A stretch of 44,282 nucleotides of DNA from a virus. The position numbers and the translations under genes were made by a program. Shown in pieces: positions 1 through 44,282 of this stretch (within the stretch, counting starts at the first letter, position 1; each line of letters starts with the position of its first letter). The notes under the pieces are model-generated. The model had not been told where the DNA came from and searched no databases. It was given only the letters and a program-made list of their open reading frames with translations. The DNA lies in IMG/VR virus record IMGVR_UViG_3300010352_002455; one strand, given 5' to 3'.

Positions 1-69
1 AAAAGAAAAAATAAAATTCTCTGTTTCTTCTGATGTATTAAATCCATCCATGTAGGGTGTTGTTTCGGG
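1..69. repeat. Terminal overlap, copy 1 (identical to 44214-44282)
   Basis: Compared directly: aaaagaaaaaataaaattctctgtttcttctgatgtattaaatccatccatgtagggtgttgtttcggg occurs at both ends. Confidence 0.95.
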
Positions 70-576
70 CATTTGTGATAATATTTCAATTTGTTCTTCG
101 TCTGACAACTCTGTACAATCTGTTTCTCCAAAATCACATTCTAATATGACTGTCTTAAAATTGTGGCTATCGTAATATGTCCATCCGGTTATTTCCGTAT
201 GATTTTCGTTTTCTTCTCTCCATTCTTTTATAAAATTGTTTATTTCAACGACTTTATCATCTGTTAATTCTAAATTTTCATCTTCAATTTCAAAATGGTT
301 TCTACAATCGCAAATTTCAATATCATCAGGGAAAATGTTAAATTTTTCAGATATGGCACTTTTTAAATCTGCTACTGCACTGCTGCTACTATTGTCAAGT
401 GAATAACATCCTGAGAGGTAACAATCAGATTTTTGCCCATAATTTCCGTAAGTCTCACACAAATTCATTTCTTCAAAATTTTCACGGTGTGTAACTCGAA
501 TTTCTTGGTCTTCGTCGTTCATTCTTACTATAATCCATTCTTCTAATAATTTTTCTAATTCGTCATTTGTTTTCAT
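1..576 (-). CDS. Hypothetical acidic Cys-containing protein, N-terminal 192 codons. The CDS wraps the circular junction and stops at 44166 (207 aa in total).
   Basis: Hand translation from ATG at 576 (MKTNDELEKLLEEWIIVRMNDEDQE...) stays open to position 1. It continues in frame at 44213 (..DRWATNPWYCTVKRK*). The ORF track misses it because it crosses the window edge. Confidence 0.7.
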   Translation of the reverse strand, partial: MKTNDELEKLLEEWIIVRMNDEDQEIRVTHRENFEEMNLCETYGNYGQKSDCYLSGCYSLDNSSSSAVADLKSAISEKFNIFPDDIEICDCRNHFEIEDENLELTDDKVVEINNFIKEWREENENHTEITGWTYYDSHNFKTVILECDFGETDCTELSDEEQIEILSQMPETTPYMDGFNTSEETENFIFSF

Positions 577-770
577 AATATTGTTTTTTTGTTATTGTTT
601 GATGACGTAAAGATACAACAATTCAACCCCCTTTGTCAAGAGGTAAACACATTTTTATTAAAAATAATTGTATTGATTTATAGAGAGTTACAAAATATTG
701 TCAAATAAACAATGGATTTTATCTAAAAAAGTCGGAGTTTTTCGGAGTTTTTGAGAAAAAATGAAAAATA

Positions 771-3284
771 CTATAAAGAAATTTTTTCTTTTGCAAATTT
801 TATTTCTGCCTTTATGTTTTCTTTCCCCTCCGTAAATTCAAAGGTCATGGTCACCGGCAACAGCCTAACCCCGTCAATTAACACCCACCTCGTTTGGGCT
901 TTAGTCTCAGAATCCTGCGGCTTTAAGAGGGCAATTATTTGCAAAAAAACAGAAAGAGGAACTAAAAACTTATAAACTACATATTCGCACTTTGCCAGGA
1001 AATTAAGCCAAGGTTTTACATATATTTCCCCGACTGAATTTTCTCCGGTGGCGGTGATGTCAATACCTCTAATACGATTTCCATTATCATTATAACTAAC
1101 CGGGGAAGACTTTACATATTTAACACCATTGCCAAAATCAGATAATCCAAAATAATTCATTAAAATTAGAGGAAAATCATTGTTTTCAGTATCAAACAGA
1201 GCGCTTGCACCTTGTAAATTAATATCTGGGAAATTATTATCCACCGCTCCTGGATATCTGTCGTTTCCGGGAACCTTTAAGGAGGGTTTAACCTCTGTTA
1301 CATCTTCGCTTTTTCCACACACAAGTTTGTGATCGTTCCCCGGTCCTTGTATCCATGATATTGACCAATTTACATCATCTTGTTTTGACAAATTATAGCG
1401 ATTTTCTGTTTTTACGAGGCAATATTTCCCGATATTAAACTCACAATATGGAATATCTGAATATTTTATAACGTCATCAATTTTTTTAATAACATCAATT
1501 TCCTCACTTTCAGTAGGCTCTAAAAAATATTCATATTGTTTTTCGTCTTGCTCTTCTATGATTGTTTCTTCTGTAAGAACATATTTAGACAAATCAAGGA
1601 ATTTGTTTCCCAAAATTGTATCTTTAAAAAACGATAACTCAATTTGTTTTTTTCTGCTGTCAATATAATAATTGAGTCCAAATAGGCTGCATACCGTATT
1701 AAACAACTCTCCATTTGTTAAATTTGGAACATGCTCACTATATTTAAGAATATTAGAAAAAATATTAAACTTTCCGCTTCGTGACATTGCGGCACTTACA
1801 AAGGCAATATCTTCCTGCCTCGACAAATCAAAAAAACTGTTTTCAGGCTGTTGTGTATAAATATAAGTTGCCATTTTGCTCTGTGACTGCGAAGCATAAA
1901 CATTAAACGATCCCAAATCATTGTTTGAATCATAATAAATCATTTGATACCCAAAGAAAAACCCTATTTTTTTACCAATATCTGATTCGTCAAAGGTTTG
2001 TTGAAAAACATATTCAAACTCCCCGATACGATGTCCGTTTGAATCCTGACCCAAATCTGTCAGGTCCAATGCAGTACTTCCACCGAAGGTGTGATATATT
2101 TCGGAATAAACACAATTAGGATTAACCCATTCCGGATATGGATAACCTGAAATAAAATTATTAAAATCTATATTCCCGTTTTGGTCCAAAAAATTACAAC
2201 TAAAAAAAACATAATAGCGACTTGCGTCAGAGTAAGGGCCTTCGCCGAAGGCTTGTTTTGAAATTAAGGCTTTAATTTTAACATGAAAATGATAATTACC
2301 AGCTTTAGTAATAGTAATAGCATGAGTTGTGTCATTCCACATATTTGTATTTTCTTTATCAAAAAGATTTTTCTTCAACAACTCCAATTTTCCGGTTTGA
2401 TTAATGGTGTACCACGTATCAAGTTGTTGATTAACGGCCGCATATATGCCACTATTAAATAGAAAAAAATGAGACGCAGAAATATCCATTCCACGAAGGG
2501 ATTGACAGATCATTCTTTTTACGTTTAAATCATCTTTAAAATCACCAGTAAGTTTATACCCGGCGTTTTCAACTATTTTGTTGATTAGCCATAAAAATGA
2601 TAGAGCAGGGGCAAAAGCAAATGAATTCCACCCAATTTCTTCATCAAGTGGATCGGTTGGCATGGAATTAAATACCCGTACAACACTATCTCTTTCTCGT
2701 GATTCAACAACTTCTCCATATCTGTCAAAAAAAAGTCTGTTAAGTAGTTTATTGTGACCTTCAAGCCCTGCAAGTTGTCCATTGTGAATCCCAAATCCCT
2801 CGTTTGATGATCCATAAAAGCTATCATTTTTAAAGAGCGGGAAACGAATATTTGAGCCCGGTTCAATAGTCTTTTTCAAAAATTCAATAAACTTTGTTTT
2901 GTGTTCTTGATAATTTTCACTAATTATCAGGTCCTCCCCATATTGATTTTCTTTTAGTTTTCTATCTGCAAAGCCTTCCGGGTATGGATTTACCACAACG
3001 CCGCACGAATAACTATTTTTTGAACTTTTTTGAAGATATAAGTCTCCATTTGCAAATTCAACCCCACCAACACTGACCACCGCTTTATATTTTTTAAGAC
3101 GCTGAACATAAATATAGCGGGCGTGGGAGAACACAAGATCGTTTTTTTGTGCCGGTACGTCGAAAGTAAAAATTACATCACCCTCAATCTTTTCTGTATT
3201 GAAAATAGAGTTATTCATCTCCATTTGTATAGATGTCCCTATTTTAATATACAGTTCTTTATTTTCTATTAGTATTTTAAGCAT
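771..3284 (-). CDS. Large virion structural protein at the distal end of the tail operon (baseplate or fibre candidate)
   Basis: 837-aa ORF, the last gene of the co-oriented tail gene string downstream of the tape measure. No motif recognised. Confidence 0.4.
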   Translation of the reverse strand: MLKILIENKELYIKIGTSIQMEMNNSIFNTEKIEGDVIFTFDVPAQKNDLVFSHARYIYVQRLKKYKAVVSVGGVEFANGDLYLQKSSKNSYSCGVVVNPYPEGFADRKLKENQYGEDLIISENYQEHKTKFIEFLKKTIEPGSNIRFPLFKNDSFYGSSNEGFGIHNGQLAGLEGHNKLLNRLFFDRYGEVVESRERDSVVRVFNSMPTDPLDEEIGWNSFAFAPALSFLWLINKIVENAGYKLTGDFKDDLNVKRMICQSLRGMDISASHFFLFNSGIYAAVNQQLDTWYTINQTGKLELLKKNLFDKENTNMWNDTTHAITITKAGNYHFHVKIKALISKQAFGEGPYSDASRYYVFFSCNFLDQNGNIDFNNFISGYPYPEWVNPNCVYSEIYHTFGGSTALDLTDLGQDSNGHRIGEFEYVFQQTFDESDIGKKIGFFFGYQMIYYDSNNDLGSFNVYASQSQSKMATYIYTQQPENSFFDLSRQEDIAFVSAAMSRSGKFNIFSNILKYSEHVPNLTNGELFNTVCSLFGLNYYIDSRKKQIELSFFKDTILGNKFLDLSKYVLTEETIIEEQDEKQYEYFLEPTESEEIDVIKKIDDVIKYSDIPYCEFNIGKYCLVKTENRYNLSKQDDVNWSISWIQGPGNDHKLVCGKSEDVTEVKPSLKVPGNDRYPGAVDNNFPDINLQGASALFDTENNDFPLILMNYFGLSDFGNGVKYVKSSPVSYNDNGNRIRGIDITATGENSVGEIYVKPWLNFLAKCEYVVYKFLVPLSVFLQIIALLKPQDSETKAQTRWVLIDGVRLLPVTMTFEFTEGKENIKAEIKFAKEKISL

Positions 3285-3286
3285 GA

Positions 3287-3928
3287 TTACAAATATTCTA
3301 TTTCAGGCGGTGTAAAATTTCCATCATATCTACATACATTTGAAATTCTTATTTCATCAAGAATTGAGGTTCCCGTACTTAAAAATCTTAGCCCATATGT
3401 TGTTGCATATTGAGGGGTTCCTGATACCGAAGCGGTTACTTCTAAAACCCCATCTAAATATAATTTAATTGTTCCATTTTTATGAGTCATTGCGATGTGG
3501 TGCCAAGCGTTTAAGCTTGCAACCGTTACCCCTTGTAAATATTTTTGACTACCTGAATAATAATAGAAAGTAACCTTTCCTTGAGTTAAGCCAAAGCTGA
3601 AATAATCAACCCCGTTTGGAGAGTTTCCACAACAGACATTAGTCCCATGAGTGTTTGAATTAGCAGTACTCAATAATGCTGTATTATATACCCACATATC
3701 TATTGTATAATCTTGAGTACTCCATTTTAAAGCATCAACAAAAGCAGTGTAAAAAAAATTGGATAATGCTGCACTGATTCCATTATTAAACTTCCCCGTG
3801 ACAATTGATGATGAATTATTAGTAACAGTTCTTGCAACCAGTGATGAATCAGTATAATCTTCGCAGTGTAAGACTAATAAACAATTTTCATCAATTGCTA
3901 ATGAGCTTTCTTTGTGTTCCTTAATCAT
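3287..3928 (-). CDS. LamG / concanavalin-A-like lectin domain protein (putative receptor- or glycan-binding tail protein)
   Basis: LamG-type signature ..NAWHHIAMTHKNGTIKLYLDGVL.. and terminal ..ILDEIRISNV... MIKEH N-terminus shared with two other ORFs. Confidence 0.6.
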   Translation of the reverse strand: MIKEHKESSLAIDENCLLVLHCEDYTDSSLVARTVTNNSSSIVTGKFNNGISAALSNFFYTAFVDALKWSTQDYTIDMWVYNTALLSTANSNTHGTNVCCGNSPNGVDYFSFGLTQGKVTFYYYSGSQKYLQGVTVASLNAWHHIAMTHKNGTIKLYLDGVLEVTASVSGTPQYATTYGLRFLSTGTSILDEIRISNVCRYDGNFTPPEIEYL

Positions 3929-3934
3929 GATTTT

Positions 3935-4108
3935 TTATTTAAAACCAATTTTCCAAGCTGAAGAATCATTTCCAACCTCGTAATAAGTCGGTATTGATAT
4001 AGACTTTTCTACATAAAAAACAGCACACAAGCAATAAACCAACAGAGAGAAAAGCACTGCTATTATTGCATATTTAAAGAACAATCTGATGTTAATTAGT
4101 TTTATCAT
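3935..4108 (-). CDS. Small predicted membrane protein (57 aa), below the ORF-track cutoff
   Basis: Hand translation gives MIKLINIRLFFKYAIIAVLFSLLVYCLCAVFYVEKSISIPTYYEVGNDSSAWKIGFK*. It fills the gap between two LamG-like genes and has one hydrophobic helix. Confidence 0.4.
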   Translation of the reverse strand: MIKLINIRLFFKYAIIAVLFSLLVYCLCAVFYVEKSISIPTYYEVGNDSSAWKIGFK

Positions 4109-4116
4109 AATATTTT

Positions 4117-4734
4117 TTATTTTACCCAGATTTTTAAATCTTTTACATAGCCGGAAAACGTTCCCCCTGCTGAGTATACTTTACTGCAAAATTGTAAATA
4201 ATTACAAGAATTTATTCTTGTACGAAGCAATGTATTACTACCCTCTATTATTGTTCCTCTTGTTAGATTTTCATTCAAAAGTATAGCCGAATTATCAGTA
4301 ATGTCTTTATAAGTATATTGTAAGGTGTTTTGGGTATTATTAGCTATAAAAGAAGTAACCGAAACGTTTCCGCTCGCAACCAATATGCCTTGCTTTGCTG
4401 TTGCTGAATTATAGTTTGTTGGAGTATCTGTTATTGTAAAATATGTATAGTTGTTTGTGTTTGGTATTGCGGAAACAAAATTTAGAAGATAAACATCAGC
4501 TCTAATTAGTATTGTAGTAGCAGACAATAATAGCGCTCGTAGGGTTGATATATTCCAATAAACATTTGATTTATATTGTTGTGCGACAATTTTTATTCCT
4601 CTATCAGCTGCATAAGCATCCCACGTTCCATCTACATTTACACCCTGTATTTGATTAATAACATCGTTGACGTCGCTTGTAAGCGGAGCGTGAAAGATCA
4701 AGCTGTAGTCGTTGTTCACATGTTCCTTTATCAT
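4117..4734 (-). CDS. LamG-like jelly-roll protein (putative tail accessory or receptor-binding protein)
   Basis: MIKEH N-terminus. The C-terminal strand ..GTFSGYVKDLKIWVK resembles the LamG terminal motif (G-x-hydrophobic-D-D/E-hydrophobic-R/K-I-W/Y). Confidence 0.4.
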   Translation of the reverse strand: MIKEHVNNDYSLIFHAPLTSDVNDVINQIQGVNVDGTWDAYAADRGIKIVAQQYKSNVYWNISTLRALLLSATTILIRADVYLLNFVSAIPNTNNYTYFTITDTPTNYNSATAKQGILVASGNVSVTSFIANNTQNTLQYTYKDITDNSAILLNENLTRGTIIEGSNTLLRTRINSCNYLQFCSKVYSAGGTFSGYVKDLKIWVK

Positions 4735-5186
4735 TTCATTTCAGAATAAGTATTACTGTTAAATGCTGCATCAATATCTTCTATAGTTCCTGCAGCAAGA
4801 ATAAGGGCTTCAACGCGTGTATATTCTGCTATACACTGCTTTGCAATACTGGCTGCTTTTGCAATTATTTCTTCTTTTTTTTCTATTGTATAAACATCCG
4901 GCAAAAATGCGTCGGTTATCTGCCATCCTGCCACTACAGCATTTGAAGTTGAGAGTGAAAGATTATGAAGGTCGTTGATTTTTTTCATACGATACTCTTC
5001 TACATCGATAACAGGAGCAACAGTAAGTTGACGGTTTTTAATTTCTAAAACTGAAGCAGTTGGATTTTGAAGAAAAAAAACAACCATCCCCTCTGTTAAT
5101 CTTTCAAACACTAAATTATTGATTAAGGAATGAGAAGATACGACTCTCCCCTGATAGAAGTAATAATAAGTTTGTAATTCTGCCAT
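4731..5186 (-). CDS. Hypothetical tail-region protein
   Basis: 151-aa ORF. Its stop overlaps the start of the next gene (ATGA), and it is co-oriented within the tail operon. Confidence 0.5.
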   Translation of the reverse strand: MAELQTYYYFYQGRVVSSHSLINNLVFERLTEGMVVFFLQNPTASVLEIKNRQLTVAPVIDVEEYRMKKINDLHNLSLSTSNAVVAGWQITDAFLPDVYTIEKKEEIIAKAASIAKQCIAEYTRVEALILAAGTIEDIDAAFNSNTYSEMK

Positions 5187-5599
5187 TATGCGCCTCCTTC
5201 TGTTAGTCGATTTCTTTCCGTAAAAATTATTCTATTATTTTCATCTCTTATCCACCCAAATTCTATAGCCTCTCCAGCCTTAACCGTGTAACTCATATTG
5301 CAATCTGCAGCAGCCCAGAACTCAACCCCTGAATGATTTGTTGAAATAGTAAATGTTAACACAATATCAGATGCAGTTGTGTTAAAAAACCACGCATAAT
5401 TTTCAACCCCACATACCACCTGTTCAACTGAAATAGAACGGGTAGTGGCAGCTGTATAGGCAAGGTCAATAGAAATGCAACTTGGAACATTCCCTCCTAT
5501 AATTTCTGTAATATAAGAGGAAGATGTTTCTGTAATTGTGTCAAGCTCTCGTATTGTCAAGCCAGCAACCTGCCATAATTGAATTTTTGTTCTACTCAT
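5186..5599 (-). CDS. Hypothetical tail-region protein whose N-terminus is paralogous to the upstream gene
   Basis: 137 aa. MSRTKIQLWQVAGLT resembles MTRTKFKVYQIDQIT of 5599..6636. Confidence 0.5.
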   Translation of the reverse strand: MSRTKIQLWQVAGLTIRELDTITETSSSYITEIIGGNVPSCISIDLAYTAATTRSISVEQVVCGVENYAWFFNTTASDIVLTFTISTNHSGVEFWAAADCNMSYTVKAGEAIEFGWIRDENNRIIFTERNRLTEGGA

Positions 5600-6636
5600 T
5601 ACGACCTTTTCTTTAATATGTAAGCCCGAATTATTTCGTTTGTCAGGTCAATGCTATCCGTATTATAAGCCGTCCAGGTTATTGTAGTTCCTGATACAGT
5701 GTAATCTGATCCGTATGTTTGCAACTGCCCATTAATGTATATCAACATTCCCTTTTCGACTTCATCGTATAGATTTGCGTCCAAGGTGGTAGTTTGATTT
5801 CCAACTTCTCCCGTAGCGGTTAGAGTAATCATGTGTCGGTTAAATGTGTCTTCTAATAAGGCAACATTTCCGTCTTTTGCCTGAAATTTTTGTGTGTAAT
5901 TTGTCGCTGTCGCCACATCTGTCGATAGAGTAACTGTCCCCGTTGAGCTGCCCTTTAGTTTCAGGGTGTTTTGGACAAAAGTTTTAGACGCTGTTACAAC
6001 CTGCGCTGATGCCAGTACCATATCTCCCGTGCCACTGCCATACACGGTGTCAAAATATGTTTTTAAAAATGCTTTCAATGTGGTAAACGACATTTTCTTA
6101 GCCGTTCCACCAACATTTATTACTATTTCGTTTGTGTCTGCAGGGGTTGCTTCTCCGGCATAAGCTGCAATAAGTGCTCCCATCACGGCGGCTGTAAGTT
6201 CCTGTTGCGGGGTGTAGCCCAGGTTGAACTCTAATATGTTCCAATTGCTTGCTGTCTGCCCGGGAGTGTCAGATAAGGCAATTAAAACATCTCCGGGATC
6301 AACTGTTTTTGTTCCAAGGGTACCGGCAACACTTATAACCCATACATCCGATTTTAAAATTGCCCCGGAGGCTCCTGAACCGCCCGTGGTTGGAAAGGCA
6401 TTTCCTGAAGCATCATAAATCCCTCTATTGTCCCACAAACCGGCTACCGAAGCATCAATCAAGGCTTTAATAGCCTTCGCGGAGGCAATAGAAGTATCGC
6501 TAGTCCAGTCAACACTTGCAAGACCAAAAAAATTGGCTAATTTGTCATAAGCAATTGCTGCATCTGCAATTACCTGATCAATATTAGCAGCGGTTATTTG
6601 ATCTATCTGATAAACTTTAAATTTTGTTCTTGTCAT
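5599..6636 (-). CDS. Putative tail fibre or receptor-binding protein
   Basis: 345 aa, rich in Gly, Ser, Thr and Ala, with long predicted beta stretches. Position within the tail operon. Confidence 0.4.
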   Translation of the reverse strand: MTRTKFKVYQIDQITAANIDQVIADAAIAYDKLANFFGLASVDWTSDTSIASAKAIKALIDASVAGLWDNRGIYDASGNAFPTTGGSGASGAILKSDVWVISVAGTLGTKTVDPGDVLIALSDTPGQTASNWNILEFNLGYTPQQELTAAVMGALIAAYAGEATPADTNEIVINVGGTAKKMSFTTLKAFLKTYFDTVYGSGTGDMVLASAQVVTASKTFVQNTLKLKGSSTGTVTLSTDVATATNYTQKFQAKDGNVALLEDTFNRHMITLTATGEVGNQTTTLDANLYDEVEKGMLIYINGQLQTYGSDYTVSGTTITWTAYNTDSIDLTNEIIRAYILKKRS

Positions 6637-6655
6637 GATTTTTTAATATTAAATA

Positions 6656-7063
6656 TTATTCAAATGGTATATATTCGATTGATAACTCATCTGTTATCTC
6701 AGGAGCAAAAACAAAGGTCACTCCTGTCAGATTTTCATTTTCAGCATAGTCTTTGTCAATTGTCAACTTCTGACCATTCAAATACAACCTTGTTGATCCC
6801 GAAACAAAGGCTTCCGGGGTGGTGAAAATATTGTTTTCTCCATCCTGTTCTCCGGTTAGGTTTCTTTGTACAATCAAAGCGTTCTTTGCAGACAAGGTAA
6901 CTATCTCTGCCCTAATTTCATCCAAATCTGTTTGAAACTCCTGAACGGCTGTTGTTCCAAATTCCTTGTCTCCCATAATTGTATTAACTGCTGATATCAG
7001 AGCGTTTAACTTGTCTCTTACAGATTCAGCTGATTCTGAATTTGCAATCTCTACTATTGCCAT
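6656..7063 (-). CDS. Hypothetical tail-region protein
   Basis: 135-aa ORF in the tail operon. Confidence 0.5.
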   Translation of the reverse strand: MAIVEIANSESAESVRDKLNALISAVNTIMGDKEFGTTAVQEFQTDLDEIRAEIVTLSAKNALIVQRNLTGEQDGENNIFTTPEAFVSGSTRLYLNGQKLTIDKDYAENENLTGVTFVFAPEITDELSIEYIPFE

Positions 7064-7064
7064 A

Positions 7065-8732
7065 TTATTGTTGTGTTATGTTTTGAAAATAAATTTGTAT
7101 ATGATCTCCCCAAATGCGAGTATCGTCCCACACTGTTACACCATCAAACAAATATCTATTAGTGTCTGTTTCTGCCTGATTTTCAGTCCCGATATCATTT
7201 GCTGCCACATTAAGCATATAGCTAAACTCTGCACTCTGTAAATCCTCTGCCTCGTCGGCTATTACAAATGTGTTTGGAAGTATAGATATCAGATATGTTT
7301 TGTTATTAAGAATTCTATAGTTAAATTTCTGTTCAACGGCATCACTGAGCAACTGCATTTCCTCTTTTGTTTTAGCTCCTGTCCGGGCTGTGTATAATGT
7401 TAATTTTTGAGAGAAATCAATTTCAGTAGCTCCGTTTTTCACAACCTTGTCTCCTTCCGTCTCTTTTTCTACCAACTGATTTTCTATAAAAAACGACTCC
7501 AGAACACCGTATTTGTTCTGCAAAAGAAATTCTTTTGCAAAGAAGGGTTTCTCTTCTAAAACAAAGGTTCTTTTAAAAGTCATCACATCTCCGGCCGAAA
7601 GTCCCGTAAATGTAAATGTAATTGTATAGGATAAGATATCGCCGGCATACTGATCAAGTCCGAGGGCTTTAAATGAAACTGGCACACGAGTAATTGCGTT
7701 GTGCTTAAAAGAAATCTGTCCGGTTGCGTGCGATGAAACGGTTGTGCCATCTTTGAGAAGCAAATCAACCTTATATGTATCTGCCTGATCAGCGGCCGCG
7801 ACGTAAATAAAATATAAAAATTGAGGCAAATCCTTGTAACTTTTTACGGTTAAATTATTGGGGCTTCCGTAGTTTCTTGGCTGATTATATTCCGATAGTT
7901 TTTTCTCATTATGAAACGTGATCCAGTCCGGGAGATTGACAGAGCGAGGATATTCATACTGTTTTGCATTCAGGGCAATCAAATCAGCAGATTTTTTCAC
8001 AGTTTGAACCGCCGGAGTATCTCCGTACACTTCTGCATACATTATATTATATAGTATAGTTGCATATTGGAGGGCATATCCGCCAACCGGATCGGAGATG
8101 TTTGGAACGTCACATTCTTCGAAGTAACTCTTCAAAATATCAAGCTGCAGTTTAGCAATATTATTTTCATCAACAGAAATTATCATTTCTGGAGTGCGAA
8201 TAGTCTCTTGGATTGACTGTGAATATCTTTTAATCAGAAGCTGAGTGTAAACAAAATAATTTGACAGTCTAATTCTACTAACTCCTACCACAGATTCGGC
8301 TAATACAGTGTAATGAGTAATCCTGTCGTCTGTTGAGATTGTAAGATTATACTCACTGCCCACTTCCTTGGCTGCGAAGGTAACTATTACCCCATTTCCG
8401 CTTATAACAGCAGTTATATCATAATATTTATTGAGCAAATAGTGATATACGATTTTGTCTTCAAAGGATTCAAGGATTTTTGCAATTGAAAGAGCAACAG
8501 CCATCCTGTCTGGATACTTTGCAGCAATAACATATTGACTTATTGTAAATGTAAGTGACGTATTATTAAACGAAAATGTGATTTTTTGATTAATATTAGG
8601 CAGCGAAGTAAAATAGAATTGCTTATAAAACTTAACCCCCGAAATTGAATTAGGGGTGCAGTTAAATTTAGCAGCAAGAGAGTTCTGTGCAAAATCAACA
8701 TCGAAAGGCCGTTCACTTAAATAGATACTCAT
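7065..8732 (-). CDS. Tail structural protein immediately downstream of the tape measure (distal tail or baseplate candidate)
   Basis: 555-aa ORF overlapping the tape measure stop by 4 nt. The call rests on position only. Confidence 0.45.
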   Translation of the reverse strand: MSIYLSERPFDVDFAQNSLAAKFNCTPNSISGVKFYKQFYFTSLPNINQKITFSFNNTSLTFTISQYVIAAKYPDRMAVALSIAKILESFEDKIVYHYLLNKYYDITAVISGNGVIVTFAAKEVGSEYNLTISTDDRITHYTVLAESVVGVSRIRLSNYFVYTQLLIKRYSQSIQETIRTPEMIISVDENNIAKLQLDILKSYFEECDVPNISDPVGGYALQYATILYNIMYAEVYGDTPAVQTVKKSADLIALNAKQYEYPRSVNLPDWITFHNEKKLSEYNQPRNYGSPNNLTVKSYKDLPQFLYFIYVAAADQADTYKVDLLLKDGTTVSSHATGQISFKHNAITRVPVSFKALGLDQYAGDILSYTITFTFTGLSAGDVMTFKRTFVLEEKPFFAKEFLLQNKYGVLESFFIENQLVEKETEGDKVVKNGATEIDFSQKLTLYTARTGAKTKEEMQLLSDAVEQKFNYRILNNKTYLISILPNTFVIADEAEDLQSAEFSYMLNVAANDIGTENQAETDTNRYLFDGVTVWDDTRIWGDHIQIYFQNITQQ

Positions 8733-11700
8733 AATACTGATTTATTCCTTAAAAATGTTTCATCACTGTCAAATTCTGTAAGCAGCTTACGATCAACAGA
8801 AGCCCTCCTGTTTTTCGGATCACTCATATACTTGGTAAACTCTTCTACTTTGTTGTACATCTTTTTTATCGTTTCATTGTCACTGTTATTTTGATAATAA
8901 TTGTTCACCACAGGTGTTTGAGAGGTCACAAAACTACGTGATAAGGATGACGCCGCTTGGGACATGTTTTTCTGATTAGGAACAGAAACGGTATTAAAAA
9001 TTGACTTGCTGCCACGCTGATAGGCCTCCAACTCTGATATAATTCCGGCTGTTTTTTTATCTTTTAATAAAGAATGAGAAGCAACCCATTCTTCTCCTTG
9101 CTCACCTGCCTTATAAACAGTCTCTTTTTTAACATAACCACCGCGGGCGTATGGTGCCGGTTCTGATTGTATTGCTGCAATTTCTGCCACAGTAGAAGCC
9201 GCACACAACGCTGCTGCAATAACACCTTCAACACTAAAACCTAATTGGGCAAATGTAGAAACAATTGCCAATGCTCCCTGAATGGCGGCTTGGGAGGATG
9301 CTAAGGCTTTGCTTCTTTTCCACTGTTCCAGGGCAATTTGTTTTTCCTTTGCATCGGTTTCTTCTTCAATCTTTTGCTTTTGGGAGTTATAATAAGCTTC
9401 TGATATAAGTCCCTTGTCATACCTTTCCTGTAGGGTATCAAGTTTTCCTTCCTGTACTTCTTTATATTTGTTTAATTCAGATTCTGCGTTGTTGTTTTGA
9501 ATTTCAGTAACCGAATTCATTATTGAGCCGATCGACCGATAAGCCTCTTCTACAGCGGCAATAATTTTTTGAAGATTTGTTTTCCAGTCATTTAAAAAAT
9601 TATCCCAATCAATTGTAAATAGGCCTGCAATTCCACTTTTATCATCTTCTTTTTTTAAAACAACTTCTATTTCTTCTCCCAGTTTCTTTTTAAGCTCCTC
9701 AATCTGTTTTTTTAGTTTTTCAATCAATTCTGCGTTGGCAACCGGATCAATCTCTACCAGCTCATCCATGCTCGTCTGTGCAAGCTTTATTAAGAGATCA
9801 TATTTATTCTTTACTTCGTCAATTTGTCTTTCTGTCTCGGTTTTAAGGGCATCAGTAATTTCCCCCTGTGCGTCTTTGATGATGTTAATCTGATTTTCAG
9901 ATTTAAGCCTGATTGCCTCATTCATTCGCTCCCAGGTGGTGATCATGGTTTGCCTTACATCCTCTGCCTCTTGTGGATCTTGTGTTTCAGAATAGAGTAT
10001 CTCGAGCTCGTTGAGAATGTCTTTATAATCATTAATGATTTTATTCCACTCTGTATCAGAAACCTTTAGTTTTTCAAGTAAGGGATTATCACTTCCAAGT
10101 CGTTTTTCTGCACTGTCATAAATTTTTTGAATTACCTCATTATATTTAACAAGGTATTTTTGACCGGCGGCTATAATAGCTTCTCCCTTTTCTTTTTCAA
10201 GCTCTCCTGCTATTTTTTTACCACGCTCACCAAATTCCAGAGCCTCCTTAATCATCTGATCGTATTCATAGGTTATGGAGGCTTTCTCTTTTTCAAAATC
10301 AGTAAGTTGGTCTATCTGTTGTTTTGCCCTGAAATTTGCCTGTTTTTCATAGAAAGACTTCCAGGCATCTTCTCTCTTTTTCAGCTCTGCTTTTTCCTCG
10401 TCGGTAAGTTCATTATTGTTGTTAATTTCTTTGTCTCCCAGTTTCTTTTTATCTTCAATCAATTTTTCAAGAGCGGTTATTTCCTTTGCATATTGTATTT
10501 TACCGGCAGCCGTTTTAGCATCTACAAATTTTTTATTTAGTTCCGCCAGTTGTTTTTCAAGACTTTCCATTTCCGAAAGTTGCGTTTTTTCACTTTCTCC
10601 AAACAATATTTCAGCCTTATTGATTTCATCGTTCAACTGCTTATTATAGAATTGATATTCATATATGTTTTTGTCGAGTCCGTTTTTCAATGAAACATTA
10701 TATTTTTTTAAAAATGCGGTTAGTTTATCAGATGGAGTATAACTTACATAAACCTGTCCGGCGTTAGAAGTAAATATCTCGTCTTTAATAATATTTTCCT
10801 CGTCCATTAGTTCTCTTAATTCAGACATAGCTTCTCCTGCCTTATCTAAGTCTGTAATTTGTTGTTGTATGTTTTCAAAAACTCTTTCCCCGCTTTTTTT
10901 AACCTTTTTCCCTTGTTTTTCATATATTTCATCAACGGCATTATTTCTAAATTTTAAACGGATCTGTTCCTCTAACTTTTGATTAATAGCGCCGAGCACA
11001 ACATCGAGATTCTTTAGATTGTTTTTTTCATCGATAAGCTGATCCCTGTATACTCCATATTTTTCTGTTATCTTTTGAATTATCCTTTCCCGCTCCTCTG
11101 AGCCCTTTGTTGTTGCCGCAAGTTGTGACAGCAACTTTTTAGCCTCTGTCTTTTGCTGTGAAATTTCCACGGTCATTTCCCCCATGTTTTTTTGCAAAAC
11201 AGAGGTTTCTTTTCCCCATTTAGCAATTGCATAAACAATAGCGGTTATGGCGACAAGTATTGCAGTCCAGGGCAGTTTAAGCATTGTAATCCTGAGTGCC
11301 TCCTGTGCGGCTGCATGAAGTGTTATTTTTTTCGCTGCCAAATCGTGTGCAAGTGCATGATAGTATAGTCTTAGCGTAGAAAGGTTTGTGACAACATTGC
11401 TAAGTTTTTTTGATACAATCGAGGCCTGTTCAGCTACAATTTCCTTAGTTTTAAATGCAAGAAATTTGGCTCCTGCAATCAAATACTTTGAATAGGCAGC
11501 TACTAATATAAGAATCAACCCCTTATTTTCACTAATAAAAGTAGAGAGCATGCCAATTGCCTTGATCAAACCTGTAGAACCCTTTGTAATTTTAAGAAGT
11601 ACCGGATAAAATTTTTCTCCCAATTCAAGGCGTTGATCCTGAAACTTTTTCTTAGACTTTTCAAGCTCTGCATTTAGATTGTTGTTGTTGGTATTAAATT

Positions 11701-12853
11701 CTTTAAGAACAGAATTTCCATCTTCGAAAGCTTTGTTTGACAATTGTTGCCCCTGAATTATTGTATCATATTTTTCAGAAAGAATTGCAATAACCGAAGC
11801 GGCACGCGCACCCTCTGCACCAAGGTCCTTGAAAAGAGGTGCTAAGTCTTTTAGTCCACCCTTTTTATTTAATCCCTCAAAAACCCTTAACAGAGCGGCG
11901 TTCATATCTTTTCCTATCAAGTCGTTTAACTCTTTAACGGGAATACCGGCCGCATTTGCTACGCTTTCTGTTTTATTAACCATTTGAATAATAAACTTAT
12001 TCAAAGCGGTTGCGGACATTTCAACCTGTTGTGCATTTTGATCCAATACGGAACCGTATCCTATTATGTCAGCAACTGAAATACCGGCCTGATTTGCAAC
12101 GCCGGATAATCTGTTTGTGAAATCAAGAAGATATGATTCAGCAGCCGTAGAGCTTTGTCCGACCTGATTAATAGCAGATGCAACTTTGAGCATTCCGTCC
12201 TTGTATCCATATACCTTTGTAAGGTCAAACATTTCAGCCAGTTTTCCCATTTGCTTTACTGCATCTTCACCTAAGTCTTCTCCCAAAGAAATTTGTATGA
12301 TATCAGCGGCTGCAACAAAATCCTTTAAATTTTGAACCCCCTCAATGCCCAACTTTCCTGCTTCTCCGGCAAGGCGGTTGAGTTCCTCTCTAGATGTCCT
12401 TGTGTCCATTTTCTTAAACTCTTCATTGAGTTGAAGAACTTCATCTCTCGTGAGGTTTGCATACTTCTGAACACTTGCATAAACATCGTCCATGGCGGCC
12501 AAATCTGTTGCCAACTTCTTTAAATCCATGGCAGTCTGATTGAGCTGCTGAAATGTTTCTATCCAACCACCGATACCGGCACCAAGCATAACAATTCTTT
12601 TGCTAAAGGTGTCCCATAAATTGCCGGAAACCTTAAGCGCATTATTGTGCTCATTAATTATTGATTTAAGCTCTCTAATTTTTTTTGCGTGAGCAACATA
12701 CTGATCACTGCCAATTGTCATCCTGTTTTGTTCATTTACAAGATGTGTCATGGCGGCTTTAATATCTTTAATCTCACTCTTTACTTCTGTCCCGTTAATG
12801 TATAGCCCGATTGTTCTCTTAACTCCTTGTGCCATTTCTTTGTTTTTAAACAA
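8729..12853 (-). CDS. Tail tape measure protein
   Basis: 1374 aa. TP901-type core (..AAESYLLDFTNRLSGVANQAGISVADIIGYGSVLDQNAQQVEMSATALNKFI..), central hydrophobic helices and long Lys/Glu-rich coiled coils. Confidence 0.85.
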   Translation of the reverse strand: MFKNKEMAQGVKRTIGLYINGTEVKSEIKDIKAAMTHLVNEQNRMTIGSDQYVAHAKKIRELKSIINEHNNALKVSGNLWDTFSKRIVMLGAGIGGWIETFQQLNQTAMDLKKLATDLAAMDDVYASVQKYANLTRDEVLQLNEEFKKMDTRTSREELNRLAGEAGKLGIEGVQNLKDFVAAADIIQISLGEDLGEDAVKQMGKLAEMFDLTKVYGYKDGMLKVASAINQVGQSSTAAESYLLDFTNRLSGVANQAGISVADIIGYGSVLDQNAQQVEMSATALNKFIIQMVNKTESVANAAGIPVKELNDLIGKDMNAALLRVFEGLNKKGGLKDLAPLFKDLGAEGARAASVIAILSEKYDTIIQGQQLSNKAFEDGNSVLKEFNTNNNNLNAELEKSKKKFQDQRLELGEKFYPVLLKITKGSTGLIKAIGMLSTFISENKGLILILVAAYSKYLIAGAKFLAFKTKEIVAEQASIVSKKLSNVVTNLSTLRLYYHALAHDLAAKKITLHAAAQEALRITMLKLPWTAILVAITAIVYAIAKWGKETSVLQKNMGEMTVEISQQKTEAKKLLSQLAATTKGSEERERIIQKITEKYGVYRDQLIDEKNNLKNLDVVLGAINQKLEEQIRLKFRNNAVDEIYEKQGKKVKKSGERVFENIQQQITDLDKAGEAMSELRELMDEENIIKDEIFTSNAGQVYVSYTPSDKLTAFLKKYNVSLKNGLDKNIYEYQFYNKQLNDEINKAEILFGESEKTQLSEMESLEKQLAELNKKFVDAKTAAGKIQYAKEITALEKLIEDKKKLGDKEINNNNELTDEEKAELKKREDAWKSFYEKQANFRAKQQIDQLTDFEKEKASITYEYDQMIKEALEFGERGKKIAGELEKEKGEAIIAAGQKYLVKYNEVIQKIYDSAEKRLGSDNPLLEKLKVSDTEWNKIINDYKDILNELEILYSETQDPQEAEDVRQTMITTWERMNEAIRLKSENQINIIKDAQGEITDALKTETERQIDEVKNKYDLLIKLAQTSMDELVEIDPVANAELIEKLKKQIEELKKKLGEEIEVVLKKEDDKSGIAGLFTIDWDNFLNDWKTNLQKIIAAVEEAYRSIGSIMNSVTEIQNNNAESELNKYKEVQEGKLDTLQERYDKGLISEAYYNSQKQKIEEETDAKEKQIALEQWKRSKALASSQAAIQGALAIVSTFAQLGFSVEGVIAAALCAASTVAEIAAIQSEPAPYARGGYVKKETVYKAGEQGEEWVASHSLLKDKKTAGIISELEAYQRGSKSIFNTVSVPNQKNMSQAASSLSRSFVTSQTPVVNNYYQNNSDNETIKKMYNKVEEFTKYMSDPKNRRASVDRKLLTEFDSDETFLRNKSVL

Positions 12854-12885
12854 ATTTATTTACTCGGAAATTAAAAAGAGGGACA

Positions 12886-12910
12886 TAAAAAAACAGCCAC
12901 TAAGGCTGCT
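12886..12910 (-). terminator. Candidate intrinsic terminator or attenuator just upstream of the tape measure gene
   Basis: On the minus strand, cagcc-ttagt-ggctg is followed by ttttttt. The hairpin overlaps the stop codon of 12900..13394. Confidence 0.35.
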
Positions 12911-13394
12911 TTTTACTTTTAATCATAGCATTAAAACAGTGTATTATTGCTTCATCGCCGTAAAACTCTGCGGCAAGATCAGCAAACTTATTCATGTTTT
13001 TAGAAATTGGCGCATCAAGCCAGTCGCTCATACTTCTTTTTATATAAACCTTTCTCGATTTCTTCTTGCCGGGCATTCGTGGTTGACCACGTCCAACGCC
13101 ATACTCTCGAAAAATACCGTGTAATGGGAACTTAAATCCAACGTGGTCGGTAACTCCACCTTTTTCCCTGACAGCAAACGAAAGTTTATTTTTAAGTTTT
13201 CCTTCCGTTTTTCCTTTCCACAAACCACTCTTATAAGTGTGCGTTGGCTTTCTCTTCCCTTTGTCAAACTTCGTTATATTCTGTTTTGCCTGTTCTCTGA
13301 CAGACTTAGCCCAAACAGCAGCTTTTAGCCGAAGTTCATCGGAGGAGATAATCTTCCCCTGAATCGTCGTACTGAAACTGCTATTTTTTTCCAT
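12900..13394 (-). CDS. Hypothetical basic protein upstream of the tape measure
   Basis: 164-aa Lys/Arg-rich ORF. Position only. Confidence 0.5.
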   Translation of the reverse strand: MEKNSSFSTTIQGKIISSDELRLKAAVWAKSVREQAKQNITKFDKGKRKPTHTYKSGLWKGKTEGKLKNKLSFAVREKGGVTDHVGFKFPLHGIFREYGVGRGQPRMPGKKKSRKVYIKRSMSDWLDAPISKNMNKFADLAAEFYGDEAIIHCFNAMIKSKKQP

Positions 13395-14166
13395 TTTTAT
13401 GAGAATCTTTAATTAGTTCATTTAATCGATTTAGGATTACATGAACATTCGTCTTTAATTGCTTTTCTTCTTCAAAATAAGAATCTCCCAATATGTCTCT
13501 GTGTATCTTAACCCAGCTGAATTGTTTGTTGTCATCGGGTTCTTTTTCAGGTTTATGATCACTTTCAATTGGAGGAGGAAAAATAAAATAATACCTATTT
13601 TCAATACTTTTCTTCCGCATAGCCCTGTAGTTAACGGCAATAGCCATAATAACGGCCGGATCCAGTGTTTTAAATTTTTCAATACGGGTATTAATTCCGT
13701 AAGATGAAAACGGAATCCTTATATCAGTTTCTCCATCATAATTAAGCCGCTCAGGCCTGTATAACACAGCGGCGATGCCTTCAAAATTCTTTGAAATAAA
13801 AAACTGATCAGCAAATATATACTCTTCCCAAGTTGTGTTCCCAAAACTGCTTTGATATCCGTAATATTTAATTCCGTCAACTTCAATATAATCAATCAGT
13901 TGATTTGAAAATTCAAAATCTCCGCTTAAAACAAATTCAAACAGTTCTTTAATCCTAAATTTCTGATATGTTGATATTTTTGAAATATCCTCTGATGGGA
14001 TTCCGGCAAGGGTTTCATAAAAAGAGTCCGGCAATTTTAATTCGGCATTGTGATATATTATGTATCTACAAGCTTCAATAAACTGAGGCTGCGACATTTC
14101 TTCAAAGGACCCGGGACTTTGAAATGAAACGTTTTTTTTCTTATATTTAATATCAATATTATTCAT
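13381..14166 (-). CDS. Hypothetical protein (possible tail assembly factor by position)
   Basis: The track ORF runs to 14250. An internal ATG at 14166 (MNNIDIKYKKK..) overlaps the upstream stop as GATGAATAA, giving a compact junction. Confidence 0.45.
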   Translation of the reverse strand: MNNIDIKYKKKNVSFQSPGSFEEMSQPQFIEACRYIIYHNAELKLPDSFYETLAGIPSEDISKISTYQKFRIKELFEFVLSGDFEFSNQLIDYIEVDGIKYYGYQSSFGNTTWEEYIFADQFFISKNFEGIAAVLYRPERLNYDGETDIRIPFSSYGINTRIEKFKTLDPAVIMAIAVNYRAMRKKSIENRYYFIFPPPIESDHKPEKEPDDNKQFSWVKIHRDILGDSYFEEEKQLKTNVHVILNRLNELIKDSHKNGKK

Positions 14167-14650
14167 CCCAGTTTTCGGGATTATAGTCGTCGTCAAAAAC
14201 ACTCTTAACAGAAACCGTGTAGCGAATACCGACATATTTATTCGCTTCATTCAGTACCGGAATTCCTTCACCGTACTCAAACTCATAGCCGCACATGTTT
14301 CGCTGATCAAACTTGAGTCTTCTCAGAATTTCATCGCCAATAACTTCGCAATTATTTTGCTTAGTGTCAATATCATTATAATCGTTTTCCTCCTTGTAAC
14401 TTTCTGCAACAATAAACGGGGTTTCCCTGATTTTTTTACAAACACCATCTTCGGTAACAAACTCAAGGGTGAAATTCTCTGCAATAAGGCAAGGAAAATT
14501 AATATCATTTCGGAATGACATATAAAACTCCTCAAGCTCACCACGAAAATAGTGTTTCTCTGAATCCGTGTGTTTCAGAAGCTTATGTTTCTGTGCCAAC
14601 CCCTTAATGTAAGAGTAGTATTGTGCCGGTGTTGCATTAATGTTTTCCAT
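14159..14650 (-). CDS. Hypothetical protein
   Basis: 163-aa ORF, co-oriented. Confidence 0.5.
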   Translation of the reverse strand: MENINATPAQYYSYIKGLAQKHKLLKHTDSEKHYFRGELEEFYMSFRNDINFPCLIAENFTLEFVTEDGVCKKIRETPFIVAESYKEENDYNDIDTKQNNCEVIGDEILRRLKFDQRNMCGYEFEYGEGIPVLNEANKYVGIRYTVSVKSVFDDDYNPENWDE

Positions 14651-14654
14651 AATA

Positions 14655-15173
14655 TTATGCGTGATATTTAAAGTCGTTTAGCCTATTCATCCAGCCTTTC
14701 AAAAACCTATATTGAGACTTATCTCGTTCGCAAATTTGTTTAAAGAACACTTCTCTGGCCTTCCAAATTTTGTCGAATAATTCTTTTTGATTAGCATTGT
14801 TGACAGCGGATATTGTAATGTTACCGACATTTCCATCATCATCAACCCCCAATATCCTCTGAGGTATTTTAATTCCCCATTTTCCAGAGCCCCAAACCCA
14901 ATCAACTAAAATATTGGCAACGGACTGATTATTGATATTGTCAGCCTTCCACCTGTTCCAATAACCTCTTAGTACATTTAGCGCATCTTGTTTAGTGAGC
15001 AATTTTACGTCGTCCGCGTCAATATCACCGTCACCATCTTTGTCGTAGCCACATGCTTTCCAGGTTGCAATAGTAACGCCCATTTTTGTAGCACCGCCTT
15101 TGTCTGTTTTGTCATTTACAAAACCACCTTCCCATTTGAAGATAATCGGAGCTAATTTTTCTATATTTGCCAT
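14655..15173 (-). CDS. Endolysin, glycoside hydrolase family 108-like muramidase
   Basis: N-terminal ..[23 protein letters not shown].. matches the GH108 catalytic signature. An Asp-rich loop [12 protein letters not shown] is present. The gene lies next to the holin. Confidence 0.75.
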
Positions 15174-15180
15174 AATATTA

Positions 15181-15711
15181 TTATTTAGAATCGTTTACTA
15201 TATCGTCAATAAAATCATCATCATTCATTATTGCCTTTCCTGTTTTATTGCGCTTCGTTGACTGTGAATGTGTATCAATACTGCCAATATTATCCAGCAA
15301 CCCCTCTTGTTTTATTATCTTAATAACCTCTTGTGCGGTTTTTGCAGCATCTTTAATTTCGTTCTTAGTCTTATTTTCCGCTTTTTCATATACAGATTTG
15401 ACCTCAATAATCAATATTCCAACTGCAAAAATTATTGTAATAAATGGAATGTTAGGCAAATTAGAACCTACCTGATTATGCAATAAATAGCAAACTGTAA
15501 TTTGCAAAATATCGAACAGTAGTCCAAAAATCAGAAAATTGAAATACTTTGTTGCCTTTTCAATTGTTCTTCTGTAGCCTGTTGAGCTTCGATACTCACC
15601 CCTTTGCTTAGCTTTTTTTATTCCCGCTCGCAAGTCAATGATAATTGCAACAATATCTACTACATAGCAGAGTAATATAATAATAAGTTGATTGATAATA
15701 AATTTAGTCAT
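15181..15711 (-). CDS. Holin-family membrane protein
   Basis: 176 aa with three hydrophobic helices and a charged C-terminal tail. Directly upstream of the endolysin. Confidence 0.6.
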
Positions 15712-15720
15712 TTGTTTTGC

Positions 15721-15864
15721 TTACTTTAAAATGAATAATAAAAGGATTGTCATTGCGGAAATGAAAGCTACTGCTATTACACCGCCATTTTTGTCGATAA
15801 AATGATTGAAATTATCAATAAAATTATCTAATCTGTCTATTTGAATTATTAGTTTTTCTTTCAT
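15721..15864 (-). CDS. Small C-terminally membrane-anchored protein (47 aa), possible lysis accessory
   Basis: Hand translation gives MKEKLIIQIDRLDNFIDNFNHFIDKNGGVIAVAFISAMTILLLFILK*. It sits immediately upstream of the holin and is below the ORF-track cutoff. Confidence 0.45.
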   Translation of the reverse strand: MKEKLIIQIDRLDNFIDNFNHFIDKNGGVIAVAFISAMTILLLFILK

Positions 15865-15890
15865 TGTTGTATTATTAATATCCTTGAATT

Positions 15891-16544
15891 TTATACTGTT
15901 TCATTATAGTATTGTAAAACTTCATCTGAATTCCATTCTTTACTATCTACAATAACTTCATCTATATCTCCATTAAAATTATATGTTCCTGCTCTATTTC
16001 CGATTTCAACAGGAATGTCATTTACTGTTGTGTTTGTCAATGGTCCCCCACTTTTTGTAGTTGTAACCTCATTCCCATTTACATACATCTTTATACCAGC
16101 AGCAGTTGAGCTACCGGAATATGTTATTACAATGTGCGTCCACGTATTTATACTTGTAAATAAATAATATACTGACAAGTATCCAGTCACACCAACAGGA
16201 ACCAATTGAAAATAAATTCTATTCTGGTTATTTTGCCAAAATGAAACTCCATTTGAACTTCCATCTGCTTGTTTTGAAACAAAAAATCTAGTTCTATTAA
16301 TATCATTTAATTTAAACCACAATGAGACTGTAAAAGGAATATCTCTATCAAAATCAAATTGATTTTCATTGTCAATAACAATTTTATCCGTTGTTGCATT
16401 AAAAATAGCACATTGACCTATATGTCCACTTTCATAAGTTATTCCTGTTCCAATGCCATTATTACCATAATTTGATGAATCAAATGTATTTCCATCAAGA
16501 TGTAACCATAATTTTCTTTCCGATAAAATATGTTCTTTAATCAT
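15891..16544 (-). CDS. LamG / concanavalin-A-like lectin domain protein
   Basis: ..FTVSLWFKLN.., ..WTHIVITYSGSSTAAGIKMYVNGNEV.. and ..GDIDEVIVDS.. are canonical LamG (Laminin_G_3-like) motifs. MIKEH N-terminus. Confidence 0.65.
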   Translation of the reverse strand: MIKEHILSERKLWLHLDGNTFDSSNYGNNGIGTGITYESGHIGQCAIFNATTDKIVIDNENQFDFDRDIPFTVSLWFKLNDINRTRFFVSKQADGSSNGVSFWQNNQNRIYFQLVPVGVTGYLSVYYLFTSINTWTHIVITYSGSSTAAGIKMYVNGNEVTTTKSGGPLTNTTVNDIPVEIGNRAGTYNFNGDIDEVIVDSKEWNSDEVLQYYNETV

Positions 16545-16546
16545 CT

Positions 16547-17542
16547 CTATAAAAATACTGATTTTTTACCGGTGTTGTCTCTTCTTATAACTGAATCTGT
16601 AGGTGCGTTTTCTCCTGCAAATTCTATAAATTTCGGGTAGATGGCTTTGTTTTTTTTGATATAGTCAATTGCAGAAGAAAGATAAGCTCCTCCTTTGTAT
16701 TTATAATACTCCTTCGTTGATTTTAAATCAGGGCGTTCAAACGTAATGTTTGAATCAGCTGTTGATGTTTCAAATATCAATCCTCGTTCGGTCGGCAACT
16801 TTCCAAACTCTTCACACCCCGCCACTATGGCGTTATAAACTACAAACCGACAAATTGCCGGAAGAATTTTAGAATATTTTTCCTCTTCCCGATCTGCAGC
16901 AATTAATTCAGCGACAAATTCAGATCCAAGCTGATGACAGAGATCAACCTTTTCAATGTCGTCAATGAAATATTTCATTTTTAAAAATACCAACCGCGAA
17001 CTGTTGATGCTGTAATGAGAGTTAAACTCCTCTGTGCTCCTTATAAGAGATTTAATATTCTTTGTGTAATAGGCAGATTCTTTGAAGTCTTCAAACAAAT
17101 CACAGTTATTTTCAAGAAACAACAATATGTCATCAAGAAAATCAAACCCATCGTTTTTTAATGAGTTTTTCAAAGATTGCTCCTGATATTTAAATAATCT
17201 CTTATCTGCATCTCCGGCAGCCATGGCACCACTGTCAGTAAGCGTAACACTTATAAAATCAAATCCGGTAAACAAAGCAAGGCGAATGAGTGAAAATTGT
17301 ACTTTTTCAAGTAGCTGTTTATATTTATCTCTTAAAGCCACCACAACAGTTAAGGGGTCTTTATAATAATTTGCCAGCTTTTCACTTAGTTTTACACCCA
17401 ACAAAGGAATAATATATTTGTTTTCAGACTGATAAATAAATGGTTTTATCGTGTTGAAATTGAATTGCACATTAACGGGCAAATACTGCTTCATTTCAGC
17501 AGCATTCACGTTTTCAGTAGCTTTAAAAAATTTTGGTTCCAT
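16547..17542 (-). CDS. Hypothetical head- or connector-region protein
   Basis: The track ORF extends to 17581. The ATG at 17542 (MEPKFFKATENV..) lies 1 nt after the upstream stop (TAATATG). Confidence 0.45.
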   Translation of the reverse strand: MEPKFFKATENVNAAEMKQYLPVNVQFNFNTIKPFIYQSENKYIIPLLGVKLSEKLANYYKDPLTVVVALRDKYKQLLEKVQFSLIRLALFTGFDFISVTLTDSGAMAAGDADKRLFKYQEQSLKNSLKNDGFDFLDDILLFLENNCDLFEDFKESAYYTKNIKSLIRSTEEFNSHYSINSSRLVFLKMKYFIDDIEKVDLCHQLGSEFVAELIAADREEEKYSKILPAICRFVVYNAIVAGCEEFGKLPTERGLIFETSTADSNITFERPDLKSTKEYYKYKGGAYLSSAIDYIKKNKAIYPKFIEFAGENAPTDSVIRRDNTGKKSVFL

Positions 17543-17543
17543 A

Positions 17544-18899
17544 TTATGATAGTTTTTCTTCTGTCGATTTGCCCTTGTCAAGCGTAAGCAGTGTAATCTG
17601 CTTATACTTTATCTCAATATCTTCAATACCATTGAACTGAAACATTAATTCAACAGGATCAAGTACTTGTTGCTTTTCAATGTATGATAAAATCATGGAG
17701 AGAAGAAGTCCCTCTCTAATATCAGAGCCACTGCCGGCATTCCCTGCATACGGTCCCCCGGGTGTACCGGCGCCGATCACACTCGGGTTAACCATCATTG
17801 AAAACAGTATCTCGGAATTTGCAGCAGCAGAAGTCGACAACTTTTCATCAATATTGAGTTTATTGTCAAGTTTATCAATGATCCATTTTTCTTCAACTCT
17901 ATTTTCGTTTGTAGAGTAGTGAGTAAAAATTGTTTTGTTGGCGTTTTCTTCTGATGCCAAATTTTTATCAATCTCGTCCATTTCTGCCTTAATAGCATCC
18001 TGTCGCGCATCTTCTGATTTATAATCAGTTTTTTTATACCGCGCTTCCCAATACGAATAGGGAATTTGCACATGCCACATAAGGCTCATGGCGTTGGTGT
18101 ATATTTTTTTGAGCATTGCCGGAATTTTATGAGCAACGTCAATCCAGCCTGCTTGATAAGCTGTGTCCCAGTCCGGTGTTGCATAATAGTCATTGTTGCT
18201 CATATAGCGGGCAATACGAGGAAAAGCAATTGATTGTCCTGATAATTTTTTGTGATCCTTCCTCCATTGAAGATCATAAGCAGGATCATGTTCATCCAAT
18301 ACATCATAAACAATAGAGTTATCTAACCCCGGACTACTGTTTGCAAAGTCTCCAAACACTAACAACTTTTTTTTGTCTGTTGATAATCTACAGTGTCTTG
18401 CATTTATAATTTGAGGAGAAAGAATCTTTGTACCCTCCATATTAAACTTAAAAATCGGGAAGCAATTTCCAAATTTATTCAGGTCTCTAAAAGAGTCCTG
18501 GTGAAAATTTCTAAAAACATATCCCCGTAAAAACTTGTTTGTTTCCTTGTCTCCAACGGCTTTAAAAATCTCATTGTTTTGTTCATCAAACCCCTCAACT
18601 GTGACGGGAAAAACGCCCTGACCATAACAGCAGCGGCACTTGTAGTCTATCCCGGTTGACAGAACTCCCGTCTTTCTGATAATAGCTTCCGCATCATCCG
18701 GGTATCTGTTATTACTCCCCCAAGAAGCATATTTAATTTCATTAAAAGAAAACACATCGTCAACATCTTCCAAAATCTTTTTCTCGTCGTTGTTAGATTT
18801 TTTCCCTGAATTTTTAGGAGTTCCCATTGTTGTCGAATAGAAATGGTTCCCAACCGCCATAAGAGGAATCCCGTCCTTGTTAAATGTTATATCCATCAA
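17544..18899 (-). CDS. Putative portal protein
   Basis: 451 aa. It is the next large minus-strand morphogenesis gene after the large terminase. Size and position only, no motif confirmed. Confidence 0.4.
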   Translation of the reverse strand: MMDITFNKDGIPLMAVGNHFYSTTMGTPKNSGKKSNNDEKKILEDVDDVFSFNEIKYASWGSNNRYPDDAEAIIRKTGVLSTGIDYKCRCCYGQGVFPVTVEGFDEQNNEIFKAVGDKETNKFLRGYVFRNFHQDSFRDLNKFGNCFPIFKFNMEGTKILSPQIINARHCRLSTDKKKLLVFGDFANSSPGLDNSIVYDVLDEHDPAYDLQWRKDHKKLSGQSIAFPRIARYMSNNDYYATPDWDTAYQAGWIDVAHKIPAMLKKIYTNAMSLMWHVQIPYSYWEARYKKTDYKSEDARQDAIKAEMDEIDKNLASEENANKTIFTHYSTNENRVEEKWIIDKLDNKLNIDEKLSTSAAANSEILFSMMVNPSVIGAGTPGGPYAGNAGSGSDIREGLLLSMILSYIEKQQVLDPVELMFQFNGIEDIEIKYKQITLLTLDKGKSTEEKLS

Positions 18900-19168
18900 A
18901 TTGTTATTCTTAAATTGTTGAACATTCTGATATTGTCAATACACACTGTGTATATATGTCCTATTTGATTGCCCTGACTGTCCACCTGCTGTATTCCTCT
19001 TATTCTATTTCTTTTCATGTCAGCTCTAAGTCCTGCCATTTTTGCCTTATTGAGAAAAACAACTTCGCCGTTTTCTTTATAGAACTCAACAGAGAAATAA
19101 AAAGGCTTCCCCTCTCTGGTTTCACTATCCATTTCCCTTAAGGCTTCTTTTCTTTTTATTGTCTTCAT
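18896..19168 (-). CDS. Hypothetical protein
   Basis: 90-aa ORF overlapping the portal-like gene start by 4 nt. Confidence 0.5.
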   Translation of the reverse strand: MKTIKRKEALREMDSETREGKPFYFSVEFYKENGEVVFLNKAKMAGLRADMKRNRIRGIQQVDSQGNQIGHIYTVCIDNIRMFNNLRITI

Positions 19169-19574
19169 AACAAAACAAAAATATTAATAGAAAAAAAAAC
19201 GGGTGGGACAGATAAAATTCAATTAATTTAAATTTTCCAATAGCAATTTTTTAACATCCATTTTATTTTCTATTAAATTATTCTGTCACTGTTTTTTTGC
19301 AACCTTTTTTTCTAAAAAAAAGGTTTCGTGGGAAGATTGAGTCCGTTGCACGCCCTACCATTTTGGGAAATTTCCAAAAAGTTTTACAGGAAATATGATT
19401 TATAACTATTTGATAGCCAAATAATTACAATTGATATTTTGTTAATAACTTTGTTTAAATTGTTGAAAACTAATGCTTTAAATATTTTTTTGTATTAATA
19501 TTTTTTGTATTTTTATATACAATTCAATCGGGCAACCAGACGCCCGACATTTAAAAACTTAAATTCACAACACA

Positions 19575-19964
19575 ATGAAAAACATTGAGAAGGTTGCAAC
19601 CGTACCGCAAACGGTTGAAAGTGCAAACGTTGAAAGTAACAACGTAAATTTTGAAGGTGCAAAACTGCAAAAAGAACTTCAGAAAATGTTAAACAAACTG
19701 AATGAAAAGAAAGTTCTTGCCGACAATCGGGAAATCTTTTTGAACACAAAAGAAAAACTTCAACAGTTTATTGGAGCTATCAAAGAACAGGGATTTGAAA
19801 GCAAACAGGGAAGAGTAATTTTAAAAATGACAACAGACGGCTACAGGGAAACAGATGTTCTTTCAATCTCCAATCCTGATTTGTTATTGAAATTTGCTGA
19901 AATTATTCAAAAAGAAATTGATTTGAAAATTTCTGAAATTGAAATGCAACTCCTTAACAACTAA
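19575..19964 (+). CDS. Hypothetical protein, first gene of the plus-strand island
   Basis: 129-aa ORF followed by a stem-loop and T-run (19981-20016). Confidence 0.5.
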   Translation: MKNIEKVATVPQTVESANVESNNVNFEGAKLQKELQKMLNKLNEKKVLADNREIFLNTKEKLQQFIGAIKEQGFESKQGRVILKMTTDGYRETDVLSISNPDLLLKFAEIIQKEIDLKISEIEMQLLNN

Positions 19965-19980
19965 CTATTTTTAAAAGGAA

Positions 19981-20016
19981 AGCGGCGGAATGTTACCAGA
20001 CGCCCGCCGCTTTTTT
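19981..20016 (+). terminator. Intrinsic terminator-like hairpin after 19575..19964
   Basis: agcggcgg ... ccgccgct stem followed by tttttt. Confidence 0.5.
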
Positions 20017-20053
20017 ACTTAAATTCACAAAGTAAATTTAAAGCGCAAATATA

Positions 20054-20512
20054 ATGAAAAATTTAAATACAAAAATACCACAGGTTGGCATCTTTTTAGT
20101 CAACAAAATAGATTTAAATGAAGCAAAGAAAATCACAACTGCCCAACAGGCTGCAGACGTTTTTAAAGCAATTGAAGACTTTAATAAAACAATAGATTGT
20201 TATGAACAGTTTTACACTATTTATTTGAATCAAAATAGTAAAATACTTTCTGTTTGTTGTATCGGTTCTGGCGGTGAAACCTCTTGCACTGTATCGATTC
20301 AAAAGATTGCGCAGGGTGCAATCTTACAAAATGCACAAGGAATTATATTATCACACAATCACCCCAGCGGCAACCTTGCCCCATCAGACCAGGATAAAAA
20401 GCTAACAAGGCAAATAGTATCAGCAATGGAATTATTTAATATAAAAGTGTTAGACCATTTAATTATAACATCAGACAATTATTATTCATTTTCAAATAAC
20501 GGAATTATTTAA
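20054..20512 (+). CDS. radC: RadC-like JAB/MPN domain protein
   Basis: ..GIILSHNHPSGNLAPSDQDKKLT.. matches the RadC/JAB motif HNHPSG..PS..D. Confidence 0.8.
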   Translation: MKNLNTKIPQVGIFLVNKIDLNEAKKITTAQQAADVFKAIEDFNKTIDCYEQFYTIYLNQNSKILSVCCIGSGGETSCTVSIQKIAQGAILQNAQGIILSHNHPSGNLAPSDQDKKLTRQIVSAMELFNIKVLDHLIITSDNYYSFSNNGII

Positions 20513-20530
20513 CAAAAAAAAATTAAAGCA

Positions 20531-20944
20531 ATGAATACAATAAACAGACAAGAACAGTATAACAGACTTTTAAAGTCATCTTTAGAGGCAAGGGATATAA
20601 GAGAAGGCTTATTGAATAACGCATTAGAACAGAAGAAAACAAACCTTTATTCATTTTTTGAAAGTAAACCACTTAACTATTTTATAGTGAATTATGTTTA
20701 TAAAACAAAACAAGATAATATATTTAAAAAATTTAAAGAGTGGAAAAAAGAAGGTGCAACAGTTAAAAAAGGAGAAAAAGCGTTTCCGGTTTGGGGTTTG
20801 CCGGTTGGCGTGCAGAAAGTGAAAGAGGCTTTAAAAAACGGCAAAAATTATGAGCCAACGCCCGAAGAAAAAGAAAAATTTCCAATGTGTTATATTTTTT
20901 CAAACAATCAAGTAAGTTTTAACGAAAATCAAAAAGGGGGTTAA
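20531..20944 (+). CDS. ArdC N-terminal-like (DUF1738-type) ssDNA-binding domain protein, anti-restriction candidate
   Basis: ..FKKFKEWKKEGATVKKGEKAFPVWG.. and ..CYIFSNNQV.. resemble the ArdC-N motifs F.Q...G..V.KGEK and Y.VFN..Q. Confidence 0.45.
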   Translation: MNTINRQEQYNRLLKSSLEARDIREGLLNNALEQKKTNLYSFFESKPLNYFIVNYVYKTKQDNIFKKFKEWKKEGATVKKGEKAFPVWGLPVGVQKVKEALKNGKNYEPTPEEKEKFPMCYIFSNNQVSFNENQKGG

Positions 20945-20957
20945 CCCCTTTTTTTTT
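20931..20957. terminator. Bidirectional hairpin between convergent genes
   Basis: aaaaaggggg-ttaa-cccctttttttt. It overlaps the stop of 20531..20944 and faces the terminase 3' end. Confidence 0.5.
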
Positions 20958-20980
20958 ACACTTTACCCGTCCACAAGCTT

Positions 20981-22690
20981 CTAATGCGCTCCAAAACGAA
21001 CCGGAATTATAACTCTCCCACCGCTACTAATTCTATCTGAAAACTTTGTCCATACAATTTTATCGGCAGCGTCAGAAAAGTGGGTGGCTTCCTCAGGCAG
21101 CACGCCGGATCCCTTACGTTCAGAGGTTTTATCTTTCTGTAATTTACCATCAACTTCCTTAACCATTGCATTGTTCATTGAAATTAATGTAAATTTACAT
21201 TTATTCCCATTAATTCTGATAATTGGCAGTGTTGGATCTTCTTCTCGAAGAATCATTCCCCATAACAGGTATTTATCCGACATTGGGGGTTCCATGCCCT
21301 TATGAACAATTTCTTCTATGTTCCACCCCCTTTTTGTCAAGTACTCAATGGCTTGTTCATTAAAACTCTTAGAGTTAACAACAGCTGGGTTCTTGTGATC
21401 CCCATAGCGATCTCTATAATATAATAGTCTTCTGTTTTGGTGGGATTTATAATAATTACAAAACTGATCACAGAGTTCTTTAATCAATATGTTACTATTC
21501 CCTTCAGGTTTGGAATAGAATTCATTTATAAAATTAAAAACAGGACGCTGAGAAGTTAAGCCCGTTTTGTAGTCAAAATTACGCGTCTGACAGACGCAGA
21601 ATAAAGAGATGGCGCTTCCCCAGTCCGGAACAATTTCAAGGGGGATTGCGGTATTGCAATCGCGGTCCTGAATAGAGTTTTGTGATGATAGCTGTTCTAA
21701 ATCAAAATCAGTATCTTTAGCAAGGTTTTTCAATAGTTCCTCGTCAAGTCCTGAATAATAGATCTGCCTTTCATCGTTAATAGCGTAGAAACAATCCTCT
21801 ACTTTGTCAAATAAAAAATTCATTATTTCGACTAGAAAAATAAGAAGAGGAAGTTTCTTTTTATTTTCTTTGATATAAGATAATCCCACAAAATCAAGGT
21901 TGTCAAAGGCATTTGAGAGCGTGAACAATATTCCGTCTTTGGAAACGAACGGCCGAATTTGAGCTTTCAACCGGGCAATTTCATTCCAAGCGTCTTTAAA
22001 TTGTTTTGGATCCTCAATGTCTAGTAATTCTATTTGTTGCTTAACTATTTTGTTCCAAATTACAAATAGAGGAATCCCCGCTTCTTCCTGATAGTATTTA
22101 GCATATTCCAACACCCATCTTCCTGTTTTTGTTGGAGGCATGGATGTCGAGTATTTAAATCCATGATGTATATTAATAGGTTTTTTGCTTTTTTCTCCAA
22201 AAAACTCCATGTTTCCACGAACGGTCGGTGAAACCTCCTGATCATATTGTTCCTTGTTAATAGTAAGAGATTCATCCATAATCTCATAGTCAATATTGGC
22301 ACCACGTCCAGAGCCTTTTTCAGACTGTGAAATCATAGCTATTTTTGTCCCGTTTGAAAATGAAATTATATTGTCAAATTTTGACAACTCTTCATACGAA
22401 TCATGATACCAGGATGGAGGACGAACTCCGATTACAAAGTTTACACCTTTCTCATATCCCATCTCTTTGAGAATTTTAAAACTGGATGGGAGTGTTCTTG
22501 TTAGTAACTGTCCGTACGTTTGCCCTGTTAAGGAAATTACCGATTTAGGCATTCTCCTAACACACCTATCTATAGTAAATCCAATGCCGGCAGACTTACC
22601 GGTTCCACGCCCTTCAACATTTACTTCTTTACCGGGTTGCAATATAAAGCCGGGAAGCTGCGCCCTATTGGCGGAGAGTTTAGTTTCCAT
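20981..22690 (-). CDS. terL: Terminase large subunit
   Basis: 569 aa. Walker A-like GRGTGKS near the N-terminus and Walker B-like IDYEIMDES. Size and two-domain layout fit a phage TerL. Confidence 0.75.
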   Translation of the reverse strand: METKLSANRAQLPGFILQPGKEVNVEGRGTGKSAGIGFTIDRCVRRMPKSVISLTGQTYGQLLTRTLPSSFKILKEMGYEKGVNFVIGVRPPSWYHDSYEELSKFDNIISFSNGTKIAMISQSEKGSGRGANIDYEIMDESLTINKEQYDQEVSPTVRGNMEFFGEKSKKPINIHHGFKYSTSMPPTKTGRWVLEYAKYYQEEAGIPLFVIWNKIVKQQIELLDIEDPKQFKDAWNEIARLKAQIRPFVSKDGILFTLSNAFDNLDFVGLSYIKENKKKLPLLIFLVEIMNFLFDKVEDCFYAINDERQIYYSGLDEELLKNLAKDTDFDLEQLSSQNSIQDRDCNTAIPLEIVPDWGSAISLFCVCQTRNFDYKTGLTSQRPVFNFINEFYSKPEGNSNILIKELCDQFCNYYKSHQNRRLLYYRDRYGDHKNPAVVNSKSFNEQAIEYLTKRGWNIEEIVHKGMEPPMSDKYLLWGMILREEDPTLPIIRINGNKCKFTLISMNNAMVKEVDGKLQKDKTSERKGSGVLPEEATHFSDAADKIVWTKFSDRISSGGRVIIPVRFGAH

Positions 22691-23260
22691 CTAACTGTTC
22701 ATTATTTCTTCTGCTTGCGCGTCTGTGATCTCGTCAGATATTGTATTAAGAAATCGCTGTCTTATTGAAGGGGGCAAGCGAAGAATTTCCGCTTCTGAAA
22801 ACCTGACATTATTAATAGTAATGAAAATGTCGTTTTTTTCGATGTGTTTAGGATCAATCCTGATTGGTGGAAGTTGTGAAATATGCTTTTGCAAAGTGGC
22901 TAGATTTTTCGCCTTAGCCATTTCATCAGCACTGGGGCTGGCAATTTCTTCCATTAGTTTGCTTAAAAACCAGTCTTCTATAAAATCTCTGTCTATTGCG
23001 GCGTGTTTATGAAAGAATTTCATGGAGTTTTCAAGGTCTATAAATGCCTGGGATCTTGATAGTCCCTTATAGGCTAACATAAGCTTCCTTGCCGCGGTAT
23101 GTTTTGCCGGAAACTGTCTCAATATAGAGTAGGCAGACTGCCACCGCTTTAATATTTCTTTCTGTTCGGGTGAAATAATTCCATTCTCACCCTGTTCAAA
23201 ATAGAGAGAAATGGATTCAAAATCCCGAATTGCAATATCATTAACACTCGATTTACTCAT
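22691..23260 (-). CDS. Putative terminase small subunit (position only)
   Basis: 189-aa ORF whose stop abuts the TerL start codon. Confidence 0.35.
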   Translation of the reverse strand: MSKSSVNDIAIRDFESISLYFEQGENGIISPEQKEILKRWQSAYSILRQFPAKHTAARKLMLAYKGLSRSQAFIDLENSMKFFHKHAAIDRDFIEDWFLSKLMEEIASPSADEMAKAKNLATLQKHISQLPPIRIDPKHIEKNDIFITINNVRFSEAEILRLPPSIRQRFLNTISDEITDAQAEEIMNS

Positions 23261-23552
23261 TAATCAGTTTATTAGTTTTTTTCTCTGTTTTCTTACGCAG
23301 CTGAAACATCTGAAACAATGCAGGCGATGATGAGTTCTTAGCCGAATCCATAATGACCTTATTGAGTTCCACCTGTGCAGTAAACCATCCCTTAAACCAG
23401 GTTTCATAAATATGCCCTGATTCGGATTCAAATTCTTGAATAATGCTATCTTTATCAAAATTAAAGTTGTGTATAATTTCAGGCAGCCCCATGCCAAGAT
23501 ATCCGATATTATAGATAGTTTCTTCATCTTGTTTTGTTAAATTCATTGTCAA
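23253..23552 (-). CDS. Hypothetical protein
   Basis: 99-aa ORF, overlapping its neighbours at both ends. Confidence 0.5.
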   Translation of the reverse strand: MTMNLTKQDEETIYNIGYLGMGLPEIIHNFNFDKDSIIQEFESESGHIYETWFKGWFTAQVELNKVIMDSAKNSSSPALFQMFQLRKKTEKKTNKLINE

Positions 23553-24096
23553 TCAATTTTTTATCTGTGTCATATACTGAGTTAATGCATTGTATTATAC
23601 ATCGCTCCGGCTGTGGATTAGATGTAAAATTAAGGCTTCCGGAAATGGATATTTTCCAGTTTTCATTCTCTAGCAAACAAACCTTAGCGTGAACGGGAGA
23701 TATGATCACCGGAAAATTGGCCTGAGCTATCTGCAATGGAATGGGATTTCTGACTTTAACACGTGGATCAATCCACAATCTAAACTCAGTAATAAGCCCG
23801 TTTTTCTTTCTGAATAAAATATCATTTATAGCATCTTCCGATATAGCCCAGGTGCAAGCCACTACCTTGCAAGGTCCAACCTGTCGGAGTAAATAGTTCA
23901 GGATCTCATGCATGGCGATTCTTCCGTCTGTCCAAAAATTAATGACCATCCCGGGTTGAATCTTACCAATCAGATTTTTTAAAATTCTGCTTTTTTCATC
24001 TGAAAATTGAACATGTTCAGGAAAACATTTATCATACGGAAATGTTTCTATTGGCTTCGGAGTATCACTTATTACAGAAGAAACATCTACTATCAT
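23524..24096 (-). CDS. PLD-superfamily (single HKD-like motif) Nuc-type nuclease-like protein
   Basis: ..PVHAKVCLLENENWKISISGSLNFTSNP.. contains H-x-K and GS-x-NF(T/S), as in Nuc/PLD endonucleases. Spacing is slightly non-canonical. Confidence 0.5.
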   Translation of the reverse strand: MIVDVSSVISDTPKPIETFPYDKCFPEHVQFSDEKSRILKNLIGKIQPGMVINFWTDGRIAMHEILNYLLRQVGPCKVVACTWAISEDAINDILFRKKNGLITEFRLWIDPRVKVRNPIPLQIAQANFPVIISPVHAKVCLLENENWKISISGSLNFTSNPQPERCIIQCINSVYDTDKKLIDNEFNKTR

Positions 24097-24950
24097 TTTG
24101 TACTCCTTTCTTCGATACTCTTCAGCACTTGTTTATAATCGTTTTTAAGTTGTTTTAGTTTTTTTTCAGCGGCTGTTCTGACAGTTCCGGGAGGGAGTGG
24201 GCGTGGTTGTTGAAGCTTGGATATTGATTGATAAGTAATTTTATTCTGCAGTTTCGTGATAGAGGATGCCAGGGCTGTTTTCTTACGTAGCAATTGAATA
24301 TCGGTCAGGTTAGATATCTTTTCTTTAGAAGTGTTTTTTTCGACAGTTTCCTCTGATGTGCCGGTTTTTTCTATTAATTTTTTTAGTTCTTCCGGCATTT
24401 TTTCTGTTCTAAAATATTCCTCCTTGAGCTCGTATAGGCGATCATATAGCCGTATCATAGGTTTTCTCTTGTCAAGCAGTTTTTTTCTCTTGTTACAAAG
24501 TGTTTCAGAATTTCCTTTTCCGACTTCAAATAACTCGTTGTGAATCGTTGCTATTTTGGTTGACAAATTAAACAGTTGATCTTTACATTGTTGAATTATC
24601 TGATAATATTCAGGATTTACATTTGCAGGGCAAGGGGTTTGTTCCGTTTTAATTTTATTTAAAATCTGTTCCGGTTTTTTCTCAACTACTTTTGACTCCT
24701 CCGGCTTCGGAATATCTTTTTTAAAAAAGGTTGACAAAAGTTGCTCATTGCTACACTTCTGATTAAACAATATAGGAAGCGGAATTCCCAAAATCTTTTT
24801 TAATTCATATTCTAATTTGCTCTGCAAAGAAACGCTTCCACGAATGAAGAAATCGGCAAGATATTTATTTGTACTGTATTTTGAAAAAATACGAGCACCC
24901 TCCCGGTAGTCTCTTTTTGAATCAATCAAATATTGTTTAATATCATCCAT
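24093..24950 (-). CDS. Hypothetical Lys/Glu-rich coiled-coil protein
   Basis: 285-aa ORF with no motif recognised. Confidence 0.5.
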   Translation of the reverse strand: MDDIKQYLIDSKRDYREGARIFSKYSTNKYLADFFIRGSVSLQSKLEYELKKILGIPLPILFNQKCSNEQLLSTFFKKDIPKPEESKVVEKKPEQILNKIKTEQTPCPANVNPEYYQIIQQCKDQLFNLSTKIATIHNELFEVGKGNSETLCNKRKKLLDKRKPMIRLYDRLYELKEEYFRTEKMPEELKKLIEKTGTSEETVEKNTSKEKISNLTDIQLLRKKTALASSITKLQNKITYQSISKLQQPRPLPPGTVRTAAEKKLKQLKNDYKQVLKSIEERSTK

Positions 24951-25000
24951 CTGCTTTTGTTTGTAGCAAAATTAGTGTTAGGAAATTTCCAGAGTAGGAC

Positions 25001-25029
25001 AAAAAAAGGCAGCCATGCAGCCGCCTTTT
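25001..25029 (-). terminator. Intrinsic terminator downstream of 25053..25895
   Basis: On the minus strand, aaggcggc-tgcatg-gctgcctt is followed by a T-run. Confidence 0.55.
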
Positions 25030-25052
25030 CAAACAAACAATAATTAAAATCA

Positions 25053-25895
25053 CTAAGATACAGTGAAGTTTAGCGTAGTCCCGTATTTTTCCTGACCATC
25101 CACGATGATATAAGCAAAATAGGAGTAGTCTGCTGCTGACATGGTGATTGTTTTCGTGTAAGCAACTCCAGTTGTGAAAGTAGGCATGGCAACAGTGGTC
25201 CAGTCAGCATCACCTTCCTTGCGATATTTGAATCCAACTTTGGAAATTGCACCGTCATTAACGGTAGCAAGGCCGGATAATGTCACGCTAGTTCCTGACA
25301 CACTCTCTGCGTTGGTTACAATAGTCGGAGCAACTCCGTCAGTTACCTGAATAGAGTCAACTACGCCCTTGTAAATTTGCGGAGAGGTACAGTCGTAGAT
25401 AAAGTTCATATTTGCTCCATTGGCATCGGTAATGGCTTTGCCCGACGTTCCTTCTCCTGATTCGAGGGCTACTCCGCGATCTGCATCGCCAAGCAGGTGC
25501 CAGGTCCCATTTGAAAGTTTTACTAAGAGCACCATTTCGGCGTTCAAAATCACAGATAAGAAGCCGAGCAGAGATTCTTTGAATCCCGGATGGTAGATTT
25601 CCAAATTTGCACGAAGCCCCTTAGAACCATCTTCGCCTTGCGGCGTGTATTTAAGTTCTCCGGCATCGATTTTACTGTATAGTTTGAAGAACCGTTTTCC
25701 GGTTTTCATAACTATGTCAGTTATGGTGTTTACATGATCAGCGAGCTGGGTTCTTGATGCCTCAGCAAGCTTGGTGGGGAATGTTTGAATGTCGTCTTTC
25801 ATGGCATACAACACAGTGTTGATGCCCGACATGCTACCCCCGCAACCTGCATTTTTATTCAGGTCTTCTAGCGAAAAATTGCATAAAGTGGTCAT
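25053..25895 (-). CDS. Virion structural protein with a C-terminal FN3/Ig-like domain (possibly the major tail protein)
   Basis: 280 aa. The C-terminal ~90 aa (..SVSGTSVTLSGLATVNDGAISKVGFKYRKEGDADW..YFAYIIVDGQEKYGTTLNFT) matches the domain repeated at the capsid protein C-terminus. Confidence 0.4.
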   Translation of the reverse strand: MTTLCNFSLEDLNKNAGCGGSMSGINTVLYAMKDDIQTFPTKLAEASRTQLADHVNTITDIVMKTGKRFFKLYSKIDAGELKYTPQGEDGSKGLRANLEIYHPGFKESLLGFLSVILNAEMVLLVKLSNGTWHLLGDADRGVALESGEGTSGKAITDANGANMNFIYDCTSPQIYKGVVDSIQVTDGVAPTIVTNAESVSGTSVTLSGLATVNDGAISKVGFKYRKEGDADWTTVAMPTFTTGVAYTKTITMSAADYSYFAYIIVDGQEKYGTTLNFTVS

Positions 25896-25920
25896 TGTTC
25901 TATTTTTTTATTGTTATTTT

Positions 25921-25949
25921 AAAAAATTAAGTGCGTTGAAGAGACGCAC
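25921..25949 (-). terminator. Intrinsic terminator downstream of the capsid gene
   Basis: On the minus strand, gtgcgt-ctcttca-acgcac is followed by ttaatttttt. Confidence 0.55.
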
Positions 25950-25960
25950 CCCTCTGACTA

Positions 25961-27550
25961 CTACTCTCCAGCGGAGGTAGCAAAGGCGGACCAACCGCCG
26001 TAGAATTTAGTGGTTCCCACTAAAACGTATGCTCTTACATAATAGGTTGTTGCTGACGTTAACCCGGTAATTGCCTTGGAATTTGCACCTGCAGTTGGAG
26101 CGTTGGTTACATCTGTCAGGGTTCCTGCCATATCAACTCCGTATTCAAACCCTCCGCCAGTTACGCGGCTTCCTGCATCAGTGTAACTTGCATTCAGGGT
26201 TGCGCCTGCTGCTGTTATACTTGAAGCCGGAGTAGTAACACAGATAGGATCTACAAGAGGAGCTGCAGTTGTGGTAAATTCAACTGTTTTCCCTGCGTAG
26301 CTATCGTTTCCGATTGTTACAACAGCTTTAACATAGTATTTAGTTGCAGCAGATAAACTTGTCAAGCTTCCCGTAAGGATTCCGGCAGACAAAGAGGCTG
26401 CTGCATAGCTGTTCATTGCAGTTTTCGAAGTTCCGTAATAGAATCGTAATGTTGCCTCTGCAAGATTGGCAAGCCCGTTTAACTCACCATTTGTCACAGC
26501 GGCATTATGAGTTATGTCTGTTATTGCGTTTGTGATAACATTCAAGTCTGTATCAGTAACATTTCCACCAGAAGTAGTTGTTGAATCTTCCTGTTCAACG
26601 GTTTCGGCAGTAGCCCAAACAAGCTGATTGCAGGCAAATCCAATACCTTCCCACCAGTCGCCGAGAATGTGAACTTGTCTGTCGTGAAGTTGTACATCAA
26701 GTGATGCTCCGGAAAATCCCCTCTTGGTTATGTGGAGAACATTTTCTTTGAAAGTTGAAAATAAGTCATTCGTGCCAGCCATTGAAGGAAGCCCACAAAC
26801 CACGTGAGCAGTGAAGTCGATAGTATCGTCGATTTCTTCCGGGGAATTGATAAAATAATATCCCTTTGAACGTTTATCGCGTTTTAGGTATTTAACCCAC
26901 TTTTGTGACATAAAGTGAATGACAGGCTTGCCGGTATAGAGATCAGATATCTGGTCATCGTATGCCTCAATTTGATCGAGAATTGTTGACTTGTTTAAGG
27001 TCCCAATTCCTCGGATCACATGGATTGGATATTTTTCATTTTTGGCTCCATTAATCAGCTGCACGCGGAGTCCGTCCATGGTGTCTTCAGGAGAGGTGCC
27101 ATCTTCATCATAAACTCCTTTGTAAACGGCGTAGAGTTCTTTGTCTTCCTGAACCTGATTCAGAATATAGACTTCCATCATCCAGCGAACGATAGGCCAA
27201 TCCTTTAGATTTTTGTCTTTCCCTGCTAAAAAGCCTAACCAACTTGCCTCGATATCATTCGGATAGAGATCTACATCTACCTTAATTTGACGGAGGCGAA
27301 TTTCGTTTGGATAAAACGTAACACCACCATTCGGGTCGAAGGATTTTTTGAATGGTTTAATCAGTTTGGTGAATACCGGATTAGCCAATTTGAAAATGGT
27401 GTCTTCGGTTTTCATAGGGGTTGTACACTTCTCAAGAGTGACTGACGGTTGCATCAAGGCACCTTTGAGACGATTCAGGTTTTGCCCTGAATTCTCATAA
27501 TAATCACCGAATTGTTTGATAATATCGGCGGTGTTAAAAGTTGTTGACAT
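25961..27550 (-). CDS. Major capsid protein with two C-terminal FN3-like display domains
   Basis: 529 aa, immediately downstream of the protease/scaffold gene and followed by a strong terminator. The C-terminal ~190 aa hold two tandem repeats ending ..TKYYVKAVV..VEFTT and ..TTYYVRAYV..SAFAT. Confidence 0.6.
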   Translation of the reverse strand: MSTTFNTADIIKQFGDYYENSGQNLNRLKGALMQPSVTLEKCTTPMKTEDTIFKLANPVFTKLIKPFKKSFDPNGGVTFYPNEIRLRQIKVDVDLYPNDIEASWLGFLAGKDKNLKDWPIVRWMMEVYILNQVQEDKELYAVYKGVYDEDGTSPEDTMDGLRVQLINGAKNEKYPIHVIRGIGTLNKSTILDQIEAYDDQISDLYTGKPVIHFMSQKWVKYLKRDKRSKGYYFINSPEEIDDTIDFTAHVVCGLPSMAGTNDLFSTFKENVLHITKRGFSGASLDVQLHDRQVHILGDWWEGIGFACNQLVWATAETVEQEDSTTTSGGNVTDTDLNVITNAITDITHNAAVTNGELNGLANLAEATLRFYYGTSKTAMNSYAAASLSAGILTGSLTSLSAATKYYVKAVVTIGNDSYAGKTVEFTTTAAPLVDPICVTTPASSITAAGATLNASYTDAGSRVTGGGFEYGVDMAGTLTDVTNAPTAGANSKAITGLTSATTYYVRAYVLVGTTKFYGGWSAFATSAGE

Positions 27551-27611
27551 GATTTAATAATTAAATTGTTAATAATGATTTTTTACTTTGTGAATTCGAG
27601 TTTTGCTTTGT

Positions 27612-28775
27612 TTAAAGCTCTTGCCCAAGTTCCTGGGCAACGGCTTGATATTTTGGATCATTTTTCATTTTATCCTCAAAAGAATCCTCTTTATCTTTTC
27701 CGTCTTTCCCATTAATTGGTTTTTCGCCCGGAGCAGGGATATTGTCAATTTTGGCCTGTAATTCATCGCGCTCCTGAACTGCGGCGGAAAGATCTGCTTC
27801 AGCCTTTTCTTTTTCTTTTTTAAGAGCTGTATTTGCAGCTTCAAGGGAATCGACTTTGGCAAGCTTATCCTCGATGAGTTTAAGCTGTTCTTCATTCATG
27901 TTGAATCCTTTTTCAGGATCAAAAGCAGTTTCGGCCGCTAATGCAAGCAAAGCGACCATTAAAGGAAATTTTTTCATTTCAATAAAATTTTGATTTATAC
28001 TTGTGTTTGTGTTGTCTTTGCCATCACTCGAGAAAAGGGCAATGATCTTGTCTTTATATTGATCAAACCAATTTTCCTTTTTGTCGGAAATCAGGTTTGT
28101 AAAAGCCTCAGGGATTTCAGGAAGTTTGCTATTGTTAAACGTTTCGCGAGAAAAGGAAGCAGCCTTGGCGGTTTCATTATAAATATCTGTTGCAAATCCA
28201 ATGTCCTTAACTTCTGTAGCGGGGATCCATTTCCCCTCCCCATTGTTGTAATTCATCAAATCGTTGAGTTTTTGTTCGTCAACAACTCCACTTTCTTTGT
28301 AAATAGACATTATTCTTTGGTCTATTTGTTTGAATGATTCAATGGCGGCTTCAAGTTGATTAGCGTTTCCGCGACTATACCCCCAGCATTTATGTACCAA
28401 GAAAAGAGCATTTTTGGAAATTTTACGTTCTGATCCGGCTGCGAAAAGAATCGTAGCCGCAGATGCACACATCCCGTTGATTTGTGTGATTACATTTGCC
28501 TTAAGGTCTTTTAATTGATCATAAATAGCGAGAGCATGATCAACATCTCCTCCAAGAGAATGAATTTTTACTAAAACCGTTTTTGCTTTGAGAGCCCGTA
28601 TTTTATTGAGCTCTTCTGTCATCAGCCGGTTGGTGTTTTCATCATACTCATGATCTCCCCACCAGTCCTCATAGCCAATTTGACCTTCGACTATAATTTC
28701 AGCCTGATCTTCAGAGGCTTCATTAATGAATTGTAATTGATTGAATTTCTTTGCCATATCTTTGTTTTTCAACAA
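27612..28775 (-). CDS. ClpP-family (S14) prohead protease fused to a scaffold-like coiled-coil C-terminus
   Basis: ..VKIHSLGGDVDHALAIYDQL..INGMCASAATILFAAG..LFLVHKCWG.. shows ClpP-like Ser and His motifs. The C-terminus is a Lys/Glu/Ala-rich coiled coil. Confidence 0.75.
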   Translation of the reverse strand: MLKNKDMAKKFNQLQFINEASEDQAEIIVEGQIGYEDWWGDHEYDENTNRLMTEELNKIRALKAKTVLVKIHSLGGDVDHALAIYDQLKDLKANVITQINGMCASAATILFAAGSERKISKNALFLVHKCWGYSRGNANQLEAAIESFKQIDQRIMSIYKESGVVDEQKLNDLMNYNNGEGKWIPATEVKDIGFATDIYNETAKAASFSRETFNNSKLPEIPEAFTNLISDKKENWFDQYKDKIIALFSSDGKDNTNTSINQNFIEMKKFPLMVALLALAAETAFDPEKGFNMNEEQLKLIEDKLAKVDSLEAANTALKKEKEKAEADLSAAVQERDELQAKIDNIPAPGEKPINGKDGKDKEDSFEDKMKNDPKYQAVAQELGQEL

Positions 28776-28819
28776 AAATAGGCTGACGAAATGTAAAGAT
28801 TATGACAAATTAAAGGTAA

Positions 28820-29278
28820 CTATTCGATTAAAAGAAGCGGATAGTGCGTGATTTTCCTTGAAAATTTAAGTTCATAATAGTTTCCGGAATCCATTTCAGG
28901 ACCATTTATACGAGTGTATGAAAAAGGGAAGGATTCCTCTTTTGTACCTACTATATGATTGTTGTTGTTGTTGTCTGTTAATACAACAATATATCTTTTT
29001 CTTTTCATTGCTTCGAAATAATACTCCAGGTTGTTTCCATAAAACCTACACGATATTTCACAAGCGTTCACTCCTCCATCCTCTTCACAGCTAAGTTTTA
29101 TATTCTTAGCTTGAATGACGGCAAGTCTGCCGGCAGGGGATGGCGTGGCTCTTAGTGTCAATCTTTTTGAGAGCGCATTTACAAATTCAACAGAAACAAC
29201 ATCATCTACAGGTACAACTTGAATTTTCTTGTACCCAGACGGGTTAAATAACCCTATATTTTTGTCAATATTTTCCAT
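28820..29278 (-). CDS. Hypothetical protein
   Basis: 152-aa ORF. Confidence 0.5.
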   Translation of the reverse strand: MENIDKNIGLFNPSGYKKIQVVPVDDVVSVEFVNALSKRLTLRATPSPAGRLAVIQAKNIKLSCEEDGGVNACEISCRFYGNNLEYYFEAMKRKRYIVVLTDNNNNNHIVGTKEESFPFSYTRINGPEMDSGNYYELKFSRKITHYPLLLIE

Positions 29279-29280
29279 TT

Positions 29281-29862
29281 TTATTGTATTTTAAAAATAG
29301 GGACAATTTGTACATTTTTTTTTATACTCATTTTGTCCTTAATTTGTGATTTATTAATACTCGATTCTGCGATATTTTTAAGAAATTCATATATTTCTTT
29401 CTCTTTGTTTATCCATTTTCGCTGATAAAGCTTGCGAAATTGGGCGTAATTAAACTCGTTTTCTTCGAACAAATTTTCAAGCAAAAACTCTCTTATTGCA
29501 ACGTCTCTGGGAACACCGGCGATGGTATGCGCCAACATTATTTTGTCACAACCTTTTTCAATTATGAGGGATAAAACAAACTTGCTGAATCTGAATTGCT
29601 GAAATTCGCTCATTTGATAGCCGAAATGATAAAAATCATATTCCGTTATGTGTATGTAAATCAATACATAATCAGAAAATTTAACGCTGATCCTGCTTTT
29701 GTTTTTAATATTCGATTGCTGTATGCAACCGGACACAAAATAGTATAAATTTTCTTTTCTAAAATCATAAGCTCCGGAAACGTTATTGTAATTATTATCA
29801 ATAAATCTATAGACCGCCGGATGAACCCTAATTGGAATTTTATAATATTTTTTCTTCGACAT
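29281..29862 (-). CDS. Hypothetical protein, first gene downstream of the iteron region
   Basis: 193-aa ORF. Confidence 0.5.
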   Translation of the reverse strand: MSKKKYYKIPIRVHPAVYRFIDNNYNNVSGAYDFRKENLYYFVSGCIQQSNIKNKSRISVKFSDYVLIYIHITEYDFYHFGYQMSEFQQFRFSKFVLSLIIEKGCDKIMLAHTIAGVPRDVAIREFLLENLFEENEFNYAQFRKLYQRKWINKEKEIYEFLKNIAESSINKSQIKDKMSIKKNVQIVPIFKIQ

Positions 29863-29878
29863 AAGAAAACCTTTTCAA

Positions 29879-29886
29879 CAAATCTA
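29879..29886 (-). promoter_or_regulatory. Candidate Bacteroidota-type -7 promoter box (TAGATTTG)
   Basis: The minus strand reads tagatttg 16 nt upstream of the ATG at 29862, matching TAnnTTTG. No clear -33 TTTG at canonical spacing. Confidence 0.25.
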
Positions 29887-29996
29887 ATACAAAAAATAAA
29901 GAAAAACAGACTTTCATTATTTTGAAATAAAAAAATTTTATGTTTGGCAAAAGTTATTTTTCCGTTCTACTTACAATCTGATTTTCGGAAAAAAAA

Positions 29997-30273
29997 GTGT
30001 AATTGTGTAACCTAGCACTTTTTAAGGCTTATAATATTAATATTTAATCGGTTACACTTTGGTTACAGTTTTTAAAAATAGCGGTTACACTTTTTTTTTC
30101 GGGAAAAATCGAGTATTTTTGAATTTCTCTGAAAAAAAATCCTAAAAAGTGTAACTTTGTGTAACCTAAGTGTAACCTTTTGTGTAACCTCTTTTATTAA
30201 TATCTTATCTTCTAATTTTCAATAAAATAAGAATAAAAATCATGTTGATTTTCTATTGGTTACAAAGTTACAC
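29997..30273. repeat. Iteron-like cluster of about 12 GTGTAAC(C) / (G)GTTACAC motifs (candidate replication origin or activator-binding array)
   Basis: Forward copies at 29997, 30005, 30149, 30159, 30170 and 30182. Inverted copies at 30050, 30061, 30083, 30258 and 30267. All lie in a 560-bp non-coding gap next to the primase-helicase gene. Confidence 0.6.
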
Positions 30274-30330
30274 TTTTTTTGAGAAAATTAGAGGTTGACA
30301 AGGGGAAACAGAAAATCCGGCCGGCAAAGG

Positions 30331-30363
30331 AAAAAAAAAAGAACACCGAGCTGAAGCTCGGTG
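30331..30363 (-). terminator. Intrinsic terminator (second of a tandem pair) downstream of the primase-helicase
   Basis: On the minus strand, caccgagc-ttca-gctcggtg (8 bp perfect) is followed by ttcttttttttt. Confidence 0.65.
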
Positions 30364-30378
30364 TGAATAATTTGAAAC

Positions 30379-30407
30379 AAAAAAAGCGGCTTTTTGCCGC
30401 TTTTTTT
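30379..30407. terminator. Intrinsic terminator (first of a tandem pair; symmetrical A/T flanks)
   Basis: aaaaaaa-gcggc-ttttt-gccgc-ttttttt, starting 18 nt after the primase-helicase stop. Confidence 0.65.
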
Positions 30408-30424
30408 GACACTCAAGACAATAT

Positions 30425-33208
30425 CTATAAATCTGAGTGTACTTCAGTACCATAAGTTTTTAGATAATACATTTCAACCGTTTTGCCGTCTATTTTTTTC
30501 ATAATCCGTAGCGGGTCGTTTCTTAATTCCAAGGGGTTTAAACATTCTATATAATCCGTATTGGCTACAAAGGCTTTCAATGCCTTTGTAAACTTGCTGC
30601 TTGACCACCCCTTTAGGTTTGTGGATCTTATAAACTCCTCAATACATTGCGCTTTGTATATCAAACAATCCACGTTTTCACTGTTTTTATTAAAGTAAAC
30701 CTCTGCCCATTCACGGAACTGTTCGCCCATTTGCTGTATGTTCATACGCTTTATGACGTTCTGCATCGGTGGCTGAATCATTAGATTGTCTTTGATTGTA
30801 GACAGGTAAAATTGAATGCAGTCAACGCAAAAATTAAAATCCTCGTTCCACCATTCTTCGGTATATTTTTCATTATAAAGATCATAACCAAAATCATCGG
30901 CAATTCTCATATCTACCGAATATTTATTCTCATCTGTGGCTTTATGGTAGTAATCACTGAATACACAAAACAATATTCTTCTCATTGTACTACTATCCTT
31001 GTCGTGCGGCGGAAAATTCGATGTAACGGCAATTTTAGCCGATTTTCCGAAGTCAATTTCCTTTGACTTTACATTCTTCTCGTTTATATTCATGCTGCCG
31101 GTAATCATCGAATAAAAAAAGTTGAAATCAAAGTATTTATAAGCATCATCAATTAAAAGAATATCCGTATGTTCATCAACACGATCCATGACGTGCTGGT
31201 TTTCCGTTAACTTCTGATTCCGTCCGGGCAAGGATACCATATTTTTCAAATTCTTCAGAAATTCAAACAAAAAAGACTTTCCGGATCCTCCGGCACTTTC
31301 ATCTTCTTCGGAGAGTTTATTTTCCATCACCCAAACACCCCAAGCGCGCGATGGTGATTTGTACCGGTGAAGCAAATAGCCTATTGTGAATACTTTATTT
31401 ATTAAGTGTTCTAACTGCTCCTGATTTTCTTCTTCAGATAGGCGCGGAGAGGCTATAGCGAATTTATATTGTTTCAAAAATTCATCATTGGCTTGAATAT
31501 CTTTTTCTGCCCGCGTTTCAAATTCTTCATGCCAGTATATCCTGCTTGCATTAATGAGAAATCTAAATAAATGGCTTTTTTTATGTTTAATCTCAAAGTT
31601 AATACACTCCGTTTCGTTGTCGTATTTTGCCATAAATGCCGGTTCAATCCTTTTAAAATAATGTGGGGATACTTTCTTTTGCCATGCATACACACCGGTT
31701 TCATTTCCTCTGTTTTCTTCTATTTTATCCGAATAAATTGTAATAGCTTTATTCTTAAAGAAGAATATCTGATTTTCAGCAGAATAATCTGTAAAGTCCG
31801 GTAGTAAATCTTCCAAATCGTCCATCACGGAAACTCCGGTTCTTTTTGAATTGAGAATAAGATTTTGGATATCATGGTCAACTTTCCGATCCTCTAAAAA
31901 TTTGAGAATAAAGCCCCTGATTTGCTTTCCGGTAATTTCTTCAACCGTGTAGCCGGTAATCTTGATAAAAGTTACTTTTCCACTCTCAACGTCCGTTATT
32001 TTCCCGAAGCCATTCACCTTAAGAAAGTGCAGCATATAAACGGTATTGATTTCCCACTTAACTCCTTCTTTGCTGTATGATTTTTCCCAGAATTTACAGG
32101 GTTTGGCCATGCGGATCAATTCTTTAAAATCAAAAATATTCGGGTATAGTTCGACAAAGTCCCGGAGATCCTTTCGCGGCTTTCCCCTCATATCTTTATA
32201 TGTCCGAAGATTTTCCGGAAGTTCTATGGTGAAAATGTCTATGTATTCAAGGGCTAATTCATTCCCCTTTTTCACTCCGGTTTCATCGATGTCCGGAATA
32301 TTATAGATTCGCTCTACTCTCTTTAAAATCTCACTGTATTGATAACTGTCCAACTTAGCCGTTTCACTGTTAAGCCATAGCGGTAGGTAACCCATACCGG
32401 CAACATTTAAGGCATCTCGCTCCCCGGAACAAAAAATTGCTTCAGGTAGTTTTTTGGGTTTTCTTTCTTTTTTTGTATCAGGAGTTTTTTCTTCGTCAAA
32501 TTCATCGTCTTCTTCTTTTTCGATTTCTTTTAGATATTTTTCATAAGCTCTTTTTAACTCATCCATTCCGTTGATATAGTTTTTGGGCTTTACTCCATCA
32601 TAAAAAAACCTGAAAGCCTTATCAGGGTTGAGTGGTTGATATATCTTCCGAAACTCTCCACAATTCCGCATAAAAATCGGATATGTTTCAGTTGATGAAA
32701 TTGTGGTAGTTTTACGGTCCTTTGTCTTTGTATAGCTTTCAACAGAAAAATATGAATATTTGTCACAGGTTTCCTGCTTAACCATGTGGCCAAGTACTTT
32801 AAGTTCAAATTCTGAAAACTTCTCTTTTAGTTTATAACTGAAGGCTCCTTCTTTTTCTTCCAGAGTAGCCTCTCTTTGTTCAATGGCAGGTTTATTGACC
32901 GTGAAACTTAGCTTCTCTGATACTTCATATCGTTCTGCAAGCCGGTAGAGAGCTTCTCTGAACTCCAAATTTTCCTCTCTCATACAGATTTCAATTGGGG
33001 CCATGGCTGTCCCATCATCACCGAAATCGGTTACTTTCCATATCCCGTTCAATTGTTTCATTGATGCAGAAGCAGTTTTTTCGTTTCCTCGAATTTTGAA
33101 AAAACGTTGTTTTCCTTCAGTATCCTTTGCCTGCGGATAATAATAATAAATGATTTCCCTGCCGGCGTCGGTAGCATCATAAATCTTTTCAAGTAGAGAG
33201 TTTTTCAT
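30425..33208 (-). CDS. Primase-helicase (Toprim primase domain fused to a D5/P4-type SF3 helicase)
   Basis: 927 aa. Toprim-like ..FCSGERDALNVAG.. and ..IPDIDETG..; Walker A ..SAGGSGKSFLFEFL..; Walker B ..DILLIDDA... Confidence 0.8.
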   Translation of the reverse strand: MKNSLLEKIYDATDAGREIIYYYYPQAKDTEGKQRFFKIRGNEKTASASMKQLNGIWKVTDFGDDGTAMAPIEICMREENLEFREALYRLAERYEVSEKLSFTVNKPAIEQREATLEEKEGAFSYKLKEKFSEFELKVLGHMVKQETCDKYSYFSVESYTKTKDRKTTTISSTETYPIFMRNCGEFRKIYQPLNPDKAFRFFYDGVKPKNYINGMDELKRAYEKYLKEIEKEEDDEFDEEKTPDTKKERKPKKLPEAIFCSGERDALNVAGMGYLPLWLNSETAKLDSYQYSEILKRVERIYNIPDIDETGVKKGNELALEYIDIFTIELPENLRTYKDMRGKPRKDLRDFVELYPNIFDFKELIRMAKPCKFWEKSYSKEGVKWEINTVYMLHFLKVNGFGKITDVESGKVTFIKITGYTVEEITGKQIRGFILKFLEDRKVDHDIQNLILNSKRTGVSVMDDLEDLLPDFTDYSAENQIFFFKNKAITIYSDKIEENRGNETGVYAWQKKVSPHYFKRIEPAFMAKYDNETECINFEIKHKKSHLFRFLINASRIYWHEEFETRAEKDIQANDEFLKQYKFAIASPRLSEEENQEQLEHLINKVFTIGYLLHRYKSPSRAWGVWVMENKLSEEDESAGGSGKSFLFEFLKNLKNMVSLPGRNQKLTENQHVMDRVDEHTDILLIDDAYKYFDFNFFYSMITGSMNINEKNVKSKEIDFGKSAKIAVTSNFPPHDKDSSTMRRILFCVFSDYYHKATDENKYSVDMRIADDFGYDLYNEKYTEEWWNEDFNFCVDCIQFYLSTIKDNLMIQPPMQNVIKRMNIQQMGEQFREWAEVYFNKNSENVDCLIYKAQCIEEFIRSTNLKGWSSSKFTKALKAFVANTDYIECLNPLELRNDPLRIMKKIDGKTVEMYYLKTYGTEVHSDL

Positions 33209-33214
33209 TCCAAA

Positions 33215-33550
33215 TTATTTAAAATAGTGTTTTAGGACGATCACGTCCCATTTTTGTGAGTGTATATTAATATTATAGTTTGAATACATTTTTTCCATCA
33301 TTTTGATGGAATCTTCCTTATTTAGTCCGCAATCCATATAAAAAATGGGATCCGGAATGTCTACAAGGTTGAATGTTGAAATGTGAATACATTTTACAAC
33401 TCCGGCGGCTTCACAATCTTTCCGTAGATGGACCTCGTAATTATATATCTCACCTTCTTTGTATTTATTCTGGTTATGAATTCTGATTGTGGTAAAGATA
33501 TCACAAGCCATTTTCCCATTCCAATTTTTTGAGAATTTTATTGTTTGCAT
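33215..33550 (-). CDS. Hypothetical protein (possible ASCH/PUA-like fold, weak)
   Basis: 111-aa ORF. ..FTTIRIHNQNKYKEGEIYNYEV.. faintly resembles ASCH. Confidence 0.4.
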   Translation of the reverse strand: MQTIKFSKNWNGKMACDIFTTIRIHNQNKYKEGEIYNYEVHLRKDCEAAGVVKCIHISTFNLVDIPDPIFYMDCGLNKEDSIKMMEKMYSNYNINIHSQKWDVIVLKHYFK

Positions 33551-33580
33551 TATAATTCTAATTTATGCTGTTTTTCAATA

Positions 33581-33892
33581 TTAACTAAAATAAAAGGTTT
33601 TACCGGTTCCGAATTTTTGTTGCTTAATAGTAGCCATAAAAGGAAAATCTGTTTTAGGTATTTTAGATAATGCTTCCTTTATTGGAGTAGCATTAGTAAA
33701 AAACTTTTTTTCAGATCCTTCAAATAATACCTTAACTATATATCTTCCATCCCCGTGCCGTGTTTTTACATTCGCTTCAAAATCAATTACCTCAATTTCG
33801 CAATTTACAACGTCTTCAACTGAAATTACAGGAACGGAAAAGATGTGTTTTCCTTCAAAAGGATCTATGTTAAAATCAGAAAATTTATTCAT
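33581..33892 (-). CDS. Hypothetical protein, apparently translationally coupled to the DGR RT
   Basis: 103-aa ORF whose start overlaps the RT stop by 8 nt. By eye it looks beta-rich and near-neutral in charge, so it is not Avd-like. Confidence 0.5.
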   Translation of the reverse strand: MNKFSDFNIDPFEGKHIFSVPVISVEDVVNCEIEVIDFEANVKTRHGDGRYIVKVLFEGSEKKFFTNATPIKEALSKIPKTDFPFMATIKQQKFGTGKTFYFS

Positions 33893-34931
33893 ATCTTATT
33901 ATTTTTTTAAGAAGGTTATTTGAGTTACAATGCTTTGCCCAACCGATATGAGGGGCAATTGCTTTCTTATAATCTAAAATAGAAATGTCTTTTTTATTCA
34001 ACTTTGCAGCTTTTCTGCAAAATCTTTTCTTTATGCTTTTTCGCATCCGGATATGTGTATGATAAAATACATATCCTACAAAATCAATACCTCTTTTTTC
34101 AATAGGGAAAACCTGATAATTGCCCTTTATTTGCAACTTTAGATTGTCTTTCATATATCTGTCTATCTCAAGATACAAATCTTGCAAATACGGCTTATTT
34201 TGAGCTAAAATTACAATATCATCTGCATAGCGATAATAATATTTTACCTGTTTTTCCTCTTTAATACAATGATCGAAATAAGTCAAATACAGGTTTGCAA
34301 AAAATTGACTTAAATAATTCCCTATCGGAACACCAGGAGCGGAATCAATTATTTCATCAAGTAATTTTAAGAGCTTAACATCTTTGATTTTTTTACGAAT
34401 AATAACCTTTAGGATATCATGATTTATGCTTGGATAAAATTTCCTAATATCAAATTTCAAACAATATTGAGTGTCTGAAACATTTTTTAAATCACGTTTT
34501 AAATCTCTTAAAACAGCGTGTATTCCTCGTTTTTTTATGCAAGAATATGTATTTGAAATAAAAACAGATATCCATATCGGTTCCAAGATGTTCATAATGG
34601 CATGGTGAACTATACGATCACGAAAAGGAAGTCTGTAAACAAGTCTTTCTTTCGGGTCGTGTATCATAAAAACACTATATTCAGACGTTACATAAGTTTC
34701 TGATATCAGTTCCTTTTGTAACTCATTTATGTTGTTGTTCAAGTTTTTTTCAAACAATCGAACACCATAACTCTTTTCTTTTCCTTGACTTGCTTTGTTA
34801 TATGCAAGATAAAGATTGTCAATTTCACAGATCTTTTCGTATAAATTTCCTATTCTTTTCATGCCTTTGCTTTTATTATGAGCTTTCGTTATTACTACCA
34901 GCACATTTTTTAATATGTTATTTTTTGCCAA
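33885..34931 (-). CDS. DGR-type reverse transcriptase
   Basis: ..VPIGNYLSQFFANLYL.. (the DGR-typical SQ motif), ..YYRYADDIVILA.. (YxDD) and N-terminal ..IGNLYEKICEIDNLYLAYNKA... The true start may be the internal ATG at 34862 (MKRIGNLYEKI..), which would leave about 100 nt between TR and RT. Confidence 0.9.
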   Translation of the reverse strand: MAKNNILKNVLVVITKAHNKSKGMKRIGNLYEKICEIDNLYLAYNKASQGKEKSYGVRLFEKNLNNNINELQKELISETYVTSEYSVFMIHDPKERLVYRLPFRDRIVHHAIMNILEPIWISVFISNTYSCIKKRGIHAVLRDLKRDLKNVSDTQYCLKFDIRKFYPSINHDILKVIIRKKIKDVKLLKLLDEIIDSAPGVPIGNYLSQFFANLYLTYFDHCIKEEKQVKYYYRYADDIVILAQNKPYLQDLYLEIDRYMKDNLKLQIKGNYQVFPIEKRGIDFVGYVFYHTHIRMRKSIKKRFCRKAAKLNKKDISILDYKKAIAPHIGWAKHCNSNNLLKKIIRYE

Positions 34932-34959
34932 GAGGCAGGGTCTTTACCTTTAAAATCGT

Positions 34960-35041
34960 ATTGCATAGGTGGGAGGTGTCGGTCGCATTCGCATTCGAGT
35001 TGTTGTAATTCGAGTTGTTGAAAACGAGCCCCGACGGCGAG
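34960..35041 (-). repeat. DGR template repeat (TR)
   Basis: The coding-strand register reads ..SPSGLVF-NNSNYNNSNANATDTSH.. with 7 AAY codons. It aligns without gaps to 35144-35225 and 35531-35612, and differs only where the TR has A on the minus strand. Confidence 0.9.
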
Positions 35042-35074
35042 CTCCAAAAAGGCAAACAACCTGTTGTCATTTTA

Positions 35075-35434
35075 TTATAGAATAATGTTTTTATAAACTT
35101 CTGTAAAAGTTTTACCTGCATGATCGGATGCTTTTTCCGATTCAAAGCAAAGGCGGGAGGCGTCGGCCGCAACCGCATACGAGACGTAGTAACTCGAGCA
35201 GTCGAAAACGAGCCCCGACGGCGAGGATGGGTCTATCCGAAACACCGGAAACCATTTTTTTTGATTGGTGTCCATCATGTCCGGTTTCCATCCATCGTTG
35301 ATTGCTTCTGTTAATACAATTGCATTATACTGATCTTCAAAATATGCCCGTAGGTCATCAGGTGAGTTTGAAAAATCTACTTTTGGTCTTTTGGTAACCT
35401 CAAATGCTTCATCAAGTGTTTCTGTTTTTTTCAT
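35075..35434 (-). CDS. DGR variable (target) protein 1, small and leaderless
   Basis: 119 aa. The C-terminal ..SSPSGLVFDCSSYYVSYAVAADASRLCFES.. contains VR1. Confidence 0.85.
   Translation of the reverse strand: MKKTETLDEAFEVTKRPKVDFSNSPDDLRAYFEDQYNAIVLTEAINDGWKPDMMDTNQKKWFPVFRIDPSSPSGLVFDCSSYYVSYAVAADASRLCFESEKASDHAGKTFTEVYKNIIL
35144..35225 (-). repeat. DGR variable repeat 1 (VR1), including an IMH-like 3' end
   Basis: In the 74-bp core (35152-35225) there are 13 mismatches to the TR, all at TR adenines. The 3' end is GC-rich (cgcctcccgcctttgcttt on the coding strand). Confidence 0.9.
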
Positions 35435-35461
35435 TTTTTTTTGTTTTATGCCTTTCGGCGG

Positions 35462-35941
35462 TTATTTAATAAATTTGGCGTATAATGCTGTAAAAGTTTT
35501 GCCTGCATGATCAGACTTTTCTTTCGATTCAAAGCAAAGGCGGGAGGCGTCGGTCGCAATCGCAACCGAGCAGTCGTAATACGAGTAGCAGAAAACGAGC
35601 CCCGACGGCGAGGATGGGTCTATCCGAAACACCGGAAACCATTTTTTTTGATTGGTGTCCATCATGTCCGGTTTCCATCCATCGTTGATTGCTTTAGAAA
35701 TAGTTTTAAGCTTTCTATAGACAATTTCATCATCAGTGAAGCCATTTCGTTTCATGTCAATTTCATTTATTTGTTCTTCGTCCAATTCATCACAGGCAGT
35801 TTGATATGATATAACCCTGTCAATTACACTTTTGGAAAAGAAATTCTTTCCAAAACTATCTTCAAGCATTGATTTGAATTCTTTAGAAGCTGTTTTATAC
35901 AACTCTCTTGCTTTTTTTTCTTCAATTTGTAATGTTTTCAT
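35462..35941 (-). CDS. DGR variable (target) protein 2, small and leaderless, paralogue of target 1
   Basis: 159 aa. The C-terminal ..INDGWKPDMMDTNQKKWFPVFRIDPSSPSGLVFCYSYYDCSVAIATDASRLCFES.. contains VR2. Confidence 0.85.
   Translation of the reverse strand: MKTLQIEEKKARELYKTASKEFKSMLEDSFGKNFFSKSVIDRVISYQTACDELDEEQINEIDMKRNGFTDDEIVYRKLKTISKAINDGWKPDMMDTNQKKWFPVFRIDPSSPSGLVFCYSYYDCSVAIATDASRLCFESKEKSDHAGKTFTALYAKFIK
35531..35612 (-). repeat. DGR variable repeat 2 (VR2), including an IMH-like 3' end
   Basis: In the 74-bp core (35539-35612) there are 12 mismatches to the TR, all at TR adenines. The fixed IMH-like differences are the same as in VR1. Confidence 0.9.
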
Positions 35942-36080
35942 TTTTTTGATTTTAAATTGTTCTTTTTAAAGAGGCCTCCGAAATGCTTCAACTTCTTCTA
36001 TTTTAATTGCAAGCACCCGTATGGTTTCTCCGTTGTGTCTATCATTTGTCCAATACATAATTATGTTTGTTTTAATGTTT

Positions 36081-36305
36081 TTATCCCAAATGGGGAATTA
36101 TATATTTTTCAAAATGGATTAATCTTTTTCCACCGTATCTTTGCCAAGATGAGCTATTAATCTTTTTACAATACATCCAAATTGACCAATATCCCTTTGG
36201 ATAGCCACCATTTGTGTCTATTGCTAATTTGTATCTATTTCGCTCAATAGAAACTCTTTCAATTAGCCAGAAAATAAGAATTATTTCAATTAAATCTAAA
36301 TTCAT
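36081..36305 (-). CDS. Small hypothetical protein with a hydrophobic N-terminus
   Basis: The track ORF starts at 36353, but that extension reads through the tRNA-like element. The ATG at 36305 gives MNLDLIEIILIFWLIERV.. (74 aa). Confidence 0.4.
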   Translation of the reverse strand: MNLDLIEIILIFWLIERVSIERNRYKLAIDTNGGYPKGYWSIWMYCKKINSSSWQRYGGKRLIHFEKYIIPHLG

Positions 36306-36329
36306 ATTGTTTGTTTTAAATTGTTTTTG

Positions 36330-36372
36330 CTCCGGAGCGAGGAATCGAACCACGCTGAAGAACCATTCCGGA
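36330..36372 (-). ncRNA. tRNA-like minihelix or tRNA 3'-half fragment (acceptor stem plus T-arm only)
   Basis: The minus strand reads tccgga(a)-11 nt-cgtgg-TTCGATT-cctcg-(c)tccgga-g. It has a canonical GGTTCGATTCC T-loop, a 6-bp acceptor-like helix and a G at the discriminator position. There is no D-arm or anticodon arm. Confidence 0.45.
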
Positions 36373-36378
36373 TTAGTT

Positions 36379-36948
36379 TTAGTCGAGGATCACCCAGTCT
36401 TCTGCTAAGATGTCTGTTTGTGAGGCCAACCAGCCATTTACAATTCTACCATTAGCATCTTTAAGACACAAGTAGGCAGTAAATTCTACCACATCACTTT
36501 CATCGATTTCAATTGCTTTTCCATCCATATCGAAGCAATCATGCAAATAGTAGTCTTTTACTGTTTGCGGGAGTGATTTGATGTTGTTTGCTACAACATC
36601 AACCCTGATTTCGTCAGCGGGGCGCATAAAAATAAACATTCCTTTTCCATTCCATCCTTCTCGTGCTACTCTTTTCCCTTGTTTTAAGGCTTTAATAGCA
36701 TCTCCGAATGTGAGGTTCCCATTTTCTGTTTCGTTAAAATCAAAAAGGACCTTACACTCTTTTCCTTCAACGAACAGCCTTGCCGCATCCGGATTAACTG
36801 TTCCGATTGAAATATTTCCATACGGAGTCATTTCAAAAAACATGTCGTTTTCAAAAGAACCGCATGTCACAACATCAAGAGTTATTAATTCTCCAGAACC
36901 GCGAACCTCTTTTTTTGTTACTTTAAATTTTGTAAGTACTTTGCTCAT
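36379..36948 (-). CDS. DUF2829-domain protein (Tad2-like anti-Thoeris candidate) with a ~80-aa N-terminal extension
   Basis: ..LTFGDAIKALKQGKRVAREGWNGKGMFIFM.. and ..NGWLASQTDILAEDWVIL match the DUF2829 consensus at both ends. Confidence 0.7.
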   Translation of the reverse strand: MSKVLTKFKVTKKEVRGSGELITLDVVTCGSFENDMFFEMTPYGNISIGTVNPDAARLFVEGKECKVLFDFNETENGNLTFGDAIKALKQGKRVAREGWNGKGMFIFMRPADEIRVDVVANNIKSLPQTVKDYYLHDCFDMDGKAIEIDESDVVEFTAYLCLKDANGRIVNGWLASQTDILAEDWVILD

Positions 36949-36960
36949 ATTATTTGTTTG

Positions 36961-37405
36961 TTTTAATTCCCGGCATCCGGCCGGTACGGTTAATTGCTCC
37001 CGCCTGAGACTTCAACTCAGGAGTGTGTCACTCGGGATCCAGAAATTGTAAAACAATTTCGTCGTTTATATGCCCTGATTTTTCAGGGGAGATTTCGTGT
37101 TACTGTCCGACTGTCAAGCGTGGTACTAATTTCCGCTTTGCCACTCTGAATTAACAGAGAAAAACCTGCCTTCGCCGTAGGCCCTACTTTCTCAATCATT
37201 GAGGTTTAAAAATAAAGAACGTCTCTTTTTTTGTCGGAGGTAGCTCTCCGATTGTGCCCTGCAGGAAAAACCAATTTCGGCAGGGCTTGAATGTGTTGAA
37301 TGTTATATCAATAAAACAAATTCAATGAAGTTAATCCGGGTGATCTGTGGCTTTGGCGTTAAACCTGTTTTCTTTTAAGAAAACGAAAGGGTTTTCCCAC
37401 CTTTT
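36961..37405 (-). ncRNA. Candidate structured non-coding RNA or long structured 5' leader of the DUF2829 gene
   Basis: No plausible ORF (stops in all frames), and visibly GC-richer than its flanks. At least 8 clean hairpins: 36970-36984, 37042-37060, 37073-37088, 37234-37251, 37256-37286, 37367-37384 and 37389-37398, plus a three-way junction at 36998-37037. The strand is assumed from the flanking genes. Confidence 0.4.
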
Positions 37406-37470
37406 TATTTTTTTTAAAAATAGATTTTGATAATATGGAATAGGTAATAATTCTATATATAAATAGCCAT

Positions 37471-37478
37471 CAAAACTA
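37471..37478 (-). promoter_or_regulatory. Candidate -7 box (TAGTTTTG) upstream of the structured region
   Basis: The minus strand reads tagttttg, matching TAnnTTTG, about 65 nt upstream of the first hairpin. No clear -33 element. Confidence 0.2.
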
Positions 37479-37527
37479 AAGTGCCCAGTATATAAAATCA
37501 TCATTAACATCTCGATTTCTCCTTTTA

Positions 37528-37971
37528 TTATTTAAAATCAAAGTGACCTTTTTTTTTCATTTCTTCATAAAAAGAAAAGAGTTCTCCTGTACGTAACATT
37601 TCTATTATTCCAATTGCTTCACTAATTGTAATAAATGGAATAACCCCCCCCAATTTTTTTGGAAAATGTTTTGGGGCAAGCCCTCTTTTTTTAATAATTT
37701 CTATAGCTAAATCATATATATCTTCGAAAATATCTGAATAATAAATACATTTTTTCCCAACTTGTAAAAATTCCATAACATAACCCTCTGCCTCTTCGAA
37801 TGTATTAAGTTTTCCAAGCGGTGGATAATTAAAATTGAAAGATGCAAGTGCATTCCCGTGCGTGTCAACAGCCCCCCATCTTGTTTCATTAAGTTGTGCA
37901 GGAGGAAGATAGTTTTGTTTAATTTCAACAAAAAATTTTCCAAGATTTTCCCTGATTCTGTAAGTTCTCAT
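37528..37971 (-). CDS. Hypothetical protein
   Basis: 147-aa ORF. Confidence 0.5.
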   Translation of the reverse strand: MRTYRIRENLGKFFVEIKQNYLPPAQLNETRWGAVDTHGNALASFNFNYPPLGKLNTFEEAEGYVMEFLQVGKKCIYYSDIFEDIYDLAIEIIKKRGLAPKHFPKKLGGVIPFITISEAIGIIEMLRTGELFSFYEEMKKKGHFDFK

Positions 37972-37976
37972 AACAA

Positions 37977-38522
37977 TTATTTCTGAATTTTAATATTATT
38001 TAATATCTGCAGCGTATCGCCGAAGCAACTACTAATCGCAATTGCTTTATAAGTCGGCTTTTTGAAGATGCACTTTCTTTTTTTGTATATAGCAATCAGG
38101 AGACTGTCTGTGTGAGAATAGTCGGTTATATAGACATTGCTATTTTCAACACAGCCGGCAATGGAAAAGCATTTGTCTGTTATCTCAAAAGCTGCTATAG
38201 AGGTATTTGTAATTGTATCATATATATATACAAGGGTGTCGCGCCTGATCAGCGTGTCTCTATAGCTATATTTTACGTTTACAACATTTGTGACCTGTCC
38301 GGCACGGATCCCAAATTTCTTCAATTCTGTAGTGATATCTGAGTGATATTTTTTTAACTCCTTAGCTGTAAGGGTTTGAAGCTCGTTCATCTGTCCGGTT
38401 ACTTCGACTCTAAAATTTTCTGATATCCGATTTTTTTCTTTTGTTACGGAGATAACAATAGCTGAAAGAATTCCGACAGCTAAAATCAAGACTGCAATTA
38501 TGATAAACAGATATTTTTTCAT
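37977..38522 (-). CDS. Hypothetical membrane-anchored protein
   Basis: 181 aa with an N-terminal hydrophobic helix (MKKYLFIIIAVLILAVGILSAIVI..). Confidence 0.5.
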   Translation of the reverse strand: MKKYLFIIIAVLILAVGILSAIVISVTKEKNRISENFRVEVTGQMNELQTLTAKELKKYHSDITTELKKFGIRAGQVTNVVNVKYSYRDTLIRRDTLVYIYDTITNTSIAAFEITDKCFSIAGCVENSNVYITDYSHTDSLLIAIYKKRKCIFKKPTYKAIAISSCFGDTLQILNNIKIQK

Positions 38523-38977
38523 TGTTTTTTCTCAGGATTTTGAATTTTCTCAATTTGGCTCTGCAGCTCTTGAATTTTATTAGTTTGAGCAATATAGGCA
38601 TCACTTGTTTTATCAACTATAGCAGCAATTTTTTTGTTACAACGTTGAATTTCCTTCATGTGATCCTCAACAATCAGTTCCCTTACTACTTTTTCACAGA
38701 CAGGAATACAGGTACGCAGAATAAAATCGCGTTCAGCTTTTGGAAGTGATGATTTTTTATCTGATATATTCAAAAACTCGTTTGAAAAAGAAGATACATT
38801 CAAAATTCCTTTGTCTTTCAAATTATCATAAGGATGCCGCTTTAACTTAAGCCCTGGTTTAAGAGGAAATGCATTTCTTTCAAAAACATAAGCATCTAAT
38901 TTAGTTTTAAGGTGTTTTTGAAAAAATGGTGACTTTACAATTTTGTCAAGATTGTACTTTTCGTTTTTTTTACTCAT
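38519..38977 (-). CDS. Hypothetical protein
   Basis: 152-aa ORF. Confidence 0.5.
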   Translation of the reverse strand: MSKKNEKYNLDKIVKSPFFQKHLKTKLDAYVFERNAFPLKPGLKLKRHPYDNLKDKGILNVSSFSNEFLNISDKKSSLPKAERDFILRTCIPVCEKVVRELIVEDHMKEIQRCNKKIAAIVDKTSDAYIAQTNKIQELQSQIEKIQNPEKKQ

Positions 38978-39266
38978 AATAAATAGTTATATTGTGTTTC
39001 TTTGCAACCCAGTGTTCCCATCTTGCGCCTTTGCTTTCTTTCCAGTCATTTAGCATATAGATTTTGTCACAGTTTTTCTTAAGATTCCGGATGCAGAATA
39101 GCATCTGTCGAAACCATGACCAATTTTGAGGAACCCTCTTCAGTGGATTATATGCCAACTGCCCAAACTCTTTTTCACAATAAATTTGAGCTTTATTAAA
39201 TTTAGAATAACACTCATCGTAATCTTCTCCGGAAACCTTTCCTGCTATATAGATATGTTTTTTCAT
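38970..39266 (-). CDS. DUF4406 / nucleoside 2-deoxyribosyltransferase-like protein
   Basis: MKKHIYIAGKVSG.., ..YNP.. and ..CDKIYMLNDWKESKGARWEH..A.. follow the DUF4406 pattern (IYIAGPMSG ... CD.IYML.GWE.S.GA..E). Confidence 0.55.
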   Translation of the reverse strand: MKKHIYIAGKVSGEDYDECYSKFNKAQIYCEKEFGQLAYNPLKRVPQNWSWFRQMLFCIRNLKKNCDKIYMLNDWKESKGARWEHWVAKKHNITIYYE

Positions 39267-39781
39267 ATTGATTTCAGGGCGTTAATTAATTGATAAAGAG
39301 GGGCAATTCCCTGAAATGATTTAAAAAACGAATTAGGGGTGTATATTCCTGAACGACTTTCTGCTGCCTTTATATTGCAATACCAGATTGAATTGTTATC
39401 ATTGTTATTACAGTGATAATCAAAACTCTTTCTATCAATTTCAATATTGAAATGATTTACTAGTTTTCTAAGTTCGAGTGTGAGAGACTCAAGTTGTTCT
39501 TTTGTGTATGATGCGAAGAACTGATGCCCCCTATATCCGCGTCCACACACGTCCGTTACATCGGTTATATTTCCTTCAGCCTGTCCCGGTAAACTTGGCA
39601 GCCATTTTTTTTCTTCGGATAAAAAAACAGGACCTTCATTTTCAAGATATATTTCCCCAAAAGTCAAATTAGCAAGATTAAGAAATGAATTTTGTGGATA
39701 AACAACTTTTCCATTTTTAAAAATAACACAACCAGGATTACTTACTGATCGTAAGTTGTTAATTACTATTTGTGTATTCAT
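39263..39781 (-). CDS. Hypothetical protein
   Basis: 172-aa ORF. Confidence 0.5.
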   Translation of the reverse strand: MNTQIVINNLRSVSNPGCVIFKNGKVVYPQNSFLNLANLTFGEIYLENEGPVFLSEEKKWLPSLPGQAEGNITDVTDVCGRGYRGHQFFASYTKEQLESLTLELRKLVNHFNIEIDRKSFDYHCNNNDNNSIWYCNIKAAESRSGIYTPNSFFKSFQGIAPLYQLINALKSI

Positions 39782-40341
39782 ACAATATTATTTTGTACCG
39801 CAAACCTCACGATGCCCATCTTTGACCATGTGCCCAGTTTGCGATTAATTTTATTGATTTGATTTCTTACTGTCACGGTAGCTGTACCAACTCTGTCGGC
39901 TATTTGTTTGTCGGCAAGATCCTGTCTCACCAAGCCAATTATTTGCAATTCTCTTTTAGAGAGATTCTCTGCATTTTGCTTACAAATAAAACGCTCTCCG
40001 GCGCAATGACCTCTGAAAGGACAATAAACAAATTCTTCGTTTATATTTCCCTGCGCATCGACATCAGATTTCTGATCATTATTTATAAGCTTACACTTAA
40101 TAAACTGAAATACTTCTTCATTTTCGCTCTTACAGCCCATAGCGGCCAAGCCGGTTCTGTATCCGGGATGTTTATCAAGATAATCCATAATGATATTGAA
40201 AATATCATCTGTGATATCGTCGGCTATAAAAAAATCCCTCTTTTTTCCGCCTTGAAAGCAAATAATTGCATCCTGGTATTCGTAGAATTCAATTTCAGAA
40301 AATTCTGGGATAAGACAATGTGGAATGTTTGGTGTATTCAT
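39778..40341 (-). CDS. LuxR/GerE-type HTH transcriptional regulator
   Basis: C-terminal ..LSKRELQIIGLVRQDLADKQIADRVGTATVTVRNQINKINRKLG.. is a canonical LuxR-type HTH. A Cys-rich segment precedes it. Confidence 0.7.
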   Translation of the reverse strand: MNTPNIPHCLIPEFSEIEFYEYQDAIICFQGGKKRDFFIADDITDDIFNIIMDYLDKHPGYRTGLAAMGCKSENEEVFQFIKCKLINNDQKSDVDAQGNINEEFVYCPFRGHCAGERFICKQNAENLSKRELQIIGLVRQDLADKQIADRVGTATVTVRNQINKINRKLGTWSKMGIVRFAVQNNIV

Positions 40342-40343
40342 TC

Positions 40344-40586
40344 TTATATTCTTTTTTGAATTTTTTTAATTTCTCCGCAAAGCTGTTTTTCCTGATCGAT
40401 CAATAAATACAGATCCCTGATAATCCGGGGATCAAACATTTTCCCGGCTACAACTTTGCTCACTTTAGAAATTGAGCACGGTTTGGGCTGCATGTCAATA
40501 ATTTTCTGTCTCCAACCACCATCTTTTTTACTCAGATACATATCAATATCTTCTCTCAGTTTTGTATAGTCAATGGAATTTCTCAT
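40344..40586 (-). CDS. Hypothetical early protein
   Basis: 80-aa ORF. Confidence 0.45.
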   Translation of the reverse strand: MRNSIDYTKLREDIDMYLSKKDGGWRQKIIDMQPKPCSISKVSKVVAGKMFDPRIIRDLYLLIDQEKQLCGEIKKIQKRI

Positions 40587-40795
40587 ATAAATTTTATGTT
40601 TTTTGGTTTAACTTTGTTTAATACAGAACCTGGGAGAGAACCGTTAGGTCCGCAGGTAGTAAGCTTAATTTTATAAGTTTTACTATGTTTTTCTATTACC
40701 CGACACTCGCATGTTCTCCTTATTCCATTAAAATAATCCAGAAAACTATAGATTGCCGGGATATTCATTTTTTCGGTTGAATTTTCATTTTCCAT
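40583..40795 (-). CDS. Hypothetical protein, first gene of the leftward early operon (divergent from the repressor)
   Basis: 70-aa ORF. Confidence 0.45.
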   Translation of the reverse strand: MENENSTEKMNIPAIYSFLDYFNGIRRTCECRVIEKHSKTYKIKLTTCGPNGSLPGSVLNKVKPKNIKFI

Positions 40796-40847
40796 GATAA
40801 TAGTTTTATATTATTTTTTTTTCTATTTTCAGGTGTATTTTTATACT

Positions 40848-40869
40848 CGATTTGTGACCGATTTATGAC
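40848..40869. promoter_or_regulatory. Tandem 11-bp direct repeat CGATTT(G/A)TGAC x2, operator candidate
   Basis: cgatttgtgac-cgatttatgac lies in the 100-bp divergent region between the repressor and the early operon. Confidence 0.4.
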
Positions 40870-40881
40870 GACAAATATAAT

Positions 40882-40925
40882 GAGATTTTTCAATTATGAA
40901 ACAAAATAATAGAGATTTTTCAATT
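40882..40925. promoter_or_regulatory. 14-bp direct repeat GAGATTTTTCAATT x2 bracketing the repressor start codon
   Basis: Copies at 40882-40895 and 40912-40925. The ATG is at 40896. Confidence 0.4.
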
Positions 40926-41303
40926 TTAAAGCAAAGAATTTTGCAATTCACTGAAAGTCAGGGAATAAAAAATTCAGAAGTATATGCAATTACTGGCATT
41001 TCAAATGGTATTTTATCCCAAAATGGGGGGTTGTCAGAAGATAGTTTGTTGAAATTTCTCAGTTTTTATAAGAATATTTCAATTGATTGGCTACTCACTG
41101 GAGAGGGGGATATGTTGCAAAATTCCTCCGAAAAAAGCACAAATTCCTCCGAAAAATGTATTGAAAAAATGACAAATTACATTGAAATGTTGGAAAAGGA
41201 GAATAAAAAATTGAACAAAGAGCTTGAAGAAATAAAACAGAACAAGCCTTTTACCGTTGCGCCGGGTGTCGGCGAATCATCCTTAAAAAAGGAAATTTGC
41301 TAG
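40896..41303 (+). CDS. CI-like phage repressor (HTH)
   Basis: ..ILQFTESQGIKNSEVYAITGISNGILSQ.. is an HTH. ..ISIDWLLTGEGDM is the hallmark of the phage CI-repressor HTH family. Divergent orientation, located in the lysogeny module. Confidence 0.7.
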   Translation: MKQNNRDFSILKQRILQFTESQGIKNSEVYAITGISNGILSQNGGLSEDSLLKFLSFYKNISIDWLLTGEGDMLQNSSEKSTNSSEKCIEKMTNYIEMLEKENKKLNKELEEIKQNKPFTVAPGVGESSLKKEIC

Positions 41304-41344
41304 AGGCTCGAAAAAATATTAGCTAAATTATATAATGTTTATTT

Positions 41345-41743
41345 ATGAAAAAAATAATCTTCTTTCTTTTTATAACTTGTTTTAGTTTAAATTCTTTTTC
41401 TCAAATTGAAAATGACAGTTTAGAAAGAAGAATTGCAGACCTTGAAAAACAACTCAACCATTTTAATTCAATCAATTATGCTGCGTTAACAAAACAGAGC
41501 AAAGAATTAACCACTGCCGGCATATTGATGATCACTGGCGAAGTCGTTGGAGTTGCAGGGCTTTGTTTAGCCGGCGTTTCAATTACATCTAAATCCTCTG
41601 AAAATCTATACATCCCTGCGGCAGGGTGTATACTTGCCTCAATAATTTTCAACGTCATCGCCGGGAGCAATATCTATGCAGCCGGCAAAATCAGCAAGAG
41701 ATTAGGATTTGAATATGGAAAAATGGTCATTAAAATTGAGTAA
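41345..41743 (+). CDS. Secreted/membrane protein (signal peptide plus Gly-rich TM hairpin), paralogue A
   Basis: MKKIIFFLFITCFSLNSFSQ.., two hydrophobic segments, and a C-terminal ..GKMVIKIE shared with the next gene. Confidence 0.55.
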   Translation: MKKIIFFLFITCFSLNSFSQIENDSLERRIADLEKQLNHFNSINYAALTKQSKELTTAGILMITGEVVGVAGLCLAGVSITSKSSENLYIPAAGCILASIIFNVIAGSNIYAAGKISKRLGFEYGKMVIKIE

Positions 41744-41754
41744 AAAAATATTAT

Positions 41755-42219
41755 ATGAAAAAATGTCACCTTTTATTATCGTTTGTTTTTGTAGTAATTT
41801 CAGGTTGTTGTTATTCACAACAAAATGACACAACAATATATTTAATTAATGGGGTTTATTATACACAAAGCGAATTAGACTCCATGCAAGCAAGGTTGAT
41901 TGAATTAGAAAATATAGTAGGAGATAAAAAATATTCTATTAGGAATAATAGCTACAAGACACCATTTCAAAATGCTGCTTATGATTTATCAAATTCCGGC
42001 GATTTATTAATTGCCGGTGAAATTTTGACAGTAGGTGGAATTTGCATTACAGGCATTGGCTTTGTTACTTCTGAAAAATACTTTTATCTTGCTTCTGCCG
42101 GATGCGCCATTGCCTCATTAATTTGTTTTGTTATTTCTGGCGTGAACATTAAGAATGCAAGCAAAGAATTTCAGAAAATTAGTGTAGAAAACGGAAAAAT
42201 AGTCATAAAAATTGAGTAA
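41755..42219 (+). CDS. Secreted/membrane protein, paralogue B
   Basis: MKKCHLLLSFVFVVISGCCYSQQ.., the same TM-hairpin architecture, and a C-terminal ..NGKIVIKIE. Confidence 0.55.
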   Translation: MKKCHLLLSFVFVVISGCCYSQQNDTTIYLINGVYYTQSELDSMQARLIELENIVGDKKYSIRNNSYKTPFQNAAYDLSNSGDLLIAGEILTVGGICITGIGFVTSEKYFYLASAGCAIASLICFVISGVNIKNASKEFQKISVENGKIVIKIE

Positions 42220-42265
42220 AAAAATTAAAGAAATTCATAGGGGTATGAGCAAAGCGCTCAATCCC

Positions 42266-42287
42266 TTGCCGGAACAAATTCGGAACA
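42266..42287 (+). repeat. 22-bp direct repeat, copy 1 (ttgccggaacaaattcggaaca)
   Basis: Identical to 42437-42458. Each copy holds CGGAACA twice, separated by AATT. Confidence 0.85.
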
Positions 42288-42436
42288 AAAAATGGTTAAA
42301 AAGTGCATTTTGACAAATATAAAAAATTGAAAACAAATGAGTTATAAAATTGGTTTTGATCAGGGAGAATCCCCTATTCAGTACAAATATTTTTTATAAC
42401 GCTACGTAAATAAGCTTTTATAAAAAAACAAAAAAG

Positions 42437-42458
42437 TTGCCGGAACAAATTCGGAACA
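42437..42458 (+). repeat. 22-bp direct repeat, copy 2, ending 16 nt upstream of the integrase ATG
   Basis: Identical to 42266-42287. Confidence 0.85.
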
Positions 42459-42474
42459 CAATTTTTAGATAAAA

Positions 42475-43602
42475 ATGGATTCACAAAAAAAAATATTTGT
42501 TGATTATATACCTTGTCAGGTGTCTTTCAAAAAAAGTTGCCGTCTATATTTTTATGCGTATAACCCAGAAATCGGCAAACTTAAAAGAGTTGTAATTAAA
42601 TGCAATACAATAAAAAATCGTTCTGAAAGGATTAAATATGCAAAGTCTTATTGTGAAGTTATTAACGATAAATTGAGGAACGGATGGAATCCTTTTGTTG
42701 ACAAAATGATGACAAGGGGATATGTAACATTAGAGTATGCAATTAATAATTTTTTGAAAGAAAAAGGAAAAGACAGTCGTCCTGCTACTAATAACAGCTA
42801 TATGTCCTACTGCGGAACCTATAAAACATGGCTACAGGATATTAATATGCTAAATAGTTACTGTTTCCTTTTTACAGAAACAGAGGCAAATAGATATATG
42901 TCTTATATTAGCTCTACTCGCACAATTACTTCACGAACATGGAATAATTATATTCGTTTTTTTACAACAATGTTTAACAATTTTATTGAAAAGCAATACT
43001 TAAAAAAGAATCCATTTTCGAACATAAAGAGAAAAAAAGTTGATGAAAAGAAAAGAGAGATAATTCCTCCAGATACGAGAAAAAAAATGAAAGAATATCT
43101 TATAAATCACAATTTTAATGAGTATTATATAATAATGTTACTATGCTATAGATGTTTCATTCGTCCAAAAGAAATAGGGTGTCTTAAAATTCAGAATATT
43201 GATTTCAAAAACAATCAAATAGAAATCCCTTCCGATATTGCTAAGAATCATCACAACAGAATTGTAGGCATTCCGGATGAAATAATGGAATATCTGAAAA
43301 CATTACAGGGTTATCCGAGAGATTACTATATCTTTTCAACGCGATGGAAGCCAGGAAAGCAATTAAAGCACACAAGGGATATTGGAAAAGTTTGGAACAA
43401 AATGAGAGAAGATTTACAGCTTCCGACAAAGTATCAATTTTATAGCCTAAAAGATACCGGAATAACAGAAATGCTTGAGGCAGGTGTCCCGGCAAAATTT
43501 GTCAAAGAATTAGCAGATCATAGCAGCCTTGATATGACGGAAAAATACACGCATAAAACTGCAGCTTCCGAAATTTTAAAATATAATAAATTGGAGTTCT
43601 AA
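42475..43602 (+). CDS. int: Tyrosine recombinase / phage integrase
   Basis: 375 aa. C-terminal catalytic region ..FIRPKEIGCLK.., ..KNHHNRIVGIP.. and ..ELADHSSLDMTEKYTH (H-x-x-R-like box and catalytic Tyr). Confidence 0.85.
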   Translation: MDSQKKIFVDYIPCQVSFKKSCRLYFYAYNPEIGKLKRVVIKCNTIKNRSERIKYAKSYCEVINDKLRNGWNPFVDKMMTRGYVTLEYAINNFLKEKGKDSRPATNNSYMSYCGTYKTWLQDINMLNSYCFLFTETEANRYMSYISSTRTITSRTWNNYIRFFTTMFNNFIEKQYLKKNPFSNIKRKKVDEKKREIIPPDTRKKMKEYLINHNFNEYYIIMLLCYRCFIRPKEIGCLKIQNIDFKNNQIEIPSDIAKNHHNRIVGIPDEIMEYLKTLQGYPRDYYIFSTRWKPGKQLKHTRDIGKVWNKMREDLQLPTKYQFYSLKDTGITEMLEAGVPAKFVKELADHSSLDMTEKYTHKTAASEILKYNKLEF

Positions 43603-43603
43603 A

Positions 43604-43631
43604 ACAAAGAGAGCCTTTCAGCTCTCTTTGT
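43604..43631. terminator. Bidirectional terminator hairpin between the convergent int gene and 43643..44119
   Basis: acaaagagagc-ctttca-gctctctttgt (11-bp perfect stem). Confidence 0.6.
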
Positions 43632-43642
43632 CGTTATACCGT

Positions 43643-44119
43643 TTATTTCCAAACCCTCTCAAAACAGGAATATCCTAAGTTCTTCAAGATTTCTGTCTGC
43701 GTTTCTTCAGACAGTGTTCCGGCTTCAAACTTCATTTTATAAGCCGATGCACTTGCCTTACTAATCGGCTTTTTAGAAATTTCATACCACTTTCGACGTC
43801 TGACAACATCTCCGAATTTCTCCGAAGTTGACAACCATTTTTTCCCGATAATTTTGTCAAAAACATAGTCAGCGAACGGATCGCTAACGATCGGGTATAT
43901 GGTTGCATACTCTCCTTCTGAATCAACAAATGCTTTGTCTCTTATGTCAGCAGAGCGGAATAGTATCTGCTGAATAAAGTCAAGAAGATTTTGTCTCTCT
44001 TTGTCTTTACGTGTTAGTTTTTTATCTTCTATCCCATCTCCAAACTCGGCAGCTTGGAGATAGTCGAGTTTTTGACCTATAAGGTTGTAAACTTCTATTA
44101 AAAATGTGTCTGTTTTCAT
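43643..44119 (-). CDS. Hypothetical protein
   Basis: 158-aa ORF. Confidence 0.5.
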   Translation of the reverse strand: MKTDTFLIEVYNLIGQKLDYLQAAEFGDGIEDKKLTRKDKERQNLLDFIQQILFRSADIRDKAFVDSEGEYATIYPIVSDPFADYVFDKIIGKKWLSTSEKFGDVVRRRKWYEISKKPISKASASAYKMKFEAGTLSEETQTEILKNLGYSCFERVWK

Positions 44120-44165
44120 AATTTTCCGGGAGACGTTGCCCGGTTCGTTTTATTGTTTGTTTAAT

Positions 44166-44282
44166 TTATTTTCTTTTAACTGTACAATACCACGGGTTTG
44201 TTGCCCACCTGTCAAAAGAAAAAATAAAATTCTCTGTTTCTTCTGATGTATTAAATCCATCCATGTAGGGTGTTGTTTCGGG
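44166..44282 (-). CDS. 3' end of the junction-spanning CDS (same gene as 1..576; 44214-44282 duplicates 1-69)
   Basis: In-frame continuation ..DRWATNPWYCTVKRK with stop TAA at 44166-44168. Confidence 0.7.
   Translation of the reverse strand, partial: PETTPYMDGFNTSEETENFIFSFDRWATNPWYCTVKRK
44214..44282. repeat. Terminal overlap, copy 2 (identical to 1-69)
   Basis: Same 69-nt string as at the window start. It lies inside a CDS, so it is most simply a circular-contig overlap. Confidence 0.95.

Follow-up and report, generated by a model that had tools for sequence, protein, structure and literature searches.

The window, by which we mean the whole stretch of viral DNA analysed here (44,282 nt; IMG/VR record IMGVR_UViG_3300010352_002455), carries on its minus strand a compact cassette in which the features follow one another in the order T2 (with VR2), T1 (with VR1), template repeat (TR), RT-17 RNA, reverse transcriptase (RT) and o103 (Table 1). 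The TR is non-coding and is located 34 nt past the T1 stop and about 98 nt ahead of the RT ATG. An earlier note on this DNA had described the locus as a complete DGR with one template repeat and two variable repeats (VRs). The repeats and the RT have been borne out, while the term "complete" had to be adjusted, as Avd is absent and both the RT-17 RNA and o103 had been missed.

Table 1. Features of the DGR cassette in the window (positions are those of the whole stretch).
Feature	Position	Strand	Remarks
T2	35462..35941	minus	159 aa; distal, longer variable protein; carries VR2
VR2	35531-35612	minus	15 mismatches to TR, all at TR adenines
VR2 mutagenised zone	35549-35590	minus	
VR2 IMH-like 3' end	35531-35548	minus	
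T1	35075..35434	minus	119 aa; proximal, shorter paralogue; carries VR1
VR1	35144-35225	minus	16 mismatches to TR, all at TR adenines
VR1 mutagenised zone	35162-35203	minus	
VR1 IMH-like 3' end	35144-35161	minus	
Hairpin	35123-35141	minus	6 bp, ATCGGA / TCCGAT, 7-nt loop; just 3' of VR1, within the T1 CDS
TR	34960-35041	minus	82 nt, 22 A; ungapped re-alignment
TR mutagenic zone	34978-35019	minus	42 nt, 17 A, seven AAY codons
TR IMH*-like 3' end	34960-34977	minus	
RT-17 RNA (Rfam RF03020)	34866..34942	minus	TR-RT spacer; 50.9 bits (gathering score 40.4), E 1e-8
DGR RT	33885..34931	minus	mechanical ORF, 348 aa from TTG 34931
o103	33581..33892	minus	103 aa; ATG within ...ATGAATAA; 8-nt overlap with the RT stop

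Re-alignment of the 74-nt core (TR 34968-35041, VR1 35152-35225, VR2 35539-35612) was gapless and returned the 13 and 12 mismatches counted previously, all of them at positions that are A on the minus (coding) strand of the TR. Over the full 82 nt, 31 of 31 mismatches (16 in VR1, 15 in VR2) are found at TR adenines and none of the 60 non-A positions differs, so that the re-alignment proposed in the earlier note as a check on adenine specificity yielded zero mismatches at non-adenine TR positions. A second, independent repeat finder recovered the same three copies, in agreement with the count of one TR and two VRs. When the TR was scanned against both strands of the whole window with A-only changes tolerated, VR1 and VR2 were returned and nothing else, and remote target VRs were rejected for the window on this basis. 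The codon register of the TR was confirmed as AAC AAC TCG AAT TAC AAC AAC TCG AAT GCG AAT GCG ACC GAC ACC TCC CAC, with seven AAY codons; it corresponds to the reading frame of both target ORFs, and the calculated repertoire amounts to about 1.1e10 peptides per target.

T1 and T2 are clear paralogues that share a 233-nt repeat (87% identical), and this would agree with the three repeats being plain paralogous copies that drifted apart through point mutation or gene conversion, without any reverse transcription. Such an origin is, however, effectively refuted by the present data and has a negligible probability, given that every difference falls on one base of one strand of a non-coding copy, that the same adenine pattern recurs among relatives, and that a DGR-type RT adjoins the repeats.

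Family statistics were obtained from 114 unique TR/VR pairs derived from 79 related loci. At the TR adenines between relative positions -51 and -20 all four bases occur in the VRs, and mismatches at non-A positions are near zero. Further towards the 3' end, four TR adenines each show one particular, fixed difference between TR and VR, and two of these sites are synonymous: A is replaced by G at -16 (90/93 pairs, silent), at -9 (103/108) and at -2 (94/97), and by T at +2 (104/105, silent). At the present locus, the 8 nt of homology past the core and the fixed differences common to both VRs were found as described previously (34977, 34970, 34966, 34962 and 34961), and every one of these is also a TR adenine, a point absent from the earlier note. 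The interpretation of this 3' end as an IMH/IMH* pair, originally a guess from one locus, has gained support because the same differences (TR-A to VR-G/G/G/T) are conserved across the 114 pairs, including synonymous sites. On sequence grounds, the conserved asymmetry between TR and VR may fit a role of IMH/IMH* in setting the direction of transfer. The TR adenine at -12, which is located 3' of the first fixed position, is still variable in 23 of 98 pairs, and the transfer boundary is therefore not clean.

The hairpin previously noted after VR1 is present, the 45 nt downstream of VR1 folding at -6.2 kcal/mol, and the weaker version after VR2 was also recovered (-3.0 kcal/mol). Among the related loci inspected, no post-VR hairpin at a conserved position was found. 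VR-downstream regions fold slightly better than shuffles (-4.0 vs -2.4 kcal/mol), but are matched by the region downstream of the TR (-3.8 kcal/mol). The post-VR hairpin was consequently rejected as a conserved cis element, and a role for it is not supported because it is not conserved in position among relatives.

Evidence for recent activity comes from L005, a contig that was assembled independently from the same phage and is 99.6% identical to the window across 5,324 nt. The 22 columns that differ, equal to 19 substitutions and one codon, are all located in VR1 or VR2: seven differences in VR1, all within 35172-35202, and 12 differing sites plus one extra codon in VR2. The TR, the RT, o103 and the primase-like gene show no differences. 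As the differences are confined to the VRs, the element has been recently active, and diversification may well be ongoing in the population, judging at contig level from one divergent contig. A fossil DGR, with an RT or homing signals that no longer function and with purely historical differences between VR and TR, would be favoured by the three sibling contigs reaching a VR, which possibly come from related samples and share the alleles of the window (L093 in both VRs, L095 and L096 in VR1). This explanation is nevertheless very improbable, since the VRs alone differ across an otherwise identical 5.3 kb, the TR is the same in both contigs, and the RT ORF is intact with its catalytic and signature motifs conserved.

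Judged by its sequence, the RT is a DGR-type enzyme. It matches RVT_1 (6.6e-17) and PHROG 1423 (2e-123), whereas a search of NCBIfam gave RT families below cutoff only. Its best solved relative is the RT of a Bordetella phage, bRT (8ub7, E 1.7e-51), whereas RTs of the retron type and of group II introns score about 1e-17, so that the placement called for in the earlier note groups it with the DGR enzyme. The motifs IGNYLSQ and YADD are both present as reported and align with IGSLTSQ and YMDD of bRT, R96 aligns with bRT R74, and the equivalents of R74 and I181 are both kept. The DGR RT signature [I/V/L]GxxxSQ (motif 4) and the roles of R74 and I181 have been described (PMC7826257). The true start of the RT is likely ATG 34862, giving a protein of 325 aa, because the RT-17 RNA overlaps the 5' extension of the mechanical ORF. 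This ATG is conserved, and in sibling contigs gene callers give an RT of either 339 or 325 aa.

In four other loci (L001, L059, L090 and L091), RT-17 is likewise found in this position with a score at or above the gathering threshold. In an alignment of 25 loci, all four pairs of the P1 hairpin show compensatory changes and none is broken, and the P2 and P3 helices covary too. RT-17 is presumed to form the 3' part of the DGR template RNA and may play a role in cDNA priming; in BPP-1 another RNA, RT-10, occupies the equivalent position (PMC5737381). An orphan Rfam motif would in this way gain a likely job, as a candidate component of Avd-independent retrohoming.

No match to Avd (PF05635) or HRDC was found among the 54 ORFs of the window, and an Avd encoded elsewhere in the phage was rejected on the same set of ORFs. 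Avd is found in about 74% of DGRs and is hence not universal. Its absence here is consistent with the report by Wu et al. of DGR lineages that are devoid of avd, including Lineage 3 (PMC5758913). Of 80 viral loci, which were retrieved through o103 itself, 78 have the ORF o103 directly after the RT; of the two exceptions, one begins at o103 and one (L033) has no RT. In Hankyphage and BS-TP4, homologues of o103 form the C-terminal part of a fused RT (434 and 496 aa, respectively), and in LoVEphage a homologue follows the RT ORF, so that linkage or fusion spans unrelated phage backbones with differing target types. The AF2 model of o103 (pLDDT 89.5) is an OB-like beta-barrel, for which Foldseek against the PDB gave weak matches, nearly all to OB-fold nucleic-acid binders and all below threshold (best E 0.1). 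With a pI of 6.7 the protein is neutral, unlike the basic Avd. We consider o103, which in the window is translationally coupled to the RT, a candidate RT accessory protein, and together with RT-17 it may supply the nucleic-acid handling that is performed in BPP-1 by Avd and the spacer RNA.

It could also be that o103 is a mere conserved phage neighbour with no part in retrohoming, and that RT and RNA suffice as in "architecture A" of Wu et al., defined as TR-RT with no recognised accessory gene (PMC5758913). These authors list such cassettes and caution that shared flanking genes may reflect phage synteny (PMC5758913). In the crAss-like phage cr56_1, which has a related RT, a holin and not o103 is found downstream, L033 has o103 and no RT, and the OB similarity is below significance. 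We regard this explanation as unlikely, although worth keeping in mind, because in four phage backbones that differ in their targets the o103 domain stays with the RT; in the window it overlaps the RT stop, in Hankyphage and BS-TP4 it is fused in frame, and repeated fusion rarely arises from synteny alone. As a candidate accessory protein that is coupled or fused to the RT, o103 could account for the unannotated C-terminal extensions reported by Wu et al. on about 20% of DGR RTs.

T2 consists of an N-terminal helical domain, a beta-hairpin, the VR loop and two C-terminal helices, and in the target alignment T1 is devoid of the first 45 or so residues of T2. The VR region begins at GLVF (residue 114 of the 159 in T2, residue 74 of the 119 in T1) and is followed by about 25 residues. 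T2 has no Pfam match and corresponds to PHROG 11581, a function-unknown entry. Its AF2 model (pLDDT 89.4, pTM 0.81) gave no Foldseek match against the PDB at E <= 0.001, a search that a minimal or partial CLec could escape, and a target profile search of PDB sequences returned nothing; the target fold could therefore not be assigned. The same type of profile search identified 4,420 representative clusters at E <= 0.001. By hhalign (probability 92%, E 5e-7), the VR module of the targets is homologous to the VR end of large CLec3 tail-like targets, with which T1 and T2 share this 30-residue module and nothing more. The order of a long followed by a short target is kept in most related loci, and single-chain proteins fusing the long and the short form exist; T1 and T2 probably work as a pair.

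The target genes are located among early and replication genes. In the window they are flanked by a primase/helicase-like gene on one side and a Tad2-like gene on the other, and in 16 diverse loci the neighbours comprise DnaA-HTH, RecT, YqaJ, methylases, exonuclease, sliding clamp and Bro/ANT, with a single fibre-like match. The family is a probable match to PC_00007 ("Phage_other") of Roux et al. 2021, whose attributes fit (viral, FCB hosts, clade 1, VR at 0.74-0.77 of the protein) and of which 1.6% of the members are predicted to be structural. This setting and this low structural share speak against T1 and T2 being virion-associated receptor-binding or adhesin subunits, the classical DGR role, encoded in this case outside the tail module. 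That role is still a reasonable, if not the favoured, possibility, in view of the homology of the VR module to large tail-like targets, of the fact that the phage DGR targets characterised so far are nearly all receptor-binding proteins (PMC8144416), and of the caution by Roux et al. that viral targets lacking annotation may be structural proteins that have escaped recognition. A more far-reaching proposal combines two ideas: that in cDNA priming and handling the part of Avd and the BPP-1 spacer is taken over by an OB-fold o103, separate or fused, and by the RNAs RT-17 or RT-3, and that the proteins diversified are a heterodimer of two small cytoplasmic early proteins whose site of action is the host cell and not the virion, where they could, for instance, bind host targets of defence or takeover that vary. 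We consider this combination improbable; if true, it would represent the first DGR-diversified intracellular phage effector.

Taken as a whole, the locus is best explained as a functional DGR of a temperate tailed Bacteroidota phage, and we hold this explanation to be highly probable. A transcript with the TR and the RT-17 spacer would be bound by the RT, and cDNA would be synthesised through the TR with random nucleotides placed opposite the 17 adenines of the 42-nt zone (the seven AAY codons plus TAC, ACC and GAC). The cDNA would then replace the matching stretch of VR1 or VR2, while the last 18 nt or so, with their fixed differences between TR and VR, would act as the IMH/IMH* pair that makes the transfer one-way and is itself not copied. 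The outcome would be two small paralogous proteins, each with about 1e10 possible versions of a 14-residue loop.

No GenBank phage was matched by 25 kb of the window in a megablast search, and a scan of a genome collection gave two prophage-like relatives only, in Draconibacterium and Maribellus. By DNA, the closest RTs in the phage collection belong to DGRs of crAss-like phages (e.g. cr56_1, NC_055890; about 67% nt and 55% aa identity). In cr56_1, however, the target is a 413-aa Mtd/sulfatase-like tail protein beside the RT, and the place of o103 is taken by the holin. BPP-1 (mtd-avd-TR-brt) needs Avd, whereas the window has none; its Mtd is a 381-aa C-type-lectin tail-fibre protein, compared to two targets here (119 and 159 aa) whose fold has no match in the PDB, and its homing is aided by a post-VR hairpin, which in the present family is not conserved.

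Hankyphage (Bacteroides phage p00, BK010646) likewise carries a Bacteroidota phage DGR, for which adenine-directed VR diversity has been measured by experiment (PMC12135933). Its o103 homologue (41% identity) makes up about the last 105 residues of the 434-aa RT, in the same linear order as RT and o103 in the window, where the two are separate ORFs. The two systems also differ in their targets (one tail-fibre-like protein of 2,245 aa vs two small ones), in TR length (116 vs 82 nt) and in the spacer RNA (RT-3 vs RT-17). A small ORF between VR and TR of Hankyphage has been drawn as "Avd" (PMC12135933).

The cassette type itself is already known, being present in the 2018 DGR reference set of Wu et al. 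Their DGR t120 (NZ_AMSG01000002.1_4048_5085, VR class "CLec3") differs in host and sequence and has the identical layout: a 156-aa target (3081-3551), a 123-aa target (3558-3929) and then the RT (4048-5085). The target profile obtained here matches both t120 targets (1.6e-17 and 1.1e-8) and also the one target of t121 (5e-15). The "CLec3" class was given by Wu et al. on the basis of the VR alignment only; they did not report o103 or RT-17 as parts and did not comment on the genomic module. The DGR described here is in itself a textbook one, and what makes it valuable are three leads: an example of the Avd-less Bacteroidota lineage that is clean, compact and apparently active; two concrete candidates for Avd-independent retrohoming, namely the OB-like o103 domain and the RT-17 RNA; and a very large family of small targets, with thousands of clusters, in which a terminal CLec3 VR module is carried on a different scaffold and in an early/replication setting.

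An ungapped comparison of the template repeat (TR) with both variable repeats (VRs) reproduced the repeat positions and the 13 (VR1) and 12 (VR2) adenine-only mismatches that an earlier note had read over a 74-nt core; extended to 82 nt, the comparison yields 16 and 15, respectively. All fall at adenines of the minus-strand TR, and none of the 60 non-adenine positions differs. The same repeat family was recovered independently by a repeat finder, and when both strands of the entire window were scanned for the TR, with changes allowed at adenines only, no VRs beyond these two came up. The seven AAY codons described in the note are present. The TR register is the one in which the two target ORFs are read. 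The IGNYLSQ and YADD motifs are found in the reverse transcriptase (RT). The observation was borne out in all particulars, and its interpretation as a diversity-generating retroelement (DGR) is correct.

Features of the DGR cassette and its surroundings (window positions unless a locus is named)
Feature	Position	Strand	Details
o103	33581-33892	minus	103 aa; start inside ATGAATAA, overlapping the RT stop codon
RT ORF	33885-34931	minus	348 aa; RVT_1; phage RT PHROG 1423, 2e-123
RT-17 RNA (RF03020)	34866-34942	minus	TR-RT spacer
TR	34960-35041	minus	82 nt, ungapped comparison
T1	35075-35434	minus	119-aa target
VR1	35144-35225	minus	82 nt, ungapped comparison
T2	35462-35941	minus	159-aa target
VR2	35531-35612	minus	82 nt, ungapped comparison
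Tad2-like	36379-36948	minus	PF11195, 3.4e-24, C-terminal half of 189-aa protein; two genes upstream of targets
DUF6549	37977-38522	minus	early-region gene
DUF4406	38970-39266	minus	early-region gene
LuxR/GerE HTH protein	39778-40341	minus	early-region gene
RT-3 RNA	L092:3831-3980		Hankyphage (BK010646)
RT-3 RNA	L099:2753-2916		BS-TP4

Among solved structures, the best relative of the RT is bRT, the BPP-1 DGR enzyme (8ub7, 1.7e-51), with retron-type and group II intron RTs at about 1e-17. R96 aligns with bRT R74 and the isoleucine of IGNYLSQ with bRT I181, two residues demonstrated to promote adenine mutagenesis; [I/V/L]GxxxSQ is the DGR signature (PMC7826257). Judging from the sequence, the true start is probably the ATG at 34862, giving a protein of 325 aa: bRT homology starts just past it, the RT is called at 339 or 325 aa in sibling contigs, and the upstream extension of the ORF is taken up by a structured RNA.

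This RNA matches RT-17 with 50.9 bits (gathering score 40.4, E 1e-8). In a 25-locus alignment, the four pairs of its first hairpin each show compensatory changes and none is broken, and two more helices covary. RT-17 was also found above threshold at the same position in four related loci (L001, L059, L090 and L091). In Hankyphage and BS-TP4 this position is occupied by RT-3 RNA instead, so that a second orphan "RT" motif can be assigned to a DGR spacer.

The proposal of an IMH versus IMH* pair at the 3' end was extended to 114 unique TR/VR pairs from 79 related loci, numbered from the C of the conserved CTA (window 34968). Between -51 and -20, TR adenines are replaced by all four bases in the VRs (at -42: T47, G34, A11, C12), with 0-2 non-adenine mismatches per position. 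Further downstream, the VR carries G opposite a TR adenine at -16 (90/93; GCA to GCG, silent), -9 (103/108) and -2 (94/97), and T at +2 (104/105; CTA to CTT, silent). Such fixed differences are conserved across the 114 pairs, two of them at synonymous sites. Since protein-level selection could not have held synonymous sites constant had they been randomised, these positions appear not to be transferred. The boundary of transfer is not sharp, as the adenine at -12 is still changed in 23/98 VRs. Within the window, 34983 is the last adenine that varies, and the fixed differences are at 34977, 34970, 34966, 34962 and 34961. As far as sequence comparison goes, TR and VR differ in a conserved, asymmetric way at the fixed positions, as is meant by IMH/IMH* in BPP-1 (PMC5758913).

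Evidence at the level of independently assembled contigs rather than reads suggests that the DGR has been active recently and is probably active. Contig L005 (JGI sample 3300009694) represents the same phage, with 99.6% identity to window 30306-35626, and all 22 differing columns fall in VR1 (35172-35202) or VR2 (35559-35590); no difference is seen in the TR, the RT, o103, the gene after it or the 927-aa primase-like gene. Read by codon, both L005 VRs depart from the TR at adenines only, except for one extra AAC-derived codon, absent from the TR and from the window VR2, in L005 VR2 (L005:1-110, equivalent to window 35531-35626), where TAC TAC CGC GGC TCG stands against TAC AAC AAC TCG in the TR. 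This codon could have arisen when the RT slipped on the AAC repeats, or variants may have been assembled into a chimera. The window alleles recur in three further contigs of this phage that extend into a VR: L093 matches at both VRs, L095 and L096 at VR1. Several contigs break off inside or close to a target gene, L005 and L093 doing so at VR2, which would be expected of a hypervariable site.

T1 and T2 share, in their 3' halves (35075-35307 and 35462-35694), a 233-nt repeat with 87% identity, and upstream of each VR 82 nt look identical on reading, far past the TR homology. In L095 and L096, T2-like 5' sequence is joined to the T1 3' half, reflecting either recombination between paralogues or assembly collapse. 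Neither target has a Pfam or NCBIfam match. Their family comprised 41 clusters in a word-indexed search and 4,420 representative clusters in a full profile search (E <= 0.001), with a conserved SPSGF-F followed by 14 variable residues and ASRLCF. The AF2 model of T2 (pLDDT 89.4, pTM 0.81) predicts a helical N-domain followed by a beta-hairpin, the VR loop and finally two helices; it has no fold match in the PDB (best probability 0.07) and matches only uncharacterised phage proteins in BFVD. In a profile-profile comparison, the alignment to the C-terminal ends of large, tail-like "CLec3" targets covered only 30 columns (T2 110-139; probability 92%, E 5e-7). As the alignment is limited to these columns, what the small targets have in common with the tail-fibre class is the terminal VR module, but no scaffold that could be detected. 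The long-then-short target order is conserved among related loci and single-chain fusions of 277-305 aa are known, which suggests that T1 and T2 act together. Four metagenomic proteins of this length (P0042, P0043, P0045, P0050) join T2-like and T1-like halves, each with a VR-like segment. An unannotated small-target homologue (36% identity) lies among small hypothetical genes in the crAss-like phage cr4_1 (NC_055893; L009:4001-4321), and no RT is present within the 8.3 kb examined. This homologue may represent either a family member that lacks a DGR or a remote DGR target.

The window is a temperate tailed phage whose integrase, tape-measure and head protease genes are present. Outside the early region there are further genes for RadC, a GH108 lysin, two Laminin_G_3 proteins and an ArdC-N anti-restriction domain. 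The hosts are Bacteroidota. On one side of the cassette is a primase/helicase-like gene (DUF5906) and on the other a gene for a Tad2-like protein, Tad2 being a Thoeris anti-defence domain. Across 16 diverse relatives, its neighbours are DnaA-HTH, RecT, YqaJ, methylases, an exonuclease, a sliding clamp and Bro/ANT proteins, with a single fibre-like hit. The targets may act in the virion or inside the cell.

No Avd or HRDC was found among the 54 ORFs of the window. When 80 viral loci were retrieved by o103 alone, the RT was directly upstream in 78, with T2 and T1 further upstream wherever the stored DNA extends that far; one locus begins at o103 and one lacks the RT. In the latter (L033:1245-1544), a primase-like fragment lies upstream. 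In Hankyphage, the o103-homologous domain occupies residues ~327-431 of the RT (434 aa). It makes up the C-terminus of the 496-aa RT in BS-TP4 and the end of the ORF following the RT ORF in LoVEphage; the three phages differ in backbone and targets. The AF2 model of o103 (pLDDT 89.5) gave no significant PDB match; its top weak hits are nearly all OB-fold nucleic-acid binders (PrgE, Teb1, human SSB, RuvA N-domain, HIN, RPA). With a pI of 6.7 the protein is neutral, in contrast to the basic Avd. Wu et al. described a Lineage 3 without avd, and unexplained C-terminal extensions on ~20% of DGR RTs (PMC5758913). We infer that o103 is a candidate for the accessory module of this Avd-less lineage.

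In the literature searched we did not find RT-17 assigned to this DGR clade, o103 described as linked or fused to the RT, family-wide IMH statistics, or small targets carrying the VR module only. The DGR itself is ordinary in kind, and the element is of moderate interest for its candidates for Avd-independent retrohoming and its large target family. In the reference set of Wu et al., as reproduced in the supplement of Roux et al., DGR t120 resembles the window cassette, with targets of 156 and 123 aa ahead of the RT. The family profile matches both t120 targets (1.6e-17 and 1.1e-8) and the single target of t121 (5e-15), all labelled VR class CLec3. The viral cluster PC_00007 of Roux et al. ("Phage_other") has attributes that agree with this family and may correspond to it: its hosts are FCB, the VR lies at ~0.75 of the protein, and 1.6% were predicted to be structural. 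Given the t120 and t121 matches, the cassette type was already catalogued, and the window locus is a further member.

Follow-up and report, generated by a model that had tools for sequence, protein, structure and literature searches.

Two tandem paralogous target genes served by one DGR in a temperate phage, with a probable recent gene conversion between them

The window analysed here, by which the whole stretch of 44,282 nt held in the IMG/VR record IMGVR_UViG_3300010352_002455 is meant, corresponds to the complete genome of a phage. The 69 nt with which it begins recur at its end, and in view of this terminal repeat the assembly is considered circular, with a length of about 44.2 kb and a GC content of 35%. 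The genome encodes a tape-measure protein, a ClpP-type protease, an integrase and a large primase-like protein, together with a weak match to a major-head protein (E 0.003), and the host of the DGR described below is a temperate tailed phage of about 44 kb. Nearly all genes of the genome are carried by the minus strand, and the DGR cassette sits in its early/replication part. Along the minus strand, a Tad2-like gene and a 90-aa ORF are followed by target gene 2, target gene 1, the template repeat (TR), an RT-17 motif and the RT; beyond the RT, and overlapping its stop, comes a 103-aa ORF, after which a 111-aa ORF and the primase-like gene follow. The features are located as follows.

36379-36948, minus strand: Tad2-like gene in the neighbourhood of the cassette.
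35462..35941, minus strand: target gene 2, the upstream gene, long type, 159 aa; an ORF matching phrog_11581 (E 1e-27), with 40 homologues.
35613..35694, minus strand: 82-nt segment preceding the VR (pre-VR segment) in target 2, which probably served as donor; L008 matches it at 81/82 positions and L010 at 78/82.
35531..35612, minus strand: VR2, 82 nt, TR-homologous.
35075..35434, minus strand: target gene 1, the downstream gene, short type, 119 aa; an ORF with the orthologue P0032 in the second assembly L001.
35226..35307, minus strand: 82-nt pre-VR segment of target 1, equal to 35613-35694 and absent from the TR.
35144..35225, minus strand: VR1, 82 nt, TR-homologous.
35138..35166, minus strand: IMH-like 3' end of VR1 (GACGCCTCCCGCCTTTGCTTTGAATCG), with its VR2 equivalent at 35525-35553.
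34960..35041, minus strand: TR, found by repeat comparison and identical in L001.
34866..34942, minus strand: RT-17 RNA motif (Rfam RF03020, 50.9 bits), between the TR and the RT start.
33885..34862, minus strand: DGR-type RT, 325 aa from the ATG at 34862 (PF00078, E 7e-17).
33581..33892, minus strand: 103-aa ORF with an 8-nt overlap with the RT stop; its homologues are RT-adjacent, and it matches phrog_19665.

When the TR is compared with the two VRs, all the mismatches fall at TR adenines, namely 16/16 for VR1 and 15/15 for VR2, a confinement whose probability by chance is about 1-2e-12 for VR1 and about 1-2e-11 for VR2 under a model of random mismatch sites. The VRs differ from each other at exactly 12 positions, and 12/12 of these are TR-adenine sites, thereby reproducing both the count and the placement that a previous sequence-only reading of the locus had given. 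The sites varying within VR1 are found in 35167-35203; in VR2, departures from the TR and variation between copies are located in 35559-35590. As protein, the TR would give SPSGLVFNNSNYNNSNANATDTSHLCN, i.e. SPSGLVF-NNSNYNNSNANATDTSHLCN, and contains seven AAC/AAT codons, while the VRs translate into DCSSYYVSYAVAADASRLCF and CYSYYDCSVAIATDASRLCF. Both VRs are located in the 3' part of their target ORF, with 24 codons from the VR end to the stop.

The translated RT contains IGNYLSQ and YADD, which fit the [LIV]GxxxSQ and YxDD motifs of the DGR type. Its matches in NCBIfam are generic and below the cut-offs, and the nearest RTs in deposited phage genomes are the DGR RTs of crAss-like phages, at about 66-70% nucleotide identity. 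The RT-17 motif, whose score has to be read against a gathering score of 40.4 for RF03020, is probably a structured spacer of the TR transcript. As for accessory genes, the ORFs flanking the cassette give no Avd-like match in Pfam or NCBIfam. The 103-aa ORF, which has no match in Pfam and NCBIfam either, possesses a homologue directly after the RT in five related loci (L002, L004, L005, L015 and L016), more distant homologues in L017 and L018, and one about 480 nt past the RT match in L021; on this sequence evidence, it can be proposed as an accessory gene of the clade. The defining DGR features that were looked at are all found at the locus: the RT motifs, adenine-specific TR/VR differences, VRs at the 3' side of their genes, an IMH-like element and a natural variation that is restricted to the VRs. 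Moreover, two VRs match one TR, each with adenine-specific differences and with its own IMH, as is the case in multi-target DGRs.

At the 3' end of the VRs, five TR-adenine sites are changed in an identical manner in the two VRs, and this holds for each of the two genomes available for this phage. The VRs read CGCC..CGCCTTTGCTT where the TR reads CACC..CACCTATGCAA, the fuller contrast being GACGCCTCCCGCCTTTGCTT in the VR and GACACCTCCCACCTATGCAA in the TR. This IMH-like element is invariant across two genes and two genomes and carries fixed A-to-G/T differences from the IMH* of the TR. An identical VR/TR contrast is present at this place in the related cassettes that were aligned, and SRLCF, which is encoded at the VR 3' end, is nearly invariant across the target family. 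Because the contrast recurs in the related cassettes, the shared 3' differences are, judged from the alignments, a fixed IMH/IMH* distinction, which would set the 3' limit of mutagenesis, rather than the product of shared mutagenesis; the idea that these shared A-to-N changes trace a duplication posterior to mutagenesis was ruled out on the same ground. Besides, an inverted-repeat scan detected no GC-rich inverted repeat or hairpin 3' of the IMH of either VR.

Evidence that the system operates in nature comes from a second assembly, L001 (JGI sample 3300009694, 5,324 nt), found via the protein P0032, which equals target 1 except in the VR. L001 aligns to window positions 35626-30306, which represents a match of about 5.3 kb from an independent assembly of another sample. 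All 19 substitutions and the one codon that distinguish L001 from the window are located inside VR1 and VR2, with zero differences elsewhere over about 5.1 kb, and the TR, the RT, the two small ORFs and the primase gene are without any difference. More precisely, VR1 displays 7 substitutions, all at TR adenines according to a coordinate check, and VR2 displays 12 substitutions and one extra NNC codon, these VR2 changes lying within AAC/AAT codons as judged by eye. Codon indels opposite AAC are a described by-product of DGRs (Wu et al. 2018, PMC5758913). That two genomes are the same apart from the adenine-templated positions of VR1 and VR2 is direct evidence for the rewriting of both loci by one TR/RT. 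Both VRs are rewritten in nature, in agreement with the earlier proposal of a single RT/TR actively serving two loci by independent homing, and neither gene is a decayed, invariant copy carrying non-adenine changes. This evidence of activity consists of two assemblies, of which L001 stops inside the repeat at window position 35626; the target-2 copy of the 82 nt is present in one assembly of this phage only. The exact 22-mer that opens the VRs and the TR was absent from JGI metagenome contigs and from IMG/VR.

Next to these variable segments lies a stretch of perfect identity. The sequence-only reading had described 35226-35307 and 35613-35694 as 100% identical and as not covered by the TR, within a common C-terminal module preceded by differing N-termini. 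The identity is borne out by direct comparison, the TR homology begins only at 35225 in target 1 and at 35612 in target 2, and the common module and differing N-termini are seen in the translations. The perfect repeat is in reality longer, since no TR adenine falls within the opening 22 nt of either VR: it measures 104 nt (35204-35307 = 35591-35694), made of the 82 nt and 22 VR bases. On a still larger scale, the 170 nt at 35138-35307 are fully identical between the two targets except at the 12 adenine sites. The edges of this tract are sharp, with 18/63 positions differing between the targets on its 3' side (35075-35137) and with the two genes being unalignable 5' of 35307, and the identity of the flank is far above chance. 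A GGAAACC...GGTTTCC hairpin noticed in the 82 nt was rejected as an element: it comes from WKP/WFP codons, these residues are not conserved in the family, and the inverted-repeat scan was silent there. Regarding the encoded peptides, the pre-VR peptide of both targets (KPDMMDTNQKKWFPVF, KPDMMDT-type) is the long-type version, and the short-type orthologues P0036, P0038 and L002b have VADYN(D/N)P at this position. The post-VR tails of the two targets are 71-75% identical, each matching its own orthologue type.

The age of the gene pair can be appreciated from related loci, gathered by searches with the target protein and with the RT. Seven cassettes (L002, L004, L005, L006, L007, L015 and L016), whose RTs are 58-75% identical to that of the window, keep the same order, in which the long-type gene (about 150-160 aa) precedes the short-type gene (about 120-136 aa) and the TR and RT come after them, and the type-specific N-termini and post-VR tails are found there as well. 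Among them are phage contigs from IMG/VR, a Mu-like prophage, and MAGs of Bacteroidetes and of Tannerella. The comparison of VR adenines covered five of the seven, L015 and L016 being left out: in L002, L004, L005 and L007, both VRs were counted to differ from their own TR almost only at adenines, and the VRs of L006, which possesses a third VR 4.5 kb away, show the same pattern by eye in the alignment. Identical paralogue flanks were observed in 0/7 of these tandem loci, where the similarity between paralogues is limited to the TR-homologous VR and short variable extensions. Thus, the L002 paralogues are identical at 50/81 pre-VR and 49/63 post-VR positions, those of L015 share 169 nt at 85%, and those of L016 share the VR only. 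Because seven cassettes with RTs at such distances carry the same pair, the pair is ancestral, and the question of whether one or two targets came first is answered in favour of two; the long-type and short-type genes are old, conserved paralogues and not the result of a recent duplication. A HMMER search retrieved 4,354 clusters of the family (50% identity) at E <= 1e-3, among which several members of about 275-350 aa consist of two modules fused in one polypeptide, and the target pair probably works as a unit. The neighbours of the cassette in relatives are DNA methylases and a radical-SAM protein, with no tail genes. As a side observation relating to a possible role inside the cell, a Tad2-like gene lies nearby in the window, the methylases adjoin the cassette in relatives, and the context is one of anti-defence genes.

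With these elements in hand, a recent interlocus gene conversion of about 170 nt within the ancient pair, followed by homing that re-diversified the adenine sites of the VRs, is held with good confidence as the explanation of the perfect flanks. We infer the recombination event and its mechanism from the sequence pattern alone. According to this model, about 170 nt would have been copied from the upstream into the downstream gene by homologous recombination, the copied stretch comprising the 82-nt pre-VR segment, the VR and the IMH. Later mutagenic homing would then have re-diversified the adenine-templated positions in each copy independently, so that flanks without a single difference now adjoin VRs with 12 differing sites. 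Because the VR within the tract is re-diversified afterwards, the conversion would be recognisable only from the flank and from the non-adenine sites. Homing itself would start from one TR transcribed together with the structured RT-17 spacer; the RT would make a cDNA of the TR, misincorporating opposite adenines, and this cDNA would replace the 82-nt VR in either target, starting at the identical 3' IMH-like element. As to the direction of the conversion, target 2 is seen as the donor since the pre-VR peptide is long-type in both genes while the post-VR tails keep their own type; transfer from target 2 to target 1 is the simplest reading, proposed from a small number of orthologues.

Exchange around the VR seems to occur between phages too, as suggested by the mosaic identities of two orthologues with target 2 of the window.

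L008: N-terminus 0.80, pre-VR 0.99, VR 0.80, post-VR 0.52.
L010: N-terminus 0.77, pre-VR 0.95, VR 0.82, post-VR 0.94.

In this context, one may ask whether each of the two genes acquired the segment independently from other phages. Pre-VR and post-VR segments have clearly been exchanged between phage lineages, and intragenic recombination of DGR targets was proposed by Roux et al. 2021 (PMC8144416). Nevertheless, two such imports would have to bring the same 170 nt with no non-adenine differences, although the closest outside copy, that of L008, differs at 1/82 pre-VR positions and at non-adenine VR positions; a donor in the same genome, 387 nt away, is more economical, and the double import is regarded as very unlikely.

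The same orthologues raise the question of selection. In L011 and L012, 14/82 nt are changed although the encoded pre-VR peptide is almost unaltered, the changes in L011 being mostly synonymous. Synonymous sites are therefore free to vary, as L011 illustrates, and the nucleotide divergence of L011 and L012 means that selection at the protein level cannot explain a perfect flank. Constraint could also act at the nucleotide level, the 82 nt being a cis-acting DNA or RNA element, involved for instance in target recognition, that selection holds identical; the segment is indeed 95-99% identical in L008 and L010 while the remaining sequence is at 77-80%. The changes of L011 and L012 speak against such an element, however, as do the pre-VRs of the seven related cassettes, which differ freely although the VRs look adenine-mutagenised in the five that were checked, and no conserved hairpin was found in the segment. 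This explanation ranks just behind the double import and is likewise thought very unlikely.

Gene conversion is to be preferred as well over a recent tandem duplication of the second gene or of its C-terminal module, in which the flanks would simply be too young to have diverged. The earlier reading had left the choice between duplication and gene conversion open: its second term is favoured by the 170-nt tract with its sharp edges, and its first term is contradicted by the seven cassettes with the same pair. A duplication would fit the 104 nt of perfect identity and the adjacent genes of same orientation, but it is hard to reconcile with a long/short pair shared over such RT distances, with unalignable N-termini and type-specific tails, and with sharp edges, which are not expected inside otherwise old paralogues; it is consequently judged highly improbable, more so than the two preceding explanations. 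The least credible explanation is an assembly artefact in which mis-joined or collapsed variable reads created the tandem copy or its identity: heterogeneous VRs and repeats of 104 nt are a difficulty for assemblers, and L001 breaks inside the repeat, but the point where the target-1 N-terminus joins the 82 nt, a junction having no k-mer in common with target 2, recurs in L001, the target-2 junction agrees with its orthologues L008 and L010, and the tandem architecture is general in this lineage.

Both target proteins match phrog_11581, a family of unknown function. Target 2 combines a helical N-terminal domain with the common C-terminal module that holds VR2, and target 1 combines a different N-terminus with the same module, holding VR1. 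They are encoded outside the structural module, among early/replication genes, and by inspection no signal peptide or transmembrane segment was found in them. No Pfam or NCBIfam domain was detected in either target, and a profile search against PDB sequences returned nothing. The AF2 models (pLDDT 89 for target 2 and 87.6 for target 1; pTM 0.81) predict an N-terminal part made of helices, then a long helix and a beta-hairpin, a less confident VR loop and two C-terminal helices. With Foldseek, neither model gave a match in the PDB at E < 1, and the matches in BFVD are only uncharacterised gut-phage proteins, some of them from crAss-like phages. A C-type lectin or Ig fold was thus not detected by Pfam, by the PDB profile search, or by AF2 and Foldseek; a highly divergent variant of the C-type lectin is conceivable. 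A bolder proposal is that the DGR acts on two small cytoplasmic proteins that form a conserved and probably heterodimeric pair and carry the VR on an undescribed fold, evolving intracellular binders instead of a receptor-binding tail protein. This is put forward as a speculation that is unlikely to be right, under which the proteins may, for example, bind variable host defence or takeover targets. An intracellular action of the target proteins, if real, would broaden the range of roles known for phage DGRs. In any case, the locus brings into view a family of paired small phage proteins that is large and uncharacterised and whose members are DGR targets outside the tail module.

Among known systems, the DGR of phage BPP-1 (mtd-avd-TR-brt) resembles the present one by its adenine-only TR/VR differences, its AAC/AAT codons in the TR, its VR near the 3' end of the target, its GC-rich IMH-like element distinct from the IMH*, its structured RNA between TR and RT, and its temperate phage host. 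The two differ in several respects: BPP-1 has one target and the window two; the BPP-1 target is a tail fibre, whereas those described here are early-region proteins of 119 aa and 159 aa with no C-type lectin fold detected; about 24 codons follow the VR here; and neither an Avd homologue nor a GC-rich inverted repeat after the IMH was detected. Because no Avd gene and no GC-rich hairpin were found, parts of the BPP-1 mechanism may not apply. In the survey of Wu et al. 2018 (PMC5758913), 29% of DGR cassettes are without accessory gene (architecture A), and a GC-rich inverted repeat downstream of the IMH is present in about 34% of DGRs. The DGRs with the nearest RTs (about 66-70% at the nucleotide level), those of crAss-like phages (crAssphage LMMB, PMC7290462; cr7_1), share with the present one a host inferred to belong to the same phylum, Bacteroidota. 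Their targets are, by contrast, tail-collar fibre or tail proteins adjoining the RT, and no member of the small-protein target family was found in the crAss-like phages with the closest RTs.

DGRs with several targets are a familiar class, representing about 15% of DGRs (Wu et al. 2018, PMC5758913). They have in common with the present locus one RT/TR and at least 2 VRs (PMC5758913; nd4/nd12, PMC10743442; Treponema denticola, PMC4891356). What sets this locus apart from them is that the targets are small tandem paralogues of one family, whose pairing is kept across an RT clade and which are sometimes fused; in the nd4/nd12 gut phages (PMC10743442), the two targets are functionally different C-lec proteins. 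As a DGR, the system described here adds little, since two-target templates are common and activity on both copies is expected. Less ordinary are the small early-region targets, with no detectable C-type lectin or Ig fold, and a cassette with no Avd gene.

Interlocus gene conversion between tandem paralogues is a general phenomenon, and the pattern observed here resembles it by its short perfect tract with sharp edges in otherwise diverged paralogues. In the literature searched, no account was found of gene conversion between DGR targets making their flanks uniform, nor a nucleotide-level demonstration of DGR-target recombination. Intragenic recombination of DGR targets was proposed by Roux et al. 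2021 (PMC8144416) from domain modularity, and the mosaic C-terminal VR modules seen between genomes fit this proposal. The present locus would then constitute a clean natural example of homologous recombination, or gene conversion, acting on the constant sequence around a VR, through which C-terminal modules that are "ready-to-diversify" would pass from one paralogue, or one phage, to another.

Two elements adjoin the reverse transcriptase (RT) gene of the diversity-generating retroelement (DGR) in the window, one on each side of it:

34866-34942, minus strand: Rfam RT-17 motif, 50.9 bits, exceeding the gathering score
33581-33892, minus strand: open reading frame (ORF) of 103 aa, with an 8-nt overlap at the RT stop codon

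The RT-17 motif is placed exactly between the template repeat (TR) end and the RT start codon, its site being overlapped by RT-18 and RT-14 with weaker scores, and it is probably a structured spacer RNA within the TR transcript. As for the 103-aa ORF, a homologue lies immediately 3' of the RT in five of the related cassettes bearing the tandem target pair (L002, L004, L005, L015 and L016), more distantly in loci L017 and L018, and about 480 nt past the RT match in locus L021; none was found in the cassettes L006 and L007. Among the loci that possess this homologue, RT identity is as low as 49%. The predicted protein, with a pI of 6.7, matches phrog_19665 and gives no match in Pfam or NCBIfam; it is a candidate for an accessory protein other than Avd in this DGR clade.

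In L001, the near-identical phage contig from another sample, positions 46-48 (the window 35581/35582 junction, in VR2) hold one additional NNC codon compared to both the TR and the window. Since this codon falls inside an AAC-AAC run, RT slippage is suggested as its origin. An assembly error may also account for it, because positions 46-48 are close to the contig end.

Regarding the genome itself, nucleotides 1-69 are identical to 44214-44282, and these 69-nt identical ends therefore indicate a circularly closed assembly, the window thus representing the complete genome, about 44.2 kb in size. The phage is temperate, given the presence of an integrase gene. Besides, three further features are found on the 5' side of the DGR targets:

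36334-36362, minus strand: tRNA-like sequence GCGTGGTTCGATTCCTCGCTCCGGAGCA, resembling a tRNA T-arm and acceptor 3' end
36379-36948, minus strand: Tad2-like (Thoeris anti-defence 2) protein of 189 aa, PF11195, E 3e-24
36950-37527, preceding the Tad2-like gene in the minus-strand direction: non-coding gap, about 580 nt long, with GC-rich hairpins

The first may represent part of a tRNA or a remnant resembling attP, and the integrase gene (42475-43602) lies some 6 kb away; despite the likeness to a tRNA, ARAGORN calls zero tRNAs across the whole window. The Tad2-like gene is situated two genes upstream of the targets. Within the gap, the 341 nt adjoining this gene fold better than shuffled controls (z = -3.1, equalled by 0 of 100 shuffles), and Rfam returns nothing matching the gap, even at E <= 1. 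An undescribed phage ncRNA or leader may be present there.

The target family extends to other phages:

L008 670-1149, L010 795-1274 and L011 937-1416: homologues closely related to target 2, sharing 72-77% of aa positions with it
L006 458-538: VR of a third family member, 81% identical to the TR

In the three former contigs, the homologue is a single gene, the contig carrying neither an RT nor a second target, and in L008 and L010 the gene that comes next encodes a T9SS Por_Secre_tail domain. The VR-like regions of the three homologues differ from the window TR at non-A positions, and these homologues are therefore either orphaned or served by another TR. In L006, the third member bears its own VR and precedes the tandem pair by about 4.5 kb, and the DGR of this cassette thus serves three targets. 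Finally, a HMMER search reveals members of about 275-350 aa (P0042, P0043 and P0080) in which the long-type and short-type modules, each with its own SRLC/SHLC motif, are joined in a single polypeptide, and the existence of such fusions suggests that the separate long-type and short-type gene products normally work jointly.

Follow-up and report, generated by a model that had tools for sequence, protein, structure and literature searches.

A DGR in the early operon of a temperate Bacteroidales phage diversifies two small PHROG 11581 proteins that may act as binders inside the cell

[quoted passage not shown] The main catalogued exception among phage DGR targets is the very abundant PC_00007/PHROG 11581 family. 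Members were catalogued as DGR targets by Wu et al. 2018 (references t120/t121, VR class "CLec3"), and the family was listed by Roux et al. 2021 as PC_00007 under "Phage_other", i.e. non-structural/unknown. In that study PhANNs predicted 1.6% of PC_00007 as structural, and the authors cautioned that unannotated target classes could be uncharacterised structural proteins. The published PC_00007 work is a catalogue without structure, function or cassette analysis, and "CLec3" denotes a VR motif and not a demonstrated fold. The second close system is Quimbyvirus, for which Benler et al. 2021 described a non-structural DGR target in a counter-defence island and proposed a role in phage-host conflict, and we note that the layout of LoVEphage (MW660583.1) matches Quimbyvirus as described in that paper.

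The DNA analysed here (the window, 44,282 nt at its full length) comes from a complete, temperate Bacteroidales siphovirus-like phage of ~44.2 kb. Its minus strand carries a canonical DGR with a reverse transcriptase (RT), one 79-nt template repeat (TR) and two VRs, and the features of the locus are listed here in the order in which they occur on that strand:

35462-35941, minus strand, DGR target 2, an ORF of 159 aa in which a helical N-terminal domain precedes the conserved core and VR2 (PHROG 11581, E=1e-27)
35534-35612, minus strand, VR2, in the 159-aa target (variable codons 118-131 at 35549-35590)
35531-35548, minus strand, IMH-like GC-rich 3' element of VR2 (GCCTCCCGCCTTTGCTTT), the same in both VRs
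35075-35434, minus strand, DGR target 1, an ORF of 119 aa, a short paralogue that shares this core, carries VR1 and lacks the N-terminal domain (PHROG 11581, E=2.8e-11)
35147-35225, minus strand, VR1, in the 119-aa target (variable codons 78-91 at 35162-35203)
35144-35161, minus strand, IMH-like element of VR1 (GCCTCCCGCCTTTGCTTT), the same in both VRs
34963-35041, minus strand, intergenic TR, from the TR/VR comparison (34960-35041 including the IMH*-like 3' end at 34960-34977)
33885-34931, minus strand, DGR reverse transcriptase of 348 aa (RVT_1, E=6.6e-17)
33581-33892, minus strand, conserved 103-aa ORF, a candidate DGR accessory whose start overlaps the RT stop (PHROG 19665, E=5e-30)

The RT is of the DGR type, with the motifs GNYLSQ (GxxxSQ) at residue 204 and YADD at residue 235, and has ~67-70% nucleotide identity with the RTs of crAss-like phages; when the DGR region was compared with GenBank phages by blastn, nothing beyond the RT was matched. 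The TR is downstream of both target ORFs with the RT beyond it on the same strand, and an 86-aa ORF overlapping the TR (34918-35178) was rejected as a gene because it is the TR read in frame. Compared with the TR, VR2 has 13 mismatches and VR1 has 14, every one of which is at a TR adenine (13/13 and 14/14), and the non-adenine TR positions are identical in each VR (59/59 in both). The best remaining site on either strand of the whole window had 29/59 of these positions, which puts the number of VRs in the phage at exactly two and leaves the tail and LamG genes with none. This bears out the original observation that the candidate receptor-binding proteins of this phage lack a VR.

The translation of the TR in the frame of the VRs is SSPSGLVF-NN-S-N-Y-NN-S-N-A-N-A-T-D-T-S-H-L-C-N. 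Seven AAY codons are in its variable core and one more, AAT for Asn, is within the IMH*-like 3' segment, and this codon design rules out stop codons after adenine mutagenesis. Some ~9-10 codons are variable in each target, all within a 14-residue stretch. The 3' element is GCCTCCCGCCTTTGCTTT in both VRs and ACCTCCCACCTATGCAAT in the TR, with differences only at fixed A positions, and the same fixed IMH/IMH* differences were seen in 8 other loci (9 loci with this phage). By analogy with BPP-1, we infer that the element is the mark telling the recipient VR from the donor TR. The same analogy suggests that the TR RNA would be reverse-transcribed with random misincorporation opposite adenines, that the resulting cDNA would take the place of the VRs, and that the direction of transfer would be set by the IMH-like element, whose VR copies are GC-rich and whose TR copy is degenerate.

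On profile evidence the two targets are of an already known kind, since they belong to the large phage-specific family PHROG 11581, which at 50% identity has >4,000 clusters. The profile of this family aligns with PC_00007 and t120/t121 over their whole length. Adenine mutagenesis of AAY codons is unable to reach K, E, Q, M and W. Among 164 relatives the VR columns had an entropy of 3.0-3.7 bits and these five residues accounted for 0-3% of them, compared with 40-77% of many flanking surface columns, and in the same relatives the TAC column contained only Y, C, F and S and the ACC column only A, T, S and P. The signature was found in almost all of the family members sampled. Judged by these residue spectra, which fit the outcomes of adenine mutagenesis, diversification is family-wide. 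A natural variant from another metagenome (P0032) departs from the 119-aa target at only 6 residues, all of them encoded by TR adenines, and taken with the family spectra it shows, at the level of sequence comparison, a DGR that is diversifying in natural populations.

The two targets share 87% identity over the last 233 nt. We considered whether they might be a single frameshifted gene and rejected this, as there are two start codons, one for each ORF, and the proteins are paralogues of each other and not halves. In target 2 the VR starts at residue 118/159 (0.74), and the VR ends 22 residues short of the target C-terminus. Both proteins are hydrophilic (GRAVY -0.6 and -0.5) with charged N-termini, and the top 19-residue Kyte-Doolittle means of 0.86 and 0.80 are far below transmembrane values; by hydropathy alone, neither a signal peptide nor a transmembrane segment was found in either, in keeping with the description of these proteins (119 and 159 aa) as small and leaderless from which our analysis began. 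Pfam searches with both targets produced no meaningful domain (Astro_VPg, HGD-D and similar matches were below cut-offs and were dismissed), there was no anti-defence annotation for them in Pfam or PHROGs, where the PHROG category is 'unknown function', and a literature search for DGRs and anti-defence returned no paper on the PHROG 11581 / PC_00007 family.

The position of the targets in the phage can be described with the following additional features:

42475-43602, integrase, the basis for the temperate lifestyle
36379-36948, minus strand, Tad2-like protein, upstream of the targets in the same operon (PF11195, E=3.4e-24)
30425-33208, minus strand, primase/helicase-like replication protein, downstream of the targets in the same operon (DUF5906, E=4e-7)
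30343-30364, minus strand, intrinsic terminator with a 9-bp stem, 6 GC pairs and a T-rich tail, 9/10 (TCTTTTTTTT)
27612-28775, prohead protease
15891-16544 and 3287-3928, LamG domains
8729-12853, tape measure protein

The targets are placed in the early/replication operon, ~20 kb away from the tail genes, and are not part of the structural module, as they share their operon with the Tad2-like and primase genes and the terminator ends this minus-strand unit before the head and tail genes. The site beside a Tad2-like gene had been proposed earlier and is upheld by the PF11195 neighbour, the primase-like ORF and the terminator; of the three LamG-like proteins proposed with it, the two listed above could be confirmed and the third could not. 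A sigma-70 promoter scan was set aside because the consensus is inapplicable to Bacteroidota, and only the terminator result was kept. A CLec3-type tail protein was also sought in this phage with the CLec3 profile (A4), and none was found.

The locus has the form of a portable cassette, reported here for the first time, in which a long target, a short target, the TR, the RT and a ~103-aa OB-fold-like ORF follow one another and there is no Avd. The cassette was found in 14 further loci, including Mu-like Bacteroidales prophages with rve, AAA_22 and Portal_Mu genes, and in all of the related loci examined whose flanks are long enough it comes last in the early operon, which agrees with the setting first described for this phage. 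There are up to three target paralogues per phage. The 103-aa ORF has the same position in 8 related cassettes, with homologues that are 51-77% identical. Its AF2 model (pLDDT 87) has the order beta1-3, alpha, beta4-5 and gave weak Foldseek matches only (E 0.1-1), to the OB domains of SSB, RPA, Teb1 and RuvA, and on this model we regard the protein as OB-fold-like and a candidate accessory. Avd is common in DGRs and is not universal, and neither PF05635 nor an Avd-like protein was found among the scanned ORFs of the phage.

This arrangement raises the question of whether the small proteins might be components or hitch-hikers of the retroelement, for example retrohoming accessories of an Avd-less DGR, with hypervariability a tolerated by-product that involves no ligand binding. 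The targets are always directly upstream of the TR and RT, no Avd turned up anywhere among the ORFs scanned, and in some loci the TR and VRs have been kept with no RT close by, all of which would fit. However, target copies remote from the RT are also diversified (in locus L007 and LoVEphage), the family has a non-DGR relative in Dulem virus 41, and AAY codons that exclude stops combined with a strictly conserved scaffold are the pattern of selected binding sites; the much better conserved ORF after the RT is also the better candidate for an accessory, and we consider this explanation very unlikely.

A structure prediction had been called for at the outset, where the position of the variable segment was likened to that in minimal C-type-lectin-fold variable proteins. 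The AF2 model of the 159-aa target (pLDDT 88) consists of six helices, one beta hairpin and then three helices, and it should be noted that the scaffold argument made here is based on this one model, in which the VR segment is of low confidence (pLDDT ~63). In the PDB, Foldseek found no match at E<=0.001, and the 37 matches at E<=10 did not include a CLec protein; the BFVD matches were uncharacterised phage proteins only, and a profile search against PDB sequences (E<=10) returned nothing relevant, with matches at chance level. FGE-sulfatase, DUF1566 and Mtd-type Pfam matches were sought in both targets and 33 relatives at E<=0.05 and none were found. The CLec core described by Handa et al. 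2019 is formed by paired N- and C-terminal beta strands, two perpendicular helices and a 3-4-stranded sheet, and neither this core nor similarity to 1YU0, 2Y3C or 5VF4 is present in the predicted model, with the VR at low confidence. In hhalign, the family alignment (A2) matched the CLec3 C-terminal domains with 91% probability (E=1.1e-6), but over 30 VR columns only. The proposed likeness to C-type-lectin-fold proteins holds in part: ~30 residues around the VR align to CLec3, and the predicted scaffold has neither CLec core elements nor a CLec match.

The proteins therein aligned are the CLec3 large targets of Bacteroides prophages (hankyphage-type, Wu t115-t123; Roux PC_00002 'Phage_struct'), whose last ~30 residues (GF..S.Y..S.A.A.GSRLCF) are homologous to the targets in the window. 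The RT lineages are also related, with the Roux RT cluster t122 serving 208 PC_00007 and 139 PC_00002 targets. In contrast, the ~230 residues before the VR in the large targets have no counterpart in the small ones, and the large proteins stop at the VR where the small targets add two helices. Two findings new to this analysis come from these comparisons: beyond the ~30 residues around the VR we could recognise no homology to the CLec3 tail-fibre VRs, and the rest of the protein is confidently predicted to be a mostly helical scaffold, for which neither a CLec nor a PDB match was found. The alignment suggests that the VR is derived from, or common to, tail-fibre receptor-binding VRs. A patch homologous to the last ~30 residues of CLec3 Bacteroides phage tail-fibre VRs is carried here on a different, predicted mostly helical scaffold with two extra helices beyond it. 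A bolder extension, which we offer tentatively and think rather unlikely, is that the PC_00007/PHROG 11581 scaffold is a second, non-CLec DGR display fold, produced when a ~30-residue CLec3 VR/IMH module was grafted onto an unrelated helical early protein, and used for intracellular antibody-like binders against variable host defence or rival-phage proteins.

We consider it probable, if only slightly so, that this is a portable adenine-mutagenesis DGR of the early operon which diversifies two small phage-family proteins as non-virion, early-expressed binders acting inside the cell. The proteins would then be hypervariable binders in the infected or lysogenic cell with a part in phage-host or phage-phage conflict, a proposal that is not new, having been made by Benler et al. 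2021 for the Quimbyvirus target. The original prediction of an intracellular function is supported in that the targets are small, leaderless and outside the virion module and no tail protein is diversified, and is weakened by the homology of the VR to tail-fibre VRs; on this evidence we think it plausible that the proteins work inside the cell. In LoVEphage the second DGR target (194 aa), which is non-structural, belongs to the same family and is found in a methyltransferase/RtcB counter-defence-like island on the strand opposite the tail genes, and this island backs the reading we favour, as do the terminator before the late genes, the Tad2-like and primase neighbours and the PhANNs fraction. 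Ten longer members among the 150 best representatives were also inspected for structural-domain fusions; none was obvious, and these proteins had only extra tandem family repeats or N-terminal extensions, which again backs the favoured reading.

In LoVEphage one TR diversifies both the tail collar fibre and the remote small protein, and because of this and the homology of the VR to tail-fibre VRs we have kept the alternative of a conventional tropism-switching DGR, in which the small proteins would be adhesins or adaptors associated with the virion and made from a non-structural operon, with the scaffold docking on the tail or capsid and the VR providing a second independently diversified patch (cf. 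the T-even gp38-type tip adhesins). The caution of Roux et al. 2021 about unannotated classes points in the same direction, as does the homologue in phage Versailles annotated as 'tail protein', although this label probably derives from the VR alone. We nevertheless regard a virion adaptor as fairly improbable, given that the targets are in early/replication operons in all loci with enough flank, with a terminator or opposite orientation before the late genes, that PhANNs assigns so few members to structural proteins and the longer members show no obvious structural fusion, that a possible anchor, the N-terminal domain, is missing from the short paralogue, and that CLec3 tail proteins are absent from this phage.

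Conflict might also be directed at other phages and not at host defence, with the small proteins expressed from the prophage as exclusion or immunity factors whose variable patch blocks components of superinfecting phages. The phage is temperate, many relatives are prophages in Bacteroidales genomes, there can be three paralogues in a phage, and the VR shares its ancestry with phage receptor-binding sites, but the genes are in a lytic early operon with the primase and RT and not beside the repressor or integrase, and we see this as a slim possibility.

Among members of the family, the window is a clean case: there are no targets other than the small proteins, these are beside a Tad2-like gene in the early operon, and the non-CLec scaffold model is a confident one. 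If the favoured reading of an intracellular role is right, the reach of DGRs would extend beyond adsorption to post-entry arms races, and the scaffold would be a compact (~75-120 aa) natural platform for intracellular binder libraries. As there are cultured carriers of the family, Bacteroides phage BI-TP1 (PQ571265.1), Phocaeicola phage PV4-TP1 (PQ571302.1) and Versailles (ON453897.1), the role of the small targets is directly testable.

Of the systems with which the locus can be compared, two were rejected as being of the same family or type. The DGR targets of crAss-like phages are described in the literature as CLec tail fibres, and the weak crAss matches that we found are separate small ORFs; the targets of the Bacuni phage DGR are of the DUF1566 / pilin-tip type. 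The likeness to BPP-1 (Mtd, Avd, TR, Brt) is in the retroelement, with A-specific mutagenic retrohoming from TR to VR, a GxxxSQ RT, an AAY-rich TR, a GC-rich IMH in the VR and a degenerate IMH* in the TR, and a target gene before the TR and RT. The difference is in what is diversified: in Mtd, a trimeric protein at the tail-fibre tip, the CLec fold is complete and the VR is at the extreme C-terminus, whereas the window has 119- and 159-aa early-operon targets with 22 residues beyond the VR and no predicted CLec core. The window also has no Avd and a beta-rich 103-aa ORF after the RT.

LoVEphage is closer, in that its small target is a relative of those described here, but it differs in sharing one TR between this protein and a tail protein, whereas the small proteins of the window are the only targets and adjoin the RT; the LoVEphage VR is also longer (~113 nt), and its RT is fragmented or frameshifted. 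The closest match is PC_00007 / Wu t120 and t121, which is the same family as the targets in the window. Its members are from viruses of Bacteroidetes (FCB group) hosts and their DGRs are in viral DGR clade 1, with relative VR positions of 0.72-0.77 that bracket the value for target 2, and t120 and genes 2523836780 and 2523836781 have tandem targets of ~156 aa and ~123 aa directly before the RT, as do the 159- and 119-aa targets of this phage. There is no essential difference between PC_00007 and the window, which we regard as a further member.

The phage has a canonical DGR, and its only targets are two small, cytosolic-looking proteins, one of 159 aa (35462-35941, minus strand) carrying VR2 and one of 119 aa (35075-35434, minus strand) carrying VR1. 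The elements of the system are:

33885-34931, minus strand: RT, with an RVT_1 match and the DGR hallmarks GNYLSQ and YADD
34963-35041, minus strand: TR, 79 nt, intergenic
35147-35225, minus strand: VR1, 14 differences from TR
35534-35612, minus strand: VR2, 13 differences from TR
35531-35548 (VR2), 35144-35161 (VR1) and 34960-34977 (TR), minus strand: IMH/IMH*-like segments
33581-33892, minus strand: 103-aa ORF overlapping the RT stop codon

Every mismatch to TR in VR1 and VR2 falls on a TR adenine, and all of the non-adenine TR positions are identical in each VR (59/59). There are exactly two VRs in the genome: comparison of TR with the whole genome found none in the tail, LamG or fibre-like genes, the next-best site matching at 29/59 non-adenine positions, and the original observation that no VR is visible in the receptor-binding candidates is upheld. 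Read in frame, TR contains eight AAY codons, of which the variable core holds seven and the IMH*-like 3' end one; an AAY-rich TR is the classic stop-free design. The 3' end of the repeat is GCCTCCCGCCTTTGCTTT in both VRs versus ACCTCCCACCTATGCAAT in TR, and fixed A-to-G/T differences at this end are shared by eight related loci (L001, L005, L006, L009, L011, L013, L016 and L018). Here four to five TR adenines are each changed, and to the same base in every VR at every locus, including the window, giving the VR pattern ...GCCTC(C/G)CGCCTTTGC... which is interrupted by A in the TR version, and family-wide the TR codes S-H-L-C-N where the proteins always have S-R-L-C-F. By analogy with BPP-1, this element looks like an IMH/IMH* pair that would fix the direction of transfer. 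A relative from a different metagenome (P0032) is the 119-aa target but for six residues, every one coded by TR adenines, which shows that the DGR is active, or recently was. Avd was not detected anywhere in the genome.

Both targets are hydrophilic with no hydrophobic segment, and they have in common a core of about 75 residues (87% DNA identity), with an extra N-terminal helical domain in the 159-aa target only. Neither contains a Pfam domain, and both fall in PHROG 11581 (function category unknown). They belong to a huge, DGR-dedicated phage family, for which an exhaustive profile search recovered 4,498 clusters at 50% identity (E<=1e-3; 2,912 at E<=1e-10). Of the 150 best representatives, nearly all measure 120-300 aa, and longer proteins are tandem duplications of the family unit; in three relatives of 277-353 aa (P0042, P0075 and P0123) two whole units are fused, with a VR-like segment in each. 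Across 164 relatives, VR positions 118-131 have entropies of 3.0-3.7 bits and practically lack K, E, Q, M and W, the residues out of reach for A-mutagenesis of AAY codons, while two VR columns are restricted exactly as expected (Y/C/F/S from TAC and A/T/S/P from ACC). These spectra indicate that DGR diversification is the rule for the family and no accident of this phage. Distant relatives free of the A-mutagenesis signature also occur, e.g. one of 230 aa in Dulem virus 41, so the family scaffold is also found without a DGR. We note that an unannotated 98-aa ORF of the crAss-like phage cr4_1 (NC_055893.1, L003 4040-4336) is a minimal family member (profile E=2e-6) with GLFALYSYDDLSSVHALVGTHLRF as its VR-like segment.

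A confident AF2 target model, run with the family alignment (pLDDT 88, pTM 0.79), is predicted to consist of six helices, one beta hairpin (101-107 and 115-121), the VR (pLDDT about 63) and three helices. Foldseek searches of PDB gave no match at E<=0.001, nor any CLec protein when hits up to E<=10 were considered, those of BFVD gave only uncharacterised gut-phage proteins, and the core elements by which the CLec fold is defined (Handa et al. 2019) are absent from the model. Profile-profile comparison with the C-terminal domains of Bacteroides prophage tail proteins of the CLec3 VR class, drawn from the supplementary data of Roux et al. 2021, returned 91% probability (E=1e-6) in an alignment spanning 30 columns only (SSPSGLVF...SRLCFES versus GAYAGFGCASSYY...VGSRLCFIP). 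This match identifies a VR module common to the targets and tail-fibre CLec3 domains, which do not detectably share a scaffold. The proposed likeness to minimal C-type-lectin-fold proteins stands for the VR motif alone; this predicted scaffold lacking a recognisable CLec fold is evidence added by our analysis. The window phage has no CLec3 tail protein, and the tail-fibre ancestry of the VR lends some weight to the main alternative for the role of the targets, a virion adaptor or adhesin produced from a non-structural operon, which we consider rather unlikely.

A 69-nt exact direct repeat at both window ends (1-69 = 44214-44282) indicates a complete phage genome of ~44.2 kb (about 44,213 bp), which is circularly permuted or terminally redundant, has 35.5% GC and carries nearly all of its genes on the minus strand. 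The integrase gene indicates that the phage is temperate. The main features are:

about 771-29862: head and tail genes
3287-3928 and 15891-16544: LamG-domain proteins
8729-12853: tape measure protein
27612-28775: prohead protease
30364-30343: strong intrinsic terminator, ending the early/replication unit ahead of the structural genes
from about 40341 down to 30425, minus strand: operon of small early genes
within this operon, minus strand: Tad2-like protein (PF11195, E=3.4e-24)
33215-33550, minus strand: 111-aa ORF between the 103-aa ORF and the primase
36081-36353, minus strand: 90-aa ORF between the Tad2-like gene and the 159-aa target
42475-43602, plus strand: integrase
20054-20512, plus strand: RadC-like JAB protein (E=2e-35)
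20531-20944, plus strand: ArdC-N anti-restriction-like protein (E=3e-6)

The early operon encodes a LuxR/sigma-like regulator, a DUF4406 nucleoside-deoxyribosyltransferase-like protein, DUF6549 and the Tad2-like protein, followed by the DGR and then a 927-aa primase/helicase-like protein, and the targets are probably transcribed together with these early/replication genes. Neither the 111-aa nor the 90-aa ORF matches Pfam or PHROG. Hydropathy, operon position and the whole-genome VR comparison confirm the earlier observation that the targets are small, leaderless and outside the virion module. We think it somewhat probable that they work within the cell as variable binding proteins, in a conflict with the defences of the host or with competing phages. 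Separately, the plus-strand island at 20054-20944, which interrupts the minus-strand structural region, looks like a moron-like counter-defence insertion.

Fourteen further loci, from metagenomes, IMG/VR and GTDB genomes of Paludibacter and other Bacteroidales, have a TR whose two (at times three) VRs, all A-biased, lie in family members arranged in tandem, and eight of these loci retain the complete order of long target, short target, TR, RT and 103-105-aa ORF. Several lie within Mu-like transposable prophages (rve transposase, AAA_22 MuB-like gene, Portal_Mu and Mu_F), where they come last in the rightward early operon and face the late genes. Wherever the flank is long enough, the related cassettes lie among early genes. 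Three tandem targets are found in Paludibacter sp. 221 (L018, 10001-11392), and in L007 a third diversified paralogue, a remote 132-aa target (1986-2384), lies 5 kb upstream amid early genes. Two Bacteroidales MAG loci (L015, 10001-11003, and L017, 3597-4640) retain the TR and two A-biased VRs, with no tblastn match to the window RT in the fetched flanks and no RT-like product among the L015 ORFs inspected downstream of TR; these loci may have lost their RT or may depend on one that acts in trans.

Across Bacteroidales the 103-aa ORF retains 51-77% identity, a much stronger conservation than that of the targets, and its position is kept in eight related cassettes whose 103-105-aa ORFs are 51-69% identical to it. 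Its AF2 topology (beta1-3, alpha, beta4-5) is OB-fold-like, with weak Foldseek matches only (SSB, RPA, Teb1 and RuvA OB domains), and the predicted protein may be an accessory factor for this Avd-less DGR lineage. The definition of a portable, Avd-less DGR cassette with an OB-fold-like ORF is new in this analysis.

The targets themselves are of a kind already catalogued, and the window adds a further member. The family profile aligns end to end with the PC_00007 target cluster in the supplementary data of Roux et al. 2021 (class 'Phage_other', FCB-group hosts, DGR clade 1, relative VR position 0.72-0.77), which includes neighbouring long and short pairs beside the RT, and with the reference DGRs t120 (156-aa and 123-aa targets) and t121 in the collection curated by Wu et al. 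2018 (VR class CLec3). Roux et al. 2021 held PC_00007 to be non-structural/unknown, as PhANNs scores just 1.6% of members structural, and cautioned that clusters of this sort could turn out to be structural proteins not yet recognised as such. A family homologue in Bacteroides phage Versailles (ON453897.1, WAK79127.1, L019 6001-6582), between NinB/recombination and replisome-organiser genes, is labelled 'tail protein', probably from VR similarity to tail-fibre VRs, and this label is likely to mislead.

One PC_00007 protein has a counterpart with 94% identity, annotated as hypothetical, in Bacteroides phage LoVEphage (MW660583.1; L021/L022) and in the cultured phages BI-TP1 and PV4-TP1. In LoVEphage a single TR (49383-49500) fits two VRs:

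49670-49787: VR in the tail collar fibre gene, beside the RT
34004-34116, opposite strand: VR in a 194-aa family member, 15 kb away

Sharing a TR with a tail collar fibre likewise lends some weight to a virion adaptor or adhesin. The 194-aa gene sits in a methyltransferase/RtcB island, its neighbours being cytosine and adenine methyltransferases, PAPS reductase and RtcB ligase. This arrangement matches that described for Quimbyvirus by Benler et al. 2021, and from this we infer that LoVEphage corresponds to it. Those authors concluded that a part in phage-host conflict is probable for DGR targets 'nested within defense-related genes'. The intracellular-conflict hypothesis is reasonable but was published before for one family member. 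The link to cultured phages adds value, as these are systems in which the intracellular versus virion question can be settled.

Follow-up and report, generated by a model that had tools for sequence, protein, structure and literature searches.

A hairpin-rich intergenic block upstream of a Tad2-like gene in a temperate siphovirus-like phage is a mosaic with a constrained core and a 220-nt insertion

The window, i.e., the whole stretch of DNA that was analyzed, is a contig of 44.3 kb from a temperate, siphovirus-like phage encoding an integrase (positions 42475-43602), a tape-measure protein, and a ClpP-like protease, and its terminase has its nearest relatives among the terminases of Flavobacterium, Cellulophaga, and Polaribacter phages. 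A Bacteroidota host fits, because SD-like motifs are scarce (5 of the 51 window genes) and because the divergent control region contains a Bacteroidota-type promoter match, TTTG...TAnnTTTG, at 40872-40905. The block under study (36961-37405) sits in a long minus-strand early operon between this promoter match and canonical terminators at ~30340-30400. It is preceded by the genes for a DUF6549 protein and a 147-aa protein and followed by a gene for a Tad2-like protein (Table 1); a GerE/LuxR-type (GerE-domain) protein is also encoded upstream (39778-40341).

Table 1. Features in and around the hairpin-rich block, in the order of transcription of the minus-strand operon
Feature	Position	Strand	Remarks
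DUF6549 gene	37977-38522	-	Minus-strand operon, upstream of the block
147-aa ORF	37528-37971	-	Minus-strand operon, upstream of the block
ORF59	37331-37510	-	59 codons; AAGGAG (SD-like) 8 nt upstream; gene call on every metagenome copy
AT-rich spacer	37287-37330	-	44 nt; neutral rate; imperfect hairpin, not conserved
Core	37213-37286 and 36965-36992	-	Hairpins A and B, A-tract, AU hairpin, CCGG hairpin
Hairpin A	37256-37286	-	GCCCTGC-17 nt-GCAGGGC with inner GAAA/UUUC stem; in MFE fold and RNAalifold consensus
Hairpin B	37234-37251	-	TCGGAG-AGCTAC-CTCCGA; invariant loop; in MFE fold and RNAalifold consensus
A-tract and AU hairpin	37213-37233	-	7-10 A, then AAAGA-GACGT-TCTTT (37214-37228); ends the 5' half of the core
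Insertion	36992-37211	-	220 nt (boundaries +/-1); GC 0.44; in the window and L096 only
ORF38 (candidate)	37083-37199	-	38 codons, MIEKVGPTAKAGFSLLIQSGKAEISTTLDSRTVTRNLP; inside the insertion, same strand as neighbors, AT-rich leader
Structured 3' tail of insertion	36992-37090	-	CCCTGA-AAAA-TCAGGG, GAAATTG-TTTTA-CAATTTC, three-way junction (36998-37037)
3' half of core	36965-36991	-	(T)AACCGTA, CCGGC-CGGAT-GCCGG (36970-36984), GAATT; conserved in all relatives
A-rich leader	36949-36964	-	No SD; extends to the ATG of the Tad2-like gene
Tad2-like (DUF2829) gene	36379-36948	-	Pfam PF11195, E = 3.4e-24; downstream neighbor

The first-pass annotation of this locus had described the block as a hairpin-dense, GC-rich, non-coding candidate for a structured RNA. 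Every helix that it listed is present at the coordinates given, and most of them recur in the minimum-free-energy (MFE) fold; likewise, the GC content of 0.43 exceeds that of the window (0.355). The block contains 12 perfect hairpins (stem of at least 5 bp, loop of 3 to 9 nt), compared with 3.7 +/- 2.1 in dinucleotide shuffles (P = 0.006), and as many are found in just 3.9% of the same-size windows of this genome. The proposed comparison of folding energies with shuffled controls also came out in favor of structure, the MFE of the minus strand beating dinucleotide shuffles with z = -3.77, although a similarly low value for the plus strand (z = -3.38) means that folding energy alone does not pick the strand. 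With respect to known RNAs, the annotation had reported no signature of a tRNA, tmRNA, RNase P RNA, or obvious group I intron core, in agreement with ARAGORN, which found 0 genes in the window, and with the Rfam scan, which gave no RNase P RNA or intron match. Membership in an Rfam family (riboswitches, ribozymes, tmRNA, RNase P, GOLLD/ROOL/HEARO, sRNAs) was judged by a covariance-model score at or above the gathering threshold of the family. No family matched the block even at the permissive cutoff of E <= 10, where the region 36700-37800 gave three hits that were all far below the gathering threshold, and the uninterrupted core of the relatives L094 and L092 gave nothing near threshold.

Comparative analysis depended on a small set of relatives. 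Copies with 100% identity, present on eleven metagenome contigs, are uninformative; diverged relatives were reached solely via the neighboring proteins in a large protein collection, and five of them were used (L092, L094, L095, L096, and L099). L092 was found, together with L093, via the 147-aa protein, which is 95% identical to that of the window, and the other four via the DUF6549 protein, whose gene diverges from that of the window at the DNA level by 7% (L096), 13% (L095), and 20-21% (L094 and L099). For the core, the comparative base amounts to three independent lineages, and for the insertion to two copies, all from a clade seen in few metagenome contigs. Searches of the gap, the insertion, and the core by blastn against phage and plasmid records (GenBank phages, PLSDB) gave no real match, and the element is absent from 80 IMG/VR loci with Tad2-like genes and from the loci of the more distant full-length Tad2-like homologues (L122-L124, L129, and L130). 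No relatives were recovered by protein-anchored IMG/VR scans with the 147-aa and DUF6549 neighbors. Exact-pattern scans, which miss relatives below ~90% identity, gave chance matches only, as checked by blastn, both when IMG/VR and the JGI metagenomes were scanned for hairpin A and the core flank and when IMG/VR and 185,579 species genomes were scanned for five sub-patterns of the insertion; the metagenome collection seems not to contain this phage. A profile HMM of the core and an nhmmer search with the insertion against all fetched DNA (1.5 Mb of loci) returned the known copies only.

The alignment with these relatives divides the block into parts of very different character. At its 5' end, the first 75 nt are the coding 3' end of ORF59, and the earlier statement that the gap holds no credible ORF was in error, given that this frame is kept in the relatives, where the context of its start codon and its C-terminus are conserved, and has gene-like codon usage. 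Its length varies from 59 codons in L092 to 57 in L096 and L095 and 17 in L094 and L099; in every version, a variable middle part is framed by the G-rich start context GGGGGAAAYGAG(AG)ATG at one end and by the C-terminal peptide FNA(K/I)xxxHPx-stop at the other. The differences between the window and L094 are distributed over codon positions 1:2:3 as 5:4:12 (hand count, shared codons), and the codon-usage score of 0.057 is reached by 2.4% of spurious open frames. A small translated ORF would be the best-supported account of this segment. Two of the hairpins listed previously (37389-37398 and 37367-37384) lie inside ORF59, the former being broken in L092, and so does the only TAnnTTTG match in the gap. 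The spacer that follows differs by 57% from L094/L099, compared with 52% at fourfold-degenerate sites of the DUF6549 gene, and carries indels in L092, L096, and L095. A pairing of the ORF59 end with the CCGG hairpin, seen in single-sequence folds of L094, L099, and L096, was discarded, as it is absent from the consensus fold and shows no covariation.

Next to the spacer lies a core of about 100 nt that has changed very little. Compared with L094, 10 of 103 positions differ, vs 25 of 48 fourfold sites (Fisher p = 3e-8), and compared with L096 and L092 only 1-3 of 102. This contrast of ~10% vs 52% divergence points firmly to strong purifying selection and hence to a functional constraint on the core. 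The outer 7-bp stem of hairpin A is invariant in the six sequences and its loop nearly so, AAAAAAAGAGACGTTCTT within the A-tract/AU hairpin part is invariant in all six, and the 3' half, which reads AACCG-CCGGCCGGATGCCGG-GAATT (36965-36992), is nearly frozen across the relatives. The segment 37212-37335 folds better than shuffles (z = -3.86), and RNAalifold recovers hairpins A, B, AU, and CCGG from the MAFFT alignment, nearly all of their pairs being invariant and none (0) showing a compensatory change. The second pair of hairpin B is C-G in the window, L096, and L092, U·G in L094 and L099, and A-U in L095; when this hairpin was realigned without gaps, its covariation was not significant, 160 of 500 shuffles of the three distinct sequences doing as well. 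Support for the CCGG hairpin is weak: one change (L096) is compatible with U·G pairing, and two (in L092 and L099) break the hairpin. The annotation had made its structured RNA dependent on conservation and covariation among related phages, and the outcome is split: the core is conserved beyond neutral expectation, but the covariation is not significant, and the inserted part is absent from four of the five relatives.

Pairing of the U·G variants, which concern hairpin B in L094/L099 and the CCGG hairpin in L096, is kept in minus-strand RNA only, and the evidence leans towards a core that acts as RNA on the gene strand. It does not resemble a canonical transcription terminator: the region 36300-38100 contains 0 terminator-like sites (a GC-rich hairpin directly followed by a U-tract), hairpin A being followed by ACAAUC and hairpin B by CAAAAAAA, neither of which is a U-tract, so that they are not canonical terminators. 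The core is present in a single copy in the window, and the gene behind it varies. This gene is Tad2-like in the window, L096, L094, and L099; in L095, it is an 82-codon ORF that matches only the N-terminus of the Tad2-like protein of the window, and in L092, it is an unrelated short ORF. Because the downstream gene varies and the distant Tad2-like genes lack the core, it is not a Tad2-specific leader. The former proposal of a regulatory RNA upstream of the Tad2-like gene thus survives in part, namely for the constrained core of ~100 nt with its conserved hairpins, while the tie to Tad2 is lost; read in this way, the idea that a cis-regulatory RNA precedes the Tad2-like gene seems reasonable for the core part only.

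In the window and in L096, the core is split by a segment of 220 nt that is absent from the same junction in L092, L095, L094, and L099. The empty sites read CTTTAACCG (L094/L099) and CTTTATAACCG (L092/L095), and the filled site reads CTTTA[220 nt]TAACCG; the insertion is located directly 3' of CTTTA(T). A single gain is the parsimonious explanation; under a deletion, the identical segment must have been lost repeatedly, namely in L092, L095, and L094/L099. All four combinations of presence and absence of the 147-aa gene and of the insertion occur among the window, L092, L096, and L095, so recombination or repeated gain and loss is active in this region. The two copies of the insertion differ at only 2 of 220 positions, vs 8 of 63 fourfold sites (p = 1e-4), which could reflect function and constraint or merely recent exchange.

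The insertion contains 6 perfect hairpins, compared with 1.4 in shuffles (P = 0.006), and also the three-way junction and the pseudoknot that had been proposed. Over its full length, its folding is no better than that of shuffles (z = -1.3 and -1.5), but its 3' tail of 99 nt (36992-37090) folds well, with an MFE of -30.7 kcal/mol (z = -3.19) that is matched by 2 of 200 shuffles. The 5' part of the insertion holds ORF38, whose stop is overlapped by the CCCTGA-AAAA-TCAGGG hairpin. Its codon usage is gene-like: the score of 0.034 lies at the 16th percentile when compared with chunks of real genes, and 3.9% of spurious open frames attain it. L096 keeps the frame intact with a single amino-acid change, T->S (C37123G, codon reading), and has a 1-nt deletion 3 nt upstream of the ATG. 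ORF38 was not reported by any gene caller and has no homologue in phage records (tblastn); the plus-strand ORFs look non-coding by codon usage. No consensus for a promoter or terminator of its own was found in the insertion. Group I introns are recognized by a 3'-terminal G and a P1-P9 core, and group II introns by 5' GUGYG and domain V; the insertion starts with UUUU(U)AAACC, ends with GCAAU(U), and gave no Rfam intron match, and it belongs to neither class.

Overall, the block, read on the strand of the early operon, is a mosaic, and in the account that we regard as probable it comprises the end of ORF59, a neutral spacer, a cis-acting core, a moron-like insertion, and the A-rich leader of the following gene. 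ORF59 ends at 37331 and is followed by the neutral spacer and then by the constrained non-coding core, which would act in cis within the polycistronic early transcript. As an intercistronic RNA signal, the core may set processing or stability of the transcript, or else read-through into, or translation of, the following cargo gene. In this phage and in L096, it has been split by a GC-richer insertion of the "moron" type, which may carry ORF38 and, behind it, a compact tail of hairpins and a three-way junction. A hairpin-rich and GC-rich gap can accordingly mimic one large RNA gene and yet be a mosaic, and the comparison with a few relatives was enough to separate its coding, constrained, neutral, and inserted parts.

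The original interpretation, i.e., one structured RNA or riboswitch-like leader of ~440 nt, is not supported in this form, since the 5' 75 nt are coding and half of the block is a lineage-specific insertion splitting the core; this half holds the three-way junction, the "pseudoknot," and 4-6 of the clean hairpins. Taken as a rival account, in which core and insertion or the whole block form a single structured non-coding RNA or riboswitch-like leader with the 220-nt segment as an optional peripheral domain, this interpretation is in our opinion quite unlikely. Expansion domains are known in other large RNAs, the entire region and the 3' 99 nt of the insertion fold better than shuffles (z = -3.8 and -3.2), the insertion is placed between helices without destroying any core hairpin, and from 37300 to 36949 the window and L096 differ at only 3 positions, compared with 7-33% in the flanks. 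However, a segment that is missing in four of five relatives is dispensable, the insertion as a whole folds poorly, no supported helix connects it with its flanks, and the two differences in L096 each weaken a predicted stem. One of them affects the pseudoknot proposed at ~37110-37145, which is not confirmed, as one of its pairs is lost in the second copy of the insertion, that of L096 (C37123 is G there). Moreover, Rfam gave no match with the insertion present or absent, the 5' end of the block is coding, and the gene downstream of the core is variable. The converse possibility, named by the annotation itself as grounds for rejecting its RNA, is that the non-coding stretch is a decayed protein-coding gene, and this we consider hardly credible. 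Open frames of 38-51 codons do exist on both strands, but no frame fragment has Pfam or PHROG similarity at E <= 1, the plus-strand ORF of 51 codons has 0 matches among 1.84 billion representative proteins and non-coding-like codon usage, tblastn with ORF38 gives nothing meaningful, and the core is conserved without a frame-like pattern and with non-triplet indels among the relatives.

Two further alternatives concern the nature of the parts. For the core, an RNA-level role is favored with limited confidence, and a DNA-level operator is the main alternative: its inverted repeats might bind a phage or host regulator, e.g., the GerE/LuxR-type protein encoded upstream, at a control point inside the early operon. 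All listed stems are perfect Watson-Crick palindromes, conservation is near complete and includes the loops and the near-palindrome AAAGA-G-ACGT-TCTTT, a pattern commoner for protein recognition than for RNA helices, and CCGGCCGGAT recurs exactly at 30315-30324 in the other large intergenic region. We nevertheless judge this possibility as rather unlikely, given that the two C->U stem changes (hairpin B in L094/L099, CCGG hairpin in L096) break the symmetry of the DNA and keep the pairing of the gene-strand RNA, that no Bacteroidota-type promoter motif is found in or adjoining the core, and that the window contains no second hairpin A, hairpin B, or AU palindrome. For the 220-nt segment, an origin as a small non-autonomous transposable element has to be weighed, either a palindrome-associated derivative of the IS200/IS605 type or a MITE, with the hairpins as transposase recognition structures. 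Such an element would account for the precise presence/absence polymorphism at one site in conserved sequence, for a base composition foreign to the phage, for a divergence far below that of neutral sites, for a presence incongruent with neighboring gene content, and for hairpins near both ends without a long target duplication. Furthermore, TA is found on both sides of the filled site, and the single TA of L094/L099 and the TATA of L092/L095 resemble an empty and a footprint site, respectively. Nonetheless, only one site is known, no second copy exists in the 44-kb window or in the 1.5 Mb of fetched loci, the five sub-patterns had no related matches in IMG/VR or the 185,579 species genomes, and there was none in phage or plasmid records. 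As regards a MITE, inspection of the two ends, TTTTTAAACCTCAATG and, as the reverse complement of the 3' terminus, ATTGCTCCCGCCTGAG, showed no relationship and no terminal inverted repeats; TA alone is found on both sides, and no long-range terminal pairing is seen in the fold of the insertion. As regards the IS200/IS605 type, the left hairpin (CTCAAT-G-ATTGAG) differs from the right one (CCTGAG-N7-CTCAGG), and inspection showed no guide/cleavage complementarity of the IS608 type. No transposase was detected in the window, and the incongruent distribution is explained just as well by homologous recombination via the conserved flanks. Beyond the polymorphism itself, a transposon-like origin of the insertion is without support, and we consider it improbable.

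Comparison with known systems places the insertion close to the "morons" of Hendrix and colleagues, who coined this term for extra DNA between genes that are adjacent in related phages. Like a moron, it sits exactly between sequences that are contiguous in L092, L095, L094, and L099, it differs in base composition from the rest of the phage (GC content of 0.44 vs 0.355 for the window), it follows the strand of the operon, and it may comprise a small ORF and hairpins. It is, however, far smaller than typical morons, it has no recognizable promoter or canonical terminator, ORF38 is only a candidate, and it is placed inside a constrained non-coding element rather than at a plain gene junction. 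Small non-autonomous mobile elements, such as palindrome-associated elements derived from IS200/IS605, MITEs, and the MPMEs of mycobacteriophages, measure ~200-450 nt. The insertion shares with them its size, its richness in hairpins, a precise presence/absence polymorphism at a site between phage genes, and the lack of a sizeable target duplication, but has no terminal inverted repeats, similar end hairpins, or cognate transposase, and no further copies in the collections searched.

Regarding the core, RNA sites in the early operons of lambdoid phages provide a parallel, i.e., the boxB hairpins of nut and the two adjacent stem-loops of put in HK022, which act in cis on RNA polymerase. The core likewise has two adjacent stem-loops, conserved in loops and stems, in an early transcript of a temperate siphovirus upstream of delayed genes. 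It differs from these sites in lacking sequence or Rfam similarity and an identified dependent terminator, and it is not located just downstream of the presumed early promoter but ~3.5 kb away. Conserved hairpin-containing non-coding sequences that flank variable cargo are also known from the promoter-early stem-loop (PeSL) cassettes of T4-type phages and from the linker sequences invoked in modular phage evolution, and the core resembles both in its position next to shuffled gene content. PeSL cassettes occur in many copies per genome and have a recognizable promoter, whereas the core is a single copy in the window without a recognizable promoter. Its near-total conservation, loops included, would suit a protein-binding DNA site equally well.

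If the mosaic account is taken further, the core might be an undescribed put/nut-like anti-termination or processing RNA of temperate Bacteroidota phages that marks a slot for variable cargo, including anti-defense genes, and the insertion a new miniature mobile cassette of a micro-ORF and a structured RNA tail that spreads between co-infecting phages via the conserved flanks. Both are speculative readings to which we attach a low probability. Irrespective of them, a sequence of ~100 nt that is ~5 times better conserved than neutral sites is located directly upstream of a swappable cargo slot, which holds a Tad2-like gene in most relatives. Should the core indeed control the expression of this slot, it would offer a handle on the timing and dosing of anti-defense genes in temperate Bacteroidota phages, and the insertion could exemplify very small cassettes that move between phages. 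A DGR template or variable repeat was considered and dropped, no similarity being found, and across the whole window the only Rfam match that reached the gathering threshold is RT-17 at 34866-34942.

The small ORF upstream of the constrained core (37331-37510, minus strand) is preceded by a G-rich Shine-Dalgarno-like motif (AAGGAG or GGGGGAAA), located at 37511-37527 in the window and found at the homologous sites of five loci from diverged relatives (L092, L094, L095, L096, and L099); Shine-Dalgarno-like sequences of any kind precede only about 10% of the genes of the window phage. In two of these relatives, L094 and L099, the ORF has shrunk to 17 codons, with the start context and the C-terminal peptide retained. 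Taken together, the motif, the shortened frame, and the retained ends resemble, by analogy, the pattern of regulatory leader peptides.

Exactly two copies of the 10-mer CCGGCCGGAT, which includes the 8-bp palindrome CCGGCCGG, are present in the window, at 36975-36984 and 30315-30324, each on the minus strand. Of the intergenic regions of this AT-rich phage, the two largest hold these copies, and with at most one mismatch allowed, five matches were found versus 0.57 expected. A further hairpin-dense gap of 560 nt (29863-30424) lies 3' of the DUF5906 primase-helicase gene and contains two canonical terminators (near 30340-30400), after which GTGTAACC/GGTTACAC recurs many times, in both orientations. 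The gap is likely an iteron-type replication origin or a regulator-binding array, and an analogous ATTACAAAT array is present in the related phage of locus L129, downstream of the genes for its Tad2-like protein and primase. A third hairpin-dense intergenic region (19169-19574) is situated where transcription diverges; it exhibits 15 hairpins per 445 nt and harbors a palindromic AAAAAACCTTTTTTTTAGAAAAAAAAGGTT segment.

With respect to the Tad2-like protein, about 70 residues at the N terminus (window 36739-36948) form an extension outside the Pfam Tad2 domain, which spans residues 80-187. The start of a stand-alone 82-codon ORF in the relative L095 (3421-3669) has the same sequence as the Tad2-like N terminus, and the extension may therefore, judged from sequence, represent a separable module. 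A full-length homologue, 52% identical to the Tad2-like protein of the window, is encoded at two more distant loci, L122 (ENA ERZ4216102 NODE_709, 39 kb) and L123. Directly downstream of this homologue, the 39-kb contig carries a type IV-like CRISPR-Cas set, defined by precomputed Pfam labels for Csf1, a faint Cas6, a weak RAMP, PAPS_reduct, and Csf3.

About 1 kb downstream of the hairpin-dense block, a complete diversity-generating retroelement (DGR) occupies positions 33885-35941 on the minus strand. All 14 mismatches between the template repeat (TR) and the first variable repeat (VR1) are at TR adenines, and the same holds for every mismatch to VR2 inside the 79-nt repeat. Based on these adenine-specific mismatches and the layout of the element, the RT-17 RNA looks like the spacer RNA of the DGR, situated between template repeat and reverse transcriptase.

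Components of the diversity-generating retroelement in the window
Feature	Position	Strand	Remarks
Reverse transcriptase	33885-34931	-	RVT_1, phrog_1423
Rfam RT-17 RNA	34866-34942	-	50.9 bits
Template repeat (TR)	34963-35041	-	
Variable repeats (n = 2)	35147-35225 and 35534-35612	-	Within target genes that are tandem paralogues (phrog_11581)
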